Virus record (IMG/VR): IMGVR_UViG_3300029122_000022
Strand: one strand, 5' to 3'
From: a virus
Length of the DNA: 36,827 bases
Shown: one piece after another, positions 1 to 36,827 of the stretch
How positions within the stretch are numbered: the first letter of the stretch is position 1
How the letters are laid out: the number at the start of each line of letters is the position of its first letter
Translations under genes and position numbers: made by a program
Notes under the pieces: model-generated
What the model saw: only the letters and a program-made list of their open reading frames with translations
Database searches by the model: none
What the model was told of the DNA's origin: nothing

Positions 1-96
1 AACGGTTAGCTCCGGAAAATAGAAACGTGCGGATCGTGCCCGCGCCGGAGCGCGAAACGTTCGAATAGTTCGAACGTACTTAAAAACTTAAACAAA
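1..96 (+). promoter_or_regulatory. Early leader cassette A (structured ~90-bp repeat abutting a start codon)
   Basis: Core TTAGCTCCGGAAAATAGAAACGTGCGGATCGTGCCCGCGCCGGAGCGCGAAACGTTCGAATAGTTCGAACGTACTTAAAAACTTAAAC. Contains a GCTCCGG/CCGGAGC stem enclosing a TGCGG-N7-CCGCG hairpin, then the 9-bp dyad ACGTTCGAA-TAG-TTCGAACGT, then an A-rich tract running into the ATG at 97. Confidence 0.85.
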
Positions 97-99
97 ATG
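1..99. repeat. Terminal overlap, copy 1: identical to 36729-36827 (circular closure or short direct terminal repeat)
   Basis: The first 99 nt and the last 99 nt of the window are identical base for base. Unique length is 36,728 bp. Confidence 0.95.
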
Positions 100-450
100 A
101 AAACGCAAAAATTTGTCTTCGACCTTAACTGCAAGTTTGCTATTTACGTACCTACCACGGTAGACGTGGATCGTGTAGACATGGAGGTTGCCGAACGTGT
201 TAAGAGGTACGTAATGGAACGCATGGCAACGTGGTTCGGCGGCTCGACCTCGACCCCGGCCGTCGGCGCGTGGGTGTCGGAGAGCGGCAAGACCGTTTAC
301 GAAAATGTAAATATTGTGTACGCTTATTGCACGAGCGCACAGGCCATCACCGAGTTCGAGAACGTTATCGCGTTGTGCGAGTACGTAAAGAAGGAAATGT
401 CGCAGGAGGCCGTAACGCTGGAGTACAACGGCCAGGTGAAATTCATTTAA
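97..450 (+). CDS. Hypothetical early protein (117 aa)
   Basis: ATG-started ORF directly behind cassette A. No motif I can name. Confidence 0.7.
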   Translation: MKTQKFVFDLNCKFAIYVPTTVDVDRVDMEVAERVKRYVMERMATWFGGSTSTPAVGAWVSESGKTVYENVNIVYAYCTSAQAITEFENVIALCEYVKKEMSQEAVTLEYNGQVKFI

Positions 451-501
451 CGTAATAGGGTATTTGGACCGGTGCGGATGAGAGACTACAGCATTCGCAA
501 T

Positions 502-597
502 AACGGTTAGCTCCGGAAAATAGAAACGTGCGGATCGTGCCCGCGCCGGAGCGCGAAACGTTCGAATAGTTCGAACGTAATTAAAAACTTAAACACT
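502..597 (+). promoter_or_regulatory. Early leader cassette B
   Basis: Same sequence as cassette A, including the AACGG 5' extension. Differs by 1 substitution before the last few nt. Ends at the ATG at 598. Confidence 0.85.
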
Positions 598-993
598 ATG
601 AAAATGATTGAACGTATTATGGTCAGCGCGATAATTGCCGATCAGCTCATCGAGTACGGGAATATAAAGGTATGGCCCGTGTATAGACTTCCGTCGTCCT
701 CGTGGACGGAGGATTTACGCGAGGACGACGGAAGTCTCCCGGAGTGCGTAAAAGAGCGAGCGAAAGACGCTATACTCGGGGTAACGGTTAGGCTACACGA
801 CAATACGATTGCACGTATTAACAAGAGCGAAAAGGAGATCCGGTTGGACTGCTGCCACTGGTACACTAACACAACGCGTTCACGCCTCAACGCTATCCTC
901 CTGTCGCTAACCGGCGGAGCGTTTACGGTCGATCGATACTTCGACCTCGTACAGAGCAAAGAGTCGGATTGGAAGGTAACACTCAGAAAATAA
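598..993 (+). CDS. Hypothetical early protein (131 aa)
   Basis: ATG-started ORF directly behind cassette B. Confidence 0.7.
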   Translation: MKMIERIMVSAIIADQLIEYGNIKVWPVYRLPSSSWTEDLREDDGSLPECVKERAKDAILGVTVRLHDNTIARINKSEKEIRLDCCHWYTNTTRSRLNAILLSLTGGAFTVDRYFDLVQSKESDWKVTLRK

Positions 994-1141
994 CGCGCGG
1001 GTATGGGACGTAAAAATTTAGAGATCGAAGCGATGCTTCATGCGTTGAAAAACTTCTCGTTTTACGCGACGCAAGGTGATACCGAGGTTATATCGTACGA
1101 AGATACGCATCTTCAACGTGGACAATAAAACTTTTATCATA

Positions 1142-1384
1142 ATGGAGAAGGAACGAAGATACGAAGTGCTTACGCTGTCACGTTTGGGGAGAACTCTTTC
1201 GTGCGTGCGGAACACGAAGGAAGGAGCGTTGGATCATTACAAAGGTCTGGTTGACATGTTACGTGGATTCGACGAGCACATAAAAGGTACGTCCGAAACC
1301 GCTTACGTTATTTATAGGGAGGTACGCGTGCTTGATAGCGGAAACGAGCTTGTAGTCGAGGAACGTAGTAGTTACGTTTTATAG
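1142..1384 (+). CDS. Hypothetical small protein (80 aa from ATG 1142; the ORF track starts it at GTG 1076)
   Basis: Fills the gap between the gene at 598-993 and cassette C. ATG 1142 has an A/T-rich leader like other starts here. The start is uncertain. Confidence 0.5.
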   Translation: MEKERRYEVLTLSRLGRTLSCVRNTKEGALDHYKGLVDMLRGFDEHIKGTSETAYVIYREVRVLDSGNELVVEERSSYVL

Positions 1385-1388
1385 CATT

Positions 1389-1478
1389 TTAGCTCCGGAA
1401 AATAGAAACGTGCGGATCGTGCCCGCGCCGGAGCGCGAAACGTTCGGATAGTCTGAACGTACTTAAAACCTTAAAGTT
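1389..1478 (+). promoter_or_regulatory. Early leader cassette C
   Basis: Same core. The dyad variant ACGTTCGGA-TAG-TCTGAACGT keeps pairing through an A-T to G-C change plus one G-T wobble. Ends at the ATG at 1479. Confidence 0.85.
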
Positions 1479-2144
1479 ATGAACAAAGAAAGATTTATTA
1501 CGATTTCGCGTGCGCAGATTGACGAGTACGTCGCATTTTGCAACCACTTCAACACGTTATTGGAAGTGGCAGAACGTTTCGACGGTAAGGTGCTCAGCGT
1601 CAGATTCTCAAAAGCCGTCAACGAGGCGTGCGAGAAGGTTGTGCGGAGTAACGGCACGTCCGTGCCAAGATTCATGTTATCTACAAGCACAACAGATACG
1701 TACGAGTACGTAAACGGCAAACGTGTTGGCTGCTGTCAGCTCTCGCTAATTTTCAGTATGGAGAACCGTTGGGTTAATGTAGGTAAAGACAGAAACGGAC
1801 TCCCCATCGGGACGTACATAGACGACAATATGTACTTGAACGTGTATGTTAGGGGCGGCGTCACGTCCGAATATCGTATCTGCGCTCAAGCGATACGTGA
1901 CGCCGTAGTGAAGAAAATCGTAGCTATACGCGAGGAGGTGGCCGTACTTATCGACGCAGTAGAGAAGTACGACTATTACGAGAAGGTCGTCAGGGATTTA
2001 CGTGCGGCTATCGGCGAAAGTGTCGTCGAGATCAACCCGCTGCTCCGACCGAAGGAGCTGACCGCCTTTGCCACCCTCGAACAGCTCAAAGAAGGACGTA
2101 AAGCAATCGTGGACAAGGTATGCGGCACTACAAAAGAAAGGTAG
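1479..2144 (+). CDS. Hypothetical early protein (221 aa)
   Basis: ATG-started ORF directly behind cassette C. Confidence 0.75.
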   Translation: MNKERFITISRAQIDEYVAFCNHFNTLLEVAERFDGKVLSVRFSKAVNEACEKVVRSNGTSVPRFMLSTSTTDTYEYVNGKRVGCCQLSLIFSMENRWVNVGKDRNGLPIGTYIDDNMYLNVYVRGGVTSEYRICAQAIRDAVVKKIVAIREEVAVLIDAVEKYDYYEKVVRDLRAAIGESVVEINPLLRPKELTAFATLEQLKEGRKAIVDKVCGTTKER

Positions 2145-2182
2145 TACCATACGCGTATCAGAGGGATAGGTTCAGTATCCTT

Positions 2183-2272
2183 TTAGCTCCGGAAAATAGA
2201 AACGTGCGGATCGTGCCCGCGCCGGAGCGCGAAACGTTCGGATAGTCTGAACGTACTTAAAAACTTAAAGTT
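2183..2272 (+). promoter_or_regulatory. Early leader cassette D
   Basis: Same core and same dyad variant as cassette C. Preceded by a small GGATA/TATCC hairpin plus TTTT. Ends at the ATG at 2273. Confidence 0.85.
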
Positions 2273-2650
2273 ATGATTAAGAGAACGTATGTGGACACGT
2301 GGGAGGAGCCTACGTCTTTTGAAGAGTTCATCGAAGAGATTGAATACAGCGAAGTTGCGCAGCGTCCTTGCGTCGTATGTGGCACCGTAGGTACGTGGCA
2401 AGGAGATCGTGCTATCTGTGCTAAACGTTTCGACAATCTGAAGGACGCTATCTACGCGTGTGTAAAACCCTGCGGCGAGGTTGTAATTTCACAACGTGCG
2501 TCCAACATCATCGTCGACGGGTACCGCCACGATGGAACGAACCATTTCGAGATTCACGTATTGAACGACAAAGGCGTACGTGCGGACGAAAATCGTTGCA
2601 ACCTGTCGCGTCGAGAGTATCAACTGGCCCTCAAAGATTACGTAATATGA
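2273..2650 (+). CDS. Hypothetical early protein (125 aa)
   Basis: ATG-started ORF directly behind cassette D. Confidence 0.7.
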   Translation: MIKRTYVDTWEEPTSFEEFIEEIEYSEVAQRPCVVCGTVGTWQGDRAICAKRFDNLKDAIYACVKPCGEVVISQRASNIIVDGYRHDGTNHFEIHVLNDKGVRADENRCNLSRREYQLALKDYVI

Positions 2651-2910
2651 AACGTGCGGGAGAACCGAACCTCGTACCTGTTGGGTACGGCGAGTTCATT
2701 ATAACGAACACAGGCGTTACCGTGCGGGTAACGCGAGCTAACCACGAAAAGAAGGAGCACAAATTCGGAACGTTGAGCGCTGCTCTACGTTTCTGCGACG
2801 AGAATGTTATTGAGACGTGTAGGGTGGACGAAGTTGTGGTAGAAGCCACGCTCGTTGTGAAGCCCGACATCAAATACGTAGAGACGGGTGTCGGAGTTGT
2901 TGCAGAATAG
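2647..2910 (+). CDS. Hypothetical protein (87 aa, MKRAGEPN...)
   Basis: ATGA start/stop overlap with the preceding gene (ATG 2647-2649, TGA 2648-2650). This is the internal Met of the 2458..2910 ORF. Confidence 0.6.
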   Translation: MKRAGEPNLVPVGYGEFIITNTGVTVRVTRANHEKKEHKFGTLSAALRFCDENVIETCRVDEVVVEATLVVKPDIKYVETGVGVVAE

Positions 2911-2920
2911 CAACGTATTA

Positions 2921-2948
2921 TCCGGATAGCTTTGATCGGCTATCCGGG
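2921..2948 (+). terminator. Intergenic stem-loop (CCGGATAGC / GCTATCCGG)
   Basis: 9-bp perfect stem just after the stop at 2910. No clear T-run follows. Confidence 0.35.
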
Positions 2949-2969
2949 TGCAAATGTAAATAACAAGGT

Positions 2970-3464
2970 ATGCGAACGAGAGTAAAAGTGCACGTGCACA
3001 GAAACTACGTGCAGACGTTAGTGAGATTTATAGAGCGACCATGCTCGTATGTAGAATTTGGGGTGGGATCACTACGTGGTCCGATAAACGTATTGAACTC
3101 TACAAATCTACGTGCGGACCTCGAAACGTCTGTAAGTTATGGTGTCGATGAAAGATTTTCCGAGTTTCCGGAAAACGCGTACTTCGAAATGGTGTACGAA
3201 TACGAAGTGTCTGCAAGCGTACAGGGCGCGGCGTCGAGCAAAGATGTGCTTTTTAAGTACGTTCGCTTTGCGAATCAGAAGCACGGCATACAGGACCTTA
3301 CCGACGCTTTTAAAGATAGCGTCCCGACGCCGATACGCCTTAAAGTAGTAAGCAACGTATTTACAGCCATCGCAAACCGAGACGCTGAAACGTTTATGAA
3401 GTTGATAAAAGCAATCTCCGCAGCGAGCGGAAACAAAACAATACGCGAATGGACGTTAGAATAA
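2970..3464 (+). CDS. Hypothetical protein (164 aa)
   Basis: ATG ORF packed tightly against its neighbours. Confidence 0.65.
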   Translation: MRTRVKVHVHRNYVQTLVRFIERPCSYVEFGVGSLRGPINVLNSTNLRADLETSVSYGVDERFSEFPENAYFEMVYEYEVSASVQGAASSKDVLFKYVRFANQKHGIQDLTDAFKDSVPTPIRLKVVSNVFTAIANRDAETFMKLIKAISAASGNKTIREWTLE

Positions 3465-4180
3465 TTAAATCTGGCAGTAGCGGCAATTGCGTAACGATCG
3501 ACGATCGTTTAATAATCGATGCTGGGTTTTGCCCCGAGGTCGTGCCAAGGGGGTCGGCGTTATTGCTTACCCACGCCCACACGGATCACACAAAGGCCAT
3601 CCAAAGGTTCGAGGGCATACCTATATATGCCGGGAGGGTTACAAGCGAAGCGATAGCCCAAAAGTGGCCGTTTTTGGCGGTCAACATTTTGGAATGTGAG
3701 GACGACGGGCTGCCCAATCCAACGTATCGGTTACCGTACGATGCGGCGCCGGGTGACGAGTATTTCGTGCGCCCGATAAACGTAAAGCACGACATCCCCT
3801 GTATCGGGTTCGATATTACGCACGATGGGGAACGCATACTGTATGCGACGGATTTCAATGCGTTTCGGGAGGAGGTCGACGTGCGGGACTACACGGCGCT
3901 GTACTTGGAGTGCAACAACACGTTGACTCCCGAGGATTTCGCAGACCTCTACTTTACGGAGGAGAAACCGAAGGACGAGTTCCACAGGCGTAAGTCGTAC
4001 TACAACCACTGCAACGTCGGGTATCTGCGTATGCTGTTCGAACGTGCGGGGTTCTCCGAGGACAACCCGTGCGACATACCGTTGACCCTGTTGCACAAAT
4101 CGACGTATTACTACCACGCACACCCCGAGGAAATCGTGAAGTTGTGTAAGATTGCAAACGTACAAAATCCACTTTTATAA
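3449..4180 (+). CDS. Metallo-beta-lactamase-fold hydrolase/nuclease
   Basis: N-terminal beta-strand region followed by the HxHxDH motif (LLLTHAHTDHTKA). Further His/Asp residues lie downstream (NVKHD, YATD). Confidence 0.8.
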   Translation: MDVRIIKSGSSGNCVTIDDRLIIDAGFCPEVVPRGSALLLTHAHTDHTKAIQRFEGIPIYAGRVTSEAIAQKWPFLAVNILECEDDGLPNPTYRLPYDAAPGDEYFVRPINVKHDIPCIGFDITHDGERILYATDFNAFREEVDVRDYTALYLECNNTLTPEDFADLYFTEEKPKDEFHRRKSYYNHCNVGYLRMLFERAGFSEDNPCDIPLTLLHKSTYYYHAHPEEIVKLCKIANVQNPLL

Positions 4181-4195
4181 AACTTATTTAGCACT

Positions 4196-4636
4196 ATGAA
4201 AACACGTTATGAAATGGCGAAACTTTTCTCGATAGAGAGGGATTTCGACGGCAACATTAAAGTGATTGCCGGAAACATGACCAAAACGTACAACAACCTC
4301 CCGATTTCAACCGTATCGTTCCTTTTCGAGCTGTCCGAGTACGTAGCACGGTCCGCCGAGCTGTTCGAGAAGTACGTTAAGCCGGAGCGGGAATCCGAGT
4401 TCTCAGGCTGTATGCTGACGACGGCCAACTGCGTAGAGAAAGAACCGGATAGCTTCGGCCCCGTTATACACAAGATGCAAGTCGGGGGAGCGGGAGGAGT
4501 TATGCGTACGTCGGTTGAGGTGACTATTAGTCGAATCGAGTTCGCGTTCGCGCTTGCGATGAAGGACTCGGACAAAACGTTCGACGCTATCATCCACGAC
4601 ATCGCCGTAAAGAAGTTAATCAGCGTAATCAAATAA
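4196..4636 (+). CDS. Hypothetical protein (146 aa)
   Basis: ATG ORF between the MBL and SSB genes. Confidence 0.65.
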   Translation: MKTRYEMAKLFSIERDFDGNIKVIAGNMTKTYNNLPISTVSFLFELSEYVARSAELFEKYVKPERESEFSGCMLTTANCVEKEPDSFGPVIHKMQVGGAGGVMRTSVEVTISRIEFAFALAMKDSDKTFDAIIHDIAVKKLISVIK

Positions 4637-4672
4637 TTCACCTTTTTATTAAACATTTAAACGTGTTAAACT

Positions 4673-5272
4673 ATGGAAAACTTCATGATTAAGGGTGCCC
4701 CGACGTGCCGTGTTGCCTACCCTCGTGGTCTCTTCGAGAAAACGCAAGTGAAGGGCGGCGTAGGCAAACCCAAGTACAACGCAATCATCCTTATTCCGAA
4801 GGACGATGCGGAGAAGGTCGCACAGGTGAACGAGTTCTACATGAAAGCGTTCAAGCAGTTGCAGGACACGGGCTTCAAGTCGAAGACGCCGAAGGGTATC
4901 AACCCGAAAAACAACTGCTTACAGGATGGTGACGAGTACGCCGACGAGAAGGAGGGCATGGACGCATTCCGCGGCTACCTCATGTTGAAGGTAGGCAGCA
5001 AGAACTTCCGCCCGATCGTTACGGACGTGCAGAAACGCATCATCATCAACGACGTTCCGCTGCCGGACGTAGAAGTTGAGCGTCTGTCCGACGAGGAGCT
5101 CCACGACGGCGACTACATCTTCGCAAACGTTTCGTTTTGGATATACAACAACTCGGCTGCACAGGGTATCGGCTGCAACATTCACGCCGTTATGCGTGTT
5201 AAGGAGGGTGAGCAGGTCGGCGGAATGTCGAAGAGCGTTGACGACTACATCAACCCGGCCGACTACGAGTAG
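4673..5272 (+). CDS. ssDNA-binding protein, DUF2815 / T7 gp2.5-like
   Basis: N-terminus (CRVAYPRGLFEK...GKPKYNAIILIPKDD) resembles the DUF2815 signature. Acidic-aromatic C-terminal tail (DDYINPADYE). Sits immediately upstream of the family A polymerase, as in the known DUF2815-PolA modules. Confidence 0.6.
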   Translation: MENFMIKGAPTCRVAYPRGLFEKTQVKGGVGKPKYNAIILIPKDDAEKVAQVNEFYMKAFKQLQDTGFKSKTPKGINPKNNCLQDGDEYADEKEGMDAFRGYLMLKVGSKNFRPIVTDVQKRIIINDVPLPDVEVERLSDEELHDGDYIFANVSFWIYNNSAAQGIGCNIHAVMRVKEGEQVGGMSKSVDDYINPADYE

Positions 5273-5376
5273 TACGTTTCGACTGTACGTTAAACAGTCG
5301 GGTAGCGAGCACAGAGCACGTAACGTGCGCGGGGGCGGGTCCCGCACTCGCACAATTCTCTTAAATCCACACACAT

Positions 5377-7236
5377 ATGCACAGCTCAATTTTGTTTTTA
5401 GACTTTGAGACGCGCAGCGTATTCAACGTGGCCGACGTGGGAACACACAGGTATGCCACAGACCCTACCACCGAAGTGACATTATTATCTTACGCGTTCG
5501 GCAGCAAACCTGTAAGGACGTGTACCAGCGTTAGTGACGAGGTACGGGAGGCGCTGGAAGATCAAAGAGTTTTGAAAGTGGCACACAACGCCGAGTTCGA
5601 TATGGCTATCGCAAAGTACGTTTGTGGCGTCGAGATCAATCCGATGGACTGGTGGGACACGGCGTACCAAGCAGCGTATTTTGGCTACCCTCGAAAGTTG
5701 TCACACCTTGCCGAGATTCTGCGAACGACGAGAAAAGCGTCACAGGAGGAAATGTTGCTCTTCGCTTCGCCTGTACGTACGAAACGCAAAGAGATAGTCA
5801 TGGAGGACGGGCACGTTAAGTTCCCCGAGCCGAAGGACTACCCCGAAGCGTTTGAACGTTTCAAAGAGTATTCCGCTCTCGACGTCGAGGTTATGCGTGA
5901 ATGTTACAACAAAATGGCGGCCATACCTCCGATCGAGATTTTCACGATGCAGTTTACGTTCGAAATGAACTTCAACGGCGTTCCGTTCGATATGGAGTTC
6001 GCTCGACGAATTGGCGCGTTGGCAGAGTACTATTCTACGCGTGCGGGCATCACCGCCCGTGAAAAGTACGGCATACAAAATTTGAGGTCCCCGAAGCAGG
6101 TACAAATGGCCCTCTACCGTGAGGGTATCACGCTTTCGAGCCTCAACAAAAAAGCCCGGGAGGGTATAACGCACGAAATTCTCGAACTACGCGACGAGGC
6201 CACCGGGTCCTCCTTCTCAAAGATCAAAAAAGCCGAGACGCGTATCTGCCCCGACGATCGCCTACGAGGCGAGTTCGTCGGGTTCGGGGCACATACAGGA
6301 CGATGGAGCAGCCGGGGAGTTCAGTTGCAGAACTTCGCCCACGGTGCGGACGACGCGTCGACAGACCTGTCAAAGGTACGCAGCTACGACCACCTCCGAC
6401 AGCACTTACGTTTATGCATCTACGCTGGAGACGAGCGGAACCAGTTCACGTGCGCGGACCTTTCGCAGATCGAGGCACGTATCGTGGCGTGGCTCGCTAA
6501 CTGTAAGTGGCGTATGGATGCGTTCCGCAACGACGAGGACATCTACTCACGTTCCGCCGAGAAAATGTTCAATATCGAGAACGTTCACAAAGGTATGCCC
6601 GAACGTCAGATGGGTAAGTGCGCGGAGCTCGGCCTCGGCTACGGCGGGGGCTCGGCGGCAATCGAACGTATCGCTCCGGACTTCTACCGAGAGCAGGGCG
6701 ACGAGAAGGTTTCAAACCTCGTAGCCGTATGGAGAGGGGCTAACCCGGAGATTTGCCGATTGTGGAGAGGCATTGAAAACACGTTCAAGAGTGCGATGCG
6801 GTCCGGCATAGCCGTTTTGCAGTGCGGCCAGGCGAAGCTGACGTTTAAGTACGATGGCAAAACGGCGGCTATCACGCTGCCGAGCGGTCGATGCCTTTAC
6901 TACCGAGGTACGCACCTTGATCAAGGGGCTATCCACTACCTCGACTACTCGCGTGGTGGCGAGCACGCCGTGCGGACGAAAATGTGGGGAGGAACTTTGC
7001 TGGAGAACGTAACGCAAGCTATCGCCCGAGACGTGCTCGTAGACATTATGCAACGCGTACGTGCACGCATCGATGTGCAGTGCGTCGGGTCAGTGCACGA
7101 CGAAGTGTGGTACATAAGCCGTAAAGGCGAAAATACGCTGGACGTTTTGTTGGAGGAAATGGCCCGTCCGATAGATTGGGCTCCGGGGCTTGTAACAAAG
7201 GGAGACGGATTTACGGATTTCAGATACATAAAGTAA
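5377..7236 (+). CDS. Family A DNA polymerase with 3'-5' exonuclease domain
   Basis: Exo motifs: LFLDFETRS, HNAEFDMAI, YSALDVEV. Pol motif A: CADLSQIEARIVAW. Motif B: RQMGKCAELGLGYGGG. Motif C: GSVHDEV. Confidence 0.93.
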   Translation: MHSSILFLDFETRSVFNVADVGTHRYATDPTTEVTLLSYAFGSKPVRTCTSVSDEVREALEDQRVLKVAHNAEFDMAIAKYVCGVEINPMDWWDTAYQAAYFGYPRKLSHLAEILRTTRKASQEEMLLFASPVRTKRKEIVMEDGHVKFPEPKDYPEAFERFKEYSALDVEVMRECYNKMAAIPPIEIFTMQFTFEMNFNGVPFDMEFARRIGALAEYYSTRAGITAREKYGIQNLRSPKQVQMALYREGITLSSLNKKAREGITHEILELRDEATGSSFSKIKKAETRICPDDRLRGEFVGFGAHTGRWSSRGVQLQNFAHGADDASTDLSKVRSYDHLRQHLRLCIYAGDERNQFTCADLSQIEARIVAWLANCKWRMDAFRNDEDIYSRSAEKMFNIENVHKGMPERQMGKCAELGLGYGGGSAAIERIAPDFYREQGDEKVSNLVAVWRGANPEICRLWRGIENTFKSAMRSGIAVLQCGQAKLTFKYDGKTAAITLPSGRCLYYRGTHLDQGAIHYLDYSRGGEHAVRTKMWGGTLLENVTQAIARDVLVDIMQRVRARIDVQCVGSVHDEVWYISRKGENTLDVLLEEMARPIDWAPGLVTKGDGFTDFRYIK

Positions 7237-9624
7237 ATGAGTGTTTACGACATAGCGTTTGGGGTCAAACGATCACAGACAACAACAAAACAATATCGGC
7301 TCGAATGGGAGGAGATCGTTCAACGCCTAAAGAACGTAACTCGTACCGACGAGACGATGGCACAATACGCCCAAATGAGCAAATCACAGAAGGTCGACGT
7401 TAAAGACGTTGGCTTTTTCATCGGCGGTTTGTGCGTAAAGAGGAAAGTTACCTACCGTCAGTTGCTCGTCATCGACATCGACGAGGCAGCAGAGGACACA
7501 CTAAAAGCGTTACGAGACTGGCTCGCTGGGCATGCGTACGTCATACACAGCACGCACAGCTCCACGCCGGATGACCCGAGATACCGGGTCGTCGTTCCGT
7601 TGAATCGTATTGTACTTGCTGACGAGTACGGAGCGATTATGCGCGTATTGCACGACAAGTTCAAACTTCCTCTCGACGTCTCGACGTTTGACTTCAACCG
7701 TATCATGTTCCTCCCGTCTATCCCGAAGGACGCGGAGTATTTTTTCGAATACGAGAACGGGGAGGAACTCGACGTAACCCCGTTGCTGGAGCAGCTCGAC
7801 AACTGGCAGGACCTGTCCGACGTGCCTGTACCGGAGAAGGTACGGGTGCAGGACCCGAAGTACAAAGGAGGTTTGGTCGGTGCGTTCTGCGCGAAGGTCT
7901 CGGTCCGCGAAGCAATCGAAACGTACTTACAGGACGTATGGAGAAAAGAACGAAGCGGCCGCTACACGCTCATAGGCGCTACGACTGTCGGTGGTGGGGT
8001 TATCTACGAGGACAAGTATCTGTACTCGAATCACTCCTCCGACCCGTACCTCGGTCGGTGTCATAACGCGTACGACGCCGTACGTCTGTATAAATTCGGC
8101 GAAGGCAAGCAGGGAGAGGCGGCTATGGCGTCGTTGTGTGAAAGCCTCGGCATACGTGCGGATAGCGGGAAGGCTCACCGCCTTACCGTCGACGGGATGG
8201 ACGACGAGGAGGCTAAAGCCATACTCAACGAACGTTTGGAGGTGGACAGCAAAGGAAACCTCGAAAAGACTCTCAAAAACGCACAGTTGATCTTGAAGTA
8301 TGACCCGGAGCTGCGGGACATCTTTGCATACGATCTGTTCAGCGAAATGCCCGTATTGAAGCGTACGCCGTCGTGGCGCACTTTTGATATTCGGACGGAG
8401 AACGAGGACTGCCGAAATATCCAAACGTACGACGAAATGACAGACACGGACGAAAGCTACCTACGGCTCTATTTCGAGGATAAGTACGGATTCGACGCAC
8501 GTGCGGTCCTTACGGATGCGCTCAACATCGTAGAGCACGAGAACGCGTTCCATCCGGTACGCGATTATCTCAACTCTCTCAAGTGGGACGGGGTGAAACG
8601 TCTCGAAACGATCTTCATAGACTGTTTCGGGGTACCCAATACGCTATACGCGCGCGAGGTGGGAAAGAAGTTTTTCACAGGTGCGGTTCGACGCGTGTTC
8701 ATACCTGCCTCGAAAATGGACTACATACCTGTTCTTGTTTCGGAGGAGGGCTTCGGTAAATCGAAGTTTGTCCGACGTATGGCCAAACTTTGGGGCTCCG
8801 ATACGTTCTACACGTTTAACGGCAGCAAGGAGGCTTACGAGCAGCTGCGGGGTGTGTGGATCATGGAGATACCCGAGTTGAACGGAGTGCAGAGCAAAAG
8901 TACGAACAGTCGAAAAGCGTTCGTCACCAAAGGGGAAGACCGCTATCGTGCGGCTTACCTTAAATACACAAAGACGTACAAACGTCAGTGCGTATTTATC
9001 GCCTCGTCGAACGACGTGGTGTTTCTCGACGATCCGTCGGAGGATGGCCGACGTTGGTGGGGTATGATCTGCAACAAGGAGCGCGTAAAGATAGACGTCC
9101 ATTCGGAAGCGTTTCTCGGTCTTGTAGACCAGTACTGGGCCGAAGCGGTTCATTACTATTTGCAAGGTGTGCTACCCGTATTGTCGGATGCCGCCGAGGC
9201 GGAGGCCCGTCAGTTTAGAACGGTCCACAAAGCGGAGGATTCCGAGCTCGGAGCGTTGATCGACTATCTTAATATGCCTGTTCCTGTTGATTGGTATAAG
9301 ATGAGTACGTTCGAGCACAAGCAATACTGGTTGAACTCACGAGACGTGTGGTCAGGAACTCCTCGTCAATACGTATGTACTACTGAAGTGGCGCGGGAGT
9401 TCTATGAATACGAACGTAAAGATATGACCCCGACGATAGGCCGAAAGGTGGCTGACGCGATACGTAGGACGCAGCTTTTTGACCAAACCGCAGCTAACCG
9501 ACGATTCGGTGAGTACGGATCGTGTGTAGCTTGGATACGTAGAAGGATACCAAAGGAATTAAAAAATACTATTGATGACTACGACGGATTTGATACTAAA
9601 GGAGAGCCGGAAATTTGGACTTGA
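7237..9624 (+). CDS. Primase-polymerase / VirE-type (SF3, D5-like) helicase
   Basis: N-terminal prim-pol motifs (LLVIDIDE; HSTHSS..RYRVVVPL). C-terminal P-loop (SEEGFGKSK) and Walker B-like (VWIMEIPEL). Confidence 0.85.
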   Translation: MSVYDIAFGVKRSQTTTKQYRLEWEEIVQRLKNVTRTDETMAQYAQMSKSQKVDVKDVGFFIGGLCVKRKVTYRQLLVIDIDEAAEDTLKALRDWLAGHAYVIHSTHSSTPDDPRYRVVVPLNRIVLADEYGAIMRVLHDKFKLPLDVSTFDFNRIMFLPSIPKDAEYFFEYENGEELDVTPLLEQLDNWQDLSDVPVPEKVRVQDPKYKGGLVGAFCAKVSVREAIETYLQDVWRKERSGRYTLIGATTVGGGVIYEDKYLYSNHSSDPYLGRCHNAYDAVRLYKFGEGKQGEAAMASLCESLGIRADSGKAHRLTVDGMDDEEAKAILNERLEVDSKGNLEKTLKNAQLILKYDPELRDIFAYDLFSEMPVLKRTPSWRTFDIRTENEDCRNIQTYDEMTDTDESYLRLYFEDKYGFDARAVLTDALNIVEHENAFHPVRDYLNSLKWDGVKRLETIFIDCFGVPNTLYAREVGKKFFTGAVRRVFIPASKMDYIPVLVSEEGFGKSKFVRRMAKLWGSDTFYTFNGSKEAYEQLRGVWIMEIPELNGVQSKSTNSRKAFVTKGEDRYRAAYLKYTKTYKRQCVFIASSNDVVFLDDPSEDGRRWWGMICNKERVKIDVHSEAFLGLVDQYWAEAVHYYLQGVLPVLSDAAEAEARQFRTVHKAEDSELGALIDYLNMPVPVDWYKMSTFEHKQYWLNSRDVWSGTPRQYVCTTEVAREFYEYERKDMTPTIGRKVADAIRRTQLFDQTAANRRFGEYGSCVAWIRRRIPKELKNTIDDYDGFDTKGEPEIWT

Positions 9625-10090
9625 TGACAAGGCCATAACGCGTTTAGCGCCCTACTCCGGCTTGAGGTTATTCTCTTGGGCGCTTAAACGCATAGTGAGA
9701 ACCAACGACAAGGACGAGACTATTACAAGTCAGCTCGAAACAGTAAGACTTTTACTAACGGAGAAGGTACCATCGCACGTAATAAAATACGCCTATTATA
9801 GGCTGCCGGAAGCAAAGATACTCAAATCATCCGAGGAGGCTATACACGTTTTGTCGGAGAACTTCGGGTCCCGGGATTTTTGGGTCTCGGTATACCCGTG
9901 TACGGAGAGGGGGTGCATACGTCTCGCCGTAGAGTGCCTGTTGCTGCAAGGTGGGTCCCCGTCTTGCATATCCGAAAAACTCAAAGTTACGGAGAGGACG
10001 GTGTATAATTTACGTACGAAAGTTGTTCGTAGGGAGCTGGATTTAAAATCGAAACCTAATGATACTCAACATATCCAGGAAAGCGTATGA
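9575..10090 (+). CDS. Putative transcription regulator with a C-terminal HTH (sigma-70 region 4 / LuxR-like)
   Basis: The C-terminal segment SCISEKLKVTERTVYNLRTKV looks like a helix-turn-helix. The ORF track starts it at TTG 9572; the first ATG is at 9575. Overlaps the primase 3' end by about 50 nt. Confidence 0.4.
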   Translation: MTTTDLILKESRKFGLDDKAITRLAPYSGLRLFSWALKRIVRTNDKDETITSQLETVRLLLTEKVPSHVIKYAYYRLPEAKILKSSEEAIHVLSENFGSRDFWVSVYPCTERGCIRLAVECLLLQGGSPSCISEKLKVTERTVYNLRTKVVRRELDLKSKPNDTQHIQESV

Positions 10091-10337
10091 TAGCTTTTCG
10101 GCTGTTCAACGTCTCGCGACGAACGGGAAACGAGTAGTAGATAAGCACGTTTCGACTATCGAAGAGTTTTACGAAACGTACGACTCGATAGCTGAAAACT
10201 GCGAGGCTATCATAGTAGATGAAACGGATGTTGTGTTTAACAACGACGTAGTTAATGCTGCGATATGCCCCGTAGTTACTTTACGCGTAGAGATTGATTG
10301 CGAGAAACACACACATAAATTTTTAGTATATGAGTAA
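10059..10337 (+). CDS. Hypothetical protein (92 aa)
   Basis: ATG ORF overlapping both neighbours by a few codons. Confidence 0.55.
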   Translation: MILNISRKAYDSFSAVQRLATNGKRVVDKHVSTIEEFYETYDSIAENCEAIIVDETDVVFNNDVVNAAICPVVTLRVEIDCEKHTHKFLVYE

Positions 10338-10764
10338 CAAAAAAGTAGAGGATTGGGTCGCTAAAGTGAAAGCGGAAAAAGACTACAAAATCACAAAGAC
10401 CCTTCGACGTAGGCAAAACTACATAGAAAAACCCGTATCCGAGACTACCGTAGCACGTAGACTTCGAGAGGTTGTAAAAGAAGCCGGGGGTATGATCCTC
10501 AAAATGCATCCCCTTACAAATAAGGGGGTTCCCGACTACCTCGTACACGTAGCAGGTCGAACCTTTTACGTGGAGACAAAAACCACAGGCGAGGAATGTT
10601 CCGCGGCACAGGTAGCCATGCAGGCAGAGCTTAAAAAACACGGGATCGAGACGTACGTACTCGACTCTCGGTTAATTAATTTTTACGATTTGTACGCGCA
10701 GTCGTATAAAACGTACGAAATGAACGAAAACTCAAAGTTTTACCATAAAAGCAAAAAATTATGA
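10330..10764 (+). CDS. VRR-NUC domain nuclease
   Basis: PD-(D/E)xK pattern GVPDYLVH...FYVETKTTGEECSAAQ...G, typical of VRR-NUC. Confidence 0.7.
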   Translation: MSNKKVEDWVAKVKAEKDYKITKTLRRRQNYIEKPVSETTVARRLREVVKEAGGMILKMHPLTNKGVPDYLVHVAGRTFYVETKTTGEECSAAQVAMQAELKKHGIETYVLDSRLINFYDLYAQSYKTYEMNENSKFYHKSKKL

Positions 10765-11219
10765 ACGTAGAAGTAATGAACAGACTGCTTTCCACGATCG
10801 AGATAGCAGCTATCAACGCGAAAGGTCGGCATTGGCTCGTCGCCGGGCCGGGATTCGATTCGGCGCATACCTTGTTGGATAAGGTGTGGTCCACGTTGCT
10901 TAACGGCGCTGACAAAGTAGCAGAGACCGTACGAACGTTGAGCGGGGTGCCCGAGTGGGATTCGGAAGTTTGGGCGAAAAACTCGTATGTGGGGTTGGAT
11001 AAATCAATATCCTCGCTCGAATCACGTAATAACGTAGAGGAGTTCTTACGGGCTACTCGTGATGAACTGAACAGGATTATCGCGTTGATTCATGACGAGA
11101 TAGATACGGGGGGTATCGATCCGACGTTTGAAAGCGATCTCACCGCTTTTACGTCCGAACTGCGTCATCATATACTGTTCCTCGACGGAACGATTGAAGA
11201 CTGGGAGTATGCAGAGTAA
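10761..11219 (+). CDS. Dps-like (ferritin superfamily) protein
   Basis: Segment NRLLSTIEIAAINAKGRHWLVAGPGFDSAHTLLDKVWSTLLNGADKVAETVRTLSG aligns by eye with the E. coli Dps ferroxidase region (NFHW..G..F..VH..LD......D..AER...LGG). The C-terminal DLTAFTSEL...LFL resembles Dps helix D. Confidence 0.55.
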   Translation: MNVEVMNRLLSTIEIAAINAKGRHWLVAGPGFDSAHTLLDKVWSTLLNGADKVAETVRTLSGVPEWDSEVWAKNSYVGLDKSISSLESRNNVEEFLRATRDELNRIIALIHDEIDTGGIDPTFESDLTAFTSELRHHILFLDGTIEDWEYAE

Positions 11220-11595
11220 CGAGAAACGTGTAGACAAGCTGGACGAGTATCAAACCCGAGCTATGAGCACGAGGTTGGACTCGTGTGACAACGTTACGTA
11301 TATGGCCTTCGGCCTTGTGGCCGAAGTGGGGGAGCTCGCCGACAAGATCGCAAAGTGGAAGCGTAAGAAGGAGGCGTACGTAACGGACGACCACCTCGTA
11401 TTCAACACGTGGCAAACGGACGAGGTTGACGAGAAGCACGTCGAGCTTATGAAAGAGCTCGGTGACGTTCTGTGGTTCGTGGCTGGTATTGCGGATCATT
11501 TTGACTACTCGTTGAGCGAGGTCGCCGAAATGAACTTGGAGAAGCTCGCTTGTCGTAAGTCGAAAGGTACAATCGTAACGCACGAGGATCATTGA
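11209..11595 (+). CDS. MazG-like nucleotide pyrophosphohydrolase
   Basis: Motifs EVGELADKI and ELGDVLWFV (the EExxE/D metal-binding helices of all-alpha NTP pyrophosphatases). Start chosen at the internal ATG 11209 (MQSNEKR). Confidence 0.8.
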   Translation: MQSNEKRVDKLDEYQTRAMSTRLDSCDNVTYMAFGLVAEVGELADKIAKWKRKKEAYVTDDHLVFNTWQTDEVDEKHVELMKELGDVLWFVAGIADHFDYSLSEVAEMNLEKLACRKSKGTIVTHEDH

Positions 11596-11655
11596 TTTGC
11601 TTTGTAGACGACTGCCCGTTCTGCGTGTGTAACGTCTGCGTAAAAGGAGGATGTT

Positions 11656-12993
11656 ATGTTTCAATTACGAGACTATCAAAAACGAGTGGTCGCCGAGGAG
11701 GTTCAACGAAAGAACCTCCTCGTGGTGGCCCCAATGGGGGCCGGTAAAACTATCTCGACGCTGACTGCGCTCGCCGCTCTTATAATCGACCCACGAGAGT
11801 GCGTAGAGAACGTACTGATAATCGCACCAAAACGTGTGGCACAGAGCGTGTGGGCGCAGGAGGCGTTAGATAACGGTACCGGGCTGAACGTTAGGTACTG
11901 CGAGAGGGCTTTGGACGTAAAGTTGTTCCTTCTCGAACCTGCTACACACCACATAGCTGTATGTAGTGTGACGAGGATCGAGGAGATACCACACGGATGC
12001 TGGGATTGCGTAGTTATCGACGAAAGCACGATGATGAAGCACCACAAGTCGAAGCGTTCGAAGGAGGCCCGACGTATATGCAACAAGGTGCCCCGACGTA
12101 TCGAACTGACGGGCACACCTATTCACAACGGGTACGAGGGTTTGTGGCACCAGCTGTTCCTGCTGGACGGTGGTAAGGCTGTCGGCCGCACGCTCGGCGA
12201 GTTCCGGTCACGGTATATGCGTGAGAAGTACAGGGTCAACGGCGTCGTTACGATCTTCGAGATCGACCCGGCGAAAATCCCGCAACTCATGCGCGACATT
12301 AAGCCACTCGTGTACGTAGTCGATGCGGACGTAAAGCTGCCCGACTGCTTGTATAAAGACGTGACGATTGACTTGCCGAAGAGCGTCAAGAAAAAATATG
12401 ACGGCTTCGAAGAGTCGTACGTCATGACGTATCGAGAGGAGACAGGAAAGGATGCGTACAGCGGTGAAGCCAAAACGCTGCTCGCCTTTTCACGTACCTC
12501 TCTCGGTATGAAGTTGCGCCAGTTCGCCTCGGGGTTTGTCTACACAGACGACGAACACAAAACGTACGTGACGACGCACCGAGAGAAAATCGAGGCGCTG
12601 AAGGAGCTCGTGGAGGGCTTCGACGGGGGTATCCTCGTGGCCTATCAATTTAAGAGCGAGTACGAGGAGTTGAAAAAAGCCTTTCCGAAGGCCCGGCGGA
12701 TCGAAACCGACGAGGATGTTGTATCGTGGAACGAGGGTCGTATGCCGATGGCTCTTGTTCACCCTGCGAGTGTAGGTCACGGCCTTAACCTCCAATTCGG
12801 TGGCCACGTACTCGTGTGGTTTAGCTTAACGTACGATGCGGAGTTGTACGCCCAGCTAAACAAACGTCTCCACCGTAGCGGGCAGACCTCTACGGTTAGT
12901 ATTATACATTTGATCGCAAGAGGTACGATAGACGAGCGCGTTCTGTCGATACTTCGGAAAAAAGAGAATTACGCAAAAGATTTTGTAAAATGA
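11656..12993 (+). CDS. SNF2/DEAD-like helicase
   Basis: Walker A APMGAGKT, DExx box VVIDEST, LTGTPIHNG, and motif VI HRSGQT...ARGTIDERV. It is one of the few genes here with an SD-like AAGGAGG upstream. Confidence 0.88.
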   Translation: MFQLRDYQKRVVAEEVQRKNLLVVAPMGAGKTISTLTALAALIIDPRECVENVLIIAPKRVAQSVWAQEALDNGTGLNVRYCERALDVKLFLLEPATHHIAVCSVTRIEEIPHGCWDCVVIDESTMMKHHKSKRSKEARRICNKVPRRIELTGTPIHNGYEGLWHQLFLLDGGKAVGRTLGEFRSRYMREKYRVNGVVTIFEIDPAKIPQLMRDIKPLVYVVDADVKLPDCLYKDVTIDLPKSVKKKYDGFEESYVMTYREETGKDAYSGEAKTLLAFSRTSLGMKLRQFASGFVYTDDEHKTYVTTHREKIEALKELVEGFDGGILVAYQFKSEYEELKKAFPKARRIETDEDVVSWNEGRMPMALVHPASVGHGLNLQFGGHVLVWFSLTYDAELYAQLNKRLHRSGQTSTVSIIHLIARGTIDERVLSILRKKENYAKDFVK

Positions 12994-13307
12994 AGACATT
13001 CCACGTAACGGATAGCGCATATCGGTCGTTAGCCCGCCTTTTTATAGAGGGTGTGGCTTGGTACGACGGGTCGATAGCTGCCGTCGTAGAGTTGGAAGAG
13101 GGAGACGTAAATATTTTTATGTCTCTGTCAGCGTTCATATCTTTTGAAAGCCACGTTTGCCCCGACACTACTAACTATCTGATAAAACGTGTGGTGGTAA
13201 GACGATTCGAATTTGCGGCATACAGCAAAGATGACTACCCGTACGAGCTCGAAACGGATTTCGAGATAGAAAAGCTCGTTGAAGCGTTTGATGGCATGTG
13301 GGTATAA
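12990..13307 (+). CDS. Hypothetical protein (105 aa)
   Basis: ATGA overlap with the SNF2 stop. Last gene of the plus-strand arm. Confidence 0.6.
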   Translation: MKTFHVTDSAYRSLARLFIEGVAWYDGSIAAVVELEEGDVNIFMSLSAFISFESHVCPDTTNYLIKRVVVRRFEFAAYSKDDYPYELETDFEIEKLVEAFDGMWV

Positions 13308-13347
13308 AAGAAAAGACGTACGAGCTGATTCGTACGTCTTTTCTTTT
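13306..13347. terminator. Bidirectional terminator hairpin at the convergence of the two arms
   Basis: AAAAGAAAAGACGTACGA / TCGTACGTCTTTTCTTTT form a perfect 18-bp stem with a 6-nt loop. A/T runs on both sides, between the stop at 13307 (+) and the stop at 13358 (-). Confidence 0.8.
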
Positions 13348-13357
13348 ATACGATTCC

Positions 13358-14353
13358 TTAATCGAGAACCGGGAACGTTTGGAAGAAGTCAAGTTTTTTC
13401 ACCTCTATCACCGTATTGGGCATCTCGGTGGTAAACCTCGTAGTTATGGCGTACTGGGTGCCCGCAGGAACAGAGAACGATCCGAAGTTAGCTACGGCAG
13501 TAGGGCCGTAAAGGTGTACTGTTATAGCTTGGCTCGTTGTATTCCTTGCGATGACGTGTACCACCCCCGGTATTGCCGGCCCGAACGTTATATTCGTCCG
13601 CCCGGCCGTCAACGTCACGATGAACAGACCCGTAACGCCGATGTTACAACTACCGGTGAATAGGGTAACTCCCGAACGTACAAACGGAGCGGCATCGCAC
13701 TTAACAGGTGTAACGCTACCATCTGCTATTTGCGCATTACCTACCGCACCATTTGCAATCTTACCCGTAGTAACGGCGGCATCGGCAATCTTATCCGTGG
13801 TTACGGCTGCACTTTCAATCTTATCCGTAGTAACGGCTTCACCGGCAATCTTACCCGTAGTAACGGACCCATTTACGAGTTTTTCCCTGGTAATGGTGTT
13901 GTTCACAATAGCGCCACCGTTCACGTAAGGGATGTACCGGAATAGAGAGAGTACGGTCTCCGTTACGTTCGTAATGATGCGTATAGCTCCGCTATTAACT
14001 CTGCTGTTTCGGATAACGTTGTTGATGTAAAACGGCTGAACGAGCCCCGTGCTCAAAGTTCTGTCATCGTCGTCAATTGGCGCAACGTACATATCGTCAC
14101 CCTCGGAGAACCCGCCATTATCGCTGGTCGCCCCCTCGTAGTAGTACAGTTTACCCTTGTAAGCAATCACCCCGGGGGTAAGTATACCCCCGACTATGTG
14201 CAGACCGCTTACGATCTTGATAGTCGTGGCGCTATTAAGCGTCTCCGATGCGAGAGCCTCGGTGAGGCCATCCCATACGTTTTGCAAATCCGAAAGTCTG
14301 AACGGCCTTTTGAGGCCCGGATTTGCTGGATTGATTGTCTTAATTCCGGACAT
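13358..14353 (-). CDS. Tail fibre / receptor-binding protein
   Basis: Last gene of the tail module. Carries about six tandem 10-aa repeats (xxxVTTxKIA) in the middle and a divergent C-terminal domain. Confidence 0.6.
   Translation of the reverse strand: MSGIKTINPANPGLKRPFRLSDLQNVWDGLTEALASETLNSATTIKIVSGLHIVGGILTPGVIAYKGKLYYYEGATSDNGGFSEGDDMYVAPIDDDDRTLSTGLVQPFYINNVIRNSRVNSGAIRIITNVTETVLSLFRYIPYVNGGAIVNNTITREKLVNGSVTTGKIAGEAVTTDKIESAAVTTDKIADAAVTTGKIANGAVGNAQIADGSVTPVKCDAAPFVRSGVTLFTGSCNIGVTGLFIVTLTAGRTNITFGPAIPGVVHVIARNTTSQAITVHLYGPTAVANFGSFSVPAGTQYAITTRFTTEMPNTVIEVKKLDFFQTFPVLD
13703..13903 (-). repeat. In-frame 30-bp (10-aa) tandem repeats within the tail fibre gene
   Basis: Peptide NNTITREKLV NGSVTTGKIA GEAVTTDKIE SAAVTTDKIA DAAVTTGKIA NGAVGNAQIA DGSVTPV. 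Confidence 0.8.
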
Positions 14354-14814
14354 TACTGAATGAAGTTTACGTGTAGTGCAATATAAAAAGGTATGAGCAG
14401 CGATACGTACCCCTCCACTTCCGTCTGCGAAGCCCCGTTGAGAGTTATGTTTATGCTCCCAGCGTTAGCGACGAGGTTGTACGGTATGACAGGTGTGTCG
14501 GACGTGCCGTCGTACGAGAACTCGGGTACTTCGTCTGTACCATCGTACTGAACGTTATAATCCGAGTATTCGGGTACGATCTCAACGATCACACCTGTTA
14601 TTTTTTCGAGAAGCCGGACGATCTGATCTTGGCTATTCGTGCATTCGGCGATAGCCAAAGCAATCAATCTCGCCTTGCGGAACGTTCGAGATATGAACGG
14701 TAGGCAAAGGCAAAAGATAAATTTGAACAGTACGGACGTCTCCCCGTCTTTTCGTAGAGAAAACTCGCGGAGGTATAAAGCCACGAGTTTCGGCATGTCT
14801 ATGTATTTAAACAT
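14353..14814 (-). CDS. Hypothetical tail/baseplate protein (P2 gpI position)
   Basis: Synteny only. ATG 14814 overlaps the upstream stop (TGATG). The ORF track starts it at GTG 14817. Confidence 0.45.
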   Translation of the reverse strand: MFKYIDMPKLVALYLREFSLRKDGETSVLFKFIFCLCLPFISRTFRKARLIALAIAECTNSQDQIVRLLEKITGVIVEIVPEYSDYNVQYDGTDEVPEFSYDGTSDTPVIPYNLVANAGSINITLNGASQTEVEGYVSLLIPFYIALHVNFIQ

Positions 14815-15614
14815 CACTGCAACGTTTTAATCATATTTACCGTTATCTCCGTCCCGAACGTAAACGCCCCGTTGGTCAGCTTGAACAGACCTTCCGACGG
14901 GAAAATCTGCTTCGTAGAGCCGTCCAGTTGCTGTTCCGTGGCCATGAGAGACGGGCTGAAGCCGATAGCCAAAACGTCTGACTGTTTCTGTATCACGTCC
15001 GAGATTTCGGACATAGATACGGTATTTGTGGATCGCAGTACAGACTCATTCGCCTTTAGGTTAGCGTTAATCTCCGAGGCTACGGTAGACGCATCAGACC
15101 CGGATCGTACGTAGACCTTTATACCGGGGTCTGTAATATTCGCTACTTGAAGAGAGGCGATATTAAGGTTCAAACCCAGCGGCTGAAATGCTTGAAAGTA
15201 CGTTTTAAACGAGGCCAACTCATCGGACGTTAACGTAGTAAGGTGCCCGTCGGGGCCTATCTTGTTTACGAGAAGCGTGAACAACGGGTACCCACCCACT
15301 ATATACGCTTGCTTCACGATTTGGTTCTCCTCGTTTACCTTCTCGTAGTACCCACCTTGATTTACAGGGTCGTACACCAAATTGTCTCCGAGTTGAAACG
15401 CAACGGCTTTACGACGGTAGTACTCTACCGTCGTAATTTTTTGCGACGCAAGGGCTGCGTTTATAGCGGCCAGCGTATTCTCTCTTTCGATCTTTTCCGT
15501 ATCGGCAAACGTGCCTACCACGTCGATGATTTTGGCTTCGATCGAACCGTTGCTTTTAGCAAAGGACGGCAGCAGTTCTTGTAACGCTGCCATAATAGTA
15601 GACACGGCTCCCAT
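14814..15614 (-). CDS. Baseplate J-like wedge protein
   Basis: Position upstream of the fibre genes. The C-terminal pattern resembles Baseplate_J family proteins by eye only. Confidence 0.45.
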   Translation of the reverse strand: MGAVSTIMAALQELLPSFAKSNGSIEAKIIDVVGTFADTEKIERENTLAAINAALASQKITTVEYYRRKAVAFQLGDNLVYDPVNQGGYYEKVNEENQIVKQAYIVGGYPLFTLLVNKIGPDGHLTTLTSDELASFKTYFQAFQPLGLNLNIASLQVANITDPGIKVYVRSGSDASTVASEINANLKANESVLRSTNTVSMSEISDVIQKQSDVLAIGFSPSLMATEQQLDGSTKQIFPSEGLFKLTNGAFTFGTEITVNMIKTLQ

Positions 15615-15615
15615 A

Positions 15616-16023
15616 CTACAAATGAATAGCGAGTTTTCTGTTACCTATGCTGTTCTCTTTACACGAAACGTGTACCCAGCTGTACCCTTTTTCGTCGATT
15701 ACTTGATCGTAATCAAACGCACTGTAAGCGATCATTTCAAATAGCTTACGGTTTCCTTCCACACTACCCGTAGTAATGTCGGCCGCCTCCCCCCGAAGAT
15801 GCTGCGAGTTCGCTACACCACCAACCGCAGCGTTAAGCGCCTTACACCTGTACCCGCTGTTTACAGTTATAGGTTTGCCCCACGCTCGTCTGATGGGGTC
15901 GAGGCAGTGGTCCATTAAGTACTTTAAACGTTTCGTTTCCTCCGGCCCGGGGGTATTATCTATCCCCCGGGACTTCGCTGTGTTGGAATGCGTCAATTCG
16001 TCCAACGTAAAAAATTCGGCCAT
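15616..16023 (-). CDS. Endolysin, peptidase M15 (L-alanyl-D-glutamate / D-Ala-D-Ala peptidase family)
   Basis: SGYRC..LN..VGGVANSQHLRGEAADI ... WVHVS: the Zn-binding H-x6-D ... H signature of Peptidase_M15_3/4. Confidence 0.85.
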   Translation of the reverse strand: MAEFFTLDELTHSNTAKSRGIDNTPGPEETKRLKYLMDHCLDPIRRAWGKPITVNSGYRCKALNAAVGGVANSQHLRGEAADITTGSVEGNRKLFEMIAYSAFDYDQVIDEKGYSWVHVSCKENSIGNRKLAIHL

Positions 16024-16024
16024 A

Positions 16025-16258
16025 CTATCGGAGGATTAAAAAGTGGCACAACCCTCCGAGGACGGTACCGATGCCGTTGCAAAGAACGTCAATCCAGTCC
16101 CACGCCGTGATGCTCTTTGCATACTGAACGTCTTTCACCTCCGTGGCGAACATAGCGCCTACTCCGGCCTGCCAACCGAAAGCGAGGGAAAGAATGAAAC
16201 AACCGAGGATGTGAAGCCATCGGTTAGAAGTCAGAAACCAGTTAATAATTTTTTCCAT
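16025..16258 (-). CDS. Small two-TMD membrane protein, holin candidate
   Basis: 77 aa with two hydrophobic segments (WLHILGCFILSLAFGW; VLCNGIGTVLGGLCHFLIL). Sits immediately upstream of the endolysin. Confidence 0.45.
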   Translation of the reverse strand: MEKIINWFLTSNRWLHILGCFILSLAFGWQAGVGAMFATEVKDVQYAKSITAWDWIDVLCNGIGTVLGGLCHFLILR

Positions 16259-16262
16259 ACGT

Positions 16263-16589
16263 TTAGTCTATTAAGTTAGACAATGTTTCGAGATACGTTT
16301 CACCATCCGTTATCGCTTTTTGAAGCATGAACAGATTGGTAGAATATGGTGCTTTCGCCTGCCCGAGCGTGTCGTAGATAGGTACGGACAGATCGAGGGT
16401 CATGCCTTGAAGGTCGGGTGTCCACGTCTGACCTATGTCGGGTACGTCTTGCCACATTTCGGGCATAGTATCGAAACCTACCCGCTCTCCGACGGGGAGT
16501 TGTTCAACTACGGCAGGAAGCCCCGTCAGAGAGCCGGATAGGTTAAAAGCTACGTCTACGACGCTCGTATTTTGTTTAATCGTTACCAT
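16263..16589 (-). CDS. Hypothetical baseplate-module protein (possibly LysM/tail-X-like)
   Basis: Synteny. Weak by-eye resemblance of the N-terminus to LysM-like tail protein X. The first ATG is at 16589; the ORF track uses GTG 16595. Confidence 0.4.
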   Translation of the reverse strand: MVTIKQNTSVVDVAFNLSGSLTGLPAVVEQLPVGERVGFDTMPEMWQDVPDIGQTWTPDLQGMTLDLSVPIYDTLGQAKAPYSTNLFMLQKAITDGETYLETLSNLID

Positions 16590-16878
16590 AGTCACCGTAG
16601 AATGTTAACGTTCCGTTAGACACCTTTACTTCAACGTTAGATGCGCCGTCCTTTATAGCCATAGACTGCGCGTCAGATAGTACAGGTTGAACCCTGTTGT
16701 AAGGTACGTTTACGAGCCTTGCTCCTACCTGCGCGCCAAAGTACAGATACGTCAGTCGGCACACCTGCGATAGAGACAACAAAGCGACGCATTGATTGTC
16801 TATCGTAGCGGTTTCAAACTGCCCGGAGCTGCCTATAACTACGTCTCCTACGTCAAAGTCGTATTTAATACCTATCAT
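16576..16878 (-). CDS. Hypothetical baseplate protein (gpW position)
   Basis: 100-aa ORF with ATGA coupling to the upstream gene. Called on synteny only. Confidence 0.45.
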   Translation of the reverse strand: MIGIKYDFDVGDVVIGSSGQFETATIDNQCVALLSLSQVCRLTYLYFGAQVGARLVNVPYNRVQPVLSDAQSMAIKDGASNVEVKVSNGTLTFYGDYGND

Positions 16879-17507
16879 TGTTTTATCTTTTCGTTAGCGT
16901 AATCGTCATCGGAAAACGATGATATTTTAGCTTTAATAAACGTTGGCGTAGCCGTGGTTCCACCCGGGGCTGGGTGTGTGTGCGTAGCAATGTTGTTCTG
17001 AAGCGTATCGAGCTCAGATTTCAGTTTATTTAACCGTTCCGTGAGCCTGCTTATCGCCACGAGGGCCCCGAGCGACCCACCGTTGAACTGTATGAGGTCA
17101 GACGTTACGTCTATCGACGACTTACCGAGTGATAGGGAGATCGAATCTTTTGATTCGTCGTCCGGGTCTACTTGAAGAGTAGCCGATACAGACCCACGTT
17201 TGAACGATACTTTGTCAACGCTTTCAAACCACAAAAACTGCGGGTTGTTATCGTCTCCGTTCGGGTTGGCTATCACCGCCACGCTCCCGACGGTAGGCAC
17301 GATCGTAACGTTGGCCGTACCTATGTTGAAAAGTGACAAGGGCACTTGTATGGGCGCGTCGCCTTCAAATATGGTAACGTTGGCAACATTGTTCTCCTCA
17401 TCGACACTCTCGATCGTAACGGTTTTGAGCACGAAACGGCGAAGCATACGTGCAAGTTCCGATCCGAACTCCTCTCCTGCCGCCTCTGCGATTGATCCTC
17501 GTTTCAT
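16875..17507 (-). CDS. Baseplate central spike, gpV/Mu gp45-like
   Basis: Size (210 aa), position, and the C-terminal HTHPAPGGTTATP motif typical of gpV-type spikes. Confidence 0.45.
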   Translation of the reverse strand: MKRGSIAEAAGEEFGSELARMLRRFVLKTVTIESVDEENNVANVTIFEGDAPIQVPLSLFNIGTANVTIVPTVGSVAVIANPNGDDNNPQFLWFESVDKVSFKRGSVSATLQVDPDDESKDSISLSLGKSSIDVTSDLIQFNGGSLGALVAISRLTERLNKLKSELDTLQNNIATHTHPAPGGTTATPTFIKAKISSFSDDDYANEKIKQ

Positions 17508-18628
17508 AGCATATAAATTTGGTCGGTAACTTCGAGCGTTTGGAAATAGCCGCTGTCGTTAGCCGTCAAGTTATACCCCAAAACATAATACGTTCCGGAC
17601 AGCTCCGGGAAGAGAGAGTCGTGGTACTCGATTGAATCGAGGATATTCACTTTGGGGTACAGCAACAAAGTTAGTCGACCTTTGTTTCGGAACCCTTTTT
17701 GGTGCTGCAAAACACGTTCCGCGAAGCTCTCGATGCCTTCTTTTGACTGGAGGTTACACCACGCTCGTACGGGCTCCCCGTACTTTTTGTCAAACTGCGT
17801 ACGTTGGTCGGTAGTACGAGAGTTTTTGAGGCCTGCCGTATACGTATACCGCTTACCGTTTTCGAGCAACCCGCTAACCACTACGTTGTAGTCTACAAAT
17901 CTTCCGTCAATCGGAACGATGTCTCGGCCTACTACGTTGTATCTCGTATCGAGCCCCGTCACGGGGATTCTGTCTTTGTCGTCCACGCCCGCACCTATGA
18001 ACACGCCACCATCTTCTGTCACCCCGGCCCACATCATGAAGTACTGCATTAAGTACTGCATAATCTCGTACGGCGATCGGCCCACTGCAAACTTCACCGC
18101 TGGGATAGGGGTCGTTGTAGCCTGCACAACCTTATCGTTCGGTTCGTAGTATAAATTAGGTACGTCGGGTGACAACCCCATTACCTCTCGCTCCTTCTTA
18201 AACGCTTCCGTAGCAACAGGTATGCAATCCTTCACCATCTGTTGAAGCGTTACGTTACCGTTCCACCCCCTCTGCATAGAGCCGAATCGAAGCATAAACG
18301 TGAAGTCCCGAAGGTACAACACGGTGGGGAAACCCTCTCCGACGTGTTCAATAAACCCACGAAACACTCGTATTTTCTCCATCCCGTCGTACCACATAAA
18401 CACCTCTACGAGGGCCGTGGGTTTAATAACGTTAGCTTTGAAAACGCTCCTCACACGGTTTCTTGCCTCTCCGGACTGAACGACGCCGAGCGCGTAGAGC
18501 GGAAGAACGAGCGTAGCGGAGTCTCCGAATGTACGACTGTTCGATTGCATTTTGAAACTCTCGAACTGTCCTACGTTCTCCCCCTCTATGATAACCTCGT
18601 TTCTGCATATAACCATGTTTGAGTTCAT
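17504..18628 (-). CDS. Baseplate hub / late-control-D-like tail protein
   Basis: 374 aa, located two genes after the tape measure, as for P2 gpD / PBSX XkdQ. Called on synteny only. Confidence 0.4.
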   Translation of the reverse strand: MNSNMVICRNEVIIEGENVGQFESFKMQSNSRTFGDSATLVLPLYALGVVQSGEARNRVRSVFKANVIKPTALVEVFMWYDGMEKIRVFRGFIEHVGEGFPTVLYLRDFTFMLRFGSMQRGWNGNVTLQQMVKDCIPVATEAFKKEREVMGLSPDVPNLYYEPNDKVVQATTTPIPAVKFAVGRSPYEIMQYLMQYFMMWAGVTEDGGVFIGAGVDDKDRIPVTGLDTRYNVVGRDIVPIDGRFVDYNVVVSGLLENGKRYTYTAGLKNSRTTDQRTQFDKKYGEPVRAWCNLQSKEGIESFAERVLQHQKGFRNKGRLTLLLYPKVNILDSIEYHDSLFPELSGTYYVLGYNLTANDSGYFQTLEVTDQIYML

Positions 18629-18629
18629 A

Positions 18630-19361
18630 CTAACCCTCTATTTGTGTTCTGTTACCAGCGTCCGCGTCTATCTCTCGCAAGTTGAAAGTAAGAACGTTTT
18701 CTCCGTACTTCACTTCGGTCAGCGAGAACTCGAACGTGTAAGTTCCCATACCTACCTTCGGGGTGAACTTGTACTCCGATATGAATACGTAGTCGATACC
18801 GAAGGTCTCGTTAATCATCTTGTTACGTATCCGGAGGACAGCGTCACCGTCGTAGAACTCACGCAAGAACTGTGCGAGCTCCGTTACTTTTGCTCCAACA
18901 AAGTTTGGGTCGGATAACGTCATCTCTTCGGCAAGTATTCCCTCCGATTCGGACACCTTCATTATTTGAAGGTTCTGTTGATTGTTACGTAAGGTGAGCC
19001 GCAGCACGCAGTCAATCGTCTTTGCCTCTTTACGCGTCTGCTGTATGATGTCTACACCGTCTACGAGCGACGAGACGTTGAGACGCTTTTTCGCCCGCAG
19101 CGTAAACGTTTGAGAGAGCGGCATGAAGTAGTCACCGATCTGTAAGGACCACAGTTTCGAGTAGTCGTATCTGTCGATCTCTCCGGTTGACACCTTTTCA
19201 CTCGACGCTGCGGTGGTCTGCTTCTTTGCCCAGCTCGGAGTAGGGACTAACGCGTCGTCGTTAGTTTTAGCGGGACGCGTCATACCTATTCCTATCCACG
19301 CAGTGGAAAGGGACAGCACGATAGGCGAGGTGGCTGACCTGTATGTAGATTCTACGCTCAT
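18630..19361 (-). CDS. Hypothetical tail protein (post-tape-measure position)
   Basis: 243-aa ORF directly after the tape measure gene. Confidence 0.45.
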   Translation of the reverse strand: MSVESTYRSATSPIVLSLSTAWIGIGMTRPAKTNDDALVPTPSWAKKQTTAASSEKVSTGEIDRYDYSKLWSLQIGDYFMPLSQTFTLRAKKRLNVSSLVDGVDIIQQTRKEAKTIDCVLRLTLRNNQQNLQIMKVSESEGILAEEMTLSDPNFVGAKVTELAQFLREFYDGDAVLRIRNKMINETFGIDYVFISEYKFTPKVGMGTYTFEFSLTEVKYGENVLTFNLREIDADAGNRTQIEG

Positions 19362-19362
19362 A

Positions 19363-21372
19363 CTAATACCAACGTGAGTTCATTGAGTTCGTAGCGCTGA
19401 GCAGGGACTTTTGTATAGCCGCCGACACTAACGCGTTAATGTTTTGCGAAACGTCGTCCATAACTTCCTGCGGATCGTCCGTCGTGATGGTCGAGTTCCA
19501 CTCCACCAACTTGTCGTTGAAGTTGATGACAAGTGAACGCCGATCACGGCTAAATCCGCGTAAGTCGTCCTCCGTTCCTGTACCCCCCGATGCGCCCCCG
19601 GCGCCTCCGTAGTTGGGGATTTTCGGCGCTTTCATATATTCGTTCAGAGCGTCCTTGTACCACTCAAGCATCATCATGCTCGGCACGCTCGACAAATACG
19701 CAGCAAAACTGGGGGTAGCACCTACGTATGACCCTGCACCCTCCGGGATGAAATAGTTACGTTTTTCAGCGTCGGACAGGCTGTTAAAGAATCCATACCG
19801 TAAATTTCGGTTCTGTATGAGGTTGTACGTCTTCGTATTTCCAGACAAGTCCCAGCTCTCGTACGCAGCGGGGAAGTTGAAGCGCACAGCACCGAGTTTT
19901 TCGGGGTCTCTTGCCCATCTACTTACCAAAGGTAAAAAGAACGTTTCGAACTCTTTACGCTGTACGTCCGGATCGTTGCTTCGGGCTGCTCCACTACCGA
20001 TGAACATACTAAAGGCGTCCTCCATATACCGACCAGCTACGGTTCGTATGGTCTGCTGCCTTTGTGTTCTGCCTACGTACTGCCCGCGAAGATCGCCTAT
20101 ATCAATACCGAACGTATCGTATAGCTTACCGCCTACTTTAGACAGCATACCTACTATAATATCCGAGTTTTCGGAAACGTACTCGAACAAAGAGGTTAAG
20201 GCGTTAACCGAGTTCATAAAACCCGTGTTAGACGTAAGCGACGTTATCAATTTTGATAACGCATCGCCGAACGATCCCAGTATGTCAGCCGCGTTTCCTG
20301 CTACGGTAAGCCAGCTCGTATTTTCTGCGAGTTTCGCGTAGAAGTCCTGCTGTGCTACCGTTACAATACCACGGGCCTGCATGATCGGACTCGATGCGTT
20401 CTCAACGTCGTAGCGTGTAAGGACGGATAACAGGTTATTTTGATCCTTAAGGTACGTATTTTTGTCCACACCAGTTACGCCCTTACGCTCCATTTCGTCG
20501 ATAGCGTATCGGCCGAGGATCGGGGCTTGGTTAAGGAGCTCTCGAATATCTCGGATGTTCGGGTTGCTCTGCACCATTAACTGCTGTATGTTGGTCATCA
20601 CACGTTCAAACGAGACGCCTGCCTGTTGAGAGATAAGACCTCCGACACGCGTTAGCGCCGTAGCATCGTTTACAGTCAGCTTGCTCCCGGTCTTGGCCAC
20701 ACCCATGCCGGACAGAACGTTAATCGCCGATATGGCCGCGGACCTGTCGAGACCGTAGTCTCGTGCAAGAGCATCCGCGTTACCCTGTGCTTGAAGGTAG
20801 GCTCCTCCGAGGCCCAAACGTGCTTGGTTCCTACGCTGCAAGATACGTACGCCTTCGGCCATACCCTCCGACATGAGGAACTTCGTCATCATCATCGTAC
20901 CTATTCCGCCTACGGCGTATGACCCGATAGTGGTGTACGCAGTGGCTTTGAATAGCGCCTTCCCAACAGACGCAAGTATGTTCGTAGCGATGCCCGCAAT
21001 GTTAACCGTTCGAGCCAACTTTGCGGCGTCCATACCGAACAACTGACCGTTCTCGTCGGGCTGAATTATGGACGAGAGACGTGCGCTGAACCCCCCAAAA
21101 CTGAAACCGTACCCGTAGGACCCTACACGCGTGTAGCGATGCCGAGTATACATTGACGGCTCCCTTCCCGGAGCAACAGACGCAGCGCGAGGCGCTGCGC
21201 TCGATACACGTATAGTCCTTACCGGAACAGTCTGCGCAGCCGCACCTACTGCACGGAGTGACATGGCAAGAGACTTCGCGCTAACGTCGGCTCTCGCCAA
21301 CGCAGCGGCCAACTTTTCGGCACGTGTCGTAGCGTTACCGGATATGTTGAGTACGATGCTATAGCTTGCCAT
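19363..21372 (-). CDS. Tail tape measure protein
   Basis: Longest tail gene (669 aa), Gly/Ala/Ser-rich. Lies immediately downstream of the frameshifted chaperone pair and overlaps its end. Confidence 0.65.
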   Translation of the reverse strand: MASYSIVLNISGNATTRAEKLAAALARADVSAKSLAMSLRAVGAAAQTVPVRTIRVSSAAPRAASVAPGREPSMYTRHRYTRVGSYGYGFSFGGFSARLSSIIQPDENGQLFGMDAAKLARTVNIAGIATNILASVGKALFKATAYTTIGSYAVGGIGTMMMTKFLMSEGMAEGVRILQRRNQARLGLGGAYLQAQGNADALARDYGLDRSAAISAINVLSGMGVAKTGSKLTVNDATALTRVGGLISQQAGVSFERVMTNIQQLMVQSNPNIRDIRELLNQAPILGRYAIDEMERKGVTGVDKNTYLKDQNNLLSVLTRYDVENASSPIMQARGIVTVAQQDFYAKLAENTSWLTVAGNAADILGSFGDALSKLITSLTSNTGFMNSVNALTSLFEYVSENSDIIVGMLSKVGGKLYDTFGIDIGDLRGQYVGRTQRQQTIRTVAGRYMEDAFSMFIGSGAARSNDPDVQRKEFETFFLPLVSRWARDPEKLGAVRFNFPAAYESWDLSGNTKTYNLIQNRNLRYGFFNSLSDAEKRNYFIPEGAGSYVGATPSFAAYLSSVPSMMMLEWYKDALNEYMKAPKIPNYGGAGGASGGTGTEDDLRGFSRDRRSLVINFNDKLVEWNSTITTDDPQEVMDDVSQNINALVSAAIQKSLLSATNSMNSRWY

Positions 21373-22014
21373 CTTCTATACGTTTTATCAATGCGTCCTC
21401 CAAGTTGTCAGTAGCAAACGGGGCCAGTTCGAAGTTCCTCATAAGGAACGACGAGGCGGCGTATAGCTCCTCGATCAACGTTATAGGGTAAAGCTCCCCG
21501 TCAAGAAGTAGATGGTACGGGATGTTGAGATAGTGCGAGACGAACACCCTACGTATAAACATACGGTCACGTTTCTGAACGCGATCTATGATCTTATAGT
21601 TCGATACGATCCGTTTCGCTTCGATCTGCTTGTCTTTATCTATGCCCTCAATATCCTTGTCGGGATACGTTAGGCGTTCTCGAAAAAATCACGCAGCTCC
21701 TTCTGAAAGATAGGATCGTTGAGAAGGCATCGTGAAGCCCGAAGGTCTGCACGAACGAGCGATACGTTGCTTACAGGGTTGTGGAGTTCCTCCTCTTTGT
21801 GTACGACGAACAGCTCTACGTACGCACGTGCTGCATCGTTGATGTTCGAGTAGGGTGACGGAAGTCGGCCCATCATGTCGGACATACCGAAGGCGAACTC
21901 TACGTGGGAGTCGTTTCGATCGTTGAACGGAACTACCTCCACGGTGATGTCCTTCGAGCCGGTCTCTGTCTTTACGTTTTTGAGCGTAATTTTACGCGTT
22001 TTGATCTCTGCCAT
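21359..22014 (-). CDS. Tail assembly chaperone GT-like product made by -1 programmed frameshift (about 218 aa)
   Basis: I translated the -1 frame from the heptamer onwards (RERLTYPDKDIEGIDKDKQIEAKRIVSNYKIIDRVQKRDRMFIRRV...). It stays open and joins the 21359..21562 ORF, ending 14 nt inside the tape measure gene. Confidence 0.6.
21670..22014 (-). CDS. Tail assembly chaperone (gpG-like, 114 aa from MAEIKTRK)
   Basis: Lies between the tube and tape measure genes and ends just after a slippery heptamer. Start chosen at ATG 22014, because the longer ORF track start would run through the intergenic cloverleaf. Confidence 0.6.
   Translation of the reverse strand: MAEIKTRKITLKNVKTETGSKDITVEVVPFNDRNDSHVEFAFGMSDMMGRLPSPYSNINDAARAYVELFVVHKEEELHNPVSNVSLVRADLRASRCLLNDPIFQKELRDFFENA
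21682..21688 (-). other. Slippery heptamer T_TTT_TTC (X_XXY_YYZ) for the G/GT -1 frameshift
   Basis: The minus strand reads GAT TTT TTC GAG AAC GCC TAA in the G frame. The heptamer lies 3 codons before the G stop. Confidence 0.6.
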
Positions 22015-22043
22015 AGCTTTAGATTTTTGGTTGAACAAATGTG

Positions 22044-22107
22044 CTTCCGGAACGGGAGTCGAACCGCATGGGCCTACGTTAAGGGCCTGCAAACCTGCAT
22101 CCGGAAG
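22044..22107 (-). ncRNA. tRNA-like cloverleaf (non-canonical; not a confident tRNA)
   Basis: A 7-bp closing stem (CTTCCGG/CCGGAAG) encloses three hairpins. The minus-strand reading has a GGTTCGACTCC T-loop-like motif and a 7-nt TTAACGT loop. The element is only about 64 nt, the T stem pairs poorly, and the D arm is minimal. Confidence 0.3.
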
Positions 22108-22150
22108 TGGGGGCTTTATTATAGATGCCCCGAGGAAAAAACGTAGCGAA

Positions 22151-22630
22151 CTACAACGGAACCGTCACTCGTGACTTGCCGCGGGCGCGGAATCGCCAGT
22201 TTTTGAGCGTCTCGGTGGAGCGGCGCTCTACGTTGTCGCTCTCCTCTACACCCGTACAGCGAGTGTACGTCTCGATGGTAGAGGTAGCAGGGACGTCACG
22301 CAGCTTTTTCCACACGGCGGTGATCGTAGCGGACTCAACGATGTCGCGGATATGTACGATAGAGCCGTTTTCGTTGTTGACAGTCGCTGCTGCGAGCGCG
22401 TCCAAGATACGCTGCGCCTCGGCCTCCTGCAACGAGAAGCTCAAATCGTACGTATTGCCGCCGTTGTCCGTGGCGATAGGTTCGTCCGTCGAGAACGCTC
22501 CAATATCGTCCGTCTGACCGGAGATATTCGAGTTGAAGTTAGCGCCTGTTTCGACTTGAAAGGCTACCCCGATAGCGTCGAAATTCAGATAGAGATAAAA
22601 ATCTCTTGCGGGGATTACGTTCTGTGCCAT
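22151..22630 (-). CDS. Tail tube protein
   Basis: 159 aa, directly after the sheath gene and before the chaperones. Confidence 0.5.
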   Translation of the reverse strand: MAQNVIPARDFYLYLNFDAIGVAFQVETGANFNSNISGQTDDIGAFSTDEPIATDNGGNTYDLSFSLQEAEAQRILDALAAATVNNENGSIVHIRDIVESATITAVWKKLRDVPATSTIETYTRCTGVEESDNVERRSTETLKNWRFRARGKSRVTVPL

Positions 22631-22632
22631 AC

Positions 22633-23826
22633 CTACTCAAGGGATTTTACGTAGAACACCTTTCCGTCGATCCAGCGGAGGGTCGGGGCGTCGAGGATTT
22701 CGAGCGTCACTTCCCACGTACGCGTGCCGATCATGTCGTTGTTTTGAGCGTTGATCGTGATTCGGGCGTCAGAGATAACACCGTCCTCTACGTACGGGGC
22801 GATGACGGACGAACGTGCGTTGTCAATAACCACCTGTTTGTACGTCGGGTCGATGTCGCCGTTGACCTTACACGGCACCTTCGAGTTGATATACGGAGTG
22901 AGGAACCCGCGGAGATCGTCGACCATAGCTGCGATTACAGCCGAGGCTTCGATCGTGGACAGGGAGGTTGTGGCCTCTGCGGCTGTCGCTCCGTCATTCC
23001 ACCACAGCCCGTTTTTCGGAGGTCTCGTACGTGCAAAAATGTACTGTTTGTCGCCGAGCGTGTTTACTACGACGAGGGGCACAGATGCACACGGTGTGTT
23101 GACGTAGGCCTCTGCCGACTTGTCGATGTACCACAGCGAATCGGCGAACGACTGGAGGCCAGCGTCTCCAACCGACGTACCGAGAGATACGCTAACGTGG
23201 AGACCCGAAAGAGCACCCACACACGCACGGCCTTGAAGTACGTTGGTGACGATGCACGTACCTACTGCGGGTGCGTTCTTCGACGAAAGGTCGGGGAGCG
23301 TCGAGTAGATCGTAGTGATGGCCCCCTTCGGGAGCTGCGCTTCTGCCAAGAAGCACACGGTCGCAAATCCCTCCGTGTAGAGTTCGTCGATTACGGTCTG
23401 CACGTCCGACTGTGTGATGCCTTCGACGGCGGGGTCGGTCGAAATGACGATGTTACGTGGGCGGTACTGGAAGCCGCTCGTGGCCGTAGCACGTACCCAA
23501 TCTGCCAACTTCTCGGTAACGCCCGTGTTCGGGGATTTCGTACCTACTACCCACAAGATGGTTCCCGAGTTGTTGACACCCGACATGGGTGCGTAGAAGT
23601 CGTTCACCTGTTTGTAGAGGTCTGCGTTGTTCTCCGCCGTAACACCGAGCAACGTTTCGAGCTCGTTGGCTGACTGGATCATGTATGGGGTGTCCAGCTC
23701 AAACTGCAAACTACCGCCGCTTACTGCCGTCGCTCCGACGACAACAAGCAACGTGTTAGTGTTCACAGGTCGACTGTCCCCAACCGTAGTGTTAGCCACT
23801 ACGATCGAAATGCCAGTTCTTGCCAT
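22633..23826 (-). CDS. Contractile tail sheath protein
   Basis: 397 aa. The N-terminus (GISIVVANTTVG...LLVVVGATAVSG) and C-terminus (FARTRPPKNGLWWNDGAT) resemble the P2 FI-type sheath pattern by eye. Synteny supports the call. Confidence 0.6.
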   Translation of the reverse strand: MARTGISIVVANTTVGDSRPVNTNTLLVVVGATAVSGGSLQFELDTPYMIQSANELETLLGVTAENNADLYKQVNDFYAPMSGVNNSGTILWVVGTKSPNTGVTEKLADWVRATATSGFQYRPRNIVISTDPAVEGITQSDVQTVIDELYTEGFATVCFLAEAQLPKGAITTIYSTLPDLSSKNAPAVGTCIVTNVLQGRACVGALSGLHVSVSLGTSVGDAGLQSFADSLWYIDKSAEAYVNTPCASVPLVVVNTLGDKQYIFARTRPPKNGLWWNDGATAAEATTSLSTIEASAVIAAMVDDLRGFLTPYINSKVPCKVNGDIDPTYKQVVIDNARSSVIAPYVEDGVISDARITINAQNNDMIGTRTWEVTLEILDAPTLRWIDGKVFYVKSLE

Positions 23827-23832
23827 GTTGGT

Positions 23833-24309
23833 TTACTTTTTGAACGGGTTTTTGTTTTCTTTTGCGGGCTGCGCGTCGGCCTCCGTCTTTGCGGGCTGCG
23901 CGTCGGCCTCCGTCTTTGCGGGCTGCGCGTCGGCCTCCCCTTTGAGTGCGGCCATGATCTCATCCTCCTCGGATTTCGGGATCGGTGCGGGGCCCTCATC
24001 CTTCTTTTCGGCTGCCTTCTTCCCCTTCTGTACGGGAACGTAGGCGTCTTTGAAGAGCTCGTTGAACGCGTCGAGGTCCTTCGCGTACGAGCGGAGCTTT
24101 TCGTTCGTTACGTCGCTCTCGGTGATCTCCTTGATGGCCACAAACTGCGTTGCGTCATCAAAGACCATGTTTCGGGTACGTACAGCCTCCTCGGCTGCCC
24201 GCTTGGTGCGGAACATGACGCCTTCCGTCGTTACGTGGAGCGTTTTGTATCGGCGAACCTGCGCCGCGATGTCCGCAATCTGTTTGATGTTGAATTTAGG
24301 TGCTGCCAT
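23833..24309 (-). CDS. Hypothetical virion-module protein with a Lys/Glu/Ala-rich repeat tail (158 aa)
   Basis: Lies between the capsid and sheath genes. The C-terminus carries three EADAQPAKT repeats. Confidence 0.6.
   Translation of the reverse strand: MAAPKFNIKQIADIAAQVRRYKTLHVTTEGVMFRTKRAAEEAVRTRNMVFDDATQFVAIKEITESDVTNEKLRSYAKDLDAFNELFKDAYVPVQKGKKAAEKKDEGPAPIPKSEEDEIMAALKGEADAQPAKTEADAQPAKTEADAQPAKENKNPFKK
23861..23941 (-). repeat. 27-bp tandem repeat x3 (encodes EADAQPAKT x3)
   Basis: TTTGCGGGCTGCGCGTCGGCCTCCGTC occurs twice perfectly; the third unit diverges at its end. Confidence 0.9.
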
Positions 24310-24326
24310 AGTTTCTACGTTTTATA

Positions 24327-24358
24327 GAAGGTACACCCGAGTTACCGGGCATACCTTC
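24327..24358 (-). terminator. Stem-loop just downstream of the capsid gene (possible attenuator/terminator)
   Basis: GAAGGTA/TACCTTC outer stem plus CCCG/CGGG inner stem in the 59-nt gap after the stop at 24369. There is no strong U-run. Confidence 0.4.
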
Positions 24359-24368
24359 TTGTTTGAGT

Positions 24369-26558
24369 TTACTCGGCGAGAGCGGGAACAACGAGTGCGA
24401 CACCCTTTCCGCCTTCACGGGCAACGGTTGCGCCTGCTGACATCCAACCCGAGTACGTGTAGCCGTAGTTGGTCGGGTCCGGCATGACGATCACGTCGAT
24501 CGTTCCGATACCTGCGATGATCTCGTTCTCGACGAACGCAACACCTGCGCCAACCGTGTTCGCGACGGTAACAGCCGGGCTGATAGCCTCGGCGGTGCCG
24601 TCGGCGTCTACGGAGTAGTCGGCGTACATAGCCGGGTCGAGCTCGGGTTTGCCGCTCGTGGTGTTGTAGCGTGCAACGGGGTTACGCGGTCCGATCTTCA
24701 TACCGTTCCACTCGAAGCCCGAGCCAGTTGCACCGGACAGGTTACGCGTGAGGATCGACTGGAAGATTTGGTTAGCCGCCGCCATCGTGTATATCTGCGA
24801 CGGGAGCACAACCTCCACACGACGGTTATTCATGTCGAAGTTCTGCGTGAGGAACGCACCCATGAGGTTGATAAGGTCCGTCGGAACGAGTTTCTTGATG
24901 TTCACTTTCGAGTTCGGGGCCTCGATCGGGAACAGCCCCTGCGACGGTACGCTGTCACCGGACGTGAAAATCTTCGACACACCTGTGGTGTTCGCAGCCA
25001 CCTGGAGGATGAACGTAGCCACCTTCGCCATGAGCGAATCCATAGCGATCGTCCAACCCCACGACTGCTTGTCGTACGCGAGGATGGCAAGCTCCGCGTT
25101 CTGGAACGTCATCGGCTGGATGGAGAACACCTGCCGGGCGATCGTCCGCTTAATGTCCTCGTAGAAGTAGCGAGGAGCGTTGACCGGAGTGACCGAACCA
25201 ACGTACGTTGCGGGATTTACGCCCGACTCAACGTAGATGGCACCCTCGCGGTCCGACATCGGAACGAAACGTACGGAGCGCATGAACGTGTTGTCCGGGA
25301 GCAGCTTCTCGTAGAAGAGCGACAGCCACTTGATGACACCGAGGTCAGCAGCAGCCAGCGTGTTGGCGGCTGCACCGCCAGCGGCGCACTCGACGAGAAC
25401 GCGAAGTCCGTTTTTACGTTCGTGGGTCACCCCGTCGGTGAAGTTCGTCGCCGAAGCGAGCGTTACCATACGCTCGTCGTTCAGCATCGAGCAGGTGAGC
25501 ATACGCACCGTTTCGGTGTTCTCTGTGGTTTTGTCTGCGGCCGTAGCGCCAGTACGGAACGCCGCGCCGAGCTGGTGCAAACGCTTCTGAAAATCAGCGT
25601 CGCAATTCAACTCTCTGAAAGTCTTTTCCATGTTGATGGGTTTTGTTTGGTTAAGAATCTGTTGTTCGTGCCACGTCATACCGTTAGGCAGTCGGCGTCC
25701 GTGTTTTTGTGCGTCGTCATCGTCGTCTCCGTCCTCGACACCCGCGTTAACAGGTCTCGGTTCCGGATCGCTGTTCGGTTCCGGGTCGCTGTTCGGTTCC
25801 GGGTCGCTGTTCGGTTCCGGATCGTTGTTCGGTTCCGGATCGTTGTTCGGTTCCGGATCGCTGTTCGGTTCCGGATCGCTGTTCGGTTCCGGATCGCTGT
25901 TCGGTTCCGGGTCGCTGTTCGGTTCCGGGTCGCTGTTCGGTTCCGGGTCGCTGTTCGGTTCCGGATCGTTGTTCGGTTCCGGATCGCTGTTCGGTTCCGG
26001 ATCGCTGTTCGGTTCCGGATCGGACTCTTCGAGACTGGCTTCGATACGTTTGTATTCTGTCTCGGAGAATCCCATCGTAAGGTAACGTACCTCGCAACCG
26101 TCTTTGCGCATACCTTCTACGATCTCACGATCAGCTTCCGACTCTACGTCACGATCCTCGATCGGTCGACATTCGATGTTGGCAGGCTGTGCCACGAGCG
26201 AAACCTCCATTGCGAGGTACGTGTCCGCGACGAAAACTCCATCTTCGTTCTCGTTACCGAGCGCGAATCCGCCGATTGATACGTAACGGAGGATCCCCTG
26301 TTCGTACTTCTCGAACGCGATGTCAGCGTCTTCGAATCGCTCCATAAAAGCGAGACGGCCAACGAACGCGTCTCCGATACGTTCTCGTTCGATAACTTTG
26401 CCGACGGCCACACCTCTGTGCCCCTCGTGCTCTCGGTCGTAGCGCAGCAACGGGTTAGCGTCGAAACGCGACCAGTCGATAGCGTCCGGCGGTATAACGT
26501 TGCGGTTCATGTCGACAGCGCCCGTGGTGAGGACCTGTCTTTTCTTTGATACCCTCAT
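24369..26558 (-). CDS. Prohead protease (S78/HK97-type) - acidic repeat linker - HK97-fold major capsid protein fusion (729 aa)
   Basis: N-terminal protease motifs: LRYDREHEGH, YVSIGGF, MEVSLVAQPANIE. The middle holds 15 xDPEPN hexapeptides. The C-terminal ~420 aa has the size and character of an HK97-type capsid protein and lies at the capsid position. Confidence 0.75.
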   Translation of the reverse strand: MRVSKKRQVLTTGAVDMNRNVIPPDAIDWSRFDANPLLRYDREHEGHRGVAVGKVIERERIGDAFVGRLAFMERFEDADIAFEKYEQGILRYVSIGGFALGNENEDGVFVADTYLAMEVSLVAQPANIECRPIEDRDVESEADREIVEGMRKDGCEVRYLTMGFSETEYKRIEASLEESDPEPNSDPEPNSDPEPNNDPEPNSDPEPNSDPEPNSDPEPNSDPEPNSDPEPNSDPEPNNDPEPNNDPEPNSDPEPNSDPEPNSDPEPRPVNAGVEDGDDDDDAQKHGRRLPNGMTWHEQQILNQTKPINMEKTFRELNCDADFQKRLHQLGAAFRTGATAADKTTENTETVRMLTCSMLNDERMVTLASATNFTDGVTHERKNGLRVLVECAAGGAAANTLAAADLGVIKWLSLFYEKLLPDNTFMRSVRFVPMSDREGAIYVESGVNPATYVGSVTPVNAPRYFYEDIKRTIARQVFSIQPMTFQNAELAILAYDKQSWGWTIAMDSLMAKVATFILQVAANTTGVSKIFTSGDSVPSQGLFPIEAPNSKVNIKKLVPTDLINLMGAFLTQNFDMNNRRVEVVLPSQIYTMAAANQIFQSILTRNLSGATGSGFEWNGMKIGPRNPVARYNTTSGKPELDPAMYADYSVDADGTAEAISPAVTVANTVGAGVAFVENEIIAGIGTIDVIVMPDPTNYGYTYSGWMSAGATVAREGGKGVALVVPALAE
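25759..26022 (-). repeat. 18-bp tandem repeat, 14 full units plus partial ends (GGTTCCGGRTCGYTGTTC), in-frame (S/N)DPEPN
   Basis: Counted unit by unit. There are three sequence variants (A..CT, G..CT, A..TT) arranged in blocks. Confidence 0.95.
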
Positions 26559-27094
26559 GAGTTCTCGTATTTGATTACAATGTTTTCGAGCATAGCTTCG
26601 AGTTTATTTTTGTCTTTCGGGTCAAAACTTACAGACCCCTTGTAGCTTACTTTGTGCACGTCGACCAAAACGGACTCTGCTCCACGCGTTCCGTACGTTG
26701 TGTCTGTCGGCAGATTAACGAACTGCAAATTGAGATCGTGTTGCCGCTTAACCTCGTCGAGTACGTCAGTCTGTTCGATACAACGTACAACATCCTCGGA
26801 TAAGTCAAGTAGCTCCGCCTGTTTGCCTCCGTCCGGCGAGTACGAGTAGTTCGTTACAGGCAGCAGAACGTACATGAAGAGATTAAAATAGAAACGTATT
26901 CCACCTCCAAACGATATGCCACCTTCATCCTCCGGGTCGTCTGTACCTATTACGTGTATCACGATAGCAGGTAAAGGTGTGTCAACCACTACGGTTGTAC
27001 CTTCCGCAGCCCGGGTCGGAAATATGTTTGCCTGCCTCAACGCTGGCCACTGTCTCAACGCCGCGGCTACTGCGGCTCCTAAATATCCTACCAT
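26555..27094 (-). CDS. Hypothetical head/neck protein (possibly DUF3168-like head-tail joining)
   Basis: 179 aa with ATGA coupling to the protease-capsid gene. The N-terminal pattern is only loosely reminiscent of tail-terminator/DUF3168 proteins. Confidence 0.4.
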   Translation of the reverse strand: MVGYLGAAVAAALRQWPALRQANIFPTRAAEGTTVVVDTPLPAIVIHVIGTDDPEDEGGISFGGGIRFYFNLFMYVLLPVTNYSYSPDGGKQAELLDLSEDVVRCIEQTDVLDEVKRQHDLNLQFVNLPTDTTYGTRGAESVLVDVHKVSYKGSVSFDPKDKNKLEAMLENIVIKYENS

Positions 27095-27096
27095 CT

Positions 27097-27651
27097 TTAC
27101 GTATTAAGCCATCCGTACGACTTCATTCTTTGTTTCAAAAGCCTCGATGGGGAGTTCAAAACGTACTTACTCGGACGCATGAACGGTCTCGCCTTGGGCT
27201 TCACACCTAAATGAACTCGCGTACCTTTTTGGGAGAGGGGTGGCCGGATGGTAGCTTTGTATCTACCAACCGGGCCTTGCCCCGTATTTTGTATCTCTGC
27301 ATACTCCACGTCGTTGTAGAGCGCGACGATGCCGTGCCTCCCATACATTCCGTACGTAGTTTTCAAACCGCGTAACAGTCGCCCTGTTCGGTGTAACTTC
27401 TTATACCGTAGAACCGACTCTGCGTTTTCAAGTACGTTCGTTCTTACTTTGTAATACTTACTGTGTCCCTTTGACCTCTGAACAATACCACGTCGATCGG
27501 CCCATTTTTTACCTGTCGACGGGTCTGTTTCGCTTAAAAATGCGTTTTGTGAAGTCCACAACCACGTTTGCGACACTTCTTTTAGCATTCCCTTTTTGAG
27601 GTAGCGAGCCAGGTCGTTTGTCTCTCTCACTAACGTTTTGAGCGTTTTCAT
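27097..27651 (-). CDS. Virion morphogenesis protein (HK97 gp10 / Mu gpG-like?)
   Basis: Motifs LHRTGRLLRGL...YAEIQNTG...ARPFMRPS resemble gp10-family head-tail joining proteins. The start overlaps the portal ORF by 143 nt and is uncertain. Confidence 0.4.
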   Translation of the reverse strand: MKTLKTLVRETNDLARYLKKGMLKEVSQTWLWTSQNAFLSETDPSTGKKWADRRGIVQRSKGHSKYYKVRTNVLENAESVLRYKKLHRTGRLLRGLKTTYGMYGRHGIVALYNDVEYAEIQNTGQGPVGRYKATIRPPLSQKGTRVHLGVKPKARPFMRPSKYVLNSPSRLLKQRMKSYGWLNT

Positions 27652-28828
27652 AGCCTGTAACGTCGTCCGGATCGAGACCCGTTTTGAGGATAAAATCCCT
27701 CGTAGCCCCGAGGCCGAGCTCTTTAATCATTTTAACGTACGCTTCAACGTCACCGATGTCGATGTAGCTGAGCGGTTTTACCTTGAACGTACAGTTCTCG
27801 ATGTCCGGCTCGTCGAAAATGTACGCGAGTTTGATCTTATTCTCGCGCAAGTTCAACCAGTCTTGAACGTCGATAGCGTCGCTCTCCTGTATGTCACGGA
27901 ACAACTTCAAGTGAGCCCGCACTAAACGTTCAGAGTTCGTGTTCTTTTCGCTCATTCCCAGCAACGACGAACCAAGAACGAGCTGCATGATCGAGCCGCG
28001 AAGCTGTTCGATGTTCTCTTTGAAGATACGGAACGTGTCCGCAGCCGTACCTGTGCCTACGTTCTCCAATTCAAGGTCCTTTACAACCTTACCGGAGATT
28101 TCGTCGGTGGATTTTCCGGAAATGATTACGGTTCCGAGACCGATCTGCGCGGCGCTTTGCTCGGCGGCCTGCTGCATCTTTTCGTCTCCGTTCTCGTAAT
28201 ACATGACAGACTGCTGGTACGCTTGATACTGCGAAGCGGTCTGCCAGTTGTTCTGCGCATTCATTAAGTTAATGTAGTCGCGGCAGATAGGTTCGAGGAG
28301 TCCCAACGTGTCCTCCGACTTGTACGACGTCTGCATCCAAAACAGGTTCACGTGGTTTTTCACGAGAAAAACGTCCTGTATGTCGTACGTCATCTTACGT
28401 ACAGCTCGGTTCACTGTGTCGAGGTTTCGAAGCGGGTAGATGAACGTTTCACCGTTCCTGTCCACGCCTATCACACGAGCGTACGTGAAGTTCGCCAAAC
28501 CTCTTTGGTAAATCAAGTCCCGCATAGTGGGCGAGTTGGCCAATTTGTCGGTCAGATCGGTGCGCTCTTTGCCGTTTACGTAAACGGCAAACGTACGGGA
28601 TCGTAACGGCCTCAAACGTTTGTCGATAGCCGACCGTATGATCGTGCTACTCTTCATCACGTACGAGTAGAGTGCGTCGAGACCTACGTAATCGGAGTAC
28701 AGTCGGGCCCTCTGAACAGCGCTCCACCACGTAGCCATCGTGAGCTCGAACGCGTAGTTCTGCGGTAGAGCTTGAATCTTGGCCCCCGTAGCACCAAAGT
28801 AGTTGAGTATGTTGTACGGGTTTTTCAT
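27509..28828 (-). CDS. Portal protein
   Basis: 439 aa in the head module between the terminase and the protease-capsid gene. Called on size and position; no motif-level proof. Confidence 0.55.
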   Translation of the reverse strand: MKNPYNILNYFGATGAKIQALPQNYAFELTMATWWSAVQRARLYSDYVGLDALYSYVMKSSTIIRSAIDKRLRPLRSRTFAVYVNGKERTDLTDKLANSPTMRDLIYQRGLANFTYARVIGVDRNGETFIYPLRNLDTVNRAVRKMTYDIQDVFLVKNHVNLFWMQTSYKSEDTLGLLEPICRDYINLMNAQNNWQTASQYQAYQQSVMYYENGDEKMQQAAEQSAAQIGLGTVIISGKSTDEISGKVVKDLELENVGTGTAADTFRIFKENIEQLRGSIMQLVLGSSLLGMSEKNTNSERLVRAHLKLFRDIQESDAIDVQDWLNLRENKIKLAYIFDEPDIENCTFKVKPLSYIDIGDVEAYVKMIKELGLGATRDFILKTGLDPDDVTGYENAQNVSERDKRPGSLPQKGNAKRSVANVVVDFTKRIFKRNRPVDR

Positions 28829-29400
28829 GGTTTAGCTCCTGTTTTCTGTAACTTAACGACGGTAGCACGTACGTTCGGGTCGGCGACGATTCCATCTTTA
28901 CCCATGTTACGGCTACCCGCTTTCAGACCTCTTAACAGCGTCTGAAGCTGTCGGTTATGGAGTTCGATCACCTCGGAATATTGCGGTGACGATGCGAGTA
29001 CGTACGTTACCGTACTAATTGCAAGCGCCAAACGCAGCGTCAAAGCGGTAGACGTTGTAGATTCCGAAGATAACATAGCGTCCACGTCGAACATATTACC
29101 AATGTACGATTGAACGTACGCGAGAGCGCTTTGATACGCCGTCGCGACGGCGTCCGGGTACATACTCTCGATGTTCTCCAACTGCGAAGGTTGGATAAAC
29201 TGGTACAACTGTTCGCGTGGAAACGCCATGTCCTTCGGCTGCCATTTGTCCGCCACCATACCGTACTCGACCATAGACGCGTAGATGCGAACCTGCTGCA
29301 AAGCGAGCTCGCGGGTCGACGCTTCGGCAGAGTATGTGTAGAGGACCTCATCTCCGGACGGATCGACTACGGTTTTCTGTGCAGTAGCTACAAATGACAT
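28825..29400 (-). CDS. Hypothetical head protein (DUF1320 / gp36-like connector?)
   Basis: ATGA coupling to the portal gene. The pattern AYQSALAYVQSYIG...LALAISTVTYVL...LLRGLKAG is loosely DUF1320-like. Confidence 0.35.
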   Translation of the reverse strand: MSFVATAQKTVVDPSGDEVLYTYSAEASTRELALQQVRIYASMVEYGMVADKWQPKDMAFPREQLYQFIQPSQLENIESMYPDAVATAYQSALAYVQSYIGNMFDVDAMLSSESTTSTALTLRLALAISTVTYVLASSPQYSEVIELHNRQLQTLLRGLKAGSRNMGKDGIVADPNVRATVVKLQKTGAKP

Positions 29401-29406
29401 AACGTA

Positions 29407-30162
29407 TTACGGTATAGTTTTTTCGTCGGCAACGGGCGGCTCCTCCAACGTAGCTTGCGAATCGCCGGACGTATTCGGGTCTTCCGCTGCGCCGATGTTC
29501 GTTCTCGCTTGAAGTTTCTGTGCGGCGGTGAGGGTTTGGGCGGCGAATTTAACAGCAGTATCGTCAACAATCTTATATGCTACTGGAGCTGAAATCGATC
29601 TTTCTGACTCCGTAACAGACCAAAGCGTGTTCACGTACCTCAAAGAGCACCATACCCCCGCCGTTTTGGGGCCTCGTTGAAACGGAATTACTCCATTTGT
29701 AGTAGGGAGTATCAGTATGGTTGCTGCCGATAGCTTCGTCTTATCCTCTTCCGTCAACGTGTAGGGGAACCTCGTACCCTCGGGGAGGGCAAAGAACAGA
29801 CCCGAAACGTCGAGACCGGGGACGAGTTTTTCAGACGTTACGGCGCCATCGGCCAGCATTTCGGTCGTGATAGACCCAGGTGCGATTGCACCGCTGATCT
29901 CCGTAGTCGAAACGATGAGCTGCTTGGTAGCTTTGGTCACTACCATCTGCTGCTGCGACGATCCGAGGATGCACGAAAACGTTATGCTCTCGTCGTTCTC
30001 CGCGATACGAAAGTAACGACGCTTCGTCGTGCTATCCTCGCCGTCAACCATTTCGACGACATCCGCGTTGAGTACCGCAAAGAACTGGGCGTCGCTCAAC
30101 GTTTTGCCTCCCATATAGTTTTGAAGGCGTACAAGTCCTTCGATATTAAACGCTCGTGTCAT
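29407..30162 (-). CDS. Hypothetical structural protein carrying a fibre-type repeat motif (251 aa from MTRAFNIEG)
   Basis: ATGA coupling at 30159-30162. Contains GSITTEMLADGAVTSEKLVPG, the same 10-aa motif family as the tail fibre. Confidence 0.5.
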   Translation of the reverse strand: MTRAFNIEGLVRLQNYMGGKTLSDAQFFAVLNADVVEMVDGEDSTTKRRYFRIAENDESITFSCILGSSQQQMVVTKATKQLIVSTTEISGAIAPGSITTEMLADGAVTSEKLVPGLDVSGLFFALPEGTRFPYTLTEEDKTKLSAATILILPTTNGVIPFQRGPKTAGVWCSLRYVNTLWSVTESERSISAPVAYKIVDDTAVKFAAQTLTAAQKLQARTNIGAAEDPNTSGDSQATLEEPPVADEKTIP

Positions 30163-30572
30163 TTTTTGTGCTCTATACTGTGTAAATACTCGTCGTCGTT
30201 TTTGTTTTTCCGCTCGAGAACAGGGCACTTCGACGAATCGCCCTTGCAGAACTCGCACTCGTGGGCGCGATTGATCGCGCTTTTATTTTTTGCGTGCTTT
30301 ACTTCGAGTACCTGCTTATCGTTCGAGATAACCGCAATGTAGTTATCCTTTCCGATAATCAACTCCTGCATCGCTTTCAAACGTTTTTCGTAGAACTCCT
30401 GTTGCTGCTGCAACGCGTCTACGGTACTGCGTAGTGACTGGACCTCTTTTTCAACCGCTTCGGCGTTTTTGATGCGTGCTGTTTGCTTACGAAACATGAC
30501 CCACATCACCACCGAGCTACCACCACCGATCACCCCAACGCAAGCAAGGATGATTTGCACCAAATAGTCCAT
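30159..30572 (-). CDS. Type II membrane protein with coiled coil and Cys-rich C-terminus (i-spanin-like or other envelope protein)
   Basis: N-terminal TMD (LVQIILACVGVIGGGSSVVMWVMF), heptad-like region (EKEVQSLRSTVDALQQQQEFYEKRLKAMQ), and C-terminal CEFCKGDSSKC. The ATG at 30572 overlaps the upstream stop. Confidence 0.5.
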   Translation of the reverse strand: MDYLVQIILACVGVIGGGSSVVMWVMFRKQTARIKNAEAVEKEVQSLRSTVDALQQQQEFYEKRLKAMQELIIGKDNYIAVISNDKQVLEVKHAKNKSAINRAHECEFCKGDSSKCPVLERKNKNDDEYLHSIEHKK

Positions 30573-31021
30573 CACTTGAACAGTTTACGTAAATCAAAAA
30601 TTGTTATGCCGAACGCACTCAAAACGAGTACCATAAGTCCGGCCCATCGTATCACCTTATCGTACCACGCTACGTACCTTACTTTTACTTCAATAGGTGT
30701 GGGTACGACGTACGGGATTGAATCGACCGTGTTGATGACCACGACTTTTGTCTCCGCGGCTACCGTTGTGTCCTTGTTACGTAGGTCGAGAGCTAACTGC
30801 CCGCCGGAAACACGTGCTTCTGCTTCGGCGACGCTCGTCTCCGCGCGGGCAATAGTGTCTCTCGTTCTGACAAAGACGCTTTCGCGCTTGATCTTCACCT
30901 GCACAACGGTGTCGCGCTCTGTTTTTGTAACCGTTCTCACGGTCTCTACTGGAACGTACACCGTCTTGGTGCACGCGAAGCTACAAAGCACCAGTAGAAT
31001 CACTACTAACGTCTTGCCCAT
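30572..31021 (-). CDS. Lipoprotein with a C-terminal TMD (unimolecular-spanin-like architecture)
   Basis: Signal peptide plus lipobox-like LVLCSFAC. The middle looks beta-rich, and a C-terminal hydrophobic helix follows (IRWAGLMVLVLSAFGITIF). Confidence 0.45.
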   Translation of the reverse strand: MGKTLVVILLVLCSFACTKTVYVPVETVRTVTKTERDTVVQVKIKRESVFVRTRDTIARAETSVAEAEARVSGGQLALDLRNKDTTVAAETKVVVINTVDSIPYVVPTPIEVKVRYVAWYDKVIRWAGLMVLVLSAFGITIFDLRKLFK

Positions 31022-31083
31022 TTTCCGTTACGCTTATCGTCCACCCGAGGCTTTGCAGCTCCTCTTGAGACATCTGTACGATT

Positions 31084-32511
31084 TTATCCATTTGCCTTAT
31101 CGTGAATATAGGCAGGCTTAACGAAAGCGACCAAACGTGCGTTACGTATGTGCTTCCGCTTCTGCTTACCCTTCATTTTCGTATCGGCCCGCATGATCGC
31201 GTCCGGGATGTCATCATGCACGTTCTTGTTTGCCTTACGTGAGAACTTCAAGATTTGGAACTGGGCCTGCCGGCCTCGCTCCGTGTCTCTGAACGTTTGG
31301 TTAAAGAAAATCATGTCGTTCTCAAACAGCGGCTGCAAGAACGTTTCGATTGCAGCTTTTTTGTCGCCGAACACCCGCGTGTCCCATTGGATCGGTACCG
31401 ACCACCCGGTCATGGACGCGAACTGTACGAGGACTTGATTAAAGTCGCTCGGCACACCTTTTTTCTCCATCCACAGCTCGGTGATGGACTGGTTAGGCGA
31501 TGCGTCCCACAACTGACGTATGTTGTTGAGCAGGTCCAACGTCGATCCGCGGATCATGCGTATGTCGAGAACGTACGTTACGCCTTCAAACAGCCCGCAC
31601 AGAACGCTCGCCTTGTAGTCCGCGTAGATGCTGTGCTCTTTGCCAGTCAGCGGCGTGGGGTCCGTGTAAATTATCAACTTGTCCCAGTCAAACGATCTCG
31701 GAAGGTTATCCGTCCATTGAATACGTTTGAGGATGTCACCACTCTCCGTATCTTGGAATCGTCCTTCGTAGAATCGTTCACGGTTTGCACCGGAGAGCTG
31801 CGACAAGTTTCGTATATACGCTTCGCCGAGGTTCTCCACGTTGTCCTTCGGTTGCATTTCAAGATGCGCGTACCTTGTTATCTCGTCGTCGGACATCGTA
31901 GAACCATCCTCGCGTTTGTGTTCGAAAAAACGACGATACGACCAGTGATTGATCGAAGGAGGGTTTTCCGTCATCATTAACTTATTCAGCACGCCCTTAA
32001 CTTGAAAACGTAATCGAGTAATGAGCAACTCGATGATGTCCCATTCGCATTCGGAAACCTCCTCCACGAGTATGTGGAGCCATGAGGGGGACAGAATCTT
32101 ATCCGATCCACTTTCGGACAGATCACGTTTCGAGAGACCCCCGAAACGTATGTAAGCACCGTTACAAAACGTCAGCTTCGTTTTCTTTTCTCCCCACTGG
32201 GCGAACTTCAACCCGTCGATCTTCCACGTAGTCCAGCTACCGTTATGCCCATTAGCCTCGGCAATCGCTTGGAGGATCGCCGGGATAATTTGGTCGATCA
32301 TACCTTGTTGCAAGTCCACGTACTTGTCACGGCAGATCAACGACGGAGCGCAGTACCGAAGGGTATCACGTACAACTTTGTACGCTTCGACAAACGACTT
32401 TCCCGAACCGGAACCACCGAGCAGCAGCTCGATGTCATGGATCGCGTCGTCGAGTAGATCAACCGCGCGTTCCTGCTTCACGGTCAGTTTGATTTTAGTC
32501 GTTAGTCCCAT
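31084..32511 (-). CDS. terL: Terminase large subunit
   Basis: Walker A LLLGGSGSGKS, Walker B-like HILVEEVSE, and C-terminal nuclease-type acidic motifs (IIYTDPT, NVHDDIPDAIM). Confidence 0.85.
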   Translation of the reverse strand: MGLTTKIKLTVKQERAVDLLDDAIHDIELLLGGSGSGKSFVEAYKVVRDTLRYCAPSLICRDKYVDLQQGMIDQIIPAILQAIAEANGHNGSWTTWKIDGLKFAQWGEKKTKLTFCNGAYIRFGGLSKRDLSESGSDKILSPSWLHILVEEVSECEWDIIELLITRLRFQVKGVLNKLMMTENPPSINHWSYRRFFEHKREDGSTMSDDEITRYAHLEMQPKDNVENLGEAYIRNLSQLSGANRERFYEGRFQDTESGDILKRIQWTDNLPRSFDWDKLIIYTDPTPLTGKEHSIYADYKASVLCGLFEGVTYVLDIRMIRGSTLDLLNNIRQLWDASPNQSITELWMEKKGVPSDFNQVLVQFASMTGWSVPIQWDTRVFGDKKAAIETFLQPLFENDMIFFNQTFRDTERGRQAQFQILKFSRKANKNVHDDIPDAIMRADTKMKGKQKRKHIRNARLVAFVKPAYIHDKANG

Positions 32512-32726
32512 TTCGCATTTGATGTACGTTTCTGTTTGGCCGTATCGTCGTCGGGTGATGCGTCGGGATCGATCTCACCGTCGTAGCCTTCGTAGGCTCT
32601 CCACGTAGCTATCAAGTTTCTCAACGTTGTTAGCTGCGCGTTTACCTCACGCCTTTGTTCCTCGTCTAACGTTCCGGACAGAACGAGACGCGTAAGTTGG
32701 TTCAGTCTGGCTTTGATCTTCTCCAT
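32502..32726 (-). CDS. Small coiled-coil protein, first gene of the late arm (small terminase candidate at best)
   Basis: 74 aa from ATG 32726 (MEKIKARLNQL...). Overlaps the terL start by 10 nt. No recognisable DNA-binding motif. Confidence 0.5.
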   Translation of the reverse strand: MEKIKARLNQLTRLVLSGTLDEEQRREVNAQLTTLRNLIATWRAYEGYDGEIDPDASPDDDTAKQKRTSNAKWD

Positions 32727-32759
32727 GTATGCACTTTTCCTTTGTGTAAATATACGGAA

Positions 32760-32780
32760 TTTTTCGCCGTTTCGTCTGCA
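32760..32780. repeat. Third, partial copy of the control-region direct repeat (TTTTTCGCCGTTTCGTCTGCA)
   Basis: 21 nt identical to 33184-33204, located 34-54 nt from the ATG at 32726. Confidence 0.85.
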
Positions 32781-33080
32781 AACCTGTGAACAAAGCATAC
32801 CTATATTTATATAGGCGGGACGCCGGTTCGTCGATCCGCAGCAGGCCCCAGCCGAACGGGCAGGCGGGTCGGTGTAGAGGCGAGCCGCCCAAACGTTTAT
32901 TAAAAAATTTTATAAACGTAATTTTCCCATTTTAATTTTTTTTCTGCGGCTCGGATGTCGGTATGCGCCGCCGCCCCGTCGCCCTGTTTACCCTCGAAAC
33001 GTCGAATCGACGAAACGTTTTTGCCCGTTTTCGTTACGTTTCGGCGATTCGACTTTTCGACTATACGTCGAATCGGCGGC

Positions 33081-33220
33081 AAAGCGTTTCGGCGGCAACG
33101 TTTTTCAGCGGCAACGTTTTTCGGCGTTTCGTCTGCACGTTGTGATCGGATCGAAACGACGGTAAAGCGTTTCGGCGGCAACGTTTTTCGCCGTTTCGTC
33201 TGCACGTTGTGATCGGATCG
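33081..33220. repeat. Two ~57-bp direct repeats (AAAGCGTTTCGGCGGCAACGTTTTTCG[G/C]CGTTTCGTCTGCACGTTGTGATCGGATCG)
   Basis: Copy 1 is 33081-33153 and carries an internal 16-bp duplication of GCGGCAACGTTTTTC-type sequence. Copy 2 is 33164-33220. They differ by 1 substitution otherwise. Confidence 0.9.
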
Positions 33221-33246
33221 GGCCGATTATGCGGTGCGACGCGCGA

Positions 33247-33288
33247 TTCGGCGGATCGGCGGCCTACCCGCGACGCCGATCCGCCGAA
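33247..33288. repeat. Perfect 15-bp inverted repeat (TTCGGCGGATCGGCG-N12-CGCCGATCCGCCGAA)
   Basis: Arms at 33247-33261 and 33274-33288, checked base by base. Confidence 0.9.
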
Positions 33289-33370
33289 AAGCGAGAAAAC
33301 AGGCGAAAATCGCCGAAACGGCGAAAAGATCGGGACGCCTGGAAAATATTCTAAATGTCCGGTATTGTGG

Positions 33371-33441
33371 TGTTCCACGTGGAACGTCTATAAGTTGTTC
33401 CACGTGGAACGCCGATAAGTTGTTGAGTTTCAACAACTTAT
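33371..33441. promoter_or_regulatory. Operator-like array: 25-bp tandem x2, each containing the 14-bp palindrome GTTCCACGTGGAAC, followed by a 12-bp-stem hairpin
   Basis: Palindromes at 33372-33385 and 33397-33410. Hairpin is ATAAGTTGTTGA-GTT-TCAACAACTTAT at 33415-33441. Confidence 0.8.
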
Positions 33442-33490
33442 GTAAAAATGTTCAAAATGTCCGCATGATCCGGTCAACCTATTCCGATTA

Positions 33491-33515
33491 TAAGTTGCTG
33501 ATAACCAGCAACTTA
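33491..33515. repeat. 10-bp-stem hairpin (TAAGTTGCTG-ATAAC-CAGCAACTTA) sharing the ATAAGTTG motif
   Basis: Perfect inverted repeat. ATAAGTTG also occurs at about 33390, 33415 and 34032. Confidence 0.8.
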
Positions 33516-33550
33516 ACTTTTTAGGTACAGTCGAATTCCAAAATAGGGCC

Positions 33551-33605
33551 TTTTGACTAACTGCGCAACACACTAATTTACAGACATTTGCGCGGTTAGT
33601 CAAAA
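33551..33605 (+). ncRNA. Long hairpin (18-bp stem, 19-nt loop) of unknown function
   Basis: TTTTGACTAACTGCGCAA ... TTGCGCGGTTAGTCAAAA. The single non-Watson-Crick position is a G-U wobble only if transcribed from the plus strand. Confidence 0.35.
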
Positions 33606-33760
33606 ATAAGTGTGGGGATAAAAAAGGGGCTAAACTATTGATACTAAACAGATTGCAAAATGAAAAGTGAAAAAAGGACATTTAGAACAAAAAAAAGGGC
33701 ATTTAGTTGAATTTTTTTCTTCTTGGTTTTCAGACCTTTACACGATTTTCCCCCAGCGGT

Positions 33761-34218
33761 GTGGATATGAAACGGGCCTATTTCGGTTCGTTTTCAGCAC
33801 GTTACGCGCCTTTTGTTGGTGGTGGGATATGAAAATCGAAACTTTTTTAAGAAAATGACCGTTTTCGAAAAGTGCCGATTTTCCAGAAAAGTTTCGAAAA
33901 CTCGTTTTCATATCCCACTTTTTGGCACCGTATTGATTTTCAGTGATATACGTGTGTATATAAAAAAATTTAAAAACTATTCGACTGGTTTTCAAGCAGT
34001 TACATATCCCACCTTAATAGTCTGTAAATCAATAAGTTGTGAAAATTTTGTGGGTATGAAGATTTTTTATACCAAGCGGCCCGACGATAAGATTTTGTTA
34101 TACTTCCTGTGTATCAATACGTTACAAGAAAATCCGACTTTTAGAACAATCCGCAGCGGCCCGCCCGATCGATTGAAGCAACGGCCGGGGGGGTCTATAT
34201 ATATAATAGGTATGAAAA
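33761..34218. repeat. Dispersed iteron-like motif GTGGGATATGAAA (six copies, both orientations) in an AT-rich ORF-poor stretch
   Basis: Forward copies at 33761 (GTGGATATGAAA), 33822 (GTGGGATATGAAA), 34050 (GTGGGTATGAAG) and 34208 (AGGTATGAAAA). Inverted copies at 33906 (TTTCATATCCCAC) and 34001 (TACATATCCCACC). Confidence 0.7.
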
Positions 34219-34245
34219 TTTTTTTGCAAAAAAGTGGTCAAAAAA

Positions 34246-34277
34246 TTTGCATATCGTGAAAACGTTTAGTATATTTG
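34246..34277 (+). promoter_or_regulatory. Bacteroidota-type sigma-A promoter (-33 TTTG, 20-nt spacer, -7 TATATTTG)
   Basis: TTTG at 34246-34249 and TATATTTG at 34270-34277 match the TTTG-N19-21-TAnnTTTG consensus, 53 nt upstream of the ATG at 34330. Confidence 0.6.
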
Positions 34278-34329
34278 TGATGTCGGAAAGGAACAGGATC
34301 AGCCCCGACAAACTAAAAATTTTTAAGAT

Positions 34330-34572
34330 ATGAAAAAATACGAATCATTTGCTTATGCGCACGATGTTGCCGACGCATTCTATCCGGGACGGCTTTTCTA
34401 TTTCTGCAAAGGCCGAAAAACTTGCTACACGTTTATAGATGTAGTTGTAGAACATGCGGCTAACGGCTCGCAGCGCCTTATCGTCGTTTCGACGATAAAC
34501 GAAAAGACAGGGGTAACGTATAAGGTTATTCGGGAAAGCGACTACCGCAAAATCCCTGTCGTAGTTTACTAA
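34330..34572 (+). CDS. Hypothetical protein (80 aa), first gene of the early arm
   Basis: ATG ORF downstream of the consensus promoter. A GC-rich dyad follows it (34576-34628). Confidence 0.6.
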   Translation: MKKYESFAYAHDVADAFYPGRLFYFCKGRKTCYTFIDVVVEHAANGSQRLIVVSTINEKTGVTYKVIRESDYRKIPVVVY

Positions 34573-34681
34573 ATAGGTTTGCCGCCGAAACGTAAAGCGT
34601 TCGCCCGGGTCACGCCCGGCGGCGGCACAAACGCAAAAAGCGTCTAATTTACTTATTAACTAACTTAACACATTACGCATT

Positions 34682-35299
34682 ATGAAAAACGTAAAAAACA
34701 ACTCAGAACTCGCAGCCGTTGAGGCTGCAAACGTTGAGGCCGTCGCACCCGAAGAGGTTGCGCGTGAACTGTCCCCGATCGAAAAGAAGGCTGCCGCCGT
34801 GCTTCGCGCAAAGTTGCCGCACCTGTCTGAAAACGGCCTTAATTTTGAAAAGCGTACGGGAAACTTTTTCCGTGCGACGATTCAGACACAGGACGACGGG
34901 ACGGAAAAAGTGTCGCGTCTCGTCGTGGCTGATGCTGACATCAAAGGCATGACCGACGCGCTGGCCGCCGAAATGTCGATAAAGCGCGCCGCCGCCCGTA
35001 TCATGTCCGCCGAGTCGAACGCCGCGAAACTCGAAAAGAAGATCGAAGAGGCTCGCGCAGAGTTGGCCGCGCTCGAAGCCGAGAAGGCCGCCGCTGTTGC
35101 TGAACACGACAAGGCCGCCGCCGCCGTCGGAGCGTACGAGTTGCCCGAAAAGGCCGCCCGGGAAACGTTGTCGGCCAAGGCCGCCGCCGCCGAATCGAAG
35201 GCCGCCGCCGCCGAATCGAAGGCCGCCGCCGTGATGTCCGAGAACGAGCGTCTGCGCGCAATGCTGATTGCCGCCGGGCTTGACCCGGACAAGATGTAA
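34682..35299 (+). CDS. Ala-rich coiled-coil protein (205 aa), function unknown
   Basis: Long Ala/Glu/Lys helical region with a tandem AAAAESK x2. The antisense ORFs here are shadows of its GC-rich codons. Confidence 0.6.
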   Translation: MKNVKNNSELAAVEAANVEAVAPEEVARELSPIEKKAAAVLRAKLPHLSENGLNFEKRTGNFFRATIQTQDDGTEKVSRLVVADADIKGMTDALAAEMSIKRAAARIMSAESNAAKLEKKIEEARAELAALEAEKAAAVAEHDKAAAAVGAYELPEKAARETLSAKAAAAESKAAAAESKAAAVMSENERLRAMLIAAGLDPDKM

Positions 35300-35320
35300 G
35301 CCGGAACAACGCACAGCCGA

Positions 35321-35346
35321 AAAGCCGTCCCGAAAAGGGCGGCTTT
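35321..35346 (+). terminator. Stem-loop after the Ala-rich gene (AAAGCCG(T)CCC-GAAAA-GGGCGGCTTT)
   Basis: 10 bp with one bulge, followed by CCCGTTTATATTT. Confidence 0.45.
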
Positions 35347-35510
35347 CCCGTTTATATTTCGCCGATACGTACGGAAACGTACAAAGGTACGTACAGCCGC
35401 CCGGCGGCGAAATTTGCCCCGTTTCCCGCTTCAGGCGGGCGGCCCGGTCATGCTGGGCACGGGGCGCGAAAAAGCCGAACCGCCGTTGGTTCGGGAAAAA
35501 CTGTAAAACT

Positions 35511-36662
35511 ATGCATATAATTTTAGAAGATTTCGCCGCGTTTCGTGGCGGGCCGCGCGTTTTGTCTCTCCAAAGCAAAACGGCGGAAAATGGTGGTGGC
35601 AAAACCACGTTAGTAAATGCGTATTACTGGGCGTTAACCGGCCGCACGTTGAACGGTTTCGACGTTATCCCGGCCGGGGCTGACAGGCAAAACGTTTCAA
35701 CGGCCGTAACCCTTGAGGGCTTCGCCGGGTTGTCGATACGGCGTGAACTGACCCCGAAGGGCACGCAATTGTACGTGAACGGTCACGCCGCGACGCAAAC
35801 CGATTTCGTGCGGGCGATGATGGACAAAGGCGTGGACGTTGAGTTCGCGGCGGCGTGTGCCGACGTTAACGCGTTAGCCGATCCGCAAGTAACGGCGGAC
35901 CAGTTGCGCCGGGTACTCGTGCGGGCGGACGTAATGGACAACGGCGAGGCAGACCAGCTCCGCAAAACGTTGCGCACGTTACGTGCGGACAAAGAGACGG
36001 CAGAACGCTATGCGCTTGCAAACGTAACCATCCCCGTCGAAACGTGCGAACCTTTGAACGAGGCCGAGCGCGTTTTCCTCGACGCCTACAACCGTGCCGT
36101 GGAGATTGTCAAAGAAGGTACGGAGCGCGTATGTCCAACGTGCAAACGTGCCTACACAGCGGAGCACGTGCGGGAGACTGAATTTGTGTACTCCGAAGCG
36201 CGCACGGCGGTGGCGGAAAGCGGATCGGAGGCCGCGCGTGTCGCCGCAAAACTCGACGCGTACAACGAGGAGCAACAGCGTATCGCCGACGCGAAACGTA
36301 TGGTCGAAGCGTCGAAACACGCACGCGACAACGTGCGGGAGCTGGAGCGCCGGATAGCCGAAACGGAGGCCGAAATACGCGAGGCGGACCGCCGGGCCGT
36401 ACAGGCCGAACTCCCCGAAGGTTGGGCGCTCGTAACCGATAAAACGTTAAAAACGGGGCGCACGGCCGGAACGTTTACTTTGACGTACAACGGCGTGCCG
36501 CTTAAAAGTGTTAACAGAGCATCGCGCGTGAAATTATGTATAACTTTACTTTCATCTGCCCGTGCTTCGAGGGGTATGGACGAGTTCCCTATCATCGTAG
36601 ACAACGCGGAGAGCGTGCAGAACATCGACACTCCCAACGTCGTTCTGTTACGTGTCGGATAA
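35511..36662 (+). CDS. Compact Rad50/SbcC/SMC-like ATPase (383 aa from MHIILEDF)
   Basis: N-terminal P-loop ENGGGKTTLVNAYYWALTG, a central helical region with CPTC (zinc-hook-like CxxC), and C-terminal Walker B/D-loop-like FPIIVDNAES. Start chosen at ATG 35511, because the upstream part of the ORF track entry reads like non-coding sequence. Confidence 0.55.
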   Translation: MHIILEDFAAFRGGPRVLSLQSKTAENGGGKTTLVNAYYWALTGRTLNGFDVIPAGADRQNVSTAVTLEGFAGLSIRRELTPKGTQLYVNGHAATQTDFVRAMMDKGVDVEFAAACADVNALADPQVTADQLRRVLVRADVMDNGEADQLRKTLRTLRADKETAERYALANVTIPVETCEPLNEAERVFLDAYNRAVEIVKEGTERVCPTCKRAYTAEHVRETEFVYSEARTAVAESGSEAARVAAKLDAYNEEQQRIADAKRMVEASKHARDNVRELERRIAETEAEIREADRRAVQAELPEGWALVTDKTLKTGRTAGTFTLTYNGVPLKSVNRASRVKLCITLLSSARASRGMDEFPIIVDNAESVQNIDTPNVVLLRVG

Positions 36663-36728
36663 AACGTCCGGCGAACGAACGAGGCCCGCCCGATGCGGGT
36701 GATATGTTCTTTATCTTTCCTATAATAT

Positions 36729-36827
36729 AACGGTTAGCTCCGGAAAATAGAAACGTGCGGATCGTGCCCGCGCCGGAGCGCGAAACGTTCGAATAGTTCG
36801 AACGTACTTAAAAACTTAAACAAAATG
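36729..36827. repeat. Terminal overlap, copy 2 (re-reads early cassette A and the ATG of the first gene)
   Basis: Identical to 1-99. Ends in ATG, matching the start codon at 97-99. Confidence 0.95.

Follow-up and report, generated by a model that had tools for sequence, protein, structure and literature searches.

Why do four unrelated small genes in the early region of a human-gut phage start directly behind almost the same non-coding sequence? The window, that is, the whole stretch of 36,827 nucleotides analysed here, contains four near-identical cassettes of about 95 bases, as found by direct reading, repeat finding and alignment, and each of them runs to an ATG that opens an ORF. Both the four cassettes and their fusion to start codons had been described in the original prediction and are borne out here. 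Its positions hold for cassettes A and B, whereas its starts for C (1389) and D (2183) lie a few bases late: the likeness to A and B begins at TTAGC (1387 and 2181), and C and D have an extra TT in common that extends this to TTTTAGC from 1385 and 2179. Bases 1–99 recur at 36729–36827; thus, the window represents a genome of about 36.73 kb in circularly permuted form, and the copy at its 3' end is cassette A read twice through the assembly overlap. The cassettes and the genes behind them are as follows, where hairpin 2 is the dyad:

1..96, + strand, and again at 36729–36824: cassette A, with hairpin 1 at 9–51 (inner stem 28–32/40–44), linker 52–56, hairpin 2 at 57–77 and A-rich leader 78–96; covariance model score 105–115 bits
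97..450, + strand: gene behind cassette A (ATG 97), 117 aa, family F17, which some relatives have and others lack
502..597, + strand: cassette B, with hairpin 1 at 510–552, hairpin 2 at 558–578 and leader 579–597; 114.7 bits
598..993, + strand: gene behind cassette B (ATG 598), 131 aa, with a Kyano_Gp96-like segment; L006 has a different allele
1385..1478, + strand: cassette C, with hairpin 1 at 1392–1434, hairpin 2 at 1440–1460 and leader 1461–1478; 122.8 bits
1479..2144, + strand: gene behind cassette C (ATG 1479), 221 aa, family F02, in all cassette-bearing relatives
2179..2272, + strand: cassette D, with hairpin 1 at 2186–2228, hairpin 2 at 2234–2254 and leader 2255–2272; 121.5 bits
2273..2650, + strand: gene behind cassette D (ATG 2273), 125 aa, family F00

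RNA folding recovered the anatomy that had been proposed, a nested hairpin followed by a hairpin of 9 bp with a 3-nt loop, as both the minimum free energy and the centroid structure in all four cassettes. The fold energies are −29.1 to −29.3 kcal/mol with z-scores of about −2.1 to −2.3, and the + strand folds better than the − strand. Hairpin 1 has a 7-bp outer stem, a conserved A-rich one-sided internal loop of 12 nt and a 5-bp inner stem, and hairpin 2 has a 9-bp stem closed by a UAG triloop. The 43-nt core GCTCCGGAAAATAGAAACGTGCGGATCGTGCCCGCGCCGGAGC, which has the same letters in all four cassettes, spans hairpin 1 (9–51, 510–552, 1392–1434 and 2186–2228), and none of 100 shuffles gave a match. 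The dyad had been described as perfect. This is true of A and B, whereas C and D are imperfect as DNA, each with one G-U wobble in hairpin 2 that corresponds to a G-T pair valid on the + strand only. The paired changes between the two subtypes are as they had been reported, with A-T becoming G-C at one pair and G-C becoming G-T at the neighbouring pair.

Homologous phages keep the cassette, a conservation on which the original prediction had staked its claim. We found it in about 12 related human-gut phage contigs, with two to four copies in each relative of at least 69% PolA identity, always oriented with the gene and always joined to a start codon; L010, at 55% PolA identity, has neither cassettes nor modules. 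Between clades, the identity of the cassette core is 89–92% compared to 64–73% for the flanking genes. Searches of GenBank phages and of 185,579 representative cellular genomes did not find the cassette, and Rfam gave no match at gathering scores over the whole window and no cassette match at E<=10. Within the cassette, conservation peaks in hairpin 1 rather than in the dyad. The outer half-site of the dyad, ACGTTC/GAACGT, is invariant across clades; its commonest form is asymmetric as DNA (G-T), and several variants have added G-T pairs that are valid on the + strand only. Other variants retain hairpin 1 and have lost the dyad, and these still adjoin genes. There are also three-way-junction variants of hairpin 1, in which a stem with differing loops (GGAC, AUAA or UUAU) is inserted and the outer stem is shortened by one pair on both sides.

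The variation among copies is compatible with the fold. Standard pairs fill 99.2% of 651 pair cells, compared to 29–44% when partners are slid by 1–3 columns, a control that is not to be read as a probability, the structure having been derived from these same sequences. Pair 16–54 switches between UA and CG passing through UG, pair 71–77 switches between GC and AU, pair 70–78 occurs as GU, GC and AU, and two wobble pairs are near-fixed. Among the polymorphic changes, G-U changes valid on the + strand outnumber A-C mismatches on the + strand by about 9 to 3, a wobble-strand bias that is only suggestive (one-sided p about 0.07). Covariation seems to lend thin support, with two to three covarying pairs, few independent events and paralogues that evolve in concert. 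The paired changes that had been called a signature of selection on structure are present, but very few independent substitutions stand behind them. Near-invariant sequence in both stems would not be needed for a purely structural role and would fit recognition at the DNA level equally well.

When comparing the relatives by a presence/absence map and an identity profile, we find that a given cassette-headed module may be retained, missing or exchanged for another, and that the breakpoints fall at the cassettes. This gain, loss and replacement of modules bounded by cassettes is a comparative result that was not part of the original prediction. For instance, F02 alleles differ strongly (68% vs 95% nucleotide identity) between relatives whose flanking cassettes are 98–99% identical, and an F18 gene has been replaced while its flanks are 99–100% identical. 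The F00 gene is the first of a conserved block that continues into the replication genes. The four genes behind the cassettes are ORFans with no informative matches, and their proposed candidacy for host takeover or anti-defence is unsupported.

The genome is that of a small myovirus of a Bacteroidota host, with PolA, VapE and SNF2 replication genes, a sheath and a baseplate hub, and no gene set of T4 size. A CRISPR spacer on an Alistipes-like contig targets the cassette, which points to Alistipes as probably the host. The largest ORFs encode VapE (795 aa), a head-like protein (729 aa), a structural-region product (669 aa, no PHROG match at E<=1e-5) and PolA (619 aa). An RNA polymerase had been predicted to be missing, and no such domain occurs among the scanned proteins, a subset of the ORFs. 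Three further features upstream of cassette A bear on how the cassettes might be transcribed:

34246..34277, + strand: canonical Bacteroidota primary-sigma promoter, TTTG-N20-TATATTTG, conserved in L041 and L007
34580..34681, + strand: cassette E, a strongly diverged fifth copy upstream of the ORF at 34682
36684..36720, + strand: terminator-like short GC hairpin and T-rich tract just upstream of cassette A

In agreement with the earlier reading that the cassettes lack a host promoter consensus, we found no TAnnTTTG, TTTG-N-TAnnTTTG or sigma-70-like pair inside any of them. The full consensus (as cited in PMC7366714) occurs on the + strand of the early region only at 34246, about 2.5 kb upstream of the cassettes, and this promoter had not been noted before. 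A long early RNA of the + strand with all cassettes on it likely starts there, which would mean that the cassettes do not come first in early transcription. Just 5' of cassette A, at 36712–36719, there is a near-consensus −7 box, TATCTTTC, which is conserved in all clade-1 relatives and may act as an additional promoter of lower strength. For most internal cassettes, the 70 nt upstream contain no −7 box, and some cassettes begin 10 nt past the stop codon of the preceding gene. The terminator-like hairpin before cassette A is weak and not kept in clade 2, and weak hairpin-plus-T-run motifs lie upstream of C and D; these features would fit new transcription units that begin at cassettes.

Cassette E, also absent from the original prediction, is a weak match to the covariance model (19.1 bits, E 6e-4). 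Its 8-bp outer stem (UGCCGCCG/CGGCGGCA) surrounds two small hairpins and is followed by a 4-bp hairpin, ACGC-AAAAA-GCGU, and by an A/U-rich leader of about 38 nt that reaches ATG 34682; the folding z-score is −2.7. It is kept in six relatives with G-U-only changes, and in L011 the equivalent position is occupied by a standard hairpin 1. The architecture is retained and the sequence is different. In L041, cassette E lies within the 5' UTR, about 45 nt 3' of the canonical promoter, and in L007, gene F04 follows directly after the promoter with no cassette there.

Judged by its base composition, the leader reads as a textbook Bacteroidota translation start region of the kind that does without a Shine-Dalgarno sequence. 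Positions −6 and −11 to −15 are A, as is −3 in cassettes A and B, and a Shine-Dalgarno core precedes only 3 of 42 genes; both the A positions and the rarity of Shine-Dalgarno sequences match the published Bacteroidota pattern (PMC7366714). The A tract at −11 to −15 is found generally in the start regions of this genome.

What, then, is the cassette? We give about even weight to the view that it is a portable module through which accessory early genes are both expressed and recombined. The form of this view that we favour, again with confidence near the halfway mark, is a transcribed 5'-UTR or intercistronic RNA module that would double as homology for recombination. The repeats, their conservation, the fold-compatible variation, the start-region features of the leader, the upstream promoter and the module shuffling are all seen in the data, whereas transcription of the cassettes, their action as RNA and the factor that reads them are inferred. 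Host RNA polymerase would start at the sigma-A-type promoter at 34246 and produce a long + strand transcript, with a second, weak start possible just 5' of cassette A. Each cassette would be transcribed as an intercistronic 5' leader in which hairpins 1 and 2 fold locally, and the conserved unpaired hairpin bases would most likely be read by a trans-acting factor, be it a protein, a nuclease or RNA polymerase; the search for a candidate RNA-binding factor identified none. The folded hairpins may shield the leader of 19–24 nt, an optimal start region of the Shine-Dalgarno-less kind, so that translation of each inserted ORF would be independent of its neighbours, and the mRNA segment behind each cassette would probably be stabilised. 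Finally, about 75 nt of near-identity between copies could serve as homology for recombination that inserts, deletes and swaps cassette-plus-ORF modules.

Such exchange would resemble that of the promoter-early stem-loop (PeSL) cassettes of T4-like phages (Arbiol, Comeau and Krisch 2010, PMC2839356; Comeau et al. 2014, PMC4122927). Both elements have a stable stem-loop with G-T pairs in a hyperplastic ORFan region, in both the indels and replacements between close relatives break at the cassettes, and both carry the translation start signals of the downstream gene. However, a PeSL by definition has a host sigma-70 consensus promoter and a Shine-Dalgarno sequence, whereas the gut-phage cassette has neither a host sigma-A consensus nor a Shine-Dalgarno sequence and instead has two hairpins with highly conserved loops. 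Unlike the PeSL phages, the gut phage is not T4-like but a myovirus with a 36.7-kb genome and a Bacteroidota host. A second comparison is to the start-associated sequences (SAS) of Cluster K mycobacteriophages and their extended inverted repeats (ESAS; Pope et al. 2011, PMC3203893). Like the cassette, SAS is a conserved asymmetric sequence that directly precedes start codons, in a single orientation and before unrelated genes, with an imperfect inverted repeat just upstream at about half of the sites (PMC3203893), and the feature is kept across subclusters as the cassette is across clades. The analogy is in layout only: the SAS consensus, GGGATAGGAGCCC, which includes the ribosome-binding site and lies 3–8 bp before start codons, is unrelated in sequence to the cassette and absent from all cassettes. 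Furthermore, SAS occurs in 10–19 dispersed copies in phages of an actinobacterium that uses Shine-Dalgarno sequences, whereas the cassettes cluster in a hyperplastic region.

There is also a bolder reading, which we hold tentatively and with clearly less confidence than the module itself: the cassette may be an undescribed class of phage cis-regulatory element for Shine-Dalgarno-less hosts, in addition to a recombination handle by which these gut phages would exchange accessory genes. In one form, it would be a structured 5'-UTR RNA with conserved loops that a dedicated factor of the phage or the host recognises, and it would time or boost translation, stability or elongation for each plug-in gene. 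In the other, it would be a promoter with a hairpin in its spacer, to which a phage sigma-like protein would redirect RNA polymerase.

A promoter within the cassette is also the core of the strongest rival explanation, which we consider a little less probable still. Here, the cassette would be a PeSL-like composite of terminator and promoter, in which hairpin 1 attenuates upstream transcription and the 3' half is an ECF-sigma promoter with a −35 GAAAC at 54–58, a 16-nt spacer formed by hairpin 2 and a −10 CGTA at 75–78. Transcription would start near 84–86, and the reader would be a host ECF sigma factor or a phage sigma-like protein such as the helix-turn-helix (HTH) protein at 9575–10090. 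All four cassettes contain GAAAC-N16-CGTA; the window has six matches compared to an expectation of 0.79, and cassette copies account for five of them (A being read twice). Among 31 relatives, GAAAC is invariant, CGTA is nearly so and the spacing is fixed. ECF promoters are marked by a −35 AAC and a −10 CGT at a distance of 16–17 nt, a pattern that the cassettes share. Motifs and spacing match the Bacillus sigma-W-type consensus tGAAAC-N16-CGTA exactly (PMC5758882), Bacteroidota ECF promoters are likewise marked by a CGT −10 box (PMC9723704), and PeSL stem-loops with G-T pairs often lie between −35 and −10 (PMC2839356). The terminator-like features before cassette A and the missing sigma-A consensus agree with this explanation as well. 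However, ACGT, AACG and CGTA are over-represented 2.6–3.4-fold genome-wide, and a stem that begins with AACG must end with CGTT; the match is thus much less surprising than it looks. The spacer differs from that of a known ECF promoter in being a conserved perfect hairpin. A start near 84–86 would cut part of the A tract at −11 to −15, and the stretch between hairpin 1 and GAAAC varies by two-nucleotide indels. Three variants without CGTA or the whole 3' half (L008:3064-3156, L011:1155-1251 and cassette E) still lie directly before genes, an observation about their position and not about their function.

The C-terminus of the 172-aa HTH protein has weak HTH_23 and GerE matches, which belong to the fold class of sigma region 4, but the protein has no Sigma70_r2 or r4 match, no PDB sequence match and only five homologues, and its AlphaFold2 model has a pLDDT of 49. 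Encoded further downstream in the same strand block, the protein would be unable to start the cascade by itself, and no cognate ECF sigma factor was identified among the phage candidates. Of the originally proposed promoter read through a phage specificity factor, the ECF-type motif around the dyad speaks for the idea, whereas the lack of sigma domains in the HTH protein and the motif-less variants speak against it.

The RNA shape itself recalls antitermination elements. HK022 put has two adjacent stem-loops. Like put and lambda nut, which are stem-loop RNAs downstream of early promoters, the cassettes, by themselves or together with a phage protein, could alter RNA polymerase so that it passes terminators and transcribes the + strand operon of about 16 kb to its end. 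The asymmetric internal loop in a two-hairpin RNA, the conserved unpaired bases, which suggest a macromolecule as reader, the position of cassette E shortly 3' of the only canonical early promoter and the terminator-like hairpin between cassettes E and A are all consistent with this. Yet antitermination does not explain why each cassette is fused to a start codon at a fixed 19–24 nt, why four to five copies are needed, or why each is tied to a single ORFan module with which it is gained and lost. L007 has no element between the promoter and F04, the terminator-like hairpin is the one that is weak and lost from clade 2, and the Rfam scans found no sequence relation to any described element. We therefore rate antitermination as improbable.

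An operator at the DNA level is slightly harder still to uphold. The 9-3-9 dyad would be bound by a dimeric HTH regulator (e.g. 9575–10090) that switches the accessory genes jointly, and the perfect palindrome in A and B, the invariant half-site and the presence of the HTH-containing protein in all cassette-bearing relatives would suit it. The asymmetry of the commonest dyad, the + strand-only G-T pairs, the stronger conservation of hairpin 1 and the variants without a dyad would not, and an operator requires a promoter to act on, of which none is recognisable nearby.

Least probable of all are RNase III-type sites, as in the T7 early region, at which the polycistronic early RNA would be cleaved to give stable mRNAs of one cistron each: repeated structured elements between early cistrons of one long transcription unit and an asymmetric internal loop in hairpin 1 are in common, but RNase III substrates have about two helical turns, roughly 20 bp, and the helices here (7+5 bp split by the 12-nt one-sided loop, and 9 bp) are too short compared to the far longer ones of T7. 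Thus, of the option that the cassettes are RNA elements in a long early transcript, the general idea has become the favoured reading and the RNase III analogy fails on helix length; cutting by another nuclease is possible within the portable RNA module. A promoter of the N4 type, a short DNA hairpin with a 3-nt loop that is read by a virion RNA polymerase, was rejected: hairpin 2 has a loop of this size, but no RNA polymerase was found among the scanned ORFs.

Except in crAss-like phages, which have an RNA polymerase of their own, gene expression in Bacteroidota phages has hardly been studied. A non-coding element of 75 nt that is about 90% identical where neighbouring genes are about 65% identical points strongly to some specific regulatory interaction. 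The CRISPR spacer against the cassette shows that a multi-copy regulatory repeat is a liability, one that the phage tolerates, which argues for the functional importance of the repeat. The cassette may also be a ready-made, context-independent expression part for the engineering of Bacteroidota. For the phages themselves, the comparative data point to a PeSL-like route by which accessory early genes are gained, lost and swapped in abundant phages of the human gut.

Bases 1-99 of the window recur at 36729-36827, so that it represents a complete phage genome of about 36.73 kb in circularly permuted form. The terminal cassette is this assembly repeat, and the cassette count is thus four, not five. 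Reading the sequence directly, we found that the anatomy proposed for the cassettes stands, whereas small coordinate shifts were needed: cassettes A to D lie at 1-96, 502-597, 1385-1478 and 2179-2272, and the ATGs into which they run open ORFs of 117, 131, 221 and 125 aa. A 43-nt core shows no differences among its four copies (9-51, 510-552, 1392-1434 and 2186-2228; matched by 0 of 100 shuffles), and a 21-nt dyad starts six bases past it.

RNA folding agrees with the original prediction of a structured element: all four copies adopt one two-domain structure, in the minimum free energy and the centroid fold alike (-29.1 to -29.3 kcal/mol, z-score about -2.2). Hairpin 1 has an outer stem of 7 bp, a one-sided internal loop of 12 nt (AAAAUAGAAACG), an inner stem of 5 bp and a loop of 7 nt. 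Hairpin 2 is a 9-bp stem with a UAG loop, and an A-rich leader of 18-19 nt follows it. The loop sequences of the cassette are UAG, AUCGUGC and AAAAUNGAAAC; an antisense partner for the conserved loops was not found elsewhere in the genome. The minus strand folds more poorly than the plus strand, most of all in copies C and D.

The cassettes belong to a genome with two strand blocks and one host-type early promoter:

34246-34277, plus strand: predicted Bacteroidota primary-sigma promoter, a perfect TTTG-N20-TATATTTG, conserved in relatives.
Early block, plus strand: SbcC-like ATPase, cassette region, metallo-beta-lactamase-fold hydrolase, Enc34-type SSB, PolA, VapE primase-helicase, VRR-NUC, ferritin, MazG, SNF2 helicase.
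Structural block, minus strand: large terminase, head protein, tail sheath, baseplate hub, tail fibre.

Among the proteins scanned there is no RNA polymerase domain, as had been claimed. Two structural genes on the minus strand contain tandem repeats. In a 729-aa ORF with an N-terminus similar to that of a major head protein, about 15-20 units of 18 bp (25703-26080) encode a repetitive six-residue peptide tract, and the tail-fibre-like ORF at 13358-14353 has five 30-bp repeats at 13725-13896. Compared to base composition, the tetranucleotides ACGT (3.4-fold) and AACG/CGTT and TACG/CGTA (about 2.6-fold) are over-represented across the whole window, and CCAG/CTGG, CCTA/TAGG and CTAA/TTAG are under-represented (0.36-0.41). 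Avoidance of restriction sites or a bias linked to methylation could underlie this skew.

Of 42 genes, only 3 have a Shine-Dalgarno core before the start codon, and an A tract at -11 to -15 is a common feature. Scarce Shine-Dalgarno cores and primary-sigma promoters of the TTTG-N20-TATATTTG type are hallmarks of Bacteroidota (PMC7366714). Within this phylum, the host is probably Alistipes, as judged from a CRISPR array with a cassette-matching spacer that adjoins an Alistipes-like Cas1. The array (repeat of 36 nt, GTTGTGGTTTGATGTAGAATTTCAATAAGATACAAC; spacers of 29-30 nt) lies with cas1-cas2 at positions 1-1892 of a bacterial metagenome contig (L073, ERZ838839 NODE_5, 279,921 bp), and this Cas1 has 88-89% identity to the type II Cas1 proteins found in Alistipes species. 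Spacer 8 matches hairpin 1 at 30/30 positions in the related phage contig L004 and at 29/30 in each of the four copies of the window (11-40, 512-541, 1394-1423 and 2188-2217); thus one spacer has four sites per phage genome. The remaining seven spacers have no match to this phage group. We considered an RNA-targeting type VI-B array, which would prove transcription of the cassette, and rejected it because of the adjacent cas1-cas2 and the matches of Cas1 to Alistipes 'type II' Cas1. As the array is indicated to be DNA-targeting type II, it is silent on cassette transcription.

About 12 distinct related contigs, from human-gut metagenomes, were recovered by a search with PolA and by two pattern scans; the metagenome pattern scan gave 119 matches, which were mostly due to chance apart from these. 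Absence of a conserved element from homologous phages would have spoken against the original prediction, yet all relatives at 69% PolA identity or above contain two to four cassettes, gene-oriented and fused to a start codon without exception. The contig L010 (55% PolA identity) has neither cassettes nor analogous repeats and therefore adds no deeper covariation. Between two clades, nucleotide identity is 89-92% in the cassette cores compared to 64-73% in the flanking genes. Thus, the non-coding cassette is more constrained than the genes behind it.

The relatives differ by whole units of cassette plus ORF, in a region flanked by a conserved ATPase gene on one side and by a conserved block starting with the ORF at 2273 on the other. 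The module behind cassette A is present in seven genomes and missing from four, the module behind cassette B occurs in four, and L004 and L008 carry unique modules. In L006, unrelated DNA replaces the cassette B gene between flanks that are 99-100% identical to the window. In L004 and L009, the cassette C gene is 68% identical to that of the window and the cassettes on either side are 98-99% identical. In L012, the inner part of hairpin 1 is tandemly duplicated within a cassette (4238-4375; GAAACGTGCGAGTCATGCCCGCGC(C/T)GGGG twice), which looks like a product of slipped or unequal recombination. In the window, the cassette region ends between two ORFs, one that stops at 2910 and one at 2970. 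The gap holds a strong 13-bp hairpin (2919-2946; stem core CCGGAUAGC, 6-nt loop UUUGAU, GCUAUCCGG; -21.5 kcal/mol, z-score -3.6) that lacks a U tract and may be where the hyperplastic region stops.

When comparing 31 distinct cassettes, we found standard pairs in 99.2% of pair cells, compared to 29-44% when the partners were slid. At pair 16-54, one clade has UA and the other CG, and UG intermediates occur; pair 71-77 varies between GC and AU, and pair 70-78 among GU, GC and AU. This covariation is real but thin, because most stem positions are invariant, the events are few and the paralogues of a genome share clade-specific states. The sharing of such states indicates concerted evolution. Variants that keep the shape and change the sequence support the structure better than the covarying pairs do. 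For instance, three relatives have an extra hairpin in place of the A-rich internal loop, with the stem kept and the loops GGAC, AUAA and UUAU, and their outer stem is shorter by one pair on each side. Furthermore, a diverged fifth cassette (E, 34580-34681) follows the same plan with another sequence: an outer stem around hairpins, a small hairpin and an A/U-rich leader. In L011, a standard hairpin 1 occupies this position. Two wobble pairs are near-fixed, and by our tally transitions that keep a valid G-U pair on the plus strand outnumber those that leave an A-C mismatch there by about 9 to 3, a bias that is only suggestive. Pair compatibility, shape-keeping variants and wobble bias favour a structure that would form in the plus strand, i.e. 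in the transcript.

The surroundings of the cassettes bear on the mechanism. As predicted, none of the cassettes contains the host sigma-A motif, and the promoter at 34246 is the sole full host consensus of the early region. In L041, cassette E falls within the 5' UTR, at a distance of about 45 nt past this promoter. In L007, the early gene that cassette E otherwise heads follows the promoter directly and the cassette is absent there. In the window and L011, a small ORF is inserted after the promoter, and the cassette divides it from this gene. The window ORF (34330-34572, 80 aa) separates the leader of the promoter from cassette E; it is absent from L041, where the ATG of the leader continues directly into the cassette, and is replaced by an unrelated 48-aa ORF in L011. 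The site is a further plug-in position.

For most internal cassettes, the 70 nt upstream lack a -7-like box, and some internal cassettes start 10 nt past the preceding stop codon. Between the ATPase gene and the cassette next to it, a terminator-like hairpin precedes a conserved near-consensus box (TATCTTTC, 36712-36719), so that a second, weaker transcription start just upstream of cassette A is possible. A sigma-70-type match that overlaps this box (36699-36726, GTGATA-16-TATAAT, 10/12) probably plays no role if the host belongs to the Bacteroidota. Upstream of the early block, the 1.4-kb non-coding region that separates it from the structural block (32900-34330) probably serves as the origin of replication, as the main regulatory region or as both. 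It is dense in repeats, both direct (units of the CGGCGGCAACGTTTTTC type; a 64-nt pair at 33090 and 33157) and long inverted ones, and in palindromes (GTTCCACGTGGAAC twice at 33371-33413). Its repeats include CGTTTCGGCGGC, which is reverse-complementary to the 5' arm of cassette E.

Adenines occupy leader positions -6 and -11 to -15, as well as -3 in cassettes A and B. Published work on Bacteroidota (PMC7366714) gives this pattern as optimal for translation starts, and the leader must therefore be within the mRNA. An internal ECF-sigma promoter in the 3' half of the cassette (GAAAC-N16-CGTA) would start transcription so as to trim the A tract of this leader. The motif does have the shape of an ECF-sigma promoter (PMC5758882), a CGT -10 box is known in Bacteroidota as well (PMC9723704), and a spacer occupied by a hairpin, here hairpin 2, is also seen in the promoter-early stem-loop cassettes (PeSLs) of T4-like phages (PMC2839356). 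However, ACGT, AACG and CGTA are over-represented 2.6-3.4-fold genome-wide, a stem starting with AACG necessarily ends with CGTT, cassette variants without the motif also precede genes, and no matching sigma factor was identified. The HTH protein (9575-10090, 172 aa) gave no usable sigma assignment in Pfam, NCBIfam, PDB sequence and profile searches, in a homologue search with five matches or in an AlphaFold2 model (pLDDT 49). We consider an internal promoter the leading alternative, but rather unlikely. MITE-like selfish repeats are rejected by the uniform orientation, the start-codon fusion and the conservation across clades, and known ribozymes by empty Rfam scans. TAG stops in three frames are present in the window cassettes, and a role for them was rejected as the variable base N of AAAATNGAAAC destroys one of them in relatives.

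Rfam gave no cassette match, neither for the whole window at gathering thresholds nor for 1-3000 and 32800-34800 at permissive E-values. Among GenBank phages, 12 kb had no megablast match, and VapE relatives come from many phyla and all have <60% identity; thus, this collection holds no isolated close relative. A pattern scan of 185,579 representative genomes gave four single matches in unrelated taxa, which we attribute to chance (17 bits over the seeded stretch). As an RNA motif, the cassette is undescribed so far.

We conclude that the cassette repeat is real, conserved and clearly functional. It works like the PeSL of T4-like phages, although the host-promoter consensus that defines the PeSL is missing from it. 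We infer, at about even odds, that the cassette functions within the transcript as a structured 5'-UTR element, which would be read by a factor and coupled to a standard start region without a Shine-Dalgarno sequence. The gain, loss and replacement of modules follow the pattern reported for PeSLs (PMC2839356, PMC4122927), for which recombinants between cassettes and mini-circles have also been shown. The cassette is very probably both the portable head of plug-in early gene modules and the boundary at which these modules recombine.

What the first reader, a model, noticed from the sequence alone, without database searches (positions are those of the whole stretch)
24369..26558. Prohead protease fused to the major capsid protein through a (S/N)DPEPN x15 linker, with a plausible internal start for capsid-only protein
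A single 729-aa ORF carries three parts:
- an HK97/S78-type prohead protease domain (His in REHEGH, Ser in YVSIGG, EVSLVAQPAN);
- a highly acidic Pro-rich linker encoded by 14.7 tandem 18-bp units (25759-26022);
- a ~420-aa capsid-sized domain.

No separate protease, scaffold or capsid gene exists elsewhere in the genome. Protease-capsid fusions are known from domain databases, but a long perfect hexapeptide array as the tether is unusual. The repeat variants form blocks, which suggests recent expansion or contraction.

An in-frame ATG at 25631 (MEKTFRELN...) follows the repeat. Its leader, AACCAAACAAAACCCATCAAC, is A-rich like the leaders of other genes here. The gene may therefore make both a minority full-length fusion, delivering protease into the procapsid, and abundant capsid-only protein. 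This would be comparable in logic to the nested in-frame lambda C/Nu3 products. The dual-product idea is inference.
Basis: partly seen in the sequence, partly recalled or inferred. Interest (0 to 1): 0.65.

Follow-up and report, generated by a model that had tools for sequence, protein, structure and literature searches.

The report
Protease–capsid fusion gene with nested start
One phage gene encodes the head-maturation protease, a hypervariable acidic repeat tether and the major capsid protein in a single reading frame. Comparative evidence suggests ribosomes also start inside it to make capsid protein alone, an untested twist on a known viral gene-nesting trick.

Summary
ORF 24369-26558 (-) encodes 729 aa in three parts:
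- an S78/HK97-type prohead serine protease (aa 1-137; His47, Ser94);
- a disordered acidic linker holding 15 (S/N)DPEP(N/R) units (18 bp each);
- a C-terminal HK97-fold capsid protein (Foldseek E 1e-12 to solved phage capsids).

The fusion is not new. It is the rule for this capsid clade (78 clusters at 50% identity, nearly all 600-900 aa), and other phages have it too (Arthrobacter AM/AU/AN, Nocturne116 ORF18).

A repeat tether is also normal in this family. Relatives carry other acidic units in 2 to at least 13 copies. Many public scaffolds break inside the array, so copy numbers are soft.

The dual-product idea gains real comparative support:
- Met310 is invariant among close relatives.
- Its 30-nt leader is A-rich and nearly G-free in 11 lineages, and this holds at synonymous sites (G3: 2 observed, 14.6 expected).
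- The surrounding mRNA is among the least structured stretches of the gene in all six lineages folded (rank 1-2 in three).
- The site ranks first of 192 internal in-frame ATGs in this genome.

This fits Shine-Dalgarno-independent initiation in Bacteroidia. No experiment has shown it. I rate it a new variant of the nested protease/scaffold scheme.

The parts
24369..26558 (-). Full ORF: 729 aa, 79.9 kDa, pI 4.5; protease, linker and capsid protein in one frame
   Evidence: The same fused architecture occurs in 217 close relatives and in nearly all of 78 representatives at 50% identity.
26148..26558 (-). Prohead serine protease core, aa 1-137. His47 codon is 26418-26420, Ser94 codon 26277-26279, Glu118 codon 26205-26207.
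   Evidence: PHROG 617 and 4523 match aa 16-194. Relatives hit Pfam Peptidase_S78 (14 of 59, best 8e-11) and head-maturation-protease PHROGs. pLDDT 80-90. Motif conservation.
26025..26147 (-). aa 138-178: low-confidence extension after the protease core (predicted strand 156-161 and helix 166-175)
   Evidence: Distant relatives have a conserved strand-helix here ('LSA...LIN.Y'), followed in most by a Met.
25755..26024 (-). 15 x 18-bp tandem repeat encoding (S/N)DPEP(N/R), aa 179-268: 30 acidic residues, 1 basic, 30 Pro; predicted disordered
25632..25754 (-). aa 269-309: Asp run (EDGDDDDD), then the family-invariant motif R288-x2-P291-x-G293-M294-x-W296-H297-E298, then a variable N/Q/K/T-rich stretch
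25632..25667 (-). Candidate Shine-Dalgarno-independent translation initiation region (-36 to -1): A-rich, almost G-free, unstructured
25629..25631 (-). In-frame internal ATG (Met310), proposed start of the capsid-only product
   Evidence: Invariant in 48 close relatives. Present at or within 3 residues of this column in relatives down to about 25-30% identity.
24369..25631 (-). Nested ORF: 420 aa, 45.3 kDa
25413..25631 (-). aa 310-382: helical N-terminal region (five predicted helices, pLDDT 63-79), possibly a short delta-like scaffolding domain. The boundary is approximate.
   Evidence: Matches from distant homologues start near aa 394.
24372..25412 (-). HK97-fold capsid core, about aa 383-729 (37 kDa); long spine helix at aa 497-522
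26555..26558 (-). ATGA overlap: the start of the fusion ORF overlaps the stop of the upstream 179-aa ORF (26555-27094), which suggests translational coupling
   Evidence: The leader score of this start is 4, against 12 for the internal site.

Best explanation
The gene is an in-frame fusion of three parts: an HK97/S78-type prohead protease, a disposable acidic tether and an HK97-fold major capsid protein. It is most likely read as two nested cistrons.

Proposed steps (steps 1-4 are inferred, not shown):
1. A weak start at 26558, coupled to the upstream ORF, gives a small amount of the 80-kDa protease-tether-capsid protein.
2. A strong internal initiation site at ATG 25631, of the Bacteroidia type (A-rich, unstructured, no Shine-Dalgarno sequence), gives bulk 45-kDa capsid protein. 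This product carries a 73-aa helical N-terminus that may act like the HK97 delta domain.
3. The fusion co-assembles through its capsid domain, so the protease ends up inside the procapsid on a flexible leash.
4. After assembly the protease cuts itself and the N-terminal parts away. A likely site is the first basic, conserved motif after the linker (GRR-LPNGMTWHE). A second may lie near the conserved ERK|NG at aa 380-384.

The linker would exist only in the minor product and is discarded. This would explain why its unit sequence and copy number drift freely by slippage while staying acidic and free of Lys/Arg.

Shown: the domain identities, the fusion, the repeat polymorphism, and the conservation and nucleotide-level signature of the internal site.
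For: Domains.

Internal start:
- Met310 is invariant in 48 relatives. In relatives of 25-35% identity a Met is kept but shifts by up to 3 residues relative to the conserved KTFxEL helix. A start codon can shift like that; a structural residue would not.
- The 24 nt upstream rank in the top 0.1-0.9% of all in-frame windows for A-rich/G-poor composition in 12 genes.
- The bias holds at synonymous sites. In the 8 codons upstream, pooled over 6 lineages, G-ending codons number 2 against 14.6 expected (P about 1e-7), and A-ending codons 29 against 11.3. In the three GC-rich lineages the G3 test gives P = 0.003-0.009 each.
- The gene-wide peak of this statistic falls within 2 codons of the Met in those three lineages.
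- The predicted MFE of -30..+21 is -2.5 kcal/mol against a gene mean of -12.3 (rank 2 of 712). The same site ranks 1 to 23 of 619-781 windows in five other lineages.
- Across 11 lineages G frequency is 0-12% from about -27 to -1 and A frequency is 42-72%, although the sequences themselves differ.
- The site has the best leader score of 192 internal in-frame ATGs in the genome, and ties the best of 35 gene starts.
- In four intermediate-clade genes the two most start-like in-frame Mets lie at the two domain borders.
- All window genes lack Shine-Dalgarno sequences and have A-rich leaders. Bacteroidia start selection relies on upstream adenines and low structure (PMC6847099, PMC13000457). A relative sits in an Alistipes MAG.

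Precedent for nesting: lambda C/Nu3, HSV-1 UL26/UL26.5 and HFTV1 gp17/gp17.5, the last shown by Ribo-seq.
Against: - There is no expression, proteomic or ribosome-profiling data for this phage or any relative.
- The lineages compared are homologous, so they are not statistically independent.
- An N/Q/K/T-rich flexible segment would be somewhat A-rich anyway. In the AT-rich lineages the synonymous test alone is not significant (L009, L014).
- For Nocturne116 ORF18, a fusion of the same layout, the authors explain the mature capsid by cleavage of the precursor and do not invoke an internal start.
- A 1:1 polyprotein is physically possible. My own estimate is about 14 MDa of cargo in a T=7 shell.
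- The 420/436-aa 'capsid-only' proteins in databases are artefacts of N-gaps and are not support.
Confidence: 0.65

Rival explanations
1. Polyprotein only. Every capsid subunit is made as the 80-kDa precursor, so protease and capsid protein are present 1:1. Each precursor is trimmed after assembly. Met310 and its A-rich surroundings are just a polar flexible hinge or cleavage region.
For: - The fusion is conserved in frame across the whole clade.
- Nocturne116 ORF18 is interpreted as precursor cleavage at R242|S243.
- The region before Met310 is disordered in the model.
Against: - The codon-level bias (avoidance of G-ending synonymous codons) peaks exactly at the Met in three GC-rich lineages.
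- RNA structure is lowest or near-lowest there in most lineages tested (ranks 1-23 of 619-781 windows).
- The Met is retained while the residues around it change, and its position shifts.
- The site is the best of 192 internal ATGs.
- None of this is expected from selection on the protein alone.
Confidence: 0.25
2. Two products, but from two transcripts. An internal promoter inside the gene gives a shorter mRNA for the capsid-only protein, as with herpesvirus UL26.5.
For: Herpesvirus precedent. The A-rich stretch would then be the 5' leader of that mRNA.
Against: - There is no Bacteroidetes-type TAnnTTTG box on the coding strand anywhere in 24369-26558.
- There is no sigma-70-like promoter or terminator on that strand within the gene.
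- These are consensus scans only.
Confidence: 0.06
3. The fusion or the long array is an assembly artefact or a decayed gene, and the real phage has separate protease and capsid genes.
For: - Assemblers often fail in this array: five scaffolds carry an N-gap there, 100 N in the four measured.
- The array is 270 bp long.
Against: - More than 200 independent relatives keep one open frame, including alleles with only 2-5 units that short reads span.
- Repeat changes always keep the frame, in steps of 18 or 33 nt.
- An independent contig at 93% identity also has 15 units.
Confidence: 0.02

Closest known systems
Lactococcus phage Nocturne116 ORF18 (c2-like): protease + central scaffolding domain + MCP in one ORF (PMC13595954)
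   Same: Same three-part order. The gene is the only source of the main shell protein. The N-terminal parts are removed from the mature capsid.
   Different: - No detectable sequence similarity. A tblastn search of 50,697 phage records found only one unannotated gut phage, at 32% identity.
- Here the middle part is a disordered acidic tandem repeat rather than a scaffold-like domain.
- A conserved start-like internal site precedes the capsid part. No internal start is discussed for ORF18.
'Major capsid and protease fusion protein' of actinobacteriophages (Arthrobacter clusters AM, AU, AN; Rhodococcus RRH1) (PMC5513430); also the Lactobacillus phage SA-C12 729-aa 'major capsid protein'
   Same: A single gene fuses the protease and the capsid protein. 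BFVD full-length structural matches include SA-C12 and several 'prohead protease' entries of 500-730 aa.
   Different: - Different hosts and no sequence-level relation.
- Expression of those fusions has not been dissected, as far as I found.
- SA-C12 has in-frame starts with AGGAGG-like sites at codons 163 and 304, but about two such sites are expected by chance.
Nested protease/scaffold genes: lambda C/Nu3, Mu I/Z, HSV-1 UL26/UL26.5, HFTV1 gp17/gp17.5
   Same: The logic is the same. A minor full-length product carries the protease. An abundant in-frame C-terminal product is made from an internal start. Shared C-terminal sequence brings the protease into the procapsid. The portal here is Mu-type (PF06074).
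   Different: - In those systems the nested product is the scaffold and the capsid gene is separate. Here the nested product would be the capsid protein itself.
- The internal start here is predicted, not measured.
- Mu I/Z is cited from my own knowledge (Grimaud 1996). The other three are as cited.
HK97 gp4 protease and gp5 (delta domain + capsid)
   Same: S78-type Ser/His protease. A capsid protein with an N-terminal helical extension and no separate scaffold gene. Gene order portal, protease, capsid.
   Different: - HK97 has two separate genes, and its protease is recruited non-covalently.
- The helical extension here is about 73 aa, against 102 in HK97.
- The capsid domain matches no Pfam capsid family.

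Membership tests
Peptidase S78 (HK97-type prohead serine protease, PF04586) | Significant match to the family profile | tested here: inconclusive
   The window protein itself has no Pfam hit. 14 of 59 homologues hit PF04586 (best 8.1e-11). 15 of 59 hit PHROG 80 'head maturation protease'. The query hits protease-capsid PHROGs 617 and 4523 at 1.7e-8 and 8.9e-5.
Peptidase S78 (HK97-type prohead serine protease, PF04586) | Conserved catalytic Ser and His | tested here: met
   Ser94 (xSIGG) is kept in 69 of 70 residues aligned at that column. His47 is invariant in the 48 close relatives, and a His lies 6-9 residues before the invariant Gly53 in distant ones. Catalysis itself was not tested.
Peptidase S78 (HK97-type prohead serine protease, PF04586) | Solved-structure relative by sequence | tested here: not met
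   A profile of 11 N-terminal domains found nothing in the PDB at E up to 10.
HK97-fold major capsid protein | HK97 fold (spine helix, P and A domains, E-loop) | tested here: met
   Model pLDDT is 60-95 over aa 311-729. All 50 listed PDB matches are phage, archaeal-virus or encapsulin shells, E down to 1.4e-12, TM 0.5-0.68 normalised to the target.
HK97-fold major capsid protein | Match to a curated capsid sequence family (e.g. Pfam Phage_capsid) | tested here: not met
   No Pfam hit in the query or in any of 59 homologues. One homologue hits PHROG 2263 'major head protein'. By sequence this is a separate capsid family.
HK97-fold major capsid protein | Presence in virions as the main shell protein | not testable with these tools
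   No cultured relative is available. This is the only capsid-like gene found in a complete 36.7-kb genome.
Protease-scaffold-capsid single-ORF fusions | N-terminal protease and C-terminal capsid protein in one uninterrupted frame, conserved among relatives | tested here: met
Protease-scaffold-capsid single-ORF fusions | Central scaffolding domain | tested here: inconclusive
   The centre here is a disordered acidic repeat. Distant relatives have 200-400 aa E/K-rich middles. A 73-aa helical segment precedes the capsid core.
Nested in-frame protease / C-terminal product genes (lambda C/Nu3 type) | Functional internal in-frame start giving an abundant C-terminal product | tested here: inconclusive
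   Strong comparative and compositional signature, but no expression data.
Nested in-frame protease / C-terminal product genes (lambda C/Nu3 type) | Nested product is the scaffolding protein, with the capsid encoded separately | tested here: not met
   The nested ORF is the HK97-fold capsid protein.

The most novel reading that the evidence does not exclude
A large clade of gut Bacteroidota phages has collapsed the Mu-type head genes (protease I, nested scaffold Z, capsid T) into one open reading frame. That frame is still read as two or three nested cistrons through Shine-Dalgarno-independent internal initiation. The capsid protein itself would be the nested product, and the protease would be delivered by covalent fusion to a minority of capsid subunits. 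The hypervariable acidic repeat would be a disposable, protease-resistant leash present only in that minority product.
Probability: 0.5. Interest if true: 0.65.

Novelty: new variant of a known kind. Interest (0 to 1): 0.55.

Why it matters
- Protease-capsid fusion genes are annotated in many phages, but how they set the protease-to-capsid ratio is unknown. A nested capsid cistron would answer that. It would also extend the lambda, Mu and herpesvirus nesting scheme from scaffold to capsid protein.
- The site is a clean natural example of strong internal initiation in Bacteroidia, where start selection rules are still being worked out.
- There is an annotation consequence. Gene callers report either one 'prohead protease' or, when scaffolds break in the repeat, a 420-aa orphan.
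- The repeat array is a marker for strain-level variation and a recurrent assembly breakpoint in gut viromes.

Tried and rejected
- **Shallow-alignment model.** AlphaFold2 on 48 close relatives failed (pLDDT 30). It worked only after adding distant representatives.
- **PDB by sequence.** Searches with the protein, two full-length profiles and an N-terminal profile gave only low-complexity noise or nothing.
- **Capsid-only proteins in databases.** The 420/436-aa proteins (P0121, P0198-P0211) looked like natural separate capsid genes. In all five scaffolds checked they result from an N-gap inside the repeat (100 N in the four measured), so I rejected them as evidence.
- **SA-C12 internal starts.** Two in-frame starts with Shine-Dalgarno-like sites were found, but about two are expected by chance, so this stays a lead only.
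- **Other signals.** Scans for an internal promoter or terminator, Rfam and tRNA searches found nothing in the gene.
- **Locus fetching.** The search for related loci with the diverse alignment failed because no stretch was conserved enough. One look-up returned no DNA.
- **Downstream gene.** The 158-aa gene has no Pfam, PHROG or PDB relative.
Full report
**1. The observation**

The minus-strand ORF 24369-26558 is real and encodes 729 aa. Tandem Repeats Finder reports an 18-bp unit at 25757-26022 with 14.8 copies, 96% matches and score 476. Read in codon register this is 15 hexapeptides, (S/N)DPEP(N/R), at aa 179-268 (nt 25755-26024). The AGC/AAC and GAT/GAC variants are arranged in runs. The in-frame ATG at 25631 is Met310, 41 residues after the array, and 420 aa follow it. 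The window's last 99 nt repeat its first 99 nt, so it is a closed 36,728-bp genome.

**2. The three parts**

*N-terminus (protease).*
- The window protein has no Pfam hit apart from low-complexity PARP.
- Its aa 16-194 match PHROG 617 'major head protein' (a 626-position profile) and PHROG 4523 'major head and protease protein'.
- Among 59 homologues, 14 hit Pfam Peptidase_S78 (best 8.1e-11), and many hit head-maturation-protease PHROGs.
- One close relative is named 'prohead serine protease' by NCBI.
- His47, Ser94 and Glu118 are invariant among 48 close relatives. Ser94 is kept in 69 of 70 residues aligned at that column in the wider 78-sequence alignment.

*C-terminus (capsid).*
- It has no sequence-family match.
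- AlphaFold2 with a shallow alignment failed. With a 78-sequence diverse alignment the model has pLDDT 80-90 for aa 1-137, below 50 for aa 138-310 and 60-95 for aa 311-729, with a long helix at aa 497-522.
- All 50 listed Foldseek PDB matches are HK97-fold shells, from E 1.4e-12.
- The BFVD library adds full-length matches to other fused proteins of 500-730 aa, including the Lactobacillus phage SA-C12 'major capsid protein'.

*Context.* The neighbours fit a myovirus with a Mu-type head module: terminase, Mu-type portal, sheath (DUF2586), baseplate hub and tail fibre. No other ORF scanned matches a protease, scaffold or capsid family.

**3. The fusion and the repeat tether are family traits**

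- A search of 5.8 billion proteins found 217 relatives of 636-737 aa, mostly on contigs of about 37 kb.
- A search of 1.84 billion representatives with the capsid part alone found 78 clusters. Nearly all are 600-900 aa with the capsid domain at the C-terminus.
- In close relatives the linker is always an acidic repeat, but the unit differs: SDPEPN, EPAPEP, ETNASEETQAE or PVEAAAEGEGE, in 2 to 11 or more copies. Basic residues are essentially absent: in the 82 PVEAAAEGEGE-type linkers tabulated, one has a single basic residue and the rest have none.
- Within the SDPEPN lineage I saw 2, 4, 5 and 15 units at 85-98% identity outside the array.
- Scaffolds broken by an N-gap (100 N in the four measured) show at least 11-13 units on the flanks.
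- The window's 15 units are therefore plausible, and an independent contig at 93% identity also has 15. Short-read copy numbers remain soft.
- More distant relatives have a 200-400 aa charged, often E/K-rich middle that looks scaffold-like.

**4. The internal start**

All genes here lack Shine-Dalgarno sequences and have A-rich leaders. A relative lies in an Alistipes MAG. In Bacteroidia, start choice depends on upstream adenines and low mRNA structure (PMC6847099, PMC13000457).

Against that background:
- Met310 is invariant in the close family. A Met persists in relatives of 25-35% identity but shifts by up to three residues relative to the conserved helix that follows.
- The 24 nt upstream are in the top 0.1-0.9% of all in-frame windows of the gene for A-rich/G-poor composition in 12 genes.
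- The bias exists at synonymous sites. Pooled over six lineages, the eight upstream codons hold 2 G-ending codons against 14.6 expected (P about 1e-7) and 29 A-ending against 11.3. The G3 test gives P = 0.003-0.009 in each of three GC-rich lineages.
- The gene-wide maximum of this statistic falls within two codons of the Met in those three lineages.
- The predicted folding energy of -30..+21 is -2.5 kcal/mol against a gene mean of -12.3 (rank 2 of 712). The same site ranks 1 to 23 of 619-781 windows in five other lineages.
- In 11 lineages G is 0-12% and A 42-72% from about -27 to -1, with no conserved nucleotide sequence.
- In this genome the site ties the best of 35 gene starts. It scores 12, the sheath gene 8 and the annotated fusion start 4. 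It is first among 192 internal in-frame ATGs.
- In four intermediate-clade genes the two most start-like in-frame Mets lie at the two domain borders, right after the protease and right before the capsid part.
- The annotated start overlaps the stop of the upstream ORF (ATGA), which suggests coupled and probably modest initiation.
- No promoter-like box lies on the coding strand inside the gene.

**5. Interpretation**

I conclude, at about 0.65 confidence, that the gene makes two products. One is a minor 80-kDa protease-tether-capsid protein. The other is an abundant 45-kDa capsid protein from ATG 25631.

Several points are inference:
- Co-assembly would place the tethered protease inside the procapsid.
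- The invariant motif R-x2-P-x-G-M-x-W-H-E lies upstream of Met310, so it would exist only in the long product. It holds the first conserved basic residues after a linker almost free of Lys/Arg, and is a candidate release site.
- The 73-aa helical N-terminus may act as a short delta-like scaffold.

The main rival is a pure polyprotein with 1:1 stoichiometry. It explains the fusion but not the codon-level and RNA-structure signals. No expression data exist, and the lineages are related, so the statistics overstate independence.

**6. Relation to what is known**

- Protease-capsid fusions are described in Arthrobacter phage clusters AM, AU and AN and in Rhodococcus RRH1 (PMC5513430).
- Nocturne116 ORF18 has the tripartite protease-scaffold-capsid layout, with a mature N-terminus at residue 243 (PMC13595954).
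- Nested protease/scaffold genes are known in lambda and HSV-1. HFTV1 gp17/gp17.5 was recently shown by Ribo-seq. Mu I/Z is from my own knowledge.
- Possibly new here are three things: the nested product is the capsid protein itself, the start is Shine-Dalgarno-independent, and the tether is a hypervariable acidic repeat. I found no paper describing an internal start in a protease-capsid fusion in two of the six full-text searches that addressed it. That is not proof of absence.

**7. Verdict**

The fusion itself is ordinary. The nested-start reading is the interesting part, and it is now directly testable.

Noticed in passing
window 1-99 and 36729-36827: The last 99 nt are identical to the first 99 nt. 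The contig is therefore a circularly closed (or terminally redundant) complete genome of 36,728 bp.
   Followed up: partly
window 1-103, 502-604, 1384-1486, 2178-2280: Four copies (84-97% identical) of an element of about 103 nt lie directly upstream of four early plus-strand genes. Each contains a GC-rich palindromic core (CGCGCCGGAGCGCG) and ends in the A-rich leader. It is probably a repeated early promoter/operator module.
   Followed up: partly
window 23833-24309 (-), repeat 23861-23938: The conserved 158-aa gene just downstream of the fusion gene carries a perfect 27-bp x2.9 repeat (EADAQPAKT x3). Its unit and copy number also vary among relatives, and it is followed by a basic C-tail. 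It has no family or PDB match. It could be a decoration or scaffolding protein.
   Followed up: partly
L013 about 3700-3850; L023 2712-2811; L024 2730-2829; L025 2715-2814; L026 2681-2780: Public scaffolds of this phage lineage carry an N-gap inside the linker array (100 N in L023-L026; a run of X in the L013 translation). Databases therefore hold many spurious 420- or 436-aa 'capsid-only' proteins. Of the 15 listed members of the closest 97-member cluster, 11 are of this kind. A unit variant NNGPEP occurs in L023 and L024.
   Followed up: yes
L014, L019, L020, L021 (fusion genes of relatives at 27-34% identity): These genes have a second start-like in-frame Met directly after the protease domain, at about codon 165-170 (e.g. 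METIEKKE). More than half of the distant relatives keep a Met there. This suggests a third nested product, scaffold-like middle plus capsid. The window's clade lacks it.
   Followed up: partly
L018 9521-11710 (-) = Lactobacillus phage SA-C12 KU052488 24521-26710: The annotated 729-aa 'major capsid protein' follows the portal gene directly and is a structural match to the whole window protein. It has in-frame TTG163 behind a perfect AGGAGG, and ATG304 behind TGGAGG, just before a delta-domain-like MKTKKGLLEKRTALKEKL. About two such sites are expected by chance.
   Followed up: partly
window 27097-27651 (-) and 27509-28828 (-): The 184-aa ORF after the portal gene (weak match to 'tail completion/Neck1' PHROGs) overlaps the portal 3' end by 143 nt. 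The same overlap is seen in relative L013.
   Followed up: no
window 29407-30258 (-): This ORF is listed from a GTG. Its in-frame ATG at codon 33 has a far better A-rich, unstructured leader and is probably the true start.
   Followed up: no
window 13755-13866; 33073-33424; 35177-35231: Further tandem repeats: 30 bp x3.7 inside the tail-fibre gene; three short arrays (16, 19 and 25 bp) clustered at 33073-33424, a stretch with only short ORFs on either strand; and a perfect 21 bp x2.6 at 35177-35231.
   Followed up: no
window 15616-16023 (-): An endolysin-like gene (PHROG 894, 2.4e-35) lies inside the tail gene block, between tail-fibre-side genes and baseplate genes.
   Followed up: no
window 4673-12993 (+): The phage has its own replication set: an Enc34-type ssDNA-binding protein, a family A DNA polymerase with 3'-5' exonuclease, a VapE-like primase/helicase and an SNF2 helicase. 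So the Mu-type head module sits in a non-transposing genome.
   Followed up: no
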